NCBI GenBank assembly: GCA_046563655.1
Contig: CM102288.1
Location: forward strand, 4,030,001 to 4,094,000
Direction of reading: 5' to 3'
DNA length: 64,000 bases
Origin: Yuukianura sp. NJ FZ-2021
Taxonomy: Eukaryota
Position numbers and translations under genes: made by a program
In this document: piece by piece, positions 1 through 64,000 of the stretch
Layout: every line of letters begins with the position of its first letter
Numbering within the stretch: position 1 is the stretch's first letter
Notes under the pieces: generated by a model
The model's database searches: none
The model's input: the letters and a program-made list of their open reading frames with translations, nothing else
What the model was told of the DNA's origin: nothing

Positions 1-3000
1 CCTTCAGAAACAGGATGTATACTGCATCAGTCCAAGAGCCATCAACGTCTCGGGGTCAATCGACTGCGTATGCTTTGACAAGGTAAGGCTAACCAACATT
101 CTAAGTCAAATGACCTCCATTTGAGCTCAAACTGAACAAAATGAGGTCATATGACAAGCTTAAAGAAACGGCGCCAGAGTCCAATTACTATTTCCTGGAA
201 GTGGAAGAGCAAAATTAATTGGAAGAATTCTCGCAAAACACGTTTTTTTTTTCAATCAGACTTTCACTTTTGGGAAGAAAACGAAAGAGACTCTTCAAAG
301 TCAATTCGAACACAAGTGGAACACGAAAGTGGAGAAAGTTCGGGAAAAATATAATGTATTTTTTGTTCTTTTTTTTTTGAAAGCGACCTCCTTTGATGGG
401 AAAAATGTGTTTTGTTGGAAAAGTGAAAGTTGTCGAGGCAAATTATTTGTGTTGTCAATCAAAACCGAAATTGGAGAGCTGATACGACCGTCGTAACTGC
501 GCAAAGGAAGTAATTTGAGCTAACTGCGCAGCTCGTCATTTTTAACAAAAACTAATTGAAGCTGGTGCTGGAGAAAGTGGAAAGCCGCAAGCCGTTTTCA
601 GTTTCAATTTGAATCAACACGCCTTCATTAAGCCCAAAACTTTCACTTTTACGCCAAGCTTCAAAGAAAACGTTACGTCAAGCGTCAAACAAAAACCTTG
701 AGAAAAGCTTTATGTTCTGTTCAAACAAGCATGTCTCGTCTCTTTTGAAAAATATGAAAAAAACATATTTTTTGAAAGTGTTTGAATGGCGAGGCGTTTT
801 TCGAATTTGAAAAATTTTCCACTTCAGTTTCAATTTAGAAAGGAGTTTGAACGCAGCAGGGACTGGAGGATGAAAAACAAGTTTGAAAAGGATTTGGTTT
901 TTGTTACAAGTTTTGAGTAACAATGGGATTACACTTTGTCATTTCAATTTGACACTGTCAAGTTCCATGATTAAGCCCCCTTGTCATATGGAAAACTGCG
1001 TTTTTAAAAAAAGTTTTTTGAAAATGGGGGTTCAAGGTCAGAGATAGAGAAAGTTCAAGGTCAAAGGTCATCAAACTCTTTCAAATCCTTCGTTTCTGCC
1101 AAATATTTGCCTTTCAGTTGAATAAGTCCTGAAATGGGATTTCACTTTCACTTTGTGTTTCACAAAAATAAGAGAAAGTGAGCGGAACAGGATATTCTCC
1201 TTATCTCTTTCTGTTTGAACAGCGTTGTTTGAACAAAACCCAAATTTGAAAATACTTAACTTTTTTTCAAAAAGTGAAATTCTGTACTTTGTGTTCTGCT
1301 TTTAGACTGGGACTTTGACAGAAGAGGGTTTGGATTTGTGGGGAGTTGTTCCACTTGAACAAACTTTGAACAGCAGAGAAAGTTCTACTAAGAAACCGAT
1401 TTTTGCTGAGCCAATCAGAGACGTTTCTAGCCTCACTTCAAGGTCACTCATGGTAGGCATGGCTGCGTGTCACTCTTTGACTAGAATCGAAGGTGACCTG
1501 ATCGGTGACCCTCTTGACCTTAAGGTAAGACTTGCTTAGAATTCAAACTTTTGGAGGTCGTTGACCTTAAAACTTGTCACTTTCAGATGTTTGAGTGGGT
1601 TGGTTGGACTCTGGAAGAACCGGGAGTGGCTGACAGTGAAAAGTTCGATATCCTCGCACCCACAGTTGTACGACCGAAGAGAGAAGTAAATGACAACATA
1701 CCGGAAGGAAACAAACAAGTGAGTTGTGACTTTTTTAAATTCAAAACAGGAACCTCATTTAGAAAATTCAAACAGGGGCTCCTCATTTAGAAAACTTCAA
1801 TTCGAACAATAGACAAAGTTGGAAATGTCAGAGACTTGGCTCGAGGCCACTTGGAAAAAATCCAGTTACCTTTTCCAAATTGATTTCACGGTTGAAGTAA
1901 GGTGTAATGGCATCATTGTAGCCGTGTGTAACCACACAGGCCATCTTCAGTGGCTACATACAATGGGTGGCTACATACTGCGGCAACTTATGTTGCCACT
2001 TTAGGTTGTGATAGGATAGGTCAAAGTGGCTACTTGAGTTACCGTACAGTGTAGCCACCCATTGCAGCTACTCAATTAACGGAAATACTACACTGGGTGG
2101 CTAAATGTAGGTGGTTGAACCATACGGAAACCGATTGCTATTGTTTGTTCAGCAGAATCCGGAAATTATACTTCAAAAAGGTTCCCCCCACCGTTTCGCC
2201 TGCAAAAAGGTTCCTTTTATTTCGCCTTTTCGCTTCGTGCTTTCACCACTTTCACTCTAAAAGCACCACAATGCTAACAAAGCCTAACGCTTAACCTAAC
2301 CAACCTAACTTAAGTCTAAAACGTAACCTAAAAGCTTCCTCTTTGAAGCCTCAGTGCACTGAACCCTGGAACACATCAAGGAAATTGGTAATAAATCTCA
2401 AGCAGAGCGAGACTCCACTGCATAGTAATGCCTAAGGGCTCCCTATTTCTCACTCTAACCCATCCCTGGACTTAAAAAAGGGGTCACGTACCACCAGCCC
2501 CCCCCCTTCCCGCTGTTTTTGAAAAACCGCGGAAAAGCTCGCTCAAGAATTCATTTAGAGACTGGAAGAGATTAGTCCCAGGGGCTCTTTTCCTTTGCTT
2601 TCTCCTGAATTCATAATGGATCATCCCAGGAGAAAGTTTCAAAAGTGAAAGTTACTCCCTCCAGAATGTTCGTGTTTCCTCAGCTAATCTATCTCCATAA
2701 CCCTTACTTTCTCATTTTAAGGAAATGGGAATTTAGAACTAGTATTAGAAGTTCAAAAACTACTTTTTTAAAATTAAAGTGAATTCAATTTACTTTTAAA
2801 GTCGTAACTTATCCCCCCTCCTCCGTCCAATTTAGAAAAAAAAAGGAGAGGAAGAGAAAGTTGTTCCAATTTAACAAAAAAATGGTAAAAGTAAGGAGCA
2901 GGAGACAAATGACATGCGATGGACAAAAACCAATAAAAAAGTGAAAGTAAAATTGCGCTGCAGCGCTTGTTTTCGAATGACATTTTTTGGAAAGAGATTG

Positions 3001-6000
3001 AATTGGTTTTGTAATTGGAAAACTGCTGTTCTTTTCAAGAGAAATGAGGTTGTAGGAGAAAGTAGAGTGAAAGTACGATGTTGTGGAGTTCAGAAGTTCC
3101 TGGAAGGGGTCCTGGCAGTAGTTATATGCAAATGGAGTACAGACATGCTTGTAACTACGCTGCTAAAAACTGCCAGTCACTACACCATGCATAATTCAGC
3201 ATCACGACAGCCTCGTCTGCTCCACTTTCACTTTTTCAGCGCTTCCCTTCCCAAAACTGTCAAAATTTATGACTTCCTCCTGCTCCCACGTTCCAGAATC
3301 CCATTTTACAAAAATTCCAAATTCAATTCAAAATTTAAAAAAAAAATCAAAAAAAGAAGAGTTTATCATTATCTTAGAATTCTAACTTTGTACAAAGATT
3401 GGGTGCGAAATTTTGAAGCAAATGAGCTCAACTTTGCGCCCAAGCAAGCAAATTTTATTTTAAAAAATTTGAAATTTTTAGGTGGAGTCTGAGGTGGGGA
3501 TTGTGCGTCAGTTTCCATTTTCGTCATCTTTGCAACGTATGTCAGTCATCACGCGGACGCTGGGGGACTCCGAGTACGAAGTGTACTGCAAAGGCTCACC
3601 GGAGATGATCTCAACTCTAGCTCTGCCACAGACAAGTAAGTTTTTTAGAATTTAGAAAAAGTATTCTTAGATTTTGGAAATTGTCGAACAGAAAAAAGTT
3701 TATGGCTGTTGGGAAATCTGAGAATCTGGAGTATCTCTGTGATTCTCTGAATCGCTGACGCTTTGAGGAAGTGTAGTTTGACCTCCCACACACTTTTTCT
3801 AAAAAAAACTTTAAGCGTAGTTTGTTCTAAATTTAGAACAAAGTGTGTCTCTCCATAGTTGCTGTGTGGTCATTACCAAAAGTCCATAAGCCAAATGAAT
3901 GGAATGGGAGTTCCAGATGGTTCCAGAGAAAGCGACTGCTTTCACTCTCTCAATTTCTGAAACTAATGACTTTTCTTAACAAAATTCTAAACTTGCTCTA
4001 AAAGAACAAACTTTTTCTAAAATTTTCAGTTCCGAAGAATTTTGCAACGATCTTGGAGTATTATACGCAGGAGGGATATCGCGTCATTGCAGTGGGGCAT
4101 AAGCGATTACCCAAATTGAATTATGCCAAGGTACATTTTCAAAACTACAATTTTGTAAAACAGTTTTTCAAAAAACAAACTTTTTTAAATTTCAGGTTCA
4201 ACGAGTCGTCCGTGAAGAGCTAGAAACAGAACTGACATTTCTGGGATTAATTGTGATGGAAAATCGACTGAAGCCTGAGACTACTGGAGTTATGGCGGTG
4301 CTCAAAAATGCAGCTATCAGAACCATCATGGTAACAGGTAAGGCGGCAAGCCCGGAAAATTTCAAATTCAAAATTTTGATTCCGGACATCACAAAATTTG
4401 GAAAATTTCCAGGCGACAACTTGTTGACGGCTATAAGCGTAGCGAGGGAATGCGACATGCTAGAAACTGCAGACAAAGTGATCGTTTTGAGCCTTGAAAC
4501 TGGCACTGGAGAGGCCAAGGACAAAATTCCAAAAGTTTTGTTTACTGTGGCCAACAAAGTGGTAAGATTCTCAAACAAAAAAAAAGAAGTTAGGAATTCA
4601 AAATTTTGAAACTTTTGGATAGTTTTTCTCAAAATTTTTGTTTATTTCAGACTCCGAAGGGAATGTCATCTTCTGGAACAGAGTCATCCTTGATGCATAG
4701 TCCTCAAATGTCAATTTTAAATGGAAACACTGCATCTCCTGGAAGTTTAGAAAAATCCATTTTGAGTAACATAGAAGTTGAATCGCGAATTCCAAAGAAT
4801 CGATACCACTTTGCCCTCACTGGACACGTTTTTGCTATTATCCGGACCCACTATCCAGAACTTTTGTCCAAAATACTCGTTCGAGGAACCGTTTTTGCTC
4901 GGATGAGTCCGGAACAAAAGCAACAACTTGTTGAACATCTCCAGTCACTCGGATACTTTGTCGGTAAGTTTCACATTTCAGGTCACATCACAGGTCAAAA
5001 AAATTTGAATTCAAAATTTTGATTTTCAGGAATGTGCGGTGATGGAAGTAACGATTGCGGAGCACTGAAGGCAGCTCATGCCGGAATTTCCTTGTCGGAT
5101 ACCGAATCGTCCGTCGCGGCGCCGTTTACGTCGCTCCAGCCCAACATCACTTGCGTACCACACTTGATCCGTGAAGGTCGCGGTGCCCTGGTGACATCAT
5201 TCGGAATTTTCAAGTACATGGCTGTATACTCCTTGACCCAATTCGTCTCTGTCATGATCCTGTACTCAATTTCTTCAAATCTAACCGATATCCAGTTCTT
5301 GTATATCGACTTGTTCCTTATCTCAGTCTTCGCCTTCTTCTTCGGCAACATCGGACCCAGTCAAGGTCCGTTGGTCAAAACACCGCCTTCGGCTAGTCTC
5401 GTGTCACCTCCACCAATCGTCTCCATTATCCTCCACATGATATCGATTATCGGATTCCAAGTTCTGGCATTCGAACTTATCCAAAAACAATCCTGGTTCA
5501 CACCGTACGAACATCGGTTGGACGATGAAGAGTGGGCCAGCCTCTGGGAGTTTGTTGGATATGAAAACTATGCCTTATTCACAATCACTTGCTTCCAGTA
5601 CATCATCATGGCCATTGTCTTTTCAAGAGGGAAGCCCCACCGGAAGTCAATTGTCCACAATCCAAGACTCATCACATCACTAATCATTATGACAGCATGC
5701 ACAATCTACTTGGTCACATATCCACATGTTCCTTTCCAGGAAATCGCTGACATGTTGATGCTCAAACTACTTCCACCAGAGCCATTCCGATGGATCATGG
5801 TTGCTATTGGTTGTTCGCAGTTACTAGTGGCCATGTTCATAGAATACTTCTTAGTGGACTACGTCCTGACTCAAAAGATTGGCAAGTATGTCCAGTCACG
5901 ACGAAGAGAAAAGTCTAAGAAAGAGTACATTCGGATTGAGTATGACCTGTCCAGAAGATCCGATTGGCCGCCGATATCCAACACTCCGTCAGTTGACTCT

Positions 6001-6198
6001 GTGTATGTAAATGAAGAGAATGAAAAGAGCAATGGGATATCGGAAGTAATTAATCATGAGCAATTTAACGGAGCATTCGTCATTCCGACTCCTCCCGAAC
6101 ATGGTCAAGAAAATGGAGGGTGGCGACGTTCTATGTCGTCACTTCCTAGACCACGCCCTGCTAACCATCGACCGCGTACTGTTAGTTCTAATAGTTAG
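1..6198 (+). CDS. P5B-type cation/polyamine-transporting ATPase (ATP13A2/3-like), 5'-partial, multi-exon
   Basis: Exons ~1-82, 1306-1524, 1587-1718, 3482-3635, 4030-4130, 4197-4338, 4413-4561, 4651-4963 and 5030-6198 join through GT-AG introns. Motifs: CFDK|TGTLT phosphorylation site (split by intron 83-1305), [53 protein letters not shown], and C-terminal TM helices. Confidence 0.95.
1961..2064. repeat. Intronic imperfect inverted repeat (42-bp arms, 20-nt spacer), MITE-like
   Basis: caatgggtggctaca (1961-1975) is the exact reverse complement of tgtagccacccattg (2050-2064). The arms continue inward to gccacttt/aaagtggc. Further gtggctac-like motifs flank it (~1915-2105). Confidence 0.75.
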
Positions 6199-7114
6199 CA
6201 TGCTTAAAAAGATAGTTTTAAATTTAAATAATCTGATAATTTAGTCTGATTAAGTTTAATTTTAATTATTTAGATAAAGTTAAGTTATGAGATTTAGAGT
6301 GGGCGCTAATGACAATAGAAATTTTAGCCGAATTATGAAACAGAGGGTTATTTCCGGATTGATCCTGGTGGTCAAAAGTTCCTCTTGTTCTTGAATTTAC
6401 TTCGTGCGGTCAATTAATCAATTGAATCTCACTTCTTAATTAGTAATTCAACTATGTACAATAAGGAAAGTGAAAAAAAGCCTTTACAACTTTTGAGGAA
6501 AAATGCGATTTCTTAGTGTTTCCAAGACCCATTCAAGATCCATTCATCCCATGCTTTTAAATTCTAAAGAGAAAGTGTACTTTTCTTACTGTTTAAATGT
6601 TACCATAAACAGTGTTTTAGGCTATTTAAAGTTAATTAAAGTAATTAAAAGTGTAAATCACTACTAAAAGGGACAAATAAACAGCAAATTAATTTTTGCA
6701 ATTCTTTCAAAAATCGGAAACGAGGAAAGCGTCTGCTAATTTTGCAGTAACCCGTTTTCCAGCTTCATACGTGGTTTTCGAGGTTTACACTTTGTTTTCA
6801 ACTTTGTACACTCTGTTTTCATTTCAAACTCCTCTCCTCTCTCGTGGAGTCGCGTTGTCCGCAGACGCACTTGGCAACCAGGTTTATGATCTTTCAGTTA
6901 AGATTGAATTGACTTAACTAGCAATTGTTAATCGATTTCATACCAAGACAAACTAACTGACCAGACCACTATACGGGACGGGTAAGGACAAGGAGCGTCT
7001 TGGGTCACCGGACCTGCTAAACTTGTATTCGTAAGTTTCATTAATCATCTGATTCTGGTTGTCTATTTTGAAATCATTAGACACTTGACTAGTGTAACTG
7101 TAATCGATAGGTAG

Positions 7115-9800
7115 ATGAATCGTACCCAAATTTTGGAGGCAGTTGAAGCCCTTCGACAAAGGAAGTGTCGTCCAGAACGAGAGGCCATAGCACACCACAT
7201 TCTCAAGAAACATGGAACCCAGTTTCAAGACATTTTTAATGATTTGGAGACCATTGTAGACGAAGGAGGATTGGTCAAGGTTGAATACAAAGGAAGCATC
7301 AGCTACCGAAGCCCAAACGCCTTTGGTAATCACGATTTCAATACCGAGCTTAACCTACCAACTTTATTTTCGTTAACGATTTAAACATTTTGTTTTCTTG
7401 TTTAGCTGCTGACACATCTCCATTACTCACAAAACACGCCAAGGTGTTAAATTCAAATAGAACAACTCGTTTCATTCTATCTGCCGTCACTGAGCTCTTG
7501 GCCGAAGACGATTCCTATACCAAACTCGGTATCCCCCGTGAAGCAATCATTTCCAAACTAATTGAGTACGACTCCCAGCGTTTCAATAAGTTAAACACAG
7601 CCGATCTACTTCAACGAGAAGTTACTGCCGGTACTCTAGTACCGACAACTGAAGACAGCCTACTACCAAAGGATCTTCATCATAACTTTGAACCCGTTTC
7701 AACAAACACTCCCAAACCAAAGCCCTTCAGTCCCAAGAACATGAGAGGACGTAAACCCGCTGCCGGATCCAAAGCTGCTGATGCCAGTAGCTCTCCGTCG
7801 ACATCAGGTACCGCCTTAACAGAAAGTTCCACCGAAGTCTTTGCTGTCAAATCGCTTCCAGTCCCAGTGTCTCCCAGTCCAAGCAAACCTCTGAGATCAT
7901 ACGGACGAAAAGCAGGTGCCGCTTCGTCTGAAAAAGCAGATAAAGACAACACAGAGGAACCTGCTTCCAAGAAGAGTGCTGCTGACAAGAAGATGCCGAC
8001 ATTGTCTAATAGTGCCGAAGAATCTCCTGATGAATCGAAGAACGGAGACAAGATGCCCAGTTTAGTTACACCGGAAGAACCAACTGGAAGAAGTGTTCGA
8101 AATAAGCGGAAGAAAGAAGTGTTTGATCCTTCAGATCTTCCGAAAAAGCGAGCCACTGTCCCGACGACTCCAGCGGGGACCAAGGAAAAGGAAAAGTCTG
8201 TTCCGGTTTCTTCAAAAAAGACAACACCTACACCTCCAACTGCCCCAAGGACTAAACGACCTTACCGGAAAAGAAATAAAGAACCGGAAGCACAAGAGGA
8301 GGGTAATTTACAGATTACTTTTTCTGCAATTGGAATCAATTAACTTAAAATTAATCGCACTTTGTAGTTTCCAAACCTGAGCCACCTGCTACTGTCTGTG
8401 GCGACTGTAACAAGGAAAAAAATAGCGAAGGGCAGGCAGAAGCCTTTCTCATCTGTTCTGAATCTGAATGTACTGCAACTTGTAAGTTAATTTTCAACTT
8501 AGCACAGTAATTATAGTAACTAAGGTTACATTAGAATTGAATGCTTATGGTATTGGTAATTCCAGATCACCCGTCCTGTGTCGGGTATGAAAAGGAAGAG
8601 GCCTCCATTCTCATCGAAAAAGGAACTTGGCAATGCTTTGATTGTAAAGCATGTAAACTCTGTCAAGCGAAACCTGTCCAGGTACGACTAATCCAATTAA
8701 ATTCTGCCAATTACTGAAGTCCAGCTGATATGCCTTGGTTTGTGTGTTGCAGGGTCCTGGAACTCTTATTTGCTCTGGTTGTGACCATGCATTTCATATG
8801 AGGTGCCTCAAGATCAGAGTCCGACCGTTTGAAGACAACTGGCTGTGTCCAGAGTGTAAAGAACAAGAAAAAGCAGAAGGTACAGCCGATGCTAAAGCAA
8901 CAGAGGAGGCTGTGGAAGAAGACGAGGAGGAAAAAGTTGACACAACGAAAGAAAGTGAAGCAAAAGAAGCTGAAGAACGAGAAACCGAAGCTGAAGAGGT
9001 GAAAACTGCTGAAGAAATCAAAAAAGTGGAAGACGTATCAGTTTCAGCGACTGTTGACGACACCCCAACTGCAACTACTGTTGCTGAAGTTGAAAAAGCA
9101 GAGGGTCAAGAAAAAGAACAAGAAGCAGAAGCAGAGAAAACAGCTAAGGTCGAAGAGGCTGCTGAACCTGAACCACCCCCACCCAAGAAACCTCCAGTGA
9201 AACGTTTGTGATTTCAATTTTAAACTTTTTTTTTTACTGTTTGCTAAAATTTTTTCGATCTTGACAGTTGGCCGACCACCGACTAAGAAACGAATCATTA
9301 GTTTGAGCCTTGAGAAGAAGTCAGAGGCCAAAGGAAAAGAGGAAGCAGCTCCAGCATCTTCTTCTGCTGGAGCTAAAGACGAACCAAAAGATGACGATGA
9401 CCTTGACATCCCCCTTGATGCTTCTAAGTGGACACCTTCACAGGTTGAAGCATACTTCAAAAAGCATGGACTCCGTGATGAGGGAATTCTGTTCAAGGAA
9501 CAGGTAAAGATCACTTATAATTTAATTAATTAAGTACTTAATTAATCACGAGGAACCTGAGGTTTGTTTACTTTCACTAGGAAATAGATGGACTCGCACT
9601 CCTCCTCATGGTATGTCTTAAAAATTGTTTGTGCTATATGTTTTTTGAAAAGTATTTCACAAAATGTTGATTTTTTTTAGAGACGACAGGACATTGTTCA
9701 TGGGATGAAACTTCTACTGGGTCCAGCCTTAAAAGTATTCAAGTTGGTGGTGGCGCTTCAACAAAGTGGGGGAAAGGTTGATTCAACAACGATTACCTAA
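7115..9800 (+). CDS. SAMD1/atherin-like chromatin protein: SAMD1-type winged helix + probable second WH + double PHD finger + acidic linker + SAM domain
   Basis: The N-terminus ILEAVEALRQRKCRPE...LVKVEYKGSISYR matches the SAMD1/KAT6 WH. Spliced exons 8368-8482, ~8566-8681 and 8753-9203 give CGDC...HPSC...WQCFDCKACKLC...CSGCDHAFHMRC...WLCPEC. The SAM domain reads WTPSQVEAYF...FKEQ|EIDGLALLLM|RRQDIVHGMKLLLGPALKV. Stop TAA 9798-9800. Confidence 0.88.
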
Positions 9801-10103
9801 ACTGACCAGTGACATGGACTGCACATGCGATTAATCAACTATTTTAATTAATCAAGTAATCATGGGTAAAATCTATTTAGGAATGCATGTTTTCTTTTTC
9901 TAACATCCTAGATCTGTGGCTCTTTGAATCAACTGTTGTAGCTCAACAATTATGAATTCAGTTAATTAATCAGCAATTACTTAGTTTGAAAACTAATCAG
10001 TAGTTGCTAAAATATGTTATGTTTCATGTGTATCCTTTGTTGGCACTTGGGGATTCAGCAGTTGTTGATAATAAAAAGATTCAGTCTTTATTTTTTCGGT
10101 GTT

Positions 10104-11376
10104 TCATTTGGTGGTGACAAGTTCCTTGGGCATGTGCCCAGTGTCACCAACTTTGAACAGTGTCACATCACCATCAGGGTTAATTTGGATTTGGGTGATA
10201 CTTCCATTGGCAAGGCTTATCCTCAACCATCGTTCTGGAGGAAATTGGAGGGCACTAAAACAATATTAAAATGGCCACAGTTATCATTTGAACATAATTT
10301 ATGAACGCACTTTGGAAGAACGTACCGGCAACAGAAATATCGAATCACATCTGTAAAAAAACGAACACGATTTACTTTAGTTGTTTTTTAAGTCTGAATT
10401 GTAGTTGTACTTCAAAGATTTACTTGCATGACAGACGATTAGTTCGAATGAATCTTGCTCTTGATCTGGATCTGCTCTGTGGAAATACTTTCGGAATGCT
10501 GCTTCTATCCTCATTTCGTCATTGAAGTACTGGTAAATATCAAATCAAAAAATACAAGTTAATTAACCTGAATTCTAGAAGGTGCAGATGAAAATGACTT
10601 ACGCGAAGCATAGGGTGCCAATGATTGCCAGGATCTGGTTCTGGAAGGAGAGTGTTCGGTTAGTTCTTGATAGTGTTTGTAATTGGCTTCAGATGAAAAC
10701 CCTTACGTATCGGAGCACCTTCCCTTAGCAAGGGGTCAACGTTAAAGGAGTTCAACTTATTTGGGGATTCGGGGCACAGACTGCCTCCAATGATTTCCGC
10801 AGTCTCCAGGGCCCTTGACATATCCGAAACAACGTAACGGTCAAAGTTCGGGATGACCTCCTTCAGTCGTTGGCCAGTCAATGCAGCCTGTTTCCTTCCA
10901 AGGTCAGTCAATCTTCGCTCGCTGTCGCTCAAGGGCTTCTGGTCGTATTGGCCATGACGAATAAGGAAAATATTCCGCTTAGCCTTTGGTATTAACCCAG
11001 ACAATTCCTCCAGGTCCTCTTCAGAAATCGGTTTGACTTTTTTCGCTCCGGGACGGAAGTGACGAGCCAATAGTCGGAATCCTGGATCTCGTCTACAGTA
11101 ACACGAGCAGAGTTTGTAATTAGTAATCCCTTACTGAATGTTTACTGTAAATTGATAATTATTTTTGTCTTACTTGTCCCAATTGAAATCCCAATCCCAA
11201 CGGGAAGATCGATACGACGGGACATTGTCATCACTTGGGTTTGGGTCAGAGTTCAGTTTTTCTTGTTCTTTGGAGTGAATGTTCTGGAGTAAACAAAATG
11301 ACCCACCGAGCCCAACACCTCCAAATGCAGCGATGGCTTTCCAAAGTATTCCGCGTTTTGTCGCTCCGGTAGCCAT
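10104..11376 (-). CDS. PGAM5: Mitochondrial Ser/Thr phosphatase PGAM5
   Basis: N-terminal TM anchor, WDFNWD motif, catalytic [47 protein letters not shown] and GDTGHMP. Six GT-AG-joined exons, including a 25-nt microexon (10326-10350). Confidence 0.95.
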
Positions 11377-12185
11377 GTCCTTCCTATATCTGGAAATAAC
11401 TAATTAACTAATTAATTACAGAATCAATTAACGGTAAATGACTCCTCTCCGATTTGAATTGAGATGTTTACCTCAATCATCTGTTGACATACCTCCCGCC
11501 CAATTTATTAAATGTATCCGAATGACGCTGAAGTTTGCCTAACTTCAATTAAAAACGCTTGGAATGGCGACATTATTCCACAAAACACTGAATGAGTATA
11601 GTTTATTTAAAACGTTTAAAACCCTGCATCTATTAATTCATTAATCAACTAACTAAATCAATGGCAACACTATTACATAAATTAGTAGTTGAACGGAACA
11701 AATGATGTGGAGGATATGTCTTGTAAACGAATCTGATTTTTAGTTTGATTAATTGATCAATTGTGAAGTCAAATTGTGAATAAGTTGTGCACATTGTCGA
11801 CTCAAGTCGCCGTTTGTCCGAAGTAATTAGCAGTTAAGTAAGTTGAACTTGAACACAACAGTTTAGATTACTTTAGGCATTTCAGGAATCGTAGGAAGAA
11901 CAAACCCTTTGGTAAGGCTTTTCAGTTTTAAACTTGGTTTAAAAATGTAGAAAAGTTGCAAACCTGTCACTGACGATTAATTAGCTCCTATGATTTAGTT
12001 ACGGGGAAGTGTCTACGGAAAATAGGGTCAAGATAGAAAAGATAGAGATTCTTCTAAAAGTCAATTCACAGTTGTTCTAAAATCTAACGCACGATCAATC
12101 GACGCTTAATTAACCGCTACAGGAAGCTAACGGGGTTAAATCGACACTGAATTAGCTGGTTATTAGTTAATCTTAGTTTTTAGGC

Positions 12186-14830
12186 TTACATGACATCTAC
12201 AAAGAACTCATTTGGATTCGACGACCCCGAGTGACTCTGACCTCCATAGTTCTGGTTGTGATTGGTAACATCGCCATTTCCAGCGTGACCTTGACTCAAC
12301 ATCATGTGATTGGCATACGAAGGTGGGACTGGTGGAAGATTTCCCATCCCATGACCTCCTCCTGGTCTCTGAATCAGAATACTTGACCCTGACTTCCTGG
12401 AGCGATTCGAGTCTGAATCTGAGTCCATCGCCCTCATTTCCAGTGGTGCTGAAAATCCCTGTTGCATTCCATGACTATGATTGTCTCTGACGAGATGCTG
12501 CCTCTCACGCCTCGATCCAGCAGTATCATTGCTACTTCCACCTGATCAAAAAGTCAAAGGTCAAAGGTCAATACAAACCAAGTTAAACATAAACGTTTGT
12601 AAGTTTTAAGTTTGTGATTAATTTATAACCTGATCCACTATGGAGACTCTGTTCTTGTGGATAACTGTAGGCATTGCTCTCGTATCCCCCAGTCATGTAT
12701 GGCATTGGGGCAAACAGGGGAGCTCCGTTGGTCAAAGTACTGGACGAGTATGGATTGTTCCAGCATACTTGAGGTGCTGAAGCCATAGGGTGGCCACAAG
12801 CATCAGTCACTTCAGACTCAGTCTCATCTCGGATTCGCAAGGCTGCCATTGAGGGTACAACGATGTCTCCAAAGACGTAGTAGCATTGTTCAGAAAATGT
12901 CAACTTGTTGACAGTGTGTCGAATGTAGCCTCGCTTGAGCATTTGGGCAGCAAACTTCCGAGCTTCCTTTCGCTCACCGAATCCTTTGACGTGGTTTAGG
13001 AGCCAATCAACGACGTCTGCTCCTATAAAAGCATTCGGGATGACGATTTTGAGCCAATTTCTGTCTCGAATCTCCAACCCCGAATCGGGTTTCTGCATTT
13101 CGCGAACTATGAGTGGCATTTGAGTGTTGATGCTCAACTGAATAATTTGTTCCTCCACGGTTCCTGAAAATCATAAAAATAACGTTGCTAAATTCAATTA
13201 AGAGAAGTTGATGAAATGAATTCTGATTTGGTGAATTTTCTTACGTTCTGTTTCTGGTAGACTTGAAGTAAGAGAAGAGCCAGTTGATGTCATAGTGGTC
13301 ACAGAAGGCGGTCGAGGTGGATACTCGCCAGTAGCAGCAACGTGGGCAACCCAAGCTTCTGGATCAATTGGTCTGACAGGTTCCGTTCTCGGAATTGTAA
13401 ATGAACCTTTGGGATTCATGTCCCAGCATTTGGCAACAACAAGTTTCACTGGTCCTGGCTTTTGGGCTACTTGTCTCAGAAAACGAACCTAAACTCCCAT
13501 TAGTTAAATTAGACTTTAATTAACTTTTGAAAATCTAAACTTTAGTTAACTTACCGCCTCGTCGTTACTCATGTTCTCAAAGTTTGTGTCATTCACTTGC
13601 AAAATCATGTCACCAGGCTCAATCCTTCCATCCTTGGCAACTGCTCCTCCTTTCATGATGGATCCAACGTAAATCCCTCCGTCTCCACCTTTAGTATTGC
13701 TTTCTCCAATAATCGAAATCCCAAGGAAACTTGGCCCATTGTCGTCTGGATTCATGTTGAGGACAACGTTGATAATGTTAAGACTCATAGATGAATCCGT
13801 AATGGAGGAAAAACTGGACGTCCGCGACATGGCATGCTGTCGGTGCTTCTTGCGTCTCTGACGTCTTTGATGTCCAGCCTTTACCCGTGACACGCTGGTG
13901 TGATCGGTCGTGGCGGTAATACGACTCATAGCGTCGTCGTCGTCCGATTCCAAGAAAGTAGTCGTTTCCAAATCTGAACTCATGATGGACGACTCGTAGT
14001 GGTGATGACTTCGGTGCTTTCCATTTAAACCATCAAATCTGCTGTACTTGTCCATTCGAAAGTTCTGGTCTCTTCTTTGACTTCTATGACCTTGACCTGG
14101 GGCGTTGAATCCTGTAAAGCCATACTCCACTTGAAGTTTTTCACACTGGGACTGGGATGCTAAAATCTGGTTTGAGTTTACTTTACCTCTCCTGGAACTT
14201 ATGACAGACTCCGTTTCGGTACATGTGGTTGTATCGTCTGGAGGTGGCAAAGGTTTACTCAGAGATCGGATTCCTCTCGGCCTGCAATTTCAAATGAACG
14301 TGAAAAATGACACGTCATCTAAAGAAAGTCATGTTAGTTTTAGTTTCATACAAAGGACGTCCAACGGGGCGTCGAAGATCCGAAGTTGTAATGCTGTCAG
14401 CACATTGCGAATTAGAATCCGAAACATTGCTTCCCTCGGAGGAGACGAGCTGAAACAAGATCAAAGTCAATTTTTGATCATTCCTTAGCATGACAATACC
14501 TAACCTAAGAAAGAACATGACCGGACTTACCCAAGAAATAACTTTACCGTTGAAACATGGCAAATTGGCGTCGTCATCTACAATTTCCTCTTTTACTTCC
14601 CTACAAAACAAACCAATTTGATTGTAGTTTGGGTTTGCTTCATCTTTACATTGACAAACGTTTTACCCAAATTCATCATCGTACGACTTGAAGAAAAACT
14701 TGTAGTTTGGTCGGCAAAGAACATTTTTAAAATCAGCAAGGGTGACACGATCAATTGGAACGGGAACTTTGACAAGGTAGGGTGTCTCTTCCTCATCGAT
14801 GTGGTAGATGATTCTCGTCTCACCCGACAT
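12186..14830 (-). CDS. dsh: Dishevelled (DIX-PDZ-DEP)
   Basis: [24 protein letters not shown]. Ser-rich [27 protein letters not shown]...[35 protein letters not shown]...[12 protein letters not shown]-terminal EFFVDVM. Confidence 0.97.
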
Positions 14831-15852
14831 GTCTGATAGGTGACTACTTTCCTCTTGCAAATGGCTGGCGGTCAGGGTCGATCAACACTTTTTGACCTGT
14901 TCCACAAGTAAACGGTTAATCACACACCTAAATTTAATATTTAATCAGAACAGCTGATTCATCAGCCTTACAGAGAGGATAAAAATCAGGGGAAATCCCA
15001 CAATATTTTTCACCTGTCTGTGAAAAGTCAATCCACAAAAGCCGACAAGCATCTCGGGACCTTGACTTGACCTTAGATTCTTGACCCCACGCAGTCGGCT
15101 GTCAATTGGTTTTGTGTAAAATGATTAACAATGACAATGAGAACAAAACCTAAACTAAATTAAATATAAAAACTAGTAAACTTTACTTTTTTTTTGCTTT
15201 TGTTTACTCTTCTACTTTCCCTACCCTTTCCCTTCTTCCATGAAGGAAAAGAGGTGAGAGTCTCCATCTTTCCTAAAGTTTTTAACCTGTCAGCAATAAG
15301 TGCGCCAATTTCAAAATCATAAAAATTCAAATCGGGATTTCCAAAAAGGAGGTACGGCAAAATGTCACTGTCAACTACACCAGTTGGCATTATTTTTATT
15401 TGACTACAGCTGGACATTGTAACATTTCAATATTACTAATTACGACTGACCAGTTAATTAAAACAGAAATTGAGCACTAAAACTGTAAGATTAAATAGTG
15501 GTAATCAATTAGTCACAACACATAAAACATTAGTCACAAGTTTTTAATGACTTTTACTTTTATTGTTAAGTTTTTGTCTAATGAAGTGAATTCTTTTCTC
15601 CCAACCATGAGTGGTGATGCGTAAGAAAATGGAATCTCTTGTTTGACCAATTTAATTTACAAAAAAAAATCACGAGAAAGACGGACGGCGAAATTCCACA
15701 CAGCCACGGCCAGGCCAGTTAAGTTCCGAAGTCACTGCTTTCTGTAGAGGTCAAGGTAGGTCAATCATTTTTAAACGTAATTGTTGCACAGATGATGTGT
15801 TAATGGGTTCGTAATAATTTGACGGACGATTTTCAGTAAACCAGGATAAGAC

Positions 15853-17137
15853 ATGGCTCAGGTTCCAGTGATTCTGGTAAGTGCTGTCTTTTTGTTTTTA
15901 CTGTTGTGTGTGGCTATTTTCGGGTGTAAGGTTCGAACTTGTTTGTAATTGCATCAAACAACTGAAGTTAAACTGATTTTAATAAGAAGTTGGGAGATGC
16001 AACATTACGATTACAGATAAGTCGGGATTCCAAAGCCATTGCATTTGAACTTTTGCTTTGGCCAATACAGCCCGGCACATCTTCATGCTTCATTCATTCA
16101 TGGAAGCGAATTAAATTGAAGTAGACTAATTTTCATTTCATTTATAGTCACGGCGGTTATCGACGTCAGCCGCAAGAAGCCAACTCGTCAAGGTATATAT
16201 TCATCCTTCATTCTGTTTTGTACTCCTTCCCGTTCCTCTGCTACAAGGTTCCATTTTTGTTGATTTGCAGGCTCCAATTCAAGTGTTTGGGATTGAAGGT
16301 CGATATGCGACTGCTGTTTATTCTGCCGCATCCAAGGAGAAGCAGTTAGACGCTGTGGAGAATGACATGAAACAGATCAATACACTGATCAAGAAGAAGG
16401 GAGTGTTTGCTGATTTCCTCCAAAATCCATCCTTGAAAAGAACAGAGAAGAGGAATCTGCTTCAGACTACTCTAAGCGCAGCCAAAGTTTCAAAGCTGAC
16501 CACTAACTTACTAGGTAAATCGTTTCATATTATTTTTATTCCTTCAGTATTTACTCATGTTCTTTTTATGTACTTATAGCACTGTTAGCTGAGAATGGCC
16601 GACTAAACAAATTGGATGGAATTACCAACGCTTTCGCTACGATCATGTCTGCTCACAGAGGAGAGATTCGGTGTGAAGTCATCACTGCTAAAGTGAGCAA
16701 TTCACGCAAAATCTTTTTTCAATCACCTTTAGCATTTACCAACTTTTCTAAAACAACCTTGACCCAATATGCCAAGGTTATTTTGGTAAATGCAATATGA
16801 AGTCTGGGGATTCCAAGGTTGATGTATTCCATATGCATTGCCCATTTCACCCCCCAAACAAGCCGCCAATTGACGATTTACAGTAATTTCAATGAAGAAA
16901 GGTTGTGCGTGCTAAACTTGTGTTTTAATTTTCCAGCCTCTGGACAAAGCTCTTCAAACAGAGCTAGAAGCTGCTCTCAAGTCATTTGCCAAGAGTGGAC
17001 AAACAGTTCAAATCAAAACAGCCGTTGACCCTGCCCTGATTGGTGGAATGATTGTGTCCATCGGAGACAAGTATGTGGACATGAGCACTGCTTCTAAAAT
17101 TAAGAAATACAAAGGAATCATCGAAACTGCCATTTAA
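15853..17137 (+). CDS. ATP5PO: Mitochondrial ATP synthase subunit O (OSCP)
   Basis: [43 protein letters not shown]...LLAENGRL...ITAK|PLD...[21 protein letters not shown]. Stop 17135-17137. Confidence 0.96.
15944..16082 (+). ncRNA. Putative box H/ACA snoRNA in the first coding intron of OSCP
   Basis: Hairpin 1 (gtaattg/cgattac base, ttgcatc/gatgcaa) is followed directly by an H box AGATAA (16015-16020). Hairpin 2 has gtcggg/cccggc and gcca/tggc stems with an internal pocket. ACA lies at 16077-16079, ~65 nt upstream of the 3' splice site. Confidence 0.7.
16731..16863 (+). ncRNA. Box H/ACA snoRNA, SNORA14/ACA14-like, in the last intron of OSCP
   Basis: Hairpin 1 has a perfect 11-bp stem gcatttaccaa/ttggtaaatgc. 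H box ATATGA 16795-16800. Hairpin 2 base tgggg/cccca. Pocket TCCAA + ATTTCACC is complementary to the conserved 18S rRNA segment GGUGAAAU-UC-UUGGA. ACA (16858-16860) is 14 nt from the pocket. Confidence 0.85.
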
Positions 17138-17729
17138 ACGATTTGAACTTGGAAGGTCACCAAAACTTTAGTCTTTTTAGCACTTAGGCCGCCCGTCGTC
17201 AACATCCTCAACAATGTATCAAATTGAGTCGAATTGTGAGCGAAAATGAAGGAATTGGTTCTTAGCTACTAAATAAAATCCGTAAGCCAATCATATCATT
17301 CCTTTCTAAAGTCCACTCTATGAATTAGTATGGAAGTGGAGCCAGTGACGCTAATGGACGTGTTGGATGTGGTTGCTAAAGTGGTGTAGATTTATAAGTA
17401 GAGTGGATTGAGTCAGATGTTATTTCCATATGTTTTTGTAAGTTTAACTTGAATTGAGTCCAACAAATGACAGTAATAAGTTTTATGCGGGTGTTATTTT
17501 TAATATGCCTTGCAAAATGAGAGAGGGAGAGTGAGAGATTTAGATGAACTTGGGTAGACGCAAATCCCGAAGAGTAGAGGAACATCCGGAAGCAGTAAAC
17601 TCCGAAATCGGGGGAAATCCCACGCAGTTTTAGTTCTTTTTTGAATCTGTTTCAAAACTTGTGTTGAGGTGACTCTTGGCATGTCAGTTGAAATTTTGAT
17701 TTCTGACGAGAAGCAACAAAGTCCTTATC

Positions 17730-18513
17730 ATGGCTGTAAGCTAACTCAAACTTTTAAATTTCAAAATCCAATTTCAAATTTTGAATTCTTTGATAAACAT
17801 TTTGAGTTTTTCTTTGCAGAAGCGGAACAAGGAACTGGAAGATGAAGTTATGAAATGGATTTCTGATTCGCTTGGAGAGAAGTTGCCTGCTGGACCAATT
17901 GAAGATGTGCTCAAGAATGGAGTCATTCTGTGTCATCTTATGAACAAACTCACTCCAGGAAGTGTTAAGAAGATCCAGGAAAAAGGAACCAACTTTCAAT
18001 TGATGGAGAACATCCAGAGGTATGACGAGGAAAACGCCGAACTGTTTTCGAAAAACCGAAATTTTGAAAGGGTCGCGTCATAAATTTTTCGATTTGGCGC
18101 TGAAGTTAAACCTTTTGATTTTCAGATTCCAGCAAGGAATGAAAGCCTACGGAGTTCCGCAAGAGGAAATTTTTCAAACTGCAGATTTGTTCGAACGCAG
18201 AAATATTCCACAAGTGGTTTTGAGTTTGTATGCTTTGGCTCGAATGGTAAGCTCAAAACTCATTTTTTGAAAAATCCGAATTTCGAAAACCGTTTTTTTT
18301 AAATCTTGGGTTTTTTTAAAATCCTAGACCCAGAAACATCCCGAGTGGAAGGGCCCATCGCTTGGTCCGAAGATGGCCGAGAAGAACGAGCGTGAATTCA
18401 CTGACGATCAACTGCGAGCGAGTGAAGGTCATCTGAACCTGTTGACCTCTGGGTCAAACAAAGGAGCGTCACAGGCTGGCCACGGTGGAATGGGCAACAC
18501 ACGACACATGTAA
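17730..18513 (+). CDS. Myophilin / muscle protein 20-like calponin-family protein
   Basis: MA|KRNKELEDEVMKWI...LKNGVILCHLMNKL...FQLMENIQR|FQ...FQTADLFERRNIPQV forms a CH domain. A calponin repeat ends NKGASQAGHGGMGNTRHM. The first coding exon is only 6 nt. Confidence 0.93.
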
Positions 18514-19498
18514 AAACCAAGCAGTATTATTTCAAAACTTCATTTTTTGGCATGTTGCATCTCGCGCAATAAAAATGTCACCAACACTCCCGCCTCCTCC
18601 AAACAATGTCCAGCTAGCGTCATTCCGTCTTGTCGTCGTGCCTCATTTGACTTGTGCTTTAAAAAAGTGTCGTTGTGACACTCGGAGTTTCAAAATCAAC
18701 AGGGGTTATTTTTAAAAATACACAGATATGGCCTCTCACTCTCATGATTTCAAAAGAGAAAAGTGGATCTGTGCCAAAACAAAAATTCTTGAAGCCAACT
18801 GTCACCGTGACATGAGCCACTTAATCTTCCACTGGCTTTTACTCTTCATTTCATCCACGAATAGCCACGCCCCTCGCATAACCATTTCTAAGCTGGATGG
18901 AAGCATTAGGGTAAGCATTTTTGCAAAATGACAACCTAAATGGTCTGTTTTAGGAAAACTTGCATAATTTTGAAAAGCGTTTTGAGTCGTGTTCATTCAA
19001 AGAATGATTGAACAGGATTTTGGCTTTTGTTAGCTCTTGGCTCCAAAAGTTGAACATGATCGCTTCTTCTACCCGAAATAGATTTGTATTCAATGTGTGC
19101 CAATTCACAAAATTCATAATTTCCGATCTCATAGAAAAAAGAGTCTGAAGTTTCCTTTTTCATTGTTAGATGTTCTCAATTCTGTTTTAAAATGGTTTTG
19201 TTTTAGTGTAGAAACGTTGAAAGTTTTGCAAAAGTCTAAAAGAGGAAATTGTGCTGAAAATCTGTTTTTTTTTTGTTCATTTTATTGCCAAAATTTACTC
19301 TGTTTATTTTCTAAAGAAAAACAGATGCCTGACCTCTTGACTTTGACCAAAATCTTCAAAAAAATAATCAAAAAAAAATTGGCAAGGAGAGATAGGGTGT
19401 GGCAGTTTGTTCTACTTTGGTGCCAGACGGTAAAAATTCAAGGTCAAGCAGAAACCAAATGATTTTAGCCGAAACGAATTATTTACTAGTTAAACATT

Positions 19499-19556
19499 TG
19501 AAATACTTGAACTACTCTGAAATACTTGAACTACTCTGAATTACTCTGAAATACTT
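19499..19556. repeat. Short tandem repeat (19-bp unit x2 plus degenerate copies)
   Basis: tgaaatacttgaactactc twice, then tgaattactc tgaaatactt. Confidence 0.8.
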
Positions 19557-19624
19557 TAAACTATTTATAACGAATTATTTCTACAAATTGCTAATTCATA
19601 GAATGCTCTGGTACTGACTGGAAT

Positions 19625-20183
19625 TTAGGCGACATCAGTGTCGCTGTCAGCGTCGATCCAGACATCTTCTGGATCCACTTCCCCTTCATCTTCATTGTCC
19701 GGTACAGTTTGGTCGTCTTCTGGATTTGGATCCGTCTCTGGTACATTTTCAATTACTTCAGCATCTTCTTCACCAGCGTCCTCTGGATCTGGTTGTTGTT
19801 GTTGCTCAGCTTCCGGATCTTCTGGAGCATAAATCTGCGTCTCCTCGACATCTCCATCTTGTTCTTGCTCAATTTCTTCCAACTGCTGCTCAGCTTCTTG
19901 TCGTTTGGACAGTGGAATGTCTCCGAAGTCAAATTCGGCTGGGAGGGTGTTGGCCGGTTCTCCTTGGGGTTCAGCGTCTGGGTCACTCCCGTGAATTTCA
20001 GTCCCACCGCCTTGAGTGCTGGAATGCGGTTTTGATTTTACGGGTTTCGCTTCTGCCCAAGTTCCAAAAGACACCAAAATCTGTTAAAAACAGAAAACAA
20101 AATTAGAACTTGCTTTCAAAAAATTTCAAAGAGATCACACTTACCACTAGAAGAATAGCAGAGGAAAGTGTTGGTTTCTTCAT
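19625..20183 (-). CDS. Uncharacterised secreted, highly acidic (Asp/Glu/Gln/Pro-rich) protein, ~164 aa
   Basis: Exon 20145-20183 (MKKPTLSSAILLV|gtaag) splices to 20080-19625 (ILVSFGTWAEA-KPV...). This gives a signal peptide with an A-x-A cleavage site, followed by a low-complexity acidic body. Confidence 0.8.
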
Positions 20184-20735
20184 TTTCGGCTGGAGAAATG
20201 CAGTTTTGTTGAAAGTTGACTTTAGATTTTTGTTATCGGTAATCGATTAACTAAAGTAACTTCTAGTTCTGTCGATTATTTATAGGACTAGACGACTAGA
20301 GTTGTAACTAGGTACTGAATAATTAATTTCTGGATACTCGGTGACTGACTCCTCCAGAACAAGACAATGGACAACTTTCGATTGTTCCCAGACAGGTCAA
20401 AACTCCAGCAACTCTCAACCTATTGTCCCAAGGAAATCAAAAGTTCACTCCAGAACTTTCAACTCTGTAAAAACTGAACAAAAAAAAACTGAATTTTTAG
20501 TCTTTTTTAACACTTGGCTTCGGGAGTCCCTAATTTATTAAAACTTTTCGCACAGGGACAAGAACAACATTCTTTGGTTGGATTTGCAATCAGAAAATTT
20601 TAAACAACGATAAAATACGAAATAATAAAAATCAACTTCGACGTGAGCTGCAGGAAGTGGATGAGCTAAAACGAGATTTTCATTTGAAGAGCTGCCTTAC
20701 GACTGTAGTGAAGCTGCGAGAAAAGGGGGCGTGGC

Positions 20736-22471
20736 TTATGAGCGGCGGTCGTCTGGAGCTAGCCAATCAGAAGCCTTGGTGGGGTCATCAGCTAGGTGAC
20801 TATTGACTACAATGGGGTCAGGAGCTGCCTGAGCAGGAGCATTTTGACTACTAATGAGCGTGGTAGTGGGACTAACAAGACTAGAAGTTGGTTGGCGACT
20901 GGGAGTGACTAGGGCTGGAGAACGAGGAGCGACAGTTGTCGTCCGACCTTGGTAACTGTCTTCGGAGCGAGTAATTCCGTAAGGACGAAGATGGTAAATG
21001 AGATAGTCCATGACATACATTTGATTGGGGGAGACATAGTGGAAGGAAATGGCTGTATCGCTGCAACAACCTTCTCCCTGAAACAAAAAAAAAGAGATCA
21101 AAATTTCAAAATTTTGGATTCTTAGTAGATTTTTAGAAAAATCTTACTTGTTTCTGATCGTAGTAAATATATTTCCAGTACCAAAAGTCAGGTCTGACAT
21201 GACCTGAAAAAAATTTCACAATTTCGTTCAAATATGGATTTTTTTTCGAAATTTCAATTTTCAAATTAAAAAAACAACCTGGGATAAGATGGTGCTCAGG
21301 AACGAACGGCAGGAATCTGTATCGTCCATCCCCATCACGACTGTCGCCCGCCTCAACTCCAAGATTCTGCATGCATTTTCCTTTACAAATTTACAGAAGC
21401 GACATTAGCGACAAATCCACACCACATAGCAATTTCCGCATTTACCCATTTCTACATCTTCTGCGCCGCCATGATCCTGACGACACTTCAGTTTGTTCTT
21501 CAGTCCAATTGTAACAAATCTGCGAAGAGCTTCGAGGCTGAGGACGTACCCTGGAAGAAAAATTAGTAATTAATTAATTAATTATTACTATTACTAATTA
21601 ATTATTAATTCAATTAATTATGCTTTTCACCTGCACCACCACTCATGTATCCTTGTTTCACATACGGCTTGAATTTGCATCCGAAATAGATTGGATACGA
21701 GGGGTCATAGTCCTTGAGCATGAACCTCAGATTTTCAACAATAACGTAAGTATCATCGTCTGCCTTCATGAACCAATCGTAGTCATTTCGGAAGTTTTCG
21801 TAAATATATTTGAAAGATTCCCGCGTTTTGGCCCAGAGGTAATCTCGACCCTCCTTCACATTCTCCAGATCTATGCTCCCCAATTCAGGGTCTAAAGAAC
21901 ATAATTTTTGAATTTTTAGTTATTTGGCTTACTTTATCATTGTGCAAATATTGACCAAACTATTTACCTGTCTCTGAGCTCATAAAGACCAACTTGTTGC
22001 AGCGTTTCCCCCAAGTCTTTTTGATATGTATGGCTTTCTTCTTGTGATTCTTTGGACTCGTCATCACCCAGCACAGAACTCGCACCTCCTTGTAAAGCGT
22101 TTTGGCCACCGTTTCCTCTTCATTTTTATGCATTAGGTCATTGTGGAGCTGCTGTGACATTTTGTCCAGTGACCAAGTCACACCGTCGTCATTTGGAAAG
22201 TCTCCAGTTCCAAAGGACCCATGGCCATGATCATCTTGCCTAAAAATGAAAAACACCGGAAATGTGTCACTTTGATTGCACAAAAAAGACAAAAGTGGTG
22301 ACAGAATGATTATTACCTTTCACGCAACTCGGAAGAATCTGATGATGGGAAAATGGACAGTTGAGAACTGTTGATGTTGAGTATCATGTAGGCAAATCCA
22401 AATCCAAACACCATTCCAGCCGCCAGAGTTGTTATGAAACTGCGACCCAGTTTCCCTGACCCGGCCAACAT
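20736..22471 (-). CDS. C1GALT1: Core 1 beta-1,3-galactosyltransferase (T-synthase)
   Basis: Type II anchor [31 protein letters not shown]. Motifs [55 protein letters not shown] and [12 protein letters not shown]. Confidence 0.95.
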
Positions 22472-25400
22472 CTTTCCAGAGATTCCAGGTCACGGAGGAC
22501 ACCAAAGTCTTCTTCACTGTAGACAGTAGTTTGCTCAGTGTCCCCGCCTTGAGATCCAGTACTTCCTCGGTTTCCGCTTATTGCTCATCGTATTTCACAA
22601 CGTTGAAATACCGTTTGCTTTGGAATTTGAAAGAGTTTCAGCAGGAACGGCGTATCTTTTCGGTGTCACTGGATTCTGCTAATCTTGTTCTAAGCCCCTG
22701 TACTAAGTGGAGAAGTATGACGACCGAGAGTGTTCTGTGGAATGGCAGAGTCCAGTTGATAGCCTCTCGTCCGTCATGCAGCTAACTCTTCTAGACCATA
22801 AACAGAGTCACCTAATAAAGTATGAGACATTGTTTTAGCCTTTAATTGTTTTGACCTTACTTTCATTTAATACTTTAGCCTAAATCTAATACCTAACACA
22901 TTCAGTCTACTCCTTCACGTTCACTCTCAGAGACCTGTAAACAAAGAACAGACAAACCAATTACTTTTTGCAGGAATACTTTGCATAAACAATCTTCTTA
23001 ACCTAAGGGTGGGCTTAATTTGGCAATTGGTAACTGTCGAAATTGAGAGGCAGGACACAGGATGAGGTAACCTTTTAAACATGAGGAATAATCTTCAATA
23101 TACAAAGAGGCAAGATCTTAACTCACAGTTTGTTAACAATTGTTCAAGTTTTAGCATTGGTGGCTTCGGGCGGGGCAGAATGGACATAAGGTACTTAAGT
23201 GGCACTTCTTAATTACATGTCAAATTAGTATTAAACCTAATTACCAATGGCCTAATCTCACAAAGTGTATTCAAAAAACGCCATCAACCAATCAAAAGTT
23301 AATTATAAAAATGAAGGATTTCGCGGAAGAAGTTGTTTACATTTTTTTTTGAAAAAGCGCGCTTGCCCAGTAGGACTTTGGAGTTTCAAAATTCCCGCGT
23401 TTTGAGTGGAGTCGAAGAACAAAGAAATTCAATTCTTTGTTCATTTTAGAAATCATGAGCGCGAACTCTTAAAATTTACCAAAAACTGCACAAACATTAC
23501 AAAAAAAAATCTTTTTTTTTAAAAAAAAACTTATGTAACTTACTTCGTTTTTCGTAGAGGAAGAATTTATAGCACTTTACTTTAGCACTTAAACTGTCAC
23601 TTGCTCCATGAATTTCTTCAATTGTACTACTAATCCCCGAGTTCTGGTTAACATGCAGTACTTAGAATCAACTGAAAGTATCTGTCCACGATTTCACCAG
23701 AACAGATTTTCCTTTTCCTAGATTCATTATTCCACTTAATCTCCATACTGATTATCTCCCAACGTCATTCACACTTGTGGACTTAAGTATTTTAGTGCAT
23801 CCGCTGGAAGTTGGCACAATGGAATTCCTACAGATCATTTCAATTCCAAAAAGTGTTTTTTTTAAAAAAACCCACACTCCCAAACCCAATTGTTTCAAAA
23901 TCAAAGCCGTTATTCTGCTATACCTCCATTTTGGCTTAACCTGATGCTCCACGCCCAAAAACTAACAAATAAAACTCTGTTTATCACTTTTTATAACTGA
24001 AACACTGAAACTGAAACCTGTCATTCAATCTCCTCGTTTGCAACTGCTGGACTCCCTTTGCTAAATGTATCTCATGTAGAAATGAACCATGACTCAAAAG
24101 AGAGTTACATTTTTCACCTTTGTGAAAACTAGACAATAGTTTGGTCAGGAACCTATTGTTAAGTGGTGGAGGCACTTGGACACTTTTAGCGGAAGTCACT
24201 TTACAACGGAGTTTGGGCGCTTACTTCCTCTTCCGCAAAAAAGTGTTTGGAATTTTGGGAATTAAGAACGGAACGGGCAAGCAGGAAATTGAAACCCAAA
24301 GTCAAAGGCATTTAAAATTGAAGGACTTGAAAGTTCTGATTGATTGAGCAGCGGAATTTGGTGTGGGAAATTAAGACGGGTTTTGTTCGCTCAGTTCATA
24401 TTTCAGTGCTAATCAAGCATAGCCACAAATTTACAACTTTTAAGACCATTTAGTTTTGTGCAACTGAACATTTATGTAACTACCTCTAAACAAAAGCCGT
24501 TCAACATAAAATAGCAATCGAAAATAGTTATAAAAAACGTAAAATGGGCAATAAAAAAGCAGTATTTTATTTAGATCTTTTTTTCTAAACGCGATTAGGG
24601 TAGCCAAAAATCAGTTTTAGTAAACAAAACTACATAATCAAACTATAAACAGGCAACTAAACTACAAATTGAACTAAAAAGGTAGTATAATTTTAGTTAA
24701 CGCTGTTTTAAAAACTTAAGGCACTGGTAGAAATTTGATTTACTGATACAGCTCCAACTCCTAGGGAAGGGTGTAGAAGTGCGTAAAACTCCGAATTCCC
24801 GACTTTGACACCTCGGATACCCGCTCGTGAATCCAAAAATCAGCTGTCCAAAAACTGTGACCAAATCAAATTAATCTATTGAGTAACTTTTGATTTTTAT
24901 ACTTTTTCAAATAAAGACTGCATGAATTTTCAAATTTGAATTTGAACTGGTACAAATTATAAAACAAGGGTCAACGCCATTTAAAAAACCTGCTTTTTCT
25001 CCCTTGATTCACTCGTCTAACTTTGCAAGTTATGTGGTTGAATGTTTCCTGAAATATCGTCGTTGTAATAGCATATGAACAAATTGAAAAACTTACCAGC
25101 AACAAACAACTGGACACGCAACTGACTAATTAGTTAAATTTTAGTTGAAATTAAGGTACTTTCAATAGTAAGTCCAACACACGCCTTACTACTTCGCTTT
25201 CACTTAATTCTGGAGCTTTCACCGGGATCAAAATATTTCGAGTGAGTGAAAGAGAAAAAGGCGCCAACTCTCATTTGAATTCACTTCATTCAATTTATGC
25301 CGTCATTCTAACAGCTACTACACATCACCCTGGACTCTTGGCATAGATGGGCGTCGCTTTCTATTTAAAAGCAATCAAATGGATTCGATCAATTAGCAAA

Positions 25401-26851
25401 GTAAATGCAGCCTTTGTCATAATTAGCATTAATTTTAATAAATATATTACTGAAAACTTATTACAACTAATTAATTATTACAATTAATCAAAAGCGCAAT
25501 TAAGTTAAATAGTAAAATTAGATGTCCATATCTGCAGAAAAGAATTCAAATTGGAGTGGGTATGATATGGTGTGTTTTTGTGAAACCAATCAGATGAGCT
25601 GATAAACATTATCAAACGCATCGTTTGTCTTTGAAGGTGTGAAATCCCTCGAGAAGTGGAGATTAATTGATTTTAATTGAAGCATCAGTTAATTGCTTCA
25701 TCTAATTACTCTTTCGGTTTGTGCTCGAATGTGACTGACTGTGTCTATACGTCCTGTCCCAGTTCTTTTGAAACATTTTGTATTGGCGGAGCCCGACGCA
25801 AGCATCAAATTGGCAAAGAACAGCAGAGGACCATTTTTCGAATTTGGTAAGTTACATTTATTGGTGGGATACAGTTAGGTCAAGGGTCAAGAAATTAAAC
25901 AGTAACTAAACTCCTAAGTAAGCGTCGTAAGGAGATAAGTAGAAAGAGGTAGGCTAGGTTTAACAGTAAGTCCAATGACCTCCAAGGATTTTGTATTTGT
26001 GCTCTTAGGGCATGTTCTCATCACAAACACAATCACATTCATTTTATTTCCCTCGTTGGTCGTTGAGTTTGTAATTATTTGGCACTTGTTTGTATTGAAG
26101 TGGACACATAAATTAACAGGCCCGGCATGAAGGCAATTGACTCTAGGATGAATTGTCATCCTCTCTTTCCCTCTTAAGACTGAACCAAGATGAAGACTCA
26201 TAAGGAAACAAGCAAAAAATCGTAGCTTCACCTCCTCAACATATAAAGTTAACTTTATTTTAGCATCTTATTCAAGAAGCACCCACCAGAGACCCTATTC
26301 CAAGTGAAGACGCGATGTTTTGATGTGTGAATTGGTTTTATCTTTATCAAATTACAATGTTCTATTAGTGTTTACTTAGGCAAAGGCGAAGGTCAGTTCT
26401 AAAACCTACTGATCCATATTGACTACAAGTACTTACAACTATCCAAGTCAACTTTTCATTTGAATTTGAACGCTTTTGCACCGTGTCGTGATTTCATCCC
26501 AAATCAATTTGTACTGAAGGCCTTTTTTTATCCAGAAGTAAGCTGTTAGTTGAAGTAGAACATAGAAGTTACAATTACTTACACTTGTCACTGTCAGCCA
26601 GCGGCAGAACGGCAATTACTATATTCACACTAAGATTTTCAACTGAGACAAGCGACCTAAATTCCCTCTTTTGTTTTCCTAGGACTACCAAGAAATCAAG
26701 CAAGAGACAATTGACCATGAACTTTACTAAGAAGCCTTCGGGAAAACAAGTGACACGAATGTGATCATGTTCACAGTACTTCTCAATTAACTCGTCACAA
26801 ATTGCAATTCCAGTTCAGTTTTAAAGTTACCAAAGAAGTACAATACCAAAG

Positions 26852-29800
26852 ATGACTGTGATTGACGAAATTTCAATGGATGACGAACCTGGAACTGGGC
26901 ATGGATCTGGAAAAAAGGGGACGAAGCCTGTCCAGGACGCTGAATTGGGATATCAACACACCTTGGTAAGTCAAGCTTGCCAAATTGTAAATTGCTAAGC
27001 TAAACCAACTAATCGTGGGGTTATCCCACTAATCCGCTAATCCGCAATCTGAGGCTGCTTCAAATTAATCCTTTTCTGCGTTGTTCAAATTTTGAACAAT
27101 TTTTGAGCTTTAGATAATTTCTGAAGTGTCGATTTAGCATTTATTGAATTGTTTTGAAATGAAAAGTTTACACATTTGGAGTGTCATTTCAAAAGTTAAT
27201 TTCTAATCATCGAGTTAATCATAACCTTAACGTGCTTCTGTTTGTTGTGGCTGTCAAAATTCTAGGTTCAGTTCATTTTTTTTGTCCAAAGTCTACAATT
27301 TTGTGAAATTGAAAAGTTTTCTGTTTTTTTTTAAAGAAGCGCACTAAAATTTTCTGGATATGCCGGACACGTATCTCTCATTCTCCAGCAGACGAAGCAG
27401 TGTAGTACCAAATAACTTTTTGAATTGAAAATGCTTATTTTTAGCTACGAAACTGTGTTTTTGCACAAGTTATGCAATTTTAACACTGGAACGCCTAGAA
27501 ACAATGATGTCTAGTGGCGGGAGCAATTAGGCGTAGCATAACTCAAAAATTTCCCAGTTCTTTTCATGAGCTAATTCGATTCGACCATTGTTCATGTTAT
27601 TTATTGCGTGATGATTCTCGTTAAACCAAAACAGCAAAACATTAAACTCCAAAGCAGCACTTCATACAACATTAGAAACAGTTTTTTGGCACTGAATTTT
27701 GGTCAGAAGGTGCTAACAATCCATTATTCATGTGGGAAAGCAGTAAAAACCAGTTTGACACTAACCATTGTTTCTCATTATTCCAATAATTAAGATCCAA
27801 ATGGTTCCATTTCCGACTGCTAACGCTCAAAATGTTTGACAATGTTGGACATTGGTCACTTTGTGCTAAAGATGGAATTTTTGTTTTGTCCTTTTCAGAT
27901 GTATGGTCGCTACACGAGTGACCTCGGAGAATTTGCCAAAGCGGAATCCAAGAGACTCAAACTATTGGAACGCAAGAGACGGAGGAATGAGAAGTTGCGG
28001 AAGAAGGAATTTCGGGAGCAGTATCGAAATCGCTACCTCCGAACCATCTCCAAATGGATTTCCTTCTTGTGGCAAAAATCTTTTGCCAAATTGGGAGAAG
28101 ATTGGGTGTTTTTGGCCATTCTGGGTGTCCTCATGGCCACGCTTAGCTTTATCATGGACTTGGGCATTGGAATCTGCAACAAAGGTGAGGAGATTTTGAT
28201 TAATTTGTTAATTAACTTGTTAATTAATTGTTGATTTTTTGTTCCAGCAAGGTTCTGGCTGTTTGTGGACATGGACTACCACATTTCCATTCAGTATTTG
28301 GCCTGGATAATACTCCCAGTTTGTCTAGTTCTCTTTTCAGCTGGATTTGTCCATGTAGTGGCACCTCAAGCAATTGGTTCTGGAGTGCCAGAAATGAAGA
28401 CAATTCTAAGAGGAGTGACGCTCAAGGTTAAATAACAAATTCCAAAAGATTCCAAACCGAAATCGGTTTTTTCAAAAGGTTTATTGAATTCAAGTTTTGA
28501 AGTGATGTTTAGGAATACTTGACGTTCCGAACGCTTGTTGCAAAAGTTGTGGGGCTTACGGCGTCTTTAGGAAGTGGAATGCCACTTGGCAAAGAGGTAA
28601 AAAACGTTTTCTTTGATTCACCGATGAAGTAGGTTGTTGTTGTAAATAGCATTGAATTCAATTTTAGGGTCCGTTTGTGCATATTGCTTCAATTGTGGCC
28701 ACTCTGTTAGCCAAGTTGCAATCATTTCATGGAATCTATGAAAATGAGTCAAGAAATATTGAAATGTTGGCTGGTAAGTTTAGAACTAAAAGATTTGCAA
28801 TATAATTTTTAAGCATTCCCGCATTTGTTTCTGAAAATTTCAGCTGCTTCTGCGGTGGGTGCTGCTGCTTGTTTTGCTGCTCCTGTTGGTGGGGTGCTCA
28901 TGTCGATCGAAGTTACTGCAGTTTACTTTGCAGTTAGAAACTACTGGAGAGGATTCTTCGCCGCTGCGTGCAGGTAACTTAATAAAGTTTTAGTCGACTA
29001 ATCCTCTATGTGAGTATCCAATTTGAACTTTTGCAGTGCTATGTTTTTTCGGTTGTTGGCTGTTTGGTTTCTGGGACACGGTAGGTCACATCAATTTTCA
29101 TTAAAAATAATTTTTTTTATAAGTTTGTTTTACTGAATTTATCAAAACTTATTGATTTCTTGCAGAAACCATCAAACCAGTGTACAAAACAGTATTAGGA
29201 AATGAATTTCCATACGATCCTCAAGAACTCATCATATTTGCTCTCATGGGGTATGATTAACCCTCAAAATGCTTGACAGTATTTTGGAAATTGGAAAATT
29301 AGTTTCTGTTTTGTGTAATACAGGGTTTTTTCTGGACTGATTGCTGCCGCTTTTGTGTTCCTGCATCGACATTATGTAAAATTCAATACTTTATGGACAG
29401 AAACTTTAATAAAACTTTGTGCATTCAAATTAATACTTTGTTTTTGCAGGTTCTTTGGATGCGTGGCAATAAAAAGTTAAACTCATTCCTTCAGAAAAAG
29501 TAAGCGAATTATTGCTGATTTTGTTTTGTATTTTTTGAAATTTTGAAACTGAATTTTTGTTTGTGTACAGTCGGTTTATCTACCCAGCACTCATTTCCTG
29601 TTTCATTGCTTCTGCCAACTTTCCACTTGGGTTTGGACAATTCATCGCTGGAGCTTTGAACACACACGATCAGGTGAATACTAAACTTTTTTTTCATTCA
29701 AGGACAATTATGACTGCGGTCTGATTTTCATAAGGTCTTAGGCTCCGCGAAGAAACGAAAAATCGGTATTTTACACGGGATCAAATTCTACTGGTAATCA

Positions 29801-32127
29801 AATTCGTATAAATTTTAAAGTTTTTGGTTTGGTTCCGTTTTCCTTTTCTTCCTTGGTTTGCTTTGCTTACCGACTTTTTCTTCATGAATTTATCTCAACG
29901 AGATTTGTATTTGTTTTGAGTTTTGCAAGTTTTTGATTTTTCGGTTTTTGTTGAACTATTTTTTGTGTGTCCATTTACAGGTTGAGAATTTGATTTTTTT
30001 TTATTGCAGGTTGTCACACTCTTTTCTAATTTTACTTGGACAAAAGAAAACTTCACTGTGGAAGAAGTGTCAGTTGTGAAGCACTGGGTCAATGACCATA
30101 CCGGAATTTTCGTCAACTTGGCTCTTTTCTCTGTCAGCACGGTATGTCAAGGATTTAAACTAACTTTGAAACATGAAAAGTGAAAAAAAGTTTTGAAAAT
30201 TTTGAATTTTGTGTGTGTAGTTCTTTCTGTCAATTTTGGCTTCGACTCTTCCTGTTCCTTCTGGAAACTTTGTGCCAATGTTCAAAATGGGAGCTGCACT
30301 TGGTCGAATAGTGGGAGAAGCCATGTACCTATGGTTTCCAGATGGACTCAACTTTTCTGGTGATAGGTGGCCCATTGTGCCAGGTAAGAGTTGAAAAAAA
30401 AGTTGAACAAGTTCTGAAAATTTTTTTGGAATGTTGTAGGTGGATATGCTGTTGTGTGTGCTGCAGCAGTTTCTGGAGCAGTGACAAGAGCAATTTCAAT
30501 TGTCGTTATAGTTTCGGAGATGACTGGAGAAATTACTTACATCATCCCGATTTTACTGGCAGTTTTGATTTCCAATGCAGTTTGTGGTCTTCTGCAACCT
30601 TCTCTCTTTGACTCAATTTCCATGATCAAAAAGTTACCGTATTTACCGGATTTTATACCGTCGAGTTCCGCTGGAGCATATGACATTACTGTTAGAGATT
30701 TCATGGTTCGTGATGTCAAGTAAGTTGGAGAGTAGAATTTAGAATTTGTAATTTTGGAGAAAGTGTGATTTTGATTTGTGTTTTAGGTATATTTCCTATG
30801 GCATGTCGTACCGAGAACTGAAGACTTTGCTTAAAGCAAACAAGCAACTGGGTTCGTTTCCACTGGTGGAGAATCCAGAGAACATGATTCTACTGGGCTC
30901 AATTCCTAGACCACATTTGATGAAAGCAATTGAACGCCATACGGGACGAGAGAGACGAATTCAAGCAACGTCAAAGTGGCATCGGCAAGCAGCGGCCCGA
31001 GCAAAAGAGGAACTGGAACGAAAACAGTTTGCAGAACAACGGAAACCGTCGGATCAACCACTGCGACGACCATCCAGATTCGAAGTGACGCCGGTCGCAA
31101 CGACGCCTGCGTCGACTCCTGTCTCTGCGGATGGACTCTTGGCTTCGCCTCGTTCCGAGTCCTCCAATTCTGTTCACTCGTCTAACGATAACATTGATGT
31201 AATTAGTAATTAATTATCATTTACGCAAAACACTTTTAGTTTAAATTCTAACCTGGTTTTGTTTATTTAGCAACCGGAAGTTCCTGAAGTACATGAGCAG
31301 ACGCTTGTCGACGTAAAACCGCTACCAGTTAGCTTGACTGCGAAACCGATCAAGTCAATTCTGAAGAAAACGGACTCGTTTAGTCTGTACAACTTTGGAC
31401 CAATGTCTAAACCAAGTCCATTTCAGCAGCATTACATGACAGTGACAGGAGCAGAGAGCAGAGTCAGGAATGCGTTTCATGCAATTTTTCAAAAATCATC
31501 AACACTTCAAGATGCTGATGCAGAAGCAGGACTTATTCAGCCTAAACCAGACGATGCTCCTGCTGTTACAGTAAAGAAAACGGTGACATTGCCGCGTGAA
31601 CGAGTCATTGACATGTCACCGGAGGAGCAGCGAGCCTGGGAAGAAGAACAAATGAACATGCGAGTAGACTTCTCTAGATGTCACATTGACGCTGCTCCAT
31701 TTCAATTAGTAGCAAAGACAACCCTGCTCAAAGTACATTCTCTCTTTTCTCTACTCGGAATTAATCATGCCTTTGTGACAGCAACAGGTGAGTTAATTAC
31801 TTAAATGTTTGATTAATTAACCTAATTTAGTCACTTTTGTTTAATTTCAGGCAAACTGATAGGAGTTGTAGCCATGAACGAGGTGATTTTGATTTTCTTG
31901 TGCTTTTCATTCTTCAGAATTTTTCTTATTTTCTAAGAGATCGTTTTTTTTTGTTTGAACAGCTACGCTTAGCAATTGAAAAGTGCAATGCTGGTAACTT
32001 CCAGCCGAACAAACTGGAGGAATCCAGTACGGACGGAGAGCAAGTGGGCCCAGGGGACGAGGGAGAAAAGATGAGTGGCGATGAACTTGAGCAGGAAACC
32101 ACAGATGACGAGAGGGTCAACCATTGA
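26852..32127 (+). CDS. ClC-1/2-type voltage-gated chloride channel (ClC-a-like) with CBS domains
   Basis: [50 protein letters not shown] (channel-type Val), SGNFVP, KKLPYLP, CBS domains and IDAAPFQLV. About 18 GT-AG-joined exons. Confidence 0.95.
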
Positions 32128-32706
32128 CCTCTTAAACTTTTTAGTCAATTACCAAATAATTTAATAGCTTTGAATTAATCTCAGGTTTACAGTTACTTGT
32201 ACTCGGTTTCTTAGGGACATGACGTATTCTGACTGTTACCGCTAACCAGTGAATAGCCAAATGGAATTAAAATGAGTTTTAACTGTGACAATTGTTTTAG
32301 ATTTTAACCTCACAACAAGGTAATTAATCAAATCAGGGTGGAATTAAAGTTTAAGGCTTTAAGTAATTGTTTTAAGGCATTGTTTTCCAGTGTTTACCGT
32401 TAGGAGACGTACACGTAATTCTGGATGGACGAGTGCGTGCGTGAGAGAAGGAAAATGAATTGAGGCGGGAATGCCGCTGTAGTTGGAGTTTACACTGGAA
32501 ATTCCAGTACCTGGATTGAATTTCTTTGAAATTTCATGGCATCTTGATTTTCAATTTGTAACGTCGAACCTACTAATTGTTAATCGACTTGCTTCTTCGA
32601 GTCGGAAAAATCACTACGCAGCTAGTAAGTCAAGTAAGTGAAATTGAAATAAGAAAATGAAATGAAAAATTGACTTAATAATAATTTAGCAGCTCTGAGA
32701 TTGCTT

Positions 32707-34436
32707 ATGATGTTGTGTAGGGTAATAGGATTCGTCTGTTTTGCAGTGACCAATACCGTACAGTTGGGGTTGCGACGTCTACTATTCAGTATTCTAACGT
32801 CATCAAGCCGGCCGCCGCTGTCTTCTGCTTTAAACGGGACACGTAGGATTTCAACACGAGAATTTTTGACTGTCAGAAGTAACGTCGTACCGAAACCTTC
32901 CAGAATGTCACTGTCAAACGTTGTGGCTCCAGTTCCAGTAAGCTCTACTGAAGGAAACAGTGGAACCGAAAAAATTAAACTCGAAGAACAAGAAGCAAAA
33001 CAGGCTGAGCAGACTCAAGTCCAAAAAGACTCGGGAACTGATCAAGTGACAGTGACAGAGTCTGTCTCTGTAGCCGTACCGTCGGAGGACATCAAGAAAG
33101 AACCGTACGTGAGGATCAAGAAACGGAAGATTGTTTTGATGATGAGCTACTGTGGACAAGGCTACTACGGAATGCAAGTTCAGAAGGGCGGAGATACTGT
33201 TGCCACAATTGAGGAAGAATTATTGAAATCCATGCTAAAATGCAATTACTTTACTCAAGACGAAATTCGTAGGCCACAGAGCTTCTGCTTTCAACGGGCA
33301 GCTCGGACGGATAAACACGTAGCACTTTTAATTTACAAAGTTTTTGTCACTGTTATATGATCGTATTCTTCGTTTCAGGTTTCGGCTGCAAGACAAATTG
33401 TGTCACTAAAGGCACCAGAAACCTTAGAAGTGGCCAAACTAAATGAAGTACTACCTTCATGCATTCGAGTTATGGGGATGAAGCGAGTTACTCAAGGATT
33501 TGATGCCAAGACTCAATGCTCCGCCCGAACTTACGCTTACATGACACCAACATTTGCATTTGCACCGGTAATCGGTAAACTACACTTGTTCAAATGTAAA
33601 TGAGATGATTTCTAATTTTTTTTAAACAGATCGAGACGAACTTAACTGAGGGCTACAGAGTCACTCCAGAAGTTCTGGCCAACGTGAGGAGGTTACTTGC
33701 TAAGTACGTCGGCACCAAGAATTTTTTCAACTTCACCTCTGGCAAAAAGTGTAATGATCCCAGTGCTCAACGACACATTTTAAGTTTCGAATGCAGTGAC
33801 CCATTTGTCAAAGATGGTTTGGAATATTGCATCCTTCGAGTTAAAGGTCAAAGCTTCATGCTTCATCAGATTCGAAAAATGATTGGCCTCTGTACAGCAA
33901 TCCTACGAGGGTTTGCTCATGAAGATATCTTCAAAAGTGCTTTCGGAAAAGAGAGGATTGACGTTCCAAAGGCCCCTGGCCTTGGGCTTATGCTGGAGCA
34001 AGTTCATTATGACGGGTAAGGTAACGTTAAGTCTTAACTTATCCTAGATTACTCTGTTTGTCAATTGATTTTTGGTTATTGTAGGTACAACAACAAGTTT
34101 GGATCCGATGGAGTCCATCTACCAATCACTTGGGACGAAGAGAAGGTGGAAGTGGAGAAATTCTGCGACGAATTCATCTACCCAGTAGTGACTGAAACAG
34201 AAAATAAGGAAAAGTCCATGTGGAATTGGCTGGCCACTTTGGTTTACCATACTTATGCAGTTCGTCCACACGATAACAGAAGTGCAGAGGCTTGCAGGAG
34301 TGAAATCGGAAAAGCTGGAGCACGAGCAGCTTTTGAGTCTGGAATTCCACTGAAATCAACTGAAGACGATGATGATGAAGGAGAAGATGACGACGGAGAA
34401 TCCAAGCCCAAACGACAGAAAATTCGGAAAAATTAA
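32707..34436 (+). CDS. PUS1: tRNA pseudouridine synthase 1 (TruA family)
   Basis: [24 protein letters not shown] (catalytic Asp), [25 protein letters not shown] and [10 protein letters not shown]. The start is uncertain (32707 or 32905). Confidence 0.92.
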
Positions 34437-34755
34437 ACCATTTTTAGCTGATTTTTCTTTATTAGAAAGACTTGTGAAAGAATCGTTTTTCATTTTGTTA
34501 ATAATTGACATTGGGAAGTTGAAATAAAGAAAACTTGGTTCTGTGAATTAATCGATCATTAATTTAGTAGTTACCCGGGATTTCATATTGGACGGATTTT
34601 TGTTGCCCCTTTTTCCACAAATGGGTTGCAACCTTGCAAGGCAAAGTCCGAGAAATCGGGCGGGAGTTTGTTTTGTCTTGTCTTTCACTTGTTTGTCACT
34701 TTAGTTTCCGCTGTCCTCATCTCTTTCGTTTCAATTTTAATTGAGAACGTTTAAT

Positions 34756-34763
34756 TATCGATA
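34756..34763. promoter_or_regulatory. DRE-like element TATCGATA near the PARG 5' end
   Basis: Exact TATCGATA palindrome ~100 nt upstream of the first splice donor (34860/34861) of the PARG gene. Confidence 0.4.
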
Positions 34764-34986
34764 TTGGGATAAGCACGAAGCGTCTGTCACGACAGAGGAC
34801 AGACAATCGGACGGAAGGCGCACAACAACGAAGATTAGACAGTTGGAGGGTTCCTTTTGGGTAAGAGCACGTTTTTGCGAATACGTATTCAATTTCAGCA
34901 GTTTTTACTTACTACAAAGCGGACTGACATATTAACTTCCGTTGTGCTAATCTTGTCATATGTATCACTCATCAGGTTTTACCAAA

Positions 34987-37900
34987 ATGGACGAGGAGAA
35001 TGCTTCCGACAGCGATGAATACTTTTCCGATACTACTGAAGTCATGCCGACTGGAGACATCGATATGAGGGTTCCGACAGGCACTGGAACTGCTGCTCTT
35101 CCGAGTTCTGACATTCCAGAGCCATACGATCCAGAGAAATGGGAAATATCTAAACCGAAAAACCGAAATGATTCATTGCCAGGCACAAGTGCCATGACCA
35201 TAAGTACGAAAACCGCCGCCATTGGCATTCACTGTTCGTCATCCGTTCCTTCCCTCGCAAGTACCTCTCCAAGAACGACACAGCCATTGCCATGGTCTCT
35301 GTGTATGAACGCAGATGAAACCTTACTACAAAAAGGGGTGCGTATACGAACTTCGCATACTGCAAGACCACAAGACGGCGTACTTATACGTTCATCTTCA
35401 CCGCTCATGATGGACTTGACGCTCGACGACGAAGAATCTCTACTCGTGGACTTGTCTAGCGAAAACGAACCACGACCAATTGAGAACGTCGAGGATAAGG
35501 AAAACGAATCGGTGATGCCCCATGTCCGTGACACTATTTCGGAAGATGGTTCAGTCGTACCCGTTGTCCGTGATATCATTTTGGAAGATGCTCCGTTGGC
35601 GGCCGCTCGTGGTACCATTGCCGAAGATCTTTTGTCTACGACGTTTGCAGAGATAGAGAAGACACGTCAGGCAGTTCGGGAGGAACTTGACAAGGCCAAA
35701 GTACTCGAAGAAGAACAACTTGGAAAGTTTCGTCAACTCAAACGATTTTCTTTGGGATGTAGGATTTTTCCTCCTTTACGGCCGTCAAAATTTCATACCA
35801 TTACGTTTACAGTGCAGGTAAGAAACAGGATTTACTAGAGAAGTAGGTGGAGAATCATTGTATAAGTTAACCTTTAACTTAAAGCATTTCAAGCAAGCAT
35901 TTCATTTTCACTAGGAACTGTTCAACCCCATGACTCACGCGATACTTGAACCACATCCAAAGCAATTCCATCCTAAGTGGACTTCTGACTATGTCCCAAT
36001 GCCATGCTGTCGTCAAAATGAACATGTTGTTGTTAAAATCATGAATACTTCCAGAACCAATATTGCTGGTGTCATAGAAGAGGTATCTACTCATACTAAT
36101 CTAGAACCTATTATGCTAATTCTGAATTCTATTTGATTGGAGTCGAACCAATTACTTTGATTTTTGTTGCAGAAGAAAGTGAAGACTGAGGAAACGATCT
36201 CTAACTGGAACAATATCCAGCGACAGCTGTCTAAACCGATTTGCAGCTGCGACGACTTGAATGAACGAATCAATCGGATCACAGACGTCAAAGAGGAATT
36301 TAACGTTTTGAAATATTTAATTGAAGAAGTGAGTGCAAATCCTGTAGTAGTAGTTCAGTTCATCTTCATCACAACTAATCGTAAACTTGTACGACTCTGG
36401 TCTGTTTTAGCTACTGCCATCCGACGAAGGATACAATTTCTTTGCCGAAGTTCTTCCCTTCATGATCAAACTCTGCTTGGGTTTGCCATTCATTTTGACT
36501 TGCCCGCTACCTCTACTTCGACGCTACATCAGTCACAGCATTTCTCTGACTCAACTCCAAATTGCTTCACTCCTGGCCAATGCATTCTTCTGTACTTTTC
36601 CAGCACGTCTTCAGAACGAAGACAATTATCCATCAATTAACTTCAACGAGTAAGCTAAAAGCTTTGATGATCCATGAGTTATTGTTGTTTTCAGTTTTCT
36701 TCTTTTCTTCAGTGGTTGTTGTTTTGTAGACTGTTTACATGTGATGCAGAAGATAGCCGTTTACAAGCCAAGGCACAGAAACTACGCTGCATTCTGCACT
36801 ACTTCCAGCGATTGTCAAACAAAGATGAAGGTAAAGTCGTATATTAAGGATACAACAATCAAGTTACATTTTCGTTACATTTAGCTCACAATGGTGTTGT
36901 GACCTTCACAAGAAAGTCACACCTATCTGGTCCCGACTGGAGTACGTCAACGAAAACTTTTACAAACCTAGTTGCTTTGTATAACGGAAGTATCGAAACG
37001 GAAGGTGCTGGAATGCTTCAAGTCGATTTTGCTAATAGGTAACATCTTTAATTTTGGCCAAGATGTAACAGTTGGGTGAATTAATTGTTGTGTGGTTGGT
37101 GTTGCAGATATGTCGGAGGTGGGGTTCTAGGGAGAGGGACTGTCCAGGAAGAAATCCTGTTTGTGATTTATCCAGAATTGCTGATCTCAAGACTTTTTAC
37201 TGAAAAGCTGTTTGCTGGAGAAGCTTTACTCGTTACCGGTTGTGAACGTTTTTCGACTTACTTTGGCTACTCGTCTACTTTCACGTTTGGTGGAGCTTTT
37301 TATGATGTAACTCCACACGATCCCAAAGGACGGCGAGAGTCACAAATTGTAGCTATTGATGCACTTTATATCAGAAAAAAATTGACACAGTTCAACCCCA
37401 AGTTTATGGAGAGAGAACTCAACAAGGTAAGTCACATTTTAATTTTCGCTGAACGCTCGCTAAATCGCTTATTGAGTGAACATTAAATTTGATACTGCTT
37501 TGAATTTTTTTAGGCTTACATTGGGTTTTCCATTCCAGTCAACTGCAATGCGACTCCAGTGGCAGTTGCTTCTGGAAAGTGGGGTTGTGGAGTATTCAAT
37601 GGGGATCCGGAACTGAAAGCACTTCTACAACTTATGGCAGCATCTGAATCTGGCAGAGATTTGGTGCTCTTTAGCTTTGGAGATTCAGAATTTCAGGAGT
37701 CTGTGGTGAAAATGTATCAAATAATTAAAGATAAGACTGTCGGTAAGATTAATGGCTATGAATTGAAATTCAATTCGATTCAATTTGTTTAATGTGGAAA
37801 GTACAAAGTACTGTTTGGTTTTAGGCGATGTTTGGAAATACTTGGTTCAGTACTACAACCTCTTCTGCTCCCCAAACGAGAATGACGACAAACCACCAAA

Positions 37901-38789
37901 GTACAGTTTGGGACAAATGCTACAGGAATTTGTGTATGCTCAAGACCTGAACGAATCTGACTTCTGTACGCCACCGGAAACTCTTGCTGATACTTCCACC
38001 CAGGAAGCACCCAGCTCCAGCTCTAACATGAATTCAGAAAGTGTCAACACCGTTGCCAATGTTAACATGCCTTCAGGAAATGCGGAGAACGTTGCCAATG
38101 TTAACAATCCTTCAAGAAATGCGGACAAGGTTGACCATGTTAACATGCCTTCAACAAATGTGAGCAACGTTACCAATGTTGACACGCGTTTACAAACTGC
38201 GGACAAGGTTGCAAACGAGACATCCGTCACCGTCGTGCTACCTGGAGGAACGCCCAGGGTCTACACTGTTGTAGACGTTTGCGATTCCGACGATGAGGAT
38301 GGCTCTTGTGACGTTTGGCATGCCTGGCATCCCGCTCGCGACCTTACTAATAATACTAATGATACTAATACCAATTCTGTTGACCCAAAGTTGACGATGG
38401 ATAAGGAGCGCTTGCAGAGAATCATTGACTTTGCAAAGTCTTCCTCCGAATCGGAAGATGACTCCGCCCCTACTGACAATGCTGAAAAAGTTATCAACTC
38501 TGCCACTACTCAAAACGCAAAAACAGTTGTCAAGTCCGCCACTACTACTACTACTGACCATACTAAAAAAGTTGTCAACTCCGGCTCTACACCGAGTTCT
38601 GGGAGAGTCGTGACGAATGAAGACTATCGAGCTCTATTTTCGTCACCGCCAACTCGAATTTTGAAGAAGGGCTCAGCCAAGCGGAAGCTTTCCACATCTC
38701 CGGTTCAGCGAAGTTCGTCAGCGGTTCGTCCGAGACTTGGCGAATCTTCTACAAGTAAGGCCAGTGGCCGCGGGTACCTAATTGACTGA
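34987..38789 (+). CDS. PARG: Poly(ADP-ribose) glycohydrolase with long low-complexity N- and C-terminal extensions
   Basis: [54 protein letters not shown] (catalytic GGG-x6-QEE), AIDAL, RELNK|AY and WGCGVFNGD. Confidence 0.93.
38051..38206 (+). repeat. Coding minisatellite, 39-bp (13-aa) unit x4, in the PARG C-terminal tail
   Basis: cgttgccaatgttaacatgccttcaggaaatgcggagaa plus three diverged copies at 38090, 38129 and 38168. Confidence 0.85.
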
Positions 38790-38837
38790 ACTAAGGGTAT
38801 ACTGTAAGACTTGGACATTTTTATTTATGATATTAAT

Positions 38838-40326
38838 TTAAATATAACTGTCGAGTTTGTTGATTATGGCCTCTTGGAAGTAGTTGTTGTCACAGTTTGG
38901 AGTTTCTTCCATGACATGACATGTCGTCGAGGTTCTAAAATCTTCTTTCACCTTGGACACGAATCGGCTTAAAGAAAAAGGCGCTTGACGACTGTCCAGA
39001 TCGATCTGCTCAAAAGCTTTATAAAGGAGACCGATTCTACCAGGTTTGAAAAAGTGACCGCCAATTCCATGCAGAATTCCAGCGCCAGCGTCGGTTGGAT
39101 CACATAACGTTTGGTTAACGAAAAATGGTGGAACGAAGTTCCAGAGACACGGAAGTGTGTGTAGCTTTTCAGAGAAGATGTGGAAGTACACATCCATGAT
39201 ATCCTAAAACCAAGTTTGAAAATTAGCGCCATTTTGACAACTCTCAACTCTTTCTCTCAACTCTTTTTTTCAACTCTCTTTTTCTTTCAACTCCTTTTCT
39301 CTCAACTCTTTTTTGGTCACCTGATCTGCCCATTGTAGAAACTGTTCGTAGCTTTGGCATCCTTGGACCAGCCAAGTATTCCAGTCAGTGTCATGTCTGA
39401 GTCGAGTAAGGTTCATGAGCATGACACCCGAATTGTAGGCGGGAATTTTGACTAAACCGAGACGCTGAACGAGTGGTCTGGAGTTGAATTCTCGACGACT
39501 CCGAACCATTCCGACTTGCGTTGTCGGAGTGAACGTGACCAATTCGTTCCAGAGATCCAGGATGTGCTGGAAGAGGATAATGTCAGTGTCCATGTAAATC
39601 AAAGTGTCAACTTGCGGCAGAAGTTGAGGCAACAGGAGACGAAGGGTACTGCACGGAGCGTACAAGTTTTCCATCCACTCATATCCTGAAAATCAAAATT
39701 CCTCAAAGTGAGTCCAGAATTTGGAACTTTTCTGAAAATTTCTGATTTTTACCTTTCAAATATTTTGCAGGTTGGTAAATTAGATGTAACTTATCGGTGT
39801 AATTTTGAGTCCAGGATGCCACGGTGTCCTGGAGTGACTTGACACTTTCTTCATTGTTCGAAATGACGAAAAGCTCCAAGTGGACGTTTGTTCTTATCCA
39901 TTCTTGCTCCTGTGCAGACAAGCCGCGAATCTGCGCATGCTTCATGCCCACAACAATGGACTTGATCAGCGTCAGCGTCTGGTTGTACTGTCTACTGAAG
40001 CTGAATCTCAACTTCTGCGAATTTTTGACAATAACTGACTTCAGTGGAGCCGTTTTTTCGCACATAGTCAGCACCGTCGTGACCTTGCAGGGTCCCCTGA
40101 CCTTGCTACCCCTTACACTCGGCATGCAAGGGAGCAGTTCCAAGGGCCCCCTGCCAGTATTATACTTTTCGTCAGTCCTTGACCAATTGGACTGTGCTTG
40201 AAGATTGCTGACTTTTGGTGTCCAGAATTTGGGGTCATGACCTCTACTGAGTTCCTGTTCCGGAATGTCCAGAAATCTGAGGAGAAAGTAGAGCAGAGCT
40301 CCGGTGAGGATGTTTCTCCTTCCCAT
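38838..40326 (-). CDS. Glucoside xylosyltransferase (GXYLT/shams)-like GT8 enzyme
   Basis: Short signal anchor, TLTLIKSIV, LYAPCSTLRLLLPQLL, DxD motif YMDTDII, YNSGVMLMNLTRLR, WADQ|DI, LPCLWNF and ILHG. Three exons. Confidence 0.85.
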
Positions 40327-40960
40327 TGTTTCTGGACAAATGAGTGCCCAAAGCAGAAGATACGGTGATGAAGTGGGGTAAGTTAAGATATTCCGCAATT
40401 ATGCTAAGTGTCAATTAACTAATTTGAAGATGAAGAAACTAGAGGGGGTCGGTTTGAAGTCAATACGACCTTGTGAGTGGTCATTATTTCAAATGGGACT
40501 TGAAAACGTAACGTATGAGCCACACGGTACATTTGGATTTGCACGTGAAATTGCTTAAATGTTTCTAGGAACTGATTCATCCCCAAAATCCCGAACACTA
40601 AATTGCCTCTTAAGTGGCTCCTGCTTAAAACTTATAGAGGCTTTTCGCTTCTGGCGCGCGAAAAGAGAAGCAAAACGAAAAACGATTAGTAATAGGAATT
40701 ATTATTGGTGGTTTTGTTAGAATGTATGGCATTTATTTACTTTATTTCTTGGTGTATTATTGGGAGCACGCCATTTCTTCGAATGAATTGCAACGAAGTG
40801 AATTTCTCCGAATGAATTTCACTGAAAACAAGTCCAACGAAAGTTGTATTTCAACGAAAGTCCAACTACAACGAAAGTTGAATTTGAATGAATTTCAATT
40901 GTTGAAGTGCAACAACAAAAAAGTTGTAAATTCCTAGAACCATACCTAGACCCGTTTTAA

Positions 40961-43310
40961 TTACTCCTGTCGATTAATTAGAATTAGTTGATGAGGTTTA
41001 GGAATTAAAACAGGAGCTGCGTAGTAGTCCACCTTGAGTGGAGGTGAATTCGGGTCCGGCTTGACCTGGAATCGCTGGAACAAACTTGTAGTGAATAGAA
41101 ACAGTTCATCTCGAGCTAAACTTTCACCCAGACAGACTCTTCTGCCGGTTCCGAACGGGATGAGGTCGTCACAACGAATGACCTTTGAGCCGTCAGGGGT
41201 CAAGAAGCGTTCTGGACGGAAGTTGTCAGGGTCACCCCATACTTTGGGGTCATGCATCACTCCGAACAGATTTGGACTGATCAAAGTGTCTTTGGGAATG
41301 TGGAATCCACGGAACGTTGTGTCTTCGGTGGCTCGATGCATCACGGCCATTGGAATGATGGCGCCAAATCGCATGACCTGAATCAAAATTACGTCAAAAA
41401 CTGTTAAAACAAGTATTTCAAGGGCAGAAAAATTGCAAAAATGTTTGTAAAATTTGATCAAGGTTATTTAAGTTAAACATAAAAGAAACTGAAATTCAAA
41501 TTTGAACTGAAATTAAAGTAATAAACCTAAAACCTTGATTGCTGCAAATTAAATAAGTGTGTGGCGTTTAGTCATAAATTGTCTCACCTCGGATATCACA
41601 GCTTCAGTGTATGGCATTCTGGAATGAATGGATTGTGATTAATTCAAAGTGAGATAAATGTAATTATAGAGTAATTAAGTAATTACGTAATTAGTAATTA
41701 AGTGTTTACAGTGGTTTGTCAGATAGCGATGGAAGACGGGACAACCCCACCACTTCCTTGATCTCTTTGAACAATTTCTCTTGTTTTTCTGGATACAAAG
41801 CCAACAGCAGAAATTCCCAAGTCAGTGTTGTAGAAGTCGTTTCTGCCTATTTTTCAATGTTTAAAATTTAAAAATGTTTCGTTTTTCTGAAAACCGAAAA
41901 TTCAAAAGAAAAGTGACAAAAATTACCCCAGCCACAAAGAGATCGTTGATCACACCAAGCAAATTGCGTTCTGCAATTTCAAAAATTGTAAAATTGAAAG
42001 AATTGTTAATTTTCGTTTTTAAAATTTTGTTTTTGACCTTACCTCCTTCAGATTCGAAAAAGCTTGACTTTTGGTTAGAAGTTTTCTTCACTTCGGTCAA
42101 GTAGACGTCGATGAAGTCCCTCGGTGCGTCTTCCTGCAAGGTGTCCTGGTGGGCCTTGATGGTGCCCTTCATCCAATCCATCGTTCGCTTAGTCTGTTCT
42201 GCTCGTTCCTTAGGATTAGATCCGCCCATTAGAAATCTTGGCACGATCTTCCGCAAAACAGGGAAAAACAGAGCTAGGGACATCACTTTACTCTGACTAA
42301 TCGTCCTACAACACAAGTATTTCATAAAGTAATTACAGTAATTCAAGTATTTCATAAAGTAATTACAGTAATTCAAGTAGAATTACTTACGTAGTTAGTT
42401 GTTTAATGAGTTGCCCTAGGATGGGATCCGAATGGGAGTAGCGTTGACCACTCACGAGGGACCAGAGAGCATTTAAAACAGCTAATTCAAAAAAAAAGTT
42501 CCGAAATTTCAATTCAAAAAGTTAAAAAAAACGAATTTGAATTGTTGTTTTGTTCAAATATGTTTGAGCACAGAAATCAGTTACTTGCCTGCGTTGAACT
42601 TGTTTTGAGTGCTGATTGGTGTTCCAGCATCAGCACTTTCCTTGAAAGTTTCAATCAGTTCTTTCACTTCCTCTTGCACCAACCCCTCCATTGACTTTTT
42701 TCCAAATCCAAAGTCTCTCAAGTTTTTCAAAATGAAGCGTCTCTGTTCAAACAGCACAGTTTTAGTCTGTTTTTTAAACAGATTTAATTTTTTAGTTTAC
42801 TTTAGCTTACTTGATCCACCCAGTCAATTCCATCTTGGAAAATCACTCCTAAAACATTTTGAAATGTCAGAAATTGCTATTTTTTCGAAATTTATTTTGA
42901 AATTACCGCCTGGTTTTCCTCCAGTTCTGTCCAGGAGTACTTGGAACCTTGGTCTTCCGCTCAAAGCGACTTCTGCCATGGCTTCCCTGATGGCTGCAGC
43001 GCTGTTGAGAACTACTGTGGGGTATGGCCCAAAGTAGACAGAAATGACATCTCCATACGTCTCACTCATGCGCATAAAGTCCTTGGAAGGCTCAGGAGAC
43101 AAGTTGTGCAGATTCCCAATCAAAGGGAGTGCAAAAGGCCCTTAAGTCGAATTATGAACATTATTCATATTCACATGTGGCTTCAAAGCAACTTTGTTTA
43201 AAAAAAAGATATACGTACTGACCTGGTGGAAAGTTTTTGGGACGGCGTTGTTTCCAGAAAACAAAGGTCACGAGAGCTACCAGAAGCAGTAACAGAATTT
43301 GGAACATCAT
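40961..43310 (-). CDS. Cytochrome P450, clan 2 (CYP15/303/304-like), intact
   Basis: N-terminal TM + FPPGP, WVDQRRF, LRDFGFGK, I-helix FVAG|AETT, EVMR, PERF and heme motif PFGTGRRVCLGE. One intron needs a GC donor. Confidence 0.93.
42314..42379. repeat. Intronic 30-bp tandem duplication
   Basis: caagtatttcataaagtaattacagtaatt twice exactly, plus a partial third copy. Confidence 0.85.
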
Positions 43311-43798
43311 GATTCCCGTCGTTTAGTACAAAACCTCAGTTTTCTGTTTAAAATTCTAAATTTAACCTAAAGTTAAGTTCTGTCTTAGTTTGAACGTGCT
43401 TTTAAATGCTTGTCCATTGCTCATAATGGTTTTAGTAGTTTGAAGTGCCATGACTTTCATTGTCTTTAAGCAGCTGATTAGCACAAAACTTTGAGTGCTT
43501 TGACCATGAGATTTTTAGTAGCGTTAACATTCACAATTCCAACTTTTTTTTTGTAGAAAATTGTGTGTGAATTGACTCATCTTCAGGCATAAACTGTGAG
43601 TCGTGGTTTTTAGTTTAGTTTAGTTAGGTAGTATAATCGTGGCGTCTCGTGATCATTTGCGAAGCTTTAGACAGACATCCTCTTGAATTCAAAGGTGTGG
43701 ACAATTAATCATAGGTTAGACTAACTACAAACACTTAAAATTTGCCTCTGAGTGAGATTTTTTATAAACTTGATTTTCGTTTATGAATTAATTTGTGT

Positions 43799-45545
43799 TT
43801 ATTGTTTATTTTTGTGTTCGGGGGCATAAGCTAGAGTAAAGAGAGCCTCAGGTTCACATACGAATTTGTAAACGTATCTTTCTCCCGCCACTTTTGACAT
43901 GATCCCCTTCTCGTAGTAGTAACGAAGGGAACGACTCAACTTGTCATAGTTCATCGCAGGCCGGTTCTTGATCAACCCCCACCGTCTAGCCACCTACAAG
44001 TTGAAAAGAAAGTTGAGGTCAAGGTCATCAGGTCAAAGGTCAACTGTACCTCTTCTGGTTCAACCAATTTGAACTCCATGCCTCTCCCGGTCCAGCAGAT
44101 ACAAGCAGAGTTTGATGGGTCATCTAATAAGTTCACTAGAAATTGCCACAGTTGAAGGGACCCCCGACGCCCAACACTTCCAGTCCAACCCTGACGTTTC
44201 AAAAATTTATTTTTGAAATTTTGAACATAGGATTTCAAGTTTTTGAAAAATTAAATTTTACAATCTGGGAAATAACCTGTTGATGAACGGAAGTCCACGA
44301 CACGGTTTGTGATCTTCTAGGACTCGCAGACTCTGAAGTTTTTCAAAATCAAACACACAAAGTTGAGTTTTCAAAAACTACGTTTTTTCAAAATTAAACG
44401 CCAACGCGCATTCAAAATAAGAAGTTTCATGAAAAAGTTGGTCAAAAATTTAATCGAGTTGATGGAGAAAACAGCTTCAGGGCAATTTTTTTAATATTTT
44501 TTTTTTCAAGAAGATTTAAAACAAGGAAAAGCGGATCAGCATCAAATTCAAAATCCCTTTACTCATAAAAAATTTATACATGAAACACATTCTACAAAAT
44601 TTCAAAATTTGAAAAGTTTAAAGCTTATTTAGCCTTTGCCCAAAAGACCGAAAAAATGAGACCGGAAAAGTGAGATTTAGTAATTGAGAAAAGTAGATTT
44701 TGAGAAAGTGAAAGTGGAGAAAGTGCTTTTGGTGTGTTAAAAGCTTAATTACTTATTCATGCCACAATTATGAAAGTTAGGTTAGGGAGAAAGTGAAAAC
44801 CCTAAGTTATGCAACAGCTTTCTGTTTTCTTTTCATTTTTCAAAAAAGCTACACGCTGAAATAAGCCCCATTTTATAACGGCGTATTGCTCAAAAATCAT
44901 CATTTCCGTTTTTTGGAAAGTAAAAATTGAAGTTCCAAAAATATACATCTTTTCAATTAAGTTTTGAGCCAAAGGTGATTAATTTTTTGAGGTTGGAAGG
45001 GAATTAGGAGTCGTTGCATGCCGGAAGTTGAAAAACTGAAATTTCAAAAAAAAATTATGAAAAAGTGAAAGTCACCTTCAATGCTGTTGGGAGCGTGATT
45101 TGGAGGGGGTGGCGGTGAAAGCGTGAAGTCAGTAGGATGAGTCTGGGTCGTCATGAGCCCATGAAATTTTACATCCACGTTCAGCGGAGAGACGCTCCTG
45201 TTTCAAAAATGTTTGAATGAAAAGTGTTAATTAGGAAGTGTGAAAATGGAACTTTCTCATTTTTCATTTCTAATTAATTTTGAGACCAGGAGAAAACGGT
45301 TTTCCGAAATCATGCTGAAAAGTGTGAATTGAGAATTTTAGTCAACTGATTTACCCATATTCTCGTTCCCGGTGGGCCGGAACTGGAAGTTGCAGGGTGG
45401 TGGGGTAGTCTTCGTAAGATGGAGACCCACCATTGGCCCCACCATGGTGGGTCTGATGTGGGAGATGAGCTGGATGGTGATGGTGGTGGTGCGTATAGTA
45501 ATAACTCCCGCTGCTACTTGTGTAGTCAGGAGATGAGCAGTACAT
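43799..45545 (-). CDS. PEA3-subfamily ETS transcription factor (ETV1/4/5, Ets96B-like); may extend to upstream exons near 47450-47560
   Basis: ETS domain [15 protein letters not shown]...EPEE|VARRWG...[38 protein letters not shown]. Upstream exons ~44278-44333, ~45077-45197 and 45355-45551 splice in frame (His-rich N-terminal region). Confidence 0.88.
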
Positions 45546-48407
45546 TTCCGGTCTAGAAACATCTTTTTTCCAACAGAAATAGAATCAAAATTCACAAAAA
45601 AAAAAGCAAAATGAAGAAAAAAAACTTTTTCTTTTATATCAAATCAAAAAAAAATTTTTTTTACAGAAAAACTAGCATTTTAAATTTTGTTTTCATAAAA
45701 TGAAACACAACTTAAAACCGAGTGCGCTTTTGTACCAAAATCAGTAAATTTTGAATTTGGTATCAATAAATTTGAAATTCCAGAGCTTTCACTAGAATTT
45801 TTTTTTGAATAGAATGAGGTCATGTTTACAGTATCAAAAAATATGGAAAAGAAGAAACATGAGAAAACTGGAAAGAAGAAAAATGTTCTTTGTGTGTCAA
45901 ATTTTGAATTCAATTGACTTTCTCCTGCTTTCACCGAAAAAGAGAAACCTCAAAATTTCAATTGACAACAAATTTCCAACCCCCTCCTCTCTCTCCTCTC
46001 ATGAATTTTCCCTCTCTCTTTCCAAAAAGTCACCACAATGACTTTCAGCTGTTGTAACAAATGTCTTTTTTTTTCGTTTTTTGAAATCCTTCCCTCCTAT
46101 TGTTGTAAAGTGAGCGTAGCCAATTCTTAAATTTTCCACGGTTCCTTGAGCAAGAGTGAAACCACAATCGTTAGAGTAGAAATGAATGAAAGTAGGAATT
46201 AAATCATGGTTCTCATGCTGATTATGGTCAAGGGTGAAAGTGAAATGGAAAACAAAAGAGAAGGAGTCTCCAGAGAAACACTTTTAGGCTTTCCAAACAA
46301 ATCTTCTCTGCCTTACTCAATTTTTCATGCGTTTTTAGAAATGAGAGGGGGAGGGGATTAGGTTAGGCTGAAGAGAACCTAACTAACCTAATCTCAAACA
46401 TAACCTAACCTTGAGACAAAAAGAAACAAAAAGGAGAGAAACATTGAGAAATAAAAGAAATTAGGAGAAAACTACCCCTTGGGGGTGCAAAATTTTCATC
46501 CCCTTTCCACCCCCTTATAATTTTATTCGCGCGTTTTGTCAAAACAGTAAACTTTTAACTTTTGAAAATTAAATTTCAATTATTTCTCGAGTCTTGGTTG
46601 TTCGAAATTTGGAAGGTTAGGTTATTTTTTTTTTAGAAAAGGGAGAGGAAAAGTGGGTGTAGTATGAAATGTGCTGTTGATTTTCTTGGAAGTGCTGTTG
46701 AATTGTTTACCAATGCTGAGGGCGTAATCATTTAATTACTCTCGTCAACAAATAGGAGATGATCCATCTCTGTTCTTTTGAGAAAGATGGAGTTGACCTG
46801 TTTGTGTAGCGGAGGTCAACAAAAGAAAGTCAACACAATAGAAACAAGTTCTGCTCCCATCTTCTTCATCTCTGTCAATATTATCATTCTGCAAGTAATA
46901 AACTCACCCCATTACACAACCACTTTGCAACACTCTTCACAGGAATCAAATAAAAACTAAAACTGCCCTCCAACCACTTCATTCTGACTTTTCAAACACA
47001 TTTCCAAAAAATATGGAATATTTTACAAAAGTTACACGTGTAGTTTTTTGAAAACTGTTTGAAAATGTTTGAACAAGAGAATAAAAATTGATGATTTTGA
47101 TGTTGGTAAGAAAAAGAGGAAGATCAGAGAAAGTGGAGGAAAAAAGTCATTAGGGACACAGCAGTAGGGAGGAGAAGGAAAGTGATCTCTTGTCATTCAC
47201 ATAACCAGTTTGGTTAAACACAAAAAACAAAAGAACCTTTTTAAAAAAAAGTGAAAGCTAAAAACCAAAATCAAATTGAAAATTTTTGAGAGAAATCGAA
47301 AAGGAGAGGAAAAAAGTTCCTAATTTAAAGAACACGGCGATGTTTTCTTTTGTAACTTTTGATTGAAGTTTGCACAAAGCAATTAAAGCTTGAAATTGGA
47401 ATTTTGATTTTGTTTTCAAAATTTTACAATTTTTTAACTATTAAAAAGTTACCTTGGATCCAGTGAGAGTGGAGTGATGAGTGGTGAAGGGGAGGGGGCA
47501 GCGGTCCTTCCAGAAATCCACCCGGCATCATTGCTCAAAATTTCGAAAATTTTGAAATTCTGAAAACAGGAAATTGTGTAACTTGTGAATTGTACTTGAC
47601 CAATAATAATATTGGAATTGGAAAATCTTTGGTAGAATTCGAAAAGGAAAGTTTATTTTTTGAAATTGTTGAACTTCTCACCCCCTCTTTTCTCCCCCTT
47701 TTGTCTTATTCTGTTCCTTCCAAATCCGATTCTCTTGAAAAGTGAAAGAAAAGTGAAAGTCTTTTGTTGATCAAAATGAAAAGTTAATTTTCCAAAGTGA
47801 AAAGTCTTTTCTCTTTTGTTCGAACCCAAAAGTGACCAACTTTCTACTTTCAATTTAACAATAGAAACAAAATGGAACTAAAAACTTCAACTAAACTGTT
47901 CAGGTCAAAGAGCAAGAGCAACTGAACCAAGATTCTAAAAATAACTGTAATTACAGATTAAATTTTGATTAAATTAGTAGCTGAGTAATTCAATTACCTT
48001 TTGTCACAAGAAAAATTCACGTCGATTGAAAACTTGAAAAAAAATTATACAAGTGAAAAACCGGATTATGAAAGTTTTGTGCTCAGCCCGAATTCTTACT
48101 TTCGACAAGGAAAAGTTTAAATTTTCACTTTTCAAAGAATTTTTTTTATTGTTGAAAGTTGAAAGTGGAGCTTAGTTTAGTTTTGGATTTGTGTGGAAGT
48201 GTTTCAATTATGAATGAGTGAGTCCCTTGACTCTTGTGAAAGTTCAACAGGGTAGCACAATTCGCATTTCTCCAGACTTTCTCTGCGTCTGAGCCCAAAG
48301 TCAACCAATCACAACCCCCGACATACCCTCAACACAATTAATTCAAACTGAAATAGTTCAACACTTTATTAGTTTAATTCAATTCAAATTTTAATTCATT
48401 TACTTAA

Positions 48408-49688
48408 TTAACCTTTAATGCCTTTCCTTCCGCCGAAATGGCGCGAAAGTTGGTTAGCGTCAATAATTCGAAGTAATTCAGCTTGCCACTCTGCTTTGTC
48501 GTAACCAAAAGCGTACAGACTCTCTTCATGTGTCGCCGGAGCAAAGGTTTGGAGTAATTCAATCAAAGTAATTGTGACGCGACTCGCTACAAAAGCAAAA
48601 ATCAAGTGTAATTACTTTGAGTAATTCATGTAATTACGAAGGAATTGACAAGTAATCGAGGTAATTAAGCTTACTGTTGATGATGTAAATATCTTGGAAC
48701 AGTTGAGGGTAGTGGTTGAAGTAGACATTGACAATAGAAAGGAAGAAAGGGATACCTGAATTACGAAATACAATTGAATTTTTTAGTAATTACTTTGGGT
48801 AATTAAGTAATTAACTGACAATTAGGACACATGTGTTCCCGTAAAGAGAGTCCCCCCATGTCTGCAATGACCATCCAGTTGATTGACTCTTGTGCTGCTG
48901 TTTCGTTTTGAATTTGTCTCCGAATTGCACACATTGATTCCAAAAGATGAATTAGTGCCCGGTTCAGTTTGTCCACTCTGCCAGACAACATGATTTTACG
49001 CAAGTGGCAATTGGCTAACGAAGCAGTCAGAACTAAAACAAAATTAAATTAATTATTTAAATTAATTATTATATAATTAAATTAATTCAAAATGGATTTG
49101 TTCTTACAAGGGCGTCCCTTCTTGTCCCTTCCACTCAAGTCGTATGGACATTGTTTCAAAATTTCATAAAAATCTTCACTTAGTATCGCATCCACTCCGT
49201 TCTGTTTTCTCCATTGCAAGGACTACATTTCAAAATTTTTCTTATTACAAGCTCGTAAAAATTGGCCCGTAATAAGTTTTTTCTTGAAATTTTCAAAAAA
49301 TTTCCGAAAAAGTCTGTTTTACATTAAGCAGCTTCTGCTTGGCTGCGTCCACGTCCAGATATTGATCTCGAAGCCACCGCATCAAGTAGATGTCTTCTCT
49401 CATGTAATCTTTGTACAAGTACTTACTCATCCCCTTCCGAAACTACAATTAAATTTTAAACCAGAATTAAATAATATAAATTAAAATAAAAATTTAGTTT
49501 AAATTTAGTATCAATTACTCCAAATTATAACTCACTTCGGCAAGCGCCTTTACTTCCCGCTCTTGCTTGAAAACTCGCCGTGTGCCATTAAGATGTGGCT
49601 GATGCTGGGCAGTGGCACTGTTTAGAATACAACCAAAAATTGACAGCAACAAAACTAGTACAAAGTTATTGAAATCTAAACGGGTCAT
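48408..49688 (-). CDS. SEC14/CRAL-TRIO lipid-binding protein with N-terminal signal peptide, no GOLD domain
   Basis: MTRLDFNNFVLVLLLSIFGCILNSATA-Q, DIYLMRWLR (CRAL-N), WRKQNGVD, GRDKKGRP, IADMGGLS, YPQL...IYIIN and LSRHFGG. Confidence 0.88.
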
Positions 49689-50141
49689 TTCCAAATAAGC
49701 TAAATGTTAGAGGTAAACAGGTCACACGATTCTTGTTTCTGCTGTGGTTCAGCTAAGAATACAACTGCCACTCAATTCAAAATCAACCAACTTTCAAATT
49801 CAAAAGTTGTTGACCTTGAAGAAGGAGTTCAGAAGTTGTTGGACACTAAATTGGCCGAAACGTCATAAAATTGGAGTGACGCTTGTACAACTAAAGTAGA
49901 GTGAGAATTTTGTTTTTCGATAAAAAACGTTGTTAAGAATAATTAAATTCAACATGCGATCACGCGAAATAAGTCATGAAATTCATATAATTAGTGCAAT
50001 TACAATTTCCTACGCAATCGGTGTAAATTACACTGGATTTTATTTGGAAGAAGGAAGTACAGTGAAGAAATTGTATTTCTATAACACATTTCAAAAAATT
50101 TAAAGAAGATTGAAAATTTTTTAGAAGATGTCAAGAAAGCT

Positions 50142-52101
50142 TCAAGCGTCTCTCTCATGAAAGACGAGATGATGCGTTCCAGGGCTGAGAACGAGGTTGA
50201 TGTGACCTCGGAGTGCTGGTTTGCGACCATGAAGAGATACGCGAAATTTTTGCAAAATGCTGGAAAATAAAAATTTAGAACTTTTTTTTTGTCTTTTACG
50301 TAAATAGATAAAACGCGAGATGTGTGACCTTGTTGCGAAGAGAAAAAGTGTTTCCCTCGCCAATTTTTCTGCGATGCAAACTCGTTTTCCGTAGGAAAAA
50401 GGAATGAATGCTTCGTGTGACCTGTTCAGAGTTCCATCAGTGTGGAGAAAGCGACTTGGACGGAACTGTTCTGGGTCACCCCAAATGTCTTTGTCATGCA
50501 GAGCAGCATAGAGGTCAGTGATGACCACTGTGTCCTTGGGCAGCACATATTGACCTACTGTGACCTCTTCTGTTGTGGAATGGAATATGGCCAGAGGGAA
50601 GATTCCTGCGCAGCGCAGACTTTCCATGATCACACTCTCTGTCACGACCATTTTTTGGCGGTCGGCCAAGTCCGGGAGACGGGACATTCCGATGACGGCT
50701 TTGATTTCTTCGAAAACTTTTTCCTGAATCTCGGGGTGCAAGGACATGAACAGAAAAATCCAAGTGGTTGAAGTACTTGTCTAAAATTTTGAAGAAAAAT
50801 TGAAATTTTGAAAAGAAAAAGTTGGTTTCATTTTTCAGAAATGTTCTGAATTTTGCTAAGTGTAGGAAAGACTTCTTACGGTATCGGCGCTACCGATAAA
50901 GAGATCTTCGACAGACTTCATTGCGTTGAGTTCTGAAAAATGTTACAAAAAAGCTGAAAACTTTAGAAAGTGTTTTTTTTTTTCAAAAATGGTTGAAGTA
51001 AGGAAGAAATAACCTCCTTGTTCCCCGTAGAATGAAGATTTGGGGTCAGTGGTTGACGCGATTTCTTCGCACATGGAGTCCATGATGTCACGTGCTTGTC
51101 CAGGAACGTAGGTGGCCTTGTGTTCCAGAAACGCTGTTTTCACAAATTCCGAAAGTGGTTGACAAAAACTAAGCAGCGAATTGTACCCAGTGATGTTCGG
51201 AAACGTTTTGCTTAGGAGTGGAAACGCAAAGGAAATAGCAGCATAAAGAAACTGATCAAGACTCCTGAAATTTTAAACAAACTTTCAAAATTTCCAAAGC
51301 TTTTCAAATTTTGGAACAAAAATTTGCTGACAACTCACGACACTACAACTTTTGCAACCTCTTTCAATTTCGGATCAGTTTGATAAGTACGCATGCCCGT
51401 GAAAATTCGCCAAACCGAGTTTAAAATTGCTATTTAGGAAACCAAAAATTTTTAAAAACTAGAGTTAAGCCTAGTGGAAACACAATTTGGCGGGGTTGAA
51501 ACGTGAATTTTTTGTTACGTGGATTGAAGAGGTGGGTTGACTTCATTGGTCTTTCAAGATGTTTCCTTAGAGTGTTGTCCATAAATTCCATAATTTCTTC
51601 CTGAATGATTTCCTGAACAGAACTTTTGGCGTATCTGAAGTCTCTTAAATTTTTTAAAACAAAGCGTCGTTGTTCATTCCAGTGACTCAGTTCAGACGTG
51701 ATAATTCCACGACAAAACTTGGACCCTGGTCCACACCGATCCAGAAAACCTTGAAACTTGGGTCTTCCTGCCAATGCCGGTTTGACTAAAATTTCACGCA
51801 GAATTTTGACGTCTGTGACCACGACTGTTTCCAAAGTTCCAAAATGGAAGGAAAAGATGCCGCCATACTTTTTTCCAATGGCCATAAAACCAATGTGTGG
51901 TTTCAGACCAACAGACAGCAAGTTGCCAATTAGCGGCAGTGGGGTAGGGCCTTTACAAAATTTAAAAATGAGCAAAATCAAAATTTGTGAAAAACAGATT
52001 AAAAATTGACCTGGTGGGAAATTTGCTGGGCGTTTCTTCCTTGTCAAGTAAAAGCGGGCAATAAGGAGAATCACTACACTGATGAACAAGTAGCCAAACA
52101 T
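50142..52101 (-). CDS. Cytochrome P450, clan 2, tandem copy A
   Basis: FPPGP, WNEQRRF, I-helix FIGSADT|T, ESLR, PEQFRPSRF and heme motif PFSYGKRVCIAE. All junctions splice in frame. Confidence 0.9.
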
Positions 52102-52434
52102 TTTCAAAATTTCAAATTATGAAATAAAGTACTAGAACGATGCAAAATTATATAAAAACAAAACGCCGAATAAAAGTATTGTAAATAATCAAAAATATCT
52201 GGAAATTGAGAATTAGTTTTACTCAGGAGAAAGGTTGTGGTCCATCTTTATGACAGCACATTTAGAATCATCACAGTTTAAATCTATTGTTACATTTAGT
52301 TTTTTAGTTGTTAATTTAACTTTAATTACGATATTTGGGAATGATACAATACAATCCAAGTGCTTAAATGTTCTAAACTGTTTGCTTTCTGTCGCTGCAT
52401 TGTGTTGAGCACAACTTTCTAATTTGAAGCCATT

Positions 52435-54537
52435 TCAAGGATCTCGTTCTTCAAAAAGGAGTTGATGCTCCTCTGGTTCCAGAATTAAATTCGTGTAACA
52501 GCGAAGCGATGGCTTTCGTCCAACGATTGACACTTTGAATTTTTGAAAAATGCTAAACCAAAAATCAAAAATTAAAATTTTTCTAAAAATTGTACAAAGT
52601 TCATTTTGGCTTACTTTGCCGTAAAGACAAACAGCATTTCCCTTGCGAGTTGATGAACTATACAAGTTCTTGGACCAATTGAAAACGGAATGAAGGCTTC
52701 ATGTGTCTTATTCAGCGATCCATCAGCGTGGAAGAATCGCTCGGGACGGAAAACGTCTGGATCCCCCCACACATCTTTGTCATGGAACAGCGCCCAGAGG
52801 TCAGATATCACCACGGTGTCCTTCCAGAACAATAAAAAGTTAGGTTAAGGTCAAATGCAAGGTCAAGGGCATGAAAGTACCTTCGGAATAACATAACCAG
52901 CGATTTCTGCAGTTTGTGTCATGCTATGCATGACCCCGAGGGGAAGCGGAGCGACAAAACGGAGTGTTTCCATAATGACGCTCTCTACGTAGATCAATTG
53001 ATTTCTATCTGCAAGTGATGGAAATCTGGACAGGCCAACTACACTCTTGATCTCTTCGTACATCTTATCCTGCATTTCCGGATGGAGGGACACCAAAACA
53101 CAGACCCAGTTCATTGTCCCCGCCACCTAAAGGTCAAATCAAAAGGTCATTGACCTCTAAAGGTAAACCAAAAGGTCATTGACCTTTAAACGCCTTAGGT
53201 TAGGTGTTACTACTCAGTCAGGGACAATCCGGGCTTACCGAATCAGAACCGCCAACGAAAATGTCTTCCAGAGACTTGACACAACTGAGTACTGCAAGTT
53301 TCAGAAAAAAAGTAGGTGAATTTTGAAAAGTTCAAAATTTTGAAAATTAGACCTCCTTCTTCCTTGTAGAATGACGATGTTGGATCAGTAGTTGAATCGA
53401 TTTCTTCACACATTGCGTCCATGATGTCCCGTGGTTCCCCTGGAGTGTATGTCGCCTGTCGCTCCAGAAAAATTTCTGTGATGTAGTCGCATAGTGGTTG
53501 ACCAAATTTGTATGCCGAATTGTAACCACTCAGTTCCGGAAAAGTTTTACTGATCCACGGAAAAGCAAAATGGATGAATAGGTAGACGTAATTTTGAAGA
53601 CTCCTGAAAATTTGAAAACCAAATTCAGGATTTCTCGAAATTTTGAAAACGAAAAAGAACTGAAACCTACTGTATGATGACTTCTGACAGCCACTGGAGC
53701 TTTGGATCCGTTTGATACGTCCGCATTCCAGTAAAAACTCGCCAAGTTGTGTTCAAAATTGCTTAGAATTTTTTTTAGAAAGGAAAATCCAGTATTTAAT
53801 GTTACGAATGAAATTTTGTGATTTTGGGTGAAGAATAATCTAACTTTCCAAAAATTAATTCCCTTTTAAAACCAAATTAATTTTGTTACCGACGTTGAAG
53901 ATGTGTGTGGATTTGCGTGGTTTTCCAATGTCTTTTCGTAGTTTAAGATCCATGAAATCTGTAACTTCTTCTTGAATTACATCTGCAACTGAGTATTTCG
54001 AAGCACGAAAATCTCGTAAATTTTTTAGAATGAATTTCTTCTGTTCCTCGTGATGTCGTAACTGGGCGCTGATGAGACCTCGACAGTACGTTGACCCTAA
54101 GTGAAGTTAAGTTAAAGTTAAAGCTAGTTTAGGACTAGTTTTTTTTAACAGACCTGGTCCAGTTCTGTCCAAGTAGATTTGGAGAACAGGTCGACCTTGA
54201 AATCCGTCCTTGACCAGCATTTGGCGGTTCAGTTTGAGGTCAGTAATGACGACGCATGGCATGTACCCAAAGTCAAACCCAAAAATACCCCCATACTTTT
54301 TACCAATTCGCAAAAATTCTATGTGGGGAGACCGACCGACGGAGAGCAAGTTACCAACGATGGGCCATGAAGTTGGGCCTGTTCAGATTTAATGAAATTT
54401 TACTCTAAGAATTCAAAACTTTTAAAAATTTTGAGCAAAAAGTTACTACCTGGTGGAAATCTCGGCGGACGCTTCCTCCGCGACATGAAAATTATTAGAC
54501 ACAGAACAGAGACGATCAAAACAGTTTCTTCAATCAT
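52435..54537 (-). CDS. Cytochrome P450, clan 2, tandem copy B with atypical motifs
   Basis: Close paralogue of 50142-52101 (shared FTGMRTYQTDPKL and RDIMDxMCEEI). ETLR, PERF and heme region PFSIGPRTCIVH. The reading frame is intact when spliced. Confidence 0.88.
53144..53185. promoter_or_regulatory. Two tandem perfect IR1 palindromes AGGTCAtTGACCT (EcRE-like) in a P450 intron
   Basis: AGGTCAtTGACCT at 53144-53156 and 53173-53185, inside a ~29-bp direct duplication. Confidence 0.4.
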
Positions 54538-55272
54538 GGTCCCAAAATTCAAAACTCAAAAATTCAGAACTTCAAAATACATACAGAACAAAACTACACT
54601 TCGAGGAAGCTTACTTTCTTTTTAATTGTGAACGTAATTGCTCTTGTGAGCTAATTAGAAAGTGGATTGTGGAACTTAATCGGGTTAACTTCAAGTCTAT
54701 TGTCTTTTGGTACACAACAATTTGCTAAGCACACAATCAATACACAAAATTGCTAGTCAAACACACAGCTTCATAAATTTTCAAAGACTGCACTAAACTT
54801 GAGAAATTTTAACGGTCGTGAAAAATAAGTAGGGACTAGGAACAGGAACATATGAAACAGTTAATGAAGTAATTAATGAAAATGACAAAGAGAGCAATCA
54901 GCCATGTCTCTTTTATTGTTTTGAATTTAGCCTCCCCTCCACCTCTACCAAAATTCAAAACGACGAAAAGGCGGGAAATTGACAATTTCAAATTCTGAGT
55001 TTTGAAATTCGAACTTTCGATCGACAAAAACAAAAACACAAAAACAGTAAGATAAACACCGCACCGAACTTGAAAAGCAGCAGCAGCAGTAAACAGGTAG
55101 GTAAACAGTTAACTGTTTAATCATTAGTTACGAACTTTAGTAATCAATTAAATTAGTAATTGGCAGTAGCGTTATTTGTAGACTAACTTTAACATGGTAC
55201 TCCGTACTATATCGTTTATAGACTACTCGTAGTCTACGAGTACGGTGTAAGAGCCACCGAACTGGTCAGGAA

Positions 55273-55773
55273 ATGTCTTCTTTTTCTGCCAATTCTCCGA
55301 GTACGGGCGGAGGAAGTACCGGAAATGATCAGTTACAGCATGCTTCCCCAGCATCAGATCCTTCTGCCTTCGCGTTGTCCGATTTGCTAACCCAGTTGGA
55401 AGAATACAACCCAACGGTAAGGGCTCCAATCATACTTCAATAGCGCAATGTACCGTTTAGGATTTATCCAACTTATCCAAGTGGAATCCTTTTGTTTCAG
55501 TTACCGGATTCCGTTGCCAATCATTTTCTTCATGCTGCTGGATTTGAAGCATCGGATCAACGACTGAGTCGACTCTTAACACTGGTCGCCCAGAAATTTA
55601 TTTCTGACATTGTCAATGACGCTTACACGCATTGCAAACTGAAAGCACCCGTCCCCCAGGGGAAGGTAGGCAAAGGGAAGGCGGACAAGAAGATGACTTT
55701 GACAGTGGAGGACTTGGTCCCAGTTCTGGCAGAACACGGAATAACTATCAAGAAACCACCGTACTTTTTATAA
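55273..55773 (+). CDS. TAF10: TFIID subunit 10
   Basis: LSDLLTQLEEYNPT|LPDSVANHFLHAAGF...AQKFISDIVNDA...TLTVEDL...GITIKKPPYF. Confidence 0.95.
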
Positions 55774-56085
55774 TAGGCAATTTAAAGCAATGGGAATGAG
55801 AGTCAAGGATTCCATAGTTAATACTAATCTTAAGTTAATTCAACATTAAGTTCAGCCTAATTTAAAAAGTAATTGCGGTGTAGGAACTCGATAAACGTTA
55901 AGTTAATGGTATTTAAGTTATTAAACGCTTAACAAAAATTAATGTCATAAGAATAATCTTTTTTTGCTAACAGATGAGTTGAGCTAAAGTTGCTTTTTTT
56001 TTGCGTACAGGATCTTCGTGTCGTGAGAAAAAGTGGGAGTGGGGCTTAGATTCAAATTGAAAAGTGAGGGGAGAAATTCAGAAGC

Positions 56086-58534
56086 ATGTCTTGGTTTTTC
56101 GGATCAAAAGTGCCACAAACGCCGGTGGTCCCACCAGAGTTTGCCCCACCTCCAGGTGGGTCTGGAGCAGGTGGAGATGACCCTCCAAAGAAAGGCCAAG
56201 GTGGAGCTGCAGAATCGTCGTACCGATTTGACTCGGCAGCACTGGAAAGGGCAGCTCAAGCGGCACGGGAATTGGAGAAGTCAAAGCATGCAAAAGAGGT
56301 GAGGCAGAGGCTGATTCGGCTGATGCAATCTTCTAATTTACCGTGATTAGTTGTGATCCCTGACAAATTGATGGAATTAAACTGATTTGATTGTTTTGAT
56401 TTAGGCCTTGGACCTTGCCAAGATCCAGGAAGTGACGAAACAGAAGGATCTCGATGCTCAGATCGCTCAATTCCAGGCACATACCGAAGCATCGAAGCTT
56501 GATGCAGTCCGTGTAGCAGCTGAGGAGCGTAGAAAGATTCTACAGGAAGAAGCTAAGATTCATCAACAGAAAGCACAATATGAAGATCAGCTGGCCCGTC
56601 GGAGGTAACATCGTTTAGAAAGTGACACTAATCGAACAAATTATCTAACTTCTTGTGTATCTTTTTAGGTACCAAGATCAGCTGGAGCAGCAACGAGTTG
56701 CCAATGAAGAAAATCTTAGGAGGACCGAGGAATCTGTGGCCAAACAGGAACAAATCAGACAACAAACGTTTCAGAGGGAACTCCAGATGCGGGAACAAGA
56801 GAGGAGAGCCAGAATCAAGGAAGAGGCTGAAATCAAAGCCAAGGTTAAACATTCATCTCAAGGTTTAGCATGTCAAAGTACCCGTTACATATCAACTAAC
56901 AGTTATCCTTGGATTTGTAGGTCGAGAGAGAAAACCGTGACATTTACTTGGAACAGCTACGACTGAAGGCACAGGAATCCCGTGTGACGACGCTGGAATC
57001 AATCAAGTATCAATATTTTGCTTAGCTTGGCAATGACAATAAGCTATTTCACTAGAATCTTTTACTGTCCTGTATTTCAGAACCATTGGATCTGTCGTGG
57101 GAACTGGACTGCATGCCTTTGTATCTGATTGGGACAAAATGGTTCAAGCAGCGGGAGCCATGACACTCTTGGCACTCGGAGTCTACACTGCCAAAAACAC
57201 TACTTACTTGGCTGCTCGTAGGCTGGAAGCCATCATGGGAAAACCATCTCTTGTCCGAGAAACTTCCAGATTCTCACCGCTTGAATTTCTGAAGCATCCA
57301 ATTACCACTGCAAAGAGGTCATTTGGTAAACCAGAAGAAGCACTCGAGGGAGTCGTACTTCATCCCAAACTGGAAGAGAGACTCAGGGATGTCGCCATTG
57401 CTACTAAGAACACTCGGCAAAACAAAGGCAGTCATCGCAATGTCATGTTCTATGGACCTCCGGGTAACTGTGACCTCTGACCTTAACTTTAATATCATGT
57501 CATTCCAAATCGCCGTCTAACAATTTTTTCCTTCATAGGTACTGGAAAGACGTTATTTGCAAAGGTAGCCACTGCTTCTTGTTGAAAAACGACCGTTGGA
57601 AAGACGGTTGGTGTGTTTTGAAAACAAAAGAGAGACTAATTGTTTCTCATGTTGTTTCCAGCGACTAGCAACTCATTCTGGAATGGACTACGCTTTGCTG
57701 AGTGGAGGTGACGTTGGCCCGTTGGGAAAAGACGGAGTGACAGCAATCCACAAAGTGTTTGATTGGGCTCAGGCTTCTCGTCGTGGCCTTATTTTGTTCC
57801 TTGATGAGGCTGATGCATTCCTTCGGAAACGAAGTGCTGAGAAAATGAGCGAAGAAATGAGAAGTGCTCTCAACGCTTTTCTCTATCGAACTGGAGAACA
57901 GGTACATAACTTTTGAGATCGTCAGCGATTGCTTTCATTTGAGAAATGAGACGAGAACTTACACATTTTTCGGATCATTTGAGCTTGTTTTAGTTTGTGA
58001 AAAGTTTACTTTGTTCTTTTGCTATTTCAGTCCCAGAAAGTGATGGTAGTTTTGGCATCCAATGCTCCGGAACAACTGGACTTTGCTGTCAACGATCGAA
58101 TTGATGAAATGGTTCACTTCATTTTGCCGGGAAGAGATGAGCGAGATCGTCTTGTTCGACTGTACTTTGACAAATTCATTCTGCAAGTAGCTGACAAACG
58201 GGGATCACGTCTCAAATTAGCCGAGTTTAATTACTCTGACGCTTGTGGGAAGGTGGCAGCCATTTGTGAAGGCATGAGTGGCAGAGAAATTGCGAAATTA
58301 GGAGCTGCTTGGCAGGTAAAGTTCAGTAATTGCTTTTCAAAATCACTTCTGTCAGTTTTACGCTCAGTTACTATGTATTTTTGAATTATTTTGAAGGCTG
58401 GAGCTTTTGCTTCTGAAGATGGCATTTTTACGAGTCAAATGATGTTTGAAAAGGCGGAGGATGCTTCAAAACAACACAAACAAAAGACAGATTGGTTAGC
58501 AGATTCCGAACGGTCCAAAACATTTGCTGTTTAG
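56086..58534 (+). CDS. ATAD3: ATPase family AAA domain-containing protein 3 (bor/ATAD3)
   Basis: [18 protein letters not shown], coiled coil, [11 protein letters not shown], Walker A GPPG|TGKT (26-nt microexon 57539-57564), Walker B LFLDEAD and [10 protein letters not shown]. Stop TAG 58532-58534. Confidence 0.96.
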
Positions 58535-58689
58535 AAAATCCAAGTTCCAAAATGTGTAGCTTTTTAGTTGAGATTTCCTTACAAGTATAATAAAACTACT
58601 AAAAGTTAGTTTCAAAATATTTCATAAAGTCAATTTTTACTTTTTAAAAATTCTGCATATTTTTCTGAGTCCGGGCTTAAAGACCTTAC

Positions 58690-60955
58690 CTCTCTAGCTG
58701 CTTCCGTTCCCGAGATATGAATTTCGAAAGTTTGTACGACAGAGATTTGAGATTGTTTTGTTATGGTTCTGCTGGGATTTTGTGCGGAGCAGATCGGAGA
58801 TTAGGCGAAGCAAAAAGGTTCCTCTCCTTCCTCAACTTTTTCGCCGCCGGTTGCCTTCCATACAAAAATCCCAAAAGCAGAAAAGGGCTACGTGCCCTTT
58901 TGCTCCGTATAATCCCCTGTCTGCTTTTCTCCTCTTCCAAAGGCCTCCCATGTAAAACACTCTTTCAAAAACTTCAAAATCACAAGGACAATTCCCATTT
59001 TAGAAAATTCTAAAAATTTGCACTTTGTTGCAATTTCTGCAACTCCATCGACCAGTTCAAGTTGCAAAACAGTATTTCACGTAATTTAGTGCAAAATTTT
59101 CGCAAAACAACGCACATTAAAAATATTCGCGTTTTGAAAAAATTTCGCAGTTTTGCAGAAAGTTCAGCCTCAGCCGGGTAAAATTGCAAAGTTTCGCATA
59201 ATTTGGTGCAAAAAGCCACCAAACAATGCAATTTCAAAATTTTGTTTAATTTTCAAAAATTGGGAAAGCCAATTTTCGGAGAGTTCCTCAAAGCTGTACG
59301 AAAAATTAATAATTTTAGAAAAAGGTAAACCTGTATTGCATACATAGACTGAATTATTTTGAATTTTAACTAGCGTCTAAACCAAATCGGCAAAAGTTTC
59401 ATTTTCATTAAACAAAACGTTTATATTGTCAGCATTACAGTGATTGTGATTTCTGTGAATCAAGCGCTCAGTTCATTGTTACAAAACAGTATTTCATGCA
59501 ATTTGGTGCAAAAATTTCGCAAAAAAAGCACCTTCAAAATTTTGCCGAAAGTTGAACAAAATCCATGGACTATATATAACTTCATGGATTTTGTTAAAAA
59601 TTCGTAAAATGTTCGATTTCTGTTTTATGGATATAAAATATTCTTGAAGATCTGTAGCGAAGAAATTGGCAATTTATTGCATTTCGTTCGTATCTGAATT
59701 TCAAAGTTTTTGGATTTTCTGGATTTTTGGAAAGAGATTTTCCATTGTGGAGGGTAGGCTTCGCTTAGAAACTGTGCGGAGCTATGCGGAGATTAGGCGA
59801 TTCAAAAAGGTTCCTCTCCTTCCTCAACTTTTTCGCCGCCGGTTGCCTTCCCATACAAAAATCCCAAAAGCAGAAGAGGGCTACCTGCCCCTTTGCTCCG
59901 TATAATCCCCTGTCTGCTTTTCTCCTCTTCCAAAGGCCTCCAATGTAAAAACACTCTTTCAAAAACTTCAAAATCACAAGGACAATTCGCATTTAGAAAA
60001 TTCTAAAAATTTGCACTTTGTTGCAATTTCTGCAACTCCATCGACCAGTTCAAGTTGCAAAACAGTATTTCACGTAATGTAGTGCAAAATTTTCGCAAAA
60101 AGACGCACATTAAAAATATTCGCGTTTTGAAAAAATTCCGCAGTTTTGCAGAAAGTTCAGCCTCAGCCGCGTAAAATTGCAAAGTTTCAAATAATTTGGT
60201 GCAAAAAGCCACCAAACAATGCAATGTCAAAATTTTGATTAATTTTGAAAAATGGGAAAGCCAATTTTCGGAGAGGCCTTCAAAGCTGTATGAAAAATGA
60301 ATAATTTCAAGAAAGGTAAACCTGTATGAAAGCCTTAGACTGAATTATTTTTAATTTTGACTAGCGTCTAAACCAAATTTTAAAAAAAAAAATTGAATTT
60401 GGAATTTGGTACAGAAACTTCGCAAAAAACACAACTTGAAAATTTTGCCGAAATTTGAAAAAAAAATCCATGGACTATATATAGTTTAGGGATTTTGTTA
60501 AAAATTAATACAAATTTATTTGCTTAAAATATTTTTAAGATTATTCTGAATTTATGTGTGAAGAGATTAGCTCTCTAACACAATCCGTTCCTAGGATATG
60601 AATTTTGAAAGTTTTTGAATGTTCTGAATTTTTGGAAAGAGATTTTCTATTGTGGAGGGGTAGGCTCTGTTTGGAAACTGACCGGAGTTATGCGGAGATT
60701 AGGCGACCCGAAAAGGTTCCTCTCCTTTCTCATTTTTTTTGCCGCCGCTTGTCGTTCGATACAAAAACCAGAGAAGGGGAAGCCCTTTTCGCTCCGTACA
60801 ATTCCCTATCTCAAATCGACTAAAATTCACTCCGGACACTTTTTAATTTCTCGAATCACAAAATTCCAAAAAATCCAATTTTGTTGCAATTCATGCCACT
60901 CCATCGACCGGTTAAGTTGCAGAAACAAATTTTCCATACGTTAGTGCAAAAATTA
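58690..60955. repeat. Tandem array of a ~0.9-1.0 kb unit (two full copies plus a partial, more diverged third)
   Basis: The anchor ggagattaggcga lies at 58796, 59788 and 60694 (periods 992 and 906). Copies 1 and 2 share long near-identical blocks (~58810-59385 vs ~59800-60378). Confidence 0.92.
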
Positions 60956-61662
60956 ATCACTTCATCAATAAGAATCCACTGAAATGAAGAAAATTGACCA
61001 ACTCTCCTTTATTCTTACCAACTCCGTTTCACAAGGCAAGAACTCTTAACTTTCTTCAACTTCCTTAACCTGGGTAACTTTTACTTAGTGAATTGGGAAT
61101 CTTAGCTTTAACATGCGGTAACAGAATAAATACGCCTTCCCAGTTCAGTTGACATATAAAAATCAAGACATTAACACGTACAAAATCTTAATTAAGTTCT
61201 TAATTCTTCGTCCTTAGAACATGCATTTAACACCTTTGCTTTTAAGAACTTGCTGCTTGTGGAGGGCTGCCTTCGTTTTCAAAAAGTGGCAGAAAAGTAA
61301 GCACCAATTCCAAGATGGCGTCCATTGGCGACGTAGTTAGCAGCAGGAGACAATTGACTAGGATTGGTAGTGGTACAATGGGAACGGAGTACTCCAACTC
61401 AGCCGATACTTGTCCAGTATTCAACATTCCTTGTTTTGTGATTGAGGTTATTCGTAAAATACTTAAATTATCACCATAAATTGCACTGATTGGAGAATTG
61501 ATTCAGTAGGTGCTAATTAGGAGCTTAGCTCATTAATTGTAAAAAAGTGGTTGGTAGTCCCACGAGTAATTAACATGTAGTTTCAAAATATGCTTGAGAG
61601 TTTGGCGTAAGTAGAAGCCAGAATCTTGAAAGATTTGAAACAAGAGTACATGCACAGTGATT

Positions 61663-64000
61663 CTAACTGATTTTCAAAGGCCAACCGATTTTTGCGTCCA
61701 TTCTTTTGTAGGCGAGGGCCGTCATGCTGTCTTCCAGAAATCTGGAAACCAATTCACCCTCGGGGCAAAGTTTTTCTGAAAATTCAAAGAAAACATTCAT
61801 ACATCAACATTTTCTTTTTAAAATTAGAAACTAGTGAAGAATTACCTTCGCCATCTTTAATTCTGACAAGAACGTAGTCACCGGGATTAGCAATTCCAAC
61901 TTTGGATGCAACAATTTTCGCAACATCTTTTGTTGTCGTTGTGTCGCGAATTGGAACCATTTTCCTGTTGAGCACCCAAATATTCAATTGACAAAAGTTT
62001 TCTTCAACTTTCTCGTTCTCTATTCTCTAAAACATAATTTCATGCTCCACATACCGAATCAGCGTCCCATTTCTCTCGTCTGGAACAATGACCCTGATGG
62101 AAGTGAGAGTTGAGCTGCCTTTGCGATCCTTCCGAAATTTGAGTGCCGCTAGGGCTGATTGTAGCAAAGAAATTGAGTAATTGTTTTGATCAGCCAGAGC
62201 TCTCGGAAGAAGTCCGATCATATAGTCCACGTGAGATTCCATGTTACGACCACAAACACAACTCATCACTTCTGACAGCAGCGGAAGAAAGGAATCCGTA
62301 GAGTAATTGTCCATCTCTTGTACCTGAAAAATTAGCAAAATTAATCAAAACTTCCAAATACAATTCGAATTTTCTCCAGATCTTGCTCACCTCGCAAACA
62401 AATTCGTTCCATTTGTCCAATTTCTTGATGGGAGAAACAAAGTCTTCAAAAGCGACGATAATTTTCCTCAGTTTGTCATAAGACTCTTGTTTCATGGCGT
62501 CTGTTCCAGCAATGGCAGTGAAGGAAAAGGGGTACGAGGGGAATGGAGGGTCAGCGACCTTGAGAGGTTCACTCGCTTTGTCGTAGTGGGTTTGAAGAAG
62601 TCCACGGATATGCGTATTGAGGGGAGAAATGACCAAGTCCACTAAAACTTCTTCCAAAATGGCGTCAATGTTTAAAAATTCGCATTCATTGAGTAGTTCT
62701 CGTTGTCGTTTGATTTCGTTCCGAAGTTCGGCACTTTCCGGACTCACTCCTACGAGGTAATTCTTCATTCCACTGATAAATTGTCTAACGTTCTGCATCA
62801 CTTTCTGTAAATCAAAATCACACATTCGAATAAAATCCTCAGAAACTGAAACTTTCAAAGACTTTTGTTTTGAAAAACTCACGAAAGGATCTTGGCTTTT
62901 GGCAGCGATTGTACACGAAATAAAACTTTTCAGCGTCGGTCCGAAGAAATCAGATCCATTTTCCGCCAAATCCCGAACTACAGCAGCTATCGTTTTCCCA
63001 GCCTTGTCAACGTTTCCGCTCACTTCCAAAATTTTTGAAATCTACGACAATCAAAAACTGTCAAACCGAAGACTCCATTTAAAAAAAAGTTCGTTAAAAA
63101 TGACTCACTCTTTGTCTCGATTCCGAAATTAGTTTGCTCTCTCGACTCCTGAGTTCTCTTCCGACACCATAAAAATTTCCAGGATCCAGAAGCGTCGTTG
63201 TGGTCGTTGTATTTTCTGGAACTTGAATTGCATCTAGTTGATGCGTCGACTCAGAGACCATTCTGAGTAAATTTTCCCACTTTGAAGAGTCCCATGGAGC
63301 AGAAATCCTTTCTTCCTTATTTTCTAAATCTGACATTTCGTCTCCACCACAACCACTGCCGCCGCCATGCTCAAACTCCGGTTCGCCTTCTGGAAGATCT
63401 CTGGAGTCCAAATTGTCATATCTCGAGAACCGATGGCAACTGAGAGTCGGATGATTCATGTTCATTTGGTCTTCGTCCTGACTCAAGTCTCCTCCATTGT
63501 TATTCGAGTAGTCAACGCACGTCTGACCCACTGGAACTGGAAACTTCTGACTCGCCAGCATCATCCCTTCAGCGTCTCCCTTTTCCCAATTCACAAACTC
63601 CCCTGTTTCAACAAAACAATTTTCAAAATCTAAAAAACTTATCATTCAATGTGTTGATCAATTATTCTAAAAGTTTACATGAGTTGTCCAAGTGCCAAGA
63701 CGTATTAGTAGACACTTCCAAAATTTCATGTTCTTGCCTCCGCTCCTTTTCTATTTTCAAATTGAGATCCGTTGAGCGTTTTCTCGGAGCAGGTTTTGGT
63801 TTAACTGCAAACAAAACACACAAGCAAAGATTAAATTTTTCACACACAATGATCATGTTAAGAGGTCTTTGCTCTTCGGTTTGTAAAACTTGCCAATATT
63901 TTTGTTGGCAGTGGAGAGAGTAATCGTGGTCTCATTTTTATACGTCGCAACTCCTGTGCCTGAGCTCTGCTCTTCCGTCGGTGACACTTGCATATTCACA
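61663..64000 (-). CDS. Ras and Rab interactor (RIN/sprint)-like: RIN-homology + divergent VPS9 + RA domain, 5'-partial
   Basis: VMQNVRQFISGMKNYLV, EFLNIDAILEEVL, VPS9-like STDSFLPLL, RA domain IRVIVPDE...TTTKDVAKIVA...DYVL, and C-terminal AYKRMDAKIGWP. Stop at 61663. Confidence 0.85.

Follow-up and report, generated by a model that had tools for sequence, protein, structure and literature searches.

Positions 7115-9800 of the window, by which we mean the whole stretch of 64,000 nucleotides analysed here, raise the question of whether a single protein joins the N-terminal reader module of a KAT6/MOZ-type acetyltransferase to the SAM domain of SAMD1 and, if so, whether it is of ancestral type or chimeric, both of which had been put forward in the first-pass annotation. 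We consider it likely that the locus holds the local orthologue of a family that spans the Metazoa, carries no acetyltransferase domain and has the order WH1-WH2-double PHD-SAM; this family is best understood as the form of SAMD1 found in invertebrates, probably the ancestral one, and its WH1, SAM and PHD domains would act as proposed below; throughout, we infer all binding activities from conserved domains and residues.

The plus strand from 7115 to 9800 reads as one intact eight-exon animal gene. Independent re-splicing arrived at the coordinates of the first-pass annotation and gives a coding sequence of 2175 nt that specifies 724 amino acids, with seven introns that are all GT..AG and consistent in phase. 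The single frame described earlier, with a winged helix, a second winged-helix block, a double PHD finger, an LGRPPTKK motif and a SAM domain, is present in all its parts after re-splicing and is laid out as follows.

7115-7325, plus strand: exon 1, with the start codon and WH1, a SAMD1-type winged helix (aa 1-70 and one base of codon 71).
7406-8302, plus strand: exon 2, delimited by its splice sites, with WH2 and then a long basic low-complexity linker (aa 71-369).
7447-7674, plus strand: WH2, the predicted second winged helix (aa about 85-160), from AlphaFold2 and VIA-align.
7750-7764, plus strand: RGRKP (aa 186-190), basic and AT-hook-like, C-terminal to WH2.
8104-8130, plus strand: KRKKEVFDP, a family-conserved basic motif upstream of the PHD pair (aa 304-312).
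8368-8481, plus strand: exon 3, the first half of PHD1 (Cys 380, 383, 399, 404).
8566-8681, plus strand: exon 4, the remaining PHD1 (His 409, Cys 412, 431, 434) and the start of PHD2 (Cys 437, 440).
8753-8857, plus strand: first part of exon 5, the remaining PHD2 (Cys 453, 456, His 461, Cys 464, 478, 481; Pfam PHD, E 1.3e-7).
8864-9190, plus strand: second part of exon 5, an acidic low-complexity region (aa 484-592); the exon ends at 9203.
9268-9503, plus strand: exon 6, with the AT-hook-like motif GRPPTKK (9270-9290), a linker and the start of the SAM domain (from about 9417).
9581-9610, plus strand: exon 7, 30 nt between GT/AG sites, encoding EIDGLALLLM, the core of the SAM mid-loop surface.
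9681-9800, plus strand: exon 8, the end of the SAM domain (to about 9761), a short tail and the TAA stop codon (9798-9800).

Exon 1 has an AG acceptor directly 5' of its ATG and the donor GTAATC. The model is collinear with its relatives at all of its junctions, that of exons 1 and 2 included, and the junctions of exon 7 restore the contiguous sequence of relatives (for example P0153 and P0012) and of the family profile. Exons 3-5 add up to 681 nt and have the same phase on both sides, so that skipping them would preserve the frame. The spliced protein reaches 307.2 bits (E 1.5e-95, Z=1) with a profile made from 24 relatives and excluding the springtail row, and the highest score among 200 shuffles is 0.8 bits. 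Of the invariant columns of alignment A1, 39 of 43 are conserved in the model, as are 8 of the 20 near-invariant ones, the latter count being unreliable at PHD2, which is misaligned by mafft --add; zinc ligands were read from the HMM alignment instead. One gene without a histone acetyltransferase (HAT) domain and with the order WH1-WH2-double PHD-SAM, as had been claimed, is supported. Pfam finds MOZ_SAS or zf-MYST on none of the exons and on none of the 45 open reading frames scanned, out of 70 of at least 110 aa in the window. An AATAAA lies downstream of the stop codon at 10070-10075, and the next gene encodes a His_Phos_1 protein on the minus strand (10663-11130).

WH1 (aa 2-66) matches Pfam SAMD1_WH (PF21524) over residues 5-65 with an E value of 8.4e-23 and 80.7 bits (cut-off 24.5). 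The best match of exon 1 in the PDB is the SAMD1 winged helix (6LUI, 44.4 bits, versus 35.7 bits for KAT6A WH1), and the family profile separates the two further (112 versus 58.6 bits). The description of the N-terminal module as KAT6-type consequently stands in part: WH1 is nearer SAMD1, and the double PHD finger is nearest KAT6A in typical family members only. Human SAMD1 contacts DNA through R43, R45, K46, R48, R56, Y87, K88, S92 and R94, as named in the available text of PMC8115922; eight of these nine residues are identical in the model and R56 is replaced by His. By analogy with human SAMD1, WH1 would bind DNA at unmethylated CpG.

The SAM domain (aa about 647-712), spread over exons 6-8, scores 93.5 bits against the family profile once spliced. 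In the PDB, the SAM part of that profile has its strongest similarity with SAMD1 (118 bits), followed by L3MBTL3 (70.6 bits) and PHC3 (64 bits). Eleven of the 14 residues given for the ML/EH ring interface of SAMD1 in the accessible part of PMC8115922 are identical, and conservative substitutions account for the remaining three (S to A, L to V and L to M). The domain may self-associate head-to-tail, and it may also recruit other MBT/Polycomb-type SAM proteins, so that several WH1 domains would bind chromatin together.

An AT-hook consists of an R-G-R-P core with flanking basic residues. The model has no true RGRP core, only LGRPP (aa 597-601) and RGRKP (aa 186-190), and LGRPPTKK (aa 597-604), without the first Arg of the core, is AT-hook-like only. 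In close relatives (P0002, P0004, P0006 and P0153) residues 197-206 include RGRK motifs, and relatives P0058, P0072 and P0112 have the true RGRP core. The exon 2 linker has a net charge of +15; the basic linker and AT-hook-like motifs might add unspecific DNA affinity. KRKKEVFDP aligns to the segment 'krkrikkvfdp' of the family profile, is also found in the family consensus and is probably a nuclear localization signal. The acidic region (aa 484-592) has a net charge of -24 and is unaligned to the family profile.

The double PHD finger bears on how far the protein can be taken as a reader of histones. Its ligands form two C4HC3 sets (Cys/His 380, 383, 399, 404, 409, 412, 431, 434 and Cys/His 437, 440, 453, 456, 461, 464, 478, 481), and alignment by HMM to the double PHD finger of the family shows that all 16 zinc ligands and the spacing between PHD1 and PHD2 are kept. 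Judged by these ligands, the pair is maintained as a two-zinc-pair fold in the source lineage. A full bivalent reader, which would bind the H3 tail (unmodified R2/K4, acylated K14) as in MOZ, MORF and DPF3 in addition to CpG binding and SAM polymerization, and which could compete with Enok/KAT6, has this conservation in its favour, and the model also retains W429 and D457, the counterparts of MOZ W257 (floor of the acyl-lysine pocket) and D285. We nevertheless regard this reading as improbable, since most of the residues by which MOZ holds the H3 tail are lost from the source lineage as far as its sequence tells: hand mapping of 20 histone-contact residues named in the available text of PMC3902925 finds only six identical. 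Acidic pocket 1, whose Asp pair (MOZ D282 and D285) anchors H3R2 and is described as 100% conserved among double-PHD proteins in the accessible text of PMC8538644 and PMC3902925, is incomplete, D282 being replaced by Ser454 and D285 kept as Asp457. In the acyl-lysine pocket, C259 is identical along with W257 and two changes are conservative (L242 to V and I260 to F), but F211 is replaced by Asp, S210 by Gly and N235 by Ala. Moreover, MOZ D276 becomes Pro, and KPVQGPGT occupies the place of the acidic residues that precede PHD2.

Three further features argue against bivalent reading. The zinc knuckle of PHD1 is C-x4-C versus C-x2-C in relatives, a two-residue insertion; the PHD2 fragment encoded by exon 5 is nearer in the PDB to UHRF1 and MLL3 (33 and 32 bits) than to DPF3 and KAT6A (26 and 23 bits); and close relatives P0006 and P0153 have only a four-Cys remnant there, which suggests relaxed constraint in this clade. 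With most MOZ contacts lost, the H3-tail binding that the first-pass annotation had proposed is doubtful for the model protein, whose PHD pair probably does not read unmodified H3R2/K4 and H3K14ac in the canonical way. Typical members of the family point in the other direction. The double PHD finger of Lingula P0058 scores 119.8 bits with KAT6A, 109.5 with KAT6B, 100.5 with DPF2 and 89 with PHF10 and retains both Asp residues and the aromatic wall, and because typical members keep such a KAT6A-like double PHD finger, H3 reading was probably a property of the ancestral protein.

The second block (ILSAVTELL...LLQREVTAGTLV, aa about 85-160) is WH2. It has no Pfam match at E<=5, and a Foldseek search with its model returns nothing at E<=0.001 (best E 0.03). 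AlphaFold2 nevertheless predicts it as a confident winged helix (mean pLDDT 84.9, pTM 0.72, topology H-H-H-H-E-E). In a wide VIA-align search the KAT6A winged helix ranks first (Z 11.3, r.m.s.d. 1.9 over 75), with further matches to the winged helices of SAMD1 (Z 10.5) and ZMYND11 (Z 9.6) and to the linker histones H1.8 (Z 8.4) and H5 (Z 8.2). As WH2 has a net charge of -3 and the Pfam match is absent, it need not bind DNA. Searching exon 2, which is mostly low-complexity, for homologues among longer proteins yields nothing at E<=0.001. Over WH2, the amphioxus and hemichordate members of the family match Pfam SAMD1_SHD (PF24971) with 26.3 and 23.6 bits, below the cut-off of 27, and hhalign aligns WH2 to vertebrate-type proteins with 65% probability and E 5.9e-5 over only 26 columns. 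The small helical domain of vertebrate SAMD1 seems to be a remnant of WH2, a link drawn from these sub-threshold Pfam scores and this short hhalign match.

The rarity attributed to the architecture does not hold. Searching 1.84 billion representatives with exon 1 gives 297 matches at E<=0.001, and when the best 150 of these are compared with the model by BLAST, 25 have WH1, the PHD pair and SAM, 13 have WH1 and SAM only, 5 have WH1 and the PHD pair only, and 106 have WH1 only, the last being mostly short (median 264 aa). Among the 25 full-architecture proteins, Pfam (E<=0.001) finds SAMD1_WH and PHD in 25/25, SAM_1 or SAM_2 in 21/25 and MOZ_SAS in 0/25. At E<=1e-5 there are 692 database proteins, many named automatically as 'KAT6B-like' or 'atherin'. 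Named members with the same Pfam set come from Cnidaria, Mollusca, Brachiopoda, Annelida, Nemertea, Bryozoa, Chelicerata, Myriapoda, Echinodermata, Hemichordata and Cephalochordata, and members from Collembola were also found. An Atlas search with exon 1 retrieves only SAMD1_WH clusters, with scores below 0.9. The nearest named relatives are springtail proteins, one of them already called 'Atherin [Orchesella cincta]', and the highest identity, 40% over 391 columns, is to the O. cincta protein. The model is thus one more member of a family that gene prediction already recovers from hundreds of invertebrate genomes and that is known to databases and uncharacterized, and is ordinary for its source stretch. 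The expectation that novelty would fall if the architecture were known is borne out as regards database annotation, while a literature search found no characterization and no paper describing a WH1-WH2-double PHD-SAM family.

In the family tree, which contains no KAT6 sequences, the model groups with Orchesella and Folsomia in a clade of five rows (SH-aLRT 100). The tree recovers deuterostome, lophotrochozoan and arthropod groups and broadly follows animal phylogeny, which, together with a collinear architecture from cnidarians to amphioxus, favours an ancestral type. The alternative of a chimaera, meaning a fusion that is local or of recent date, is not supported; the same architecture occurs in cnidarians, lophotrochozoans, arthropods, echinoderms, hemichordates and amphioxus, and a recent gene fusion was considered and rejected. 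That WH1 and SAM are of SAMD1 type and the typical double PHD finger is closest to KAT6A likewise supports 'ancestral-type' and not 'chimeric'. The vertebrate-type proteins of the tree, which we infer from Atlas cluster rows to be chordate, form a long branch at an unresolved fork, away from amphioxus. Because of this placement, one-to-one orthology with vertebrate SAMD1 is likely from the sequences but not proven.

Vertebrate SAMD1 (atherin) consists of a winged helix, a disordered region, a small helical domain and a SAM domain (Stielow et al. 2021, PMC8115922, available text). It shares with the model the N-terminal SAMD1-type winged helix, the C-terminal SAM domain, a long disordered middle and the absence of an enzymatic domain, whereas in the model WH1 is followed immediately by a folded WH2, a double PHD finger is present as well, and an acidic Glu/Lys-rich region takes the place of the Pro/Ala-rich one of SAMD1. 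Among nine WH+SAM-only proteins scanned at E<=0.001, PHD is found in 0/9 and SAMD1_SHD in 3/9. KAT6 proteins are about 2000 aa long, against 724 aa for the model. KAT6A and KAT6B (MOZ and MORF) and Drosophila Enok have the architecture WH1-WH2-DPF-MYST, DPF being the double PHD finger (PMC9881136 and PMC9908889). They share with the model the N-terminal succession WH1-WH2-double PHD, and the WH1 of both is of the 'SAMD1-like WH' group, but in the model a SAM domain stands in place of MYST and WH1 is nearer SAMD1. PHF10/BAF45a and DPF1-3 of SWI/SNF, according to the available text of PMC8538644, combine a winged-helix-like region with a double PHD finger; PHF10 matches positions 80-351 of the family profile (WH2 and double PHD finger) at 134 bits, but both PHF10 and DPF1-3 are without a SAMD1-type WH1 and a SAM domain.

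The family could be a KAT6/Enok-derived paralogue that lost MYST and captured a SAM domain, as its NCBI names suggest. The N-terminal order common to KAT6A/B and Enok (PMC9881136), the proximity of the typical double PHD finger to KAT6A and KAT6B over DPF2 and PHF10, and the KAT6A winged helix as best structural match of WH2 are all in keeping with such a descent. However, WH1 and SAM, by which SAMD1 is defined, are far closer to SAMD1 than to KAT6A WH1 and other SAM domains, respectively, and no protein of KAT6 length occurs among the best 150 WH1 matches, the longest being 850 aa. The amphioxus member moreover has its sub-threshold match to SAMD1_SHD, and the family profile scores PHF10 at 134 bits compared with 127 bits for KAT6A. 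The PHF10 score equals that of KAT6A because the PHF10 match reaches into WH2, and since the two scores are alike, the double PHD finger is no unique pointer to KAT6. Descent from KAT6 by loss of MYST is thus highly unlikely in our judgement.

The reading of the family as ancestral SAMD1 can be extended to a scenario whose chances we regard as even. SAMD1 would have arisen before the cnidarian/bilaterian split as a protein with a CpG-binding WH1, a WH2, an H3-reading double PHD finger and a polymerizing SAM domain, the first three modules sharing their origin with the N terminus of KAT6; vertebrate SAMD1 would be a reduced form, its PHD pair lost and its WH2 turned into the small helical domain, and the PHD fingers would be decaying independently in the springtail-type lineage. 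If so, most animals hold a HAT-less counterpart of KAT6, which might link the reading of CpG and H3K14ac to SAM networks of the MBT/Polycomb type. The invertebrate proteins suggest that vertebrate SAMD1 is reduced, and they are a further class of double-PHD protein, of which mammals have six according to the available text of the review PMC8538644, where the terms 'SAM domain', 'sterile alpha' and 'winged' do not appear. In the accessible literature, winged-helix work on SAMD1 and KAT6 concerns vertebrates and Drosophila Enok and treats SAMD1 as WH+SAM, and no description of such a four-module ancestral SAMD1 turned up. The family may deserve attention; tractable animals such as sea anemone, sea urchin, amphioxus, spider and tick keep a well-conserved PHD pair.

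Hardly any credence can be given to the view that the model is an artefact of hand splicing, made from neighbouring WH/PHD and SAM genes or from a decaying pseudogene: exon 7 is indeed just 30 nt long and intron 5 has a weak donor (GTTTGT), but that exon restores the conserved EIDG..LLLM core exactly, the intron from the PHD/acidic part to the SAM part measures 64 nt and no stop-free alternative is called for, the frame is open over 724 codons with 39/43 invariant family columns retained, the flanking genes leave no space for separate promoters, and the same parts occur in one protein across many phyla. Two separate genes and a pseudogene were accordingly rejected, the frame being open and the junctions collinear with relatives.

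Database orthologues share the same collinear architecture and Pfam set under diverse names: P0012 from Orchesella cincta is entered as 'Atherin', P0152 from Folsomia candida as 'remodeling and spacing factor 1', and those of molluscs, ticks, echinoderms, amphioxus and corals as 'histone acetyltransferase KAT6B-like' or 'atherin'. All of these are automatically assigned names without reference to an experiment; 'histone acetyltransferase' is misleading for proteins without an acetyltransferase domain. Springtail proteins P0012, P0151 and P0152 have a large insertion in PHD2 that is absent from the model, and the C-x4-C knuckle of PHD1 is the model's own with respect to its springtail orthologues.

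The gene at 7115-9800 (+) belongs, as a new member, to a family of proteins, arranged as first winged helix (WH1), second winged helix (WH2), double PHD finger (DPF) and SAM domain, that is already abundant in databases under misleading automatic names and appears to be unstudied. Inspection of the region 6500-10500, with its stop-to-stop frames listed and splicing carried out independently of the first-pass annotation, gives the following locus:

ending at 6195, large open frame, upstream neighbour
7115-7325, +, exon 1
7406-8302, +, exon 2
8368-8481, +, exon 3
8566-8681, +, exon 4
8753-9203, +, exon 5
9268-9503, +, exon 6
9581-9610, +, exon 7
9681-9800, +, exon 8
10070-10075, AATAAA downstream of the gene
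10663-11130, -, His_Phos_1 gene (Pfam), downstream neighbour

All seven introns (64-84 nt) start with GT and end with AG in consistent phases, and the coding sequence of 2175 nt, closed by a TAA stop (9798-9800), encodes 724 residues. Against a profile built from 24 relatives, leaving out the springtail protein, the spliced product reaches 307.2 bits (best of 200 shuffles, 0.8 bits), confirming the single frame and domain order read in the first-pass annotation. An AG acceptor lies immediately 5' of the ATG at 7115 and therefore a 5' UTR exon is probably present upstream. The flanking genes leave no space for a second promoter within the locus. Exons 3-5 (8368-9203; 114+116+451 = 681 nt) are bounded by introns of the same phase. 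Their skipping would preserve the frame and give a predicted isoform of 497 residues, WH1-WH2-SAM without PHD pair, resembling vertebrate SAMD1; for PHF10, isoforms both with and without the double PHD finger are reported (PMC8538644). One relative, P0002, carries a 23-residue insertion precisely at the position of the exon 1/exon 2 junction, which resembles an intron that the gene caller failed to remove; the intron's position would therefore be common to both genes.

The WH1 encoded by exon 1 matches Pfam SAMD1_WH (E 8.4e-23, 80.7 bits) and, among solved structures, scores higher with the human SAMD1 WH (6LUI, 44.4 bits) than with KAT6A WH1 (7Y43, 35.7 bits). Of the human SAMD1 residues that contact DNA (R43, R45, K46, R48, R56, Y87, K88, S92 and R94, from PMC8115922), 8/9 are identical on alignment to the solved SAMD1 WH, the exception being R56, replaced by His. 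The SAM domain is spread over exons 6-8, one of them of 30 nt, and once spliced matches the conserved core of the relatives; 11 of 14 interface residues of the human SAMD1 SAM (same source) are identical and the other three change conservatively. In comparisons of the family profile with the PDB, SAMD1 ranks best both for WH1 (112 bits; KAT6A 58.6) and for SAM (118 bits; L3MBTL3 70.6, PHC3 64), so that both SAMD1-defining domains are, as judged by profile scores, of SAMD1 type. AT-hook-like motifs recur in the family and are non-canonical in the window.

The double PHD part of the family profile matches KAT6A (127 bits), DPF2 (124) and DPF3 (119); PHF10 reaches 134 bits because its match runs on into WH2. 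For P0058, a single Lingula protein, the scores fall from KAT6A (119.8 bits) through KAT6B (109.5), DPF2 (100.5) and DPF3 (98) to PHF10 (89). These scores place the family's pair in the DPF class, nearest KAT6 in typical members. The interpretation in the first-pass annotation is thus confirmed in part: a KAT6-type N-terminal module holds for the PHD pair of typical members but not for WH1, which is nearer SAMD1.

All 16 zinc ligands of the pair are present in the window, where Pfam covers only its last part (PHD, E 1.3e-7) because the pair is spread over three exons. Residues were mapped by hand onto MOZ (KAT6A) residues and pockets, taken from PMC3902925 and PMC8538644, respectively. Only 6/20 histone-contact residues are identical (W257, C259, L279, C281, D285 and W305); F211 is changed to Asp, D276 to Pro and D282 to Ser, and the acidic stretch preceding PHD2 is swapped for a neutral one. 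The PHD1 knuckle is C-x4-C as opposed to C-x2-C in all aligned relatives, and the best-scoring matches of the PHD2 fragment are no longer double-PHD proteins. The pair keeps its zinc-binding framework but few of the MOZ histone contacts, and the H3-tail reading proposed in the first-pass annotation is doubtful here. Two close relatives, P0006 and P0153, are the closest that bear a SAM domain. P0153, 427 aa long and encoded on a contig of 1409 nt that is probably a transcript, shows Pfam SAMD1_WH and SAM-type matches and no PHD. Reduction of the pair to a four-Cys remnant in both proteins, together with the lack of a Pfam PHD in P0153, suggests that the pair was lost inside the window's clade, in parallel to vertebrates.

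WH2 has no Pfam match in the window and is confidently predicted from a 50-row alignment (mean pLDDT 84.9, pTM 0.72) to fold as a winged helix, as the first reading had supposed. Foldseek returns only weak E-values (best 0.03); an exhaustive VIA-align search ranks three 'SAMD1-like' WHs at the top (KAT6A Z 11.3, SAMD1 Z 10.5, ZMYND11 Z 9.6), followed by generic winged helices (Z <=9.2) including linker histones H1.8 (Z 8.4) and H5 (Z 8.2). Pfam Linker_histone is matched over WH2 of hemichordate and coral proteins, and the small helical domain SAMD1_SHD, slightly below the Pfam cut-off, over that of amphioxus and hemichordate proteins. The latter matches and an hhalign comparison of the WH2 alignment with vertebrate-type proteins, which have WH and SAM without PHD (65% probability, E 5.9e-5, 26 columns), thus make the vertebrate small helical domain look like a remnant of WH2, a reading that is only partly supported.

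A HMMER search with exon 1 against 1.84 billion representatives gives 297 matches (E<=0.001). When the best 150 of these 297 are compared with the spliced model by BLAST, 25 show WH1, PHD pair and SAM (median 521 aa), 13 WH1 and SAM only, 5 WH1 and PHD pair only, 106 WH1 only (median 264 aa; probably fragments) and one no HSP. In a Pfam scan (E<=0.001) of the 25 and 15 other matches, SAMD1_WH and PHD are found in 25/25 and SAM_1 or SAM_2 in 21/25, two PHD and two SAM scores being under Pfam's own cut-off; the remaining four nonetheless align to the model's SAM by BLAST. None of the 25 has a MYST domain, and among nine WH+SAM-only proteins scanned none has a PHD and three have SAMD1_SHD. In P0007 (385 aa) and P0010 (850 aa) the recognisable domains are three or four SAMD1_WH in tandem (Pfam, 205 bits summed) and no others, an architecture not mentioned in the portions of the SAMD1, KAT6 and DPF literature examined.

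By two word-index searches, the nearest full-length relative is named 'Atherin [Orchesella cincta]' and the Folsomia candida homologue 'remodeling and spacing factor 1'. P0058 as query retrieves 692 proteins (E<=1e-5); the best 120 of these share the family's Pfam set, bear names such as 'histone acetyltransferase KAT6B-like', 'KAT6A-like', 'atherin' and 'zinc finger protein ubi-d4', and come from molluscs, a brachiopod, annelids, nemerteans, a bryozoan, chelicerates, a centipede, echinoderms, hemichordates, amphioxus and cnidarians. Many 'histone acetyltransferase KAT6A/B-like' entries have precomputed Pfam matches to SAMD1_WH, PHD and SAM only, with no MOZ_SAS; such names probably mislead, having been transferred on the strength of the shared N-terminal module. 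In the ESM Atlas, clusters with the same Pfam set are commonest in Mollusca and Arthropoda, and WH+SAM-only clusters in Chordata. A quick maximum-likelihood tree (44 rows, none of them KAT6, rooted on the two cnidarians) recovers groups of deuterostomes, lophotrochozoans and arthropods. In it the window sits with springtails in a clade of five rows (SH-aLRT 100), and vertebrate-type proteins lie on a long branch at an unresolved fork. The source of the window is thus most likely a springtail or an animal close to springtails.

The architecture is therefore not new to databases, and its novelty stands only with respect to the literature text covered: there we found neither an invertebrate SAMD1 described nor any protein of SAMD1 type that has PHD fingers, although the papers' figures and supplementary figures might show such sequences. 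In its available text, a 2025 SAMD1 paper traces SAMD1 from fish to mammals only, and a DPF review lists six DPF proteins in mammals with zero occurrences of 'SAM domain' or 'sterile alpha' (PMC8538644).

The proposed mechanism is modelled entirely on human proteins. WH1 would bind unmethylated CpG via helix 1 and the wing, and SAM self-association would make binding multivalent; the SAM domain may also dock other SAM proteins. WH2 may touch nucleosomal DNA, as MORF (KAT6B) WH2 does according to PMC9908889, though its net charge in the window is -3. The PHD pair was probably an H3 reader in the ancestor, and probably still is in most phyla; in the window's lineage it is likely altered or merely structural.

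Upstream, the long open exon 5023-6195 (+) contains a 20-residue stretch resembling the hinge motif of P-type ATPases; the exon has no Pfam match at E<=1e-5 and probably encodes the C-terminal part of a P5-type ATPase whose gene stops shortly before the locus. Downstream, 10663-63645 has ordinary animal gene content (Pfam, large ORFs):

12586-14289, -, Dishevelled with DEP and PDZ
16148-16576, +, ATP synthase OSCP
37085-37483, +, PARG
40964-52116, -, three cytochrome P450 exons
57043-57913, +, ATAD3
within 10663-63645, CH domain, pseudouridine synthase, GT8 glycosyltransferase and RIN1-like domain

The GC content of the window is 39.4% and its CpG observed/expected ratio 0.80.
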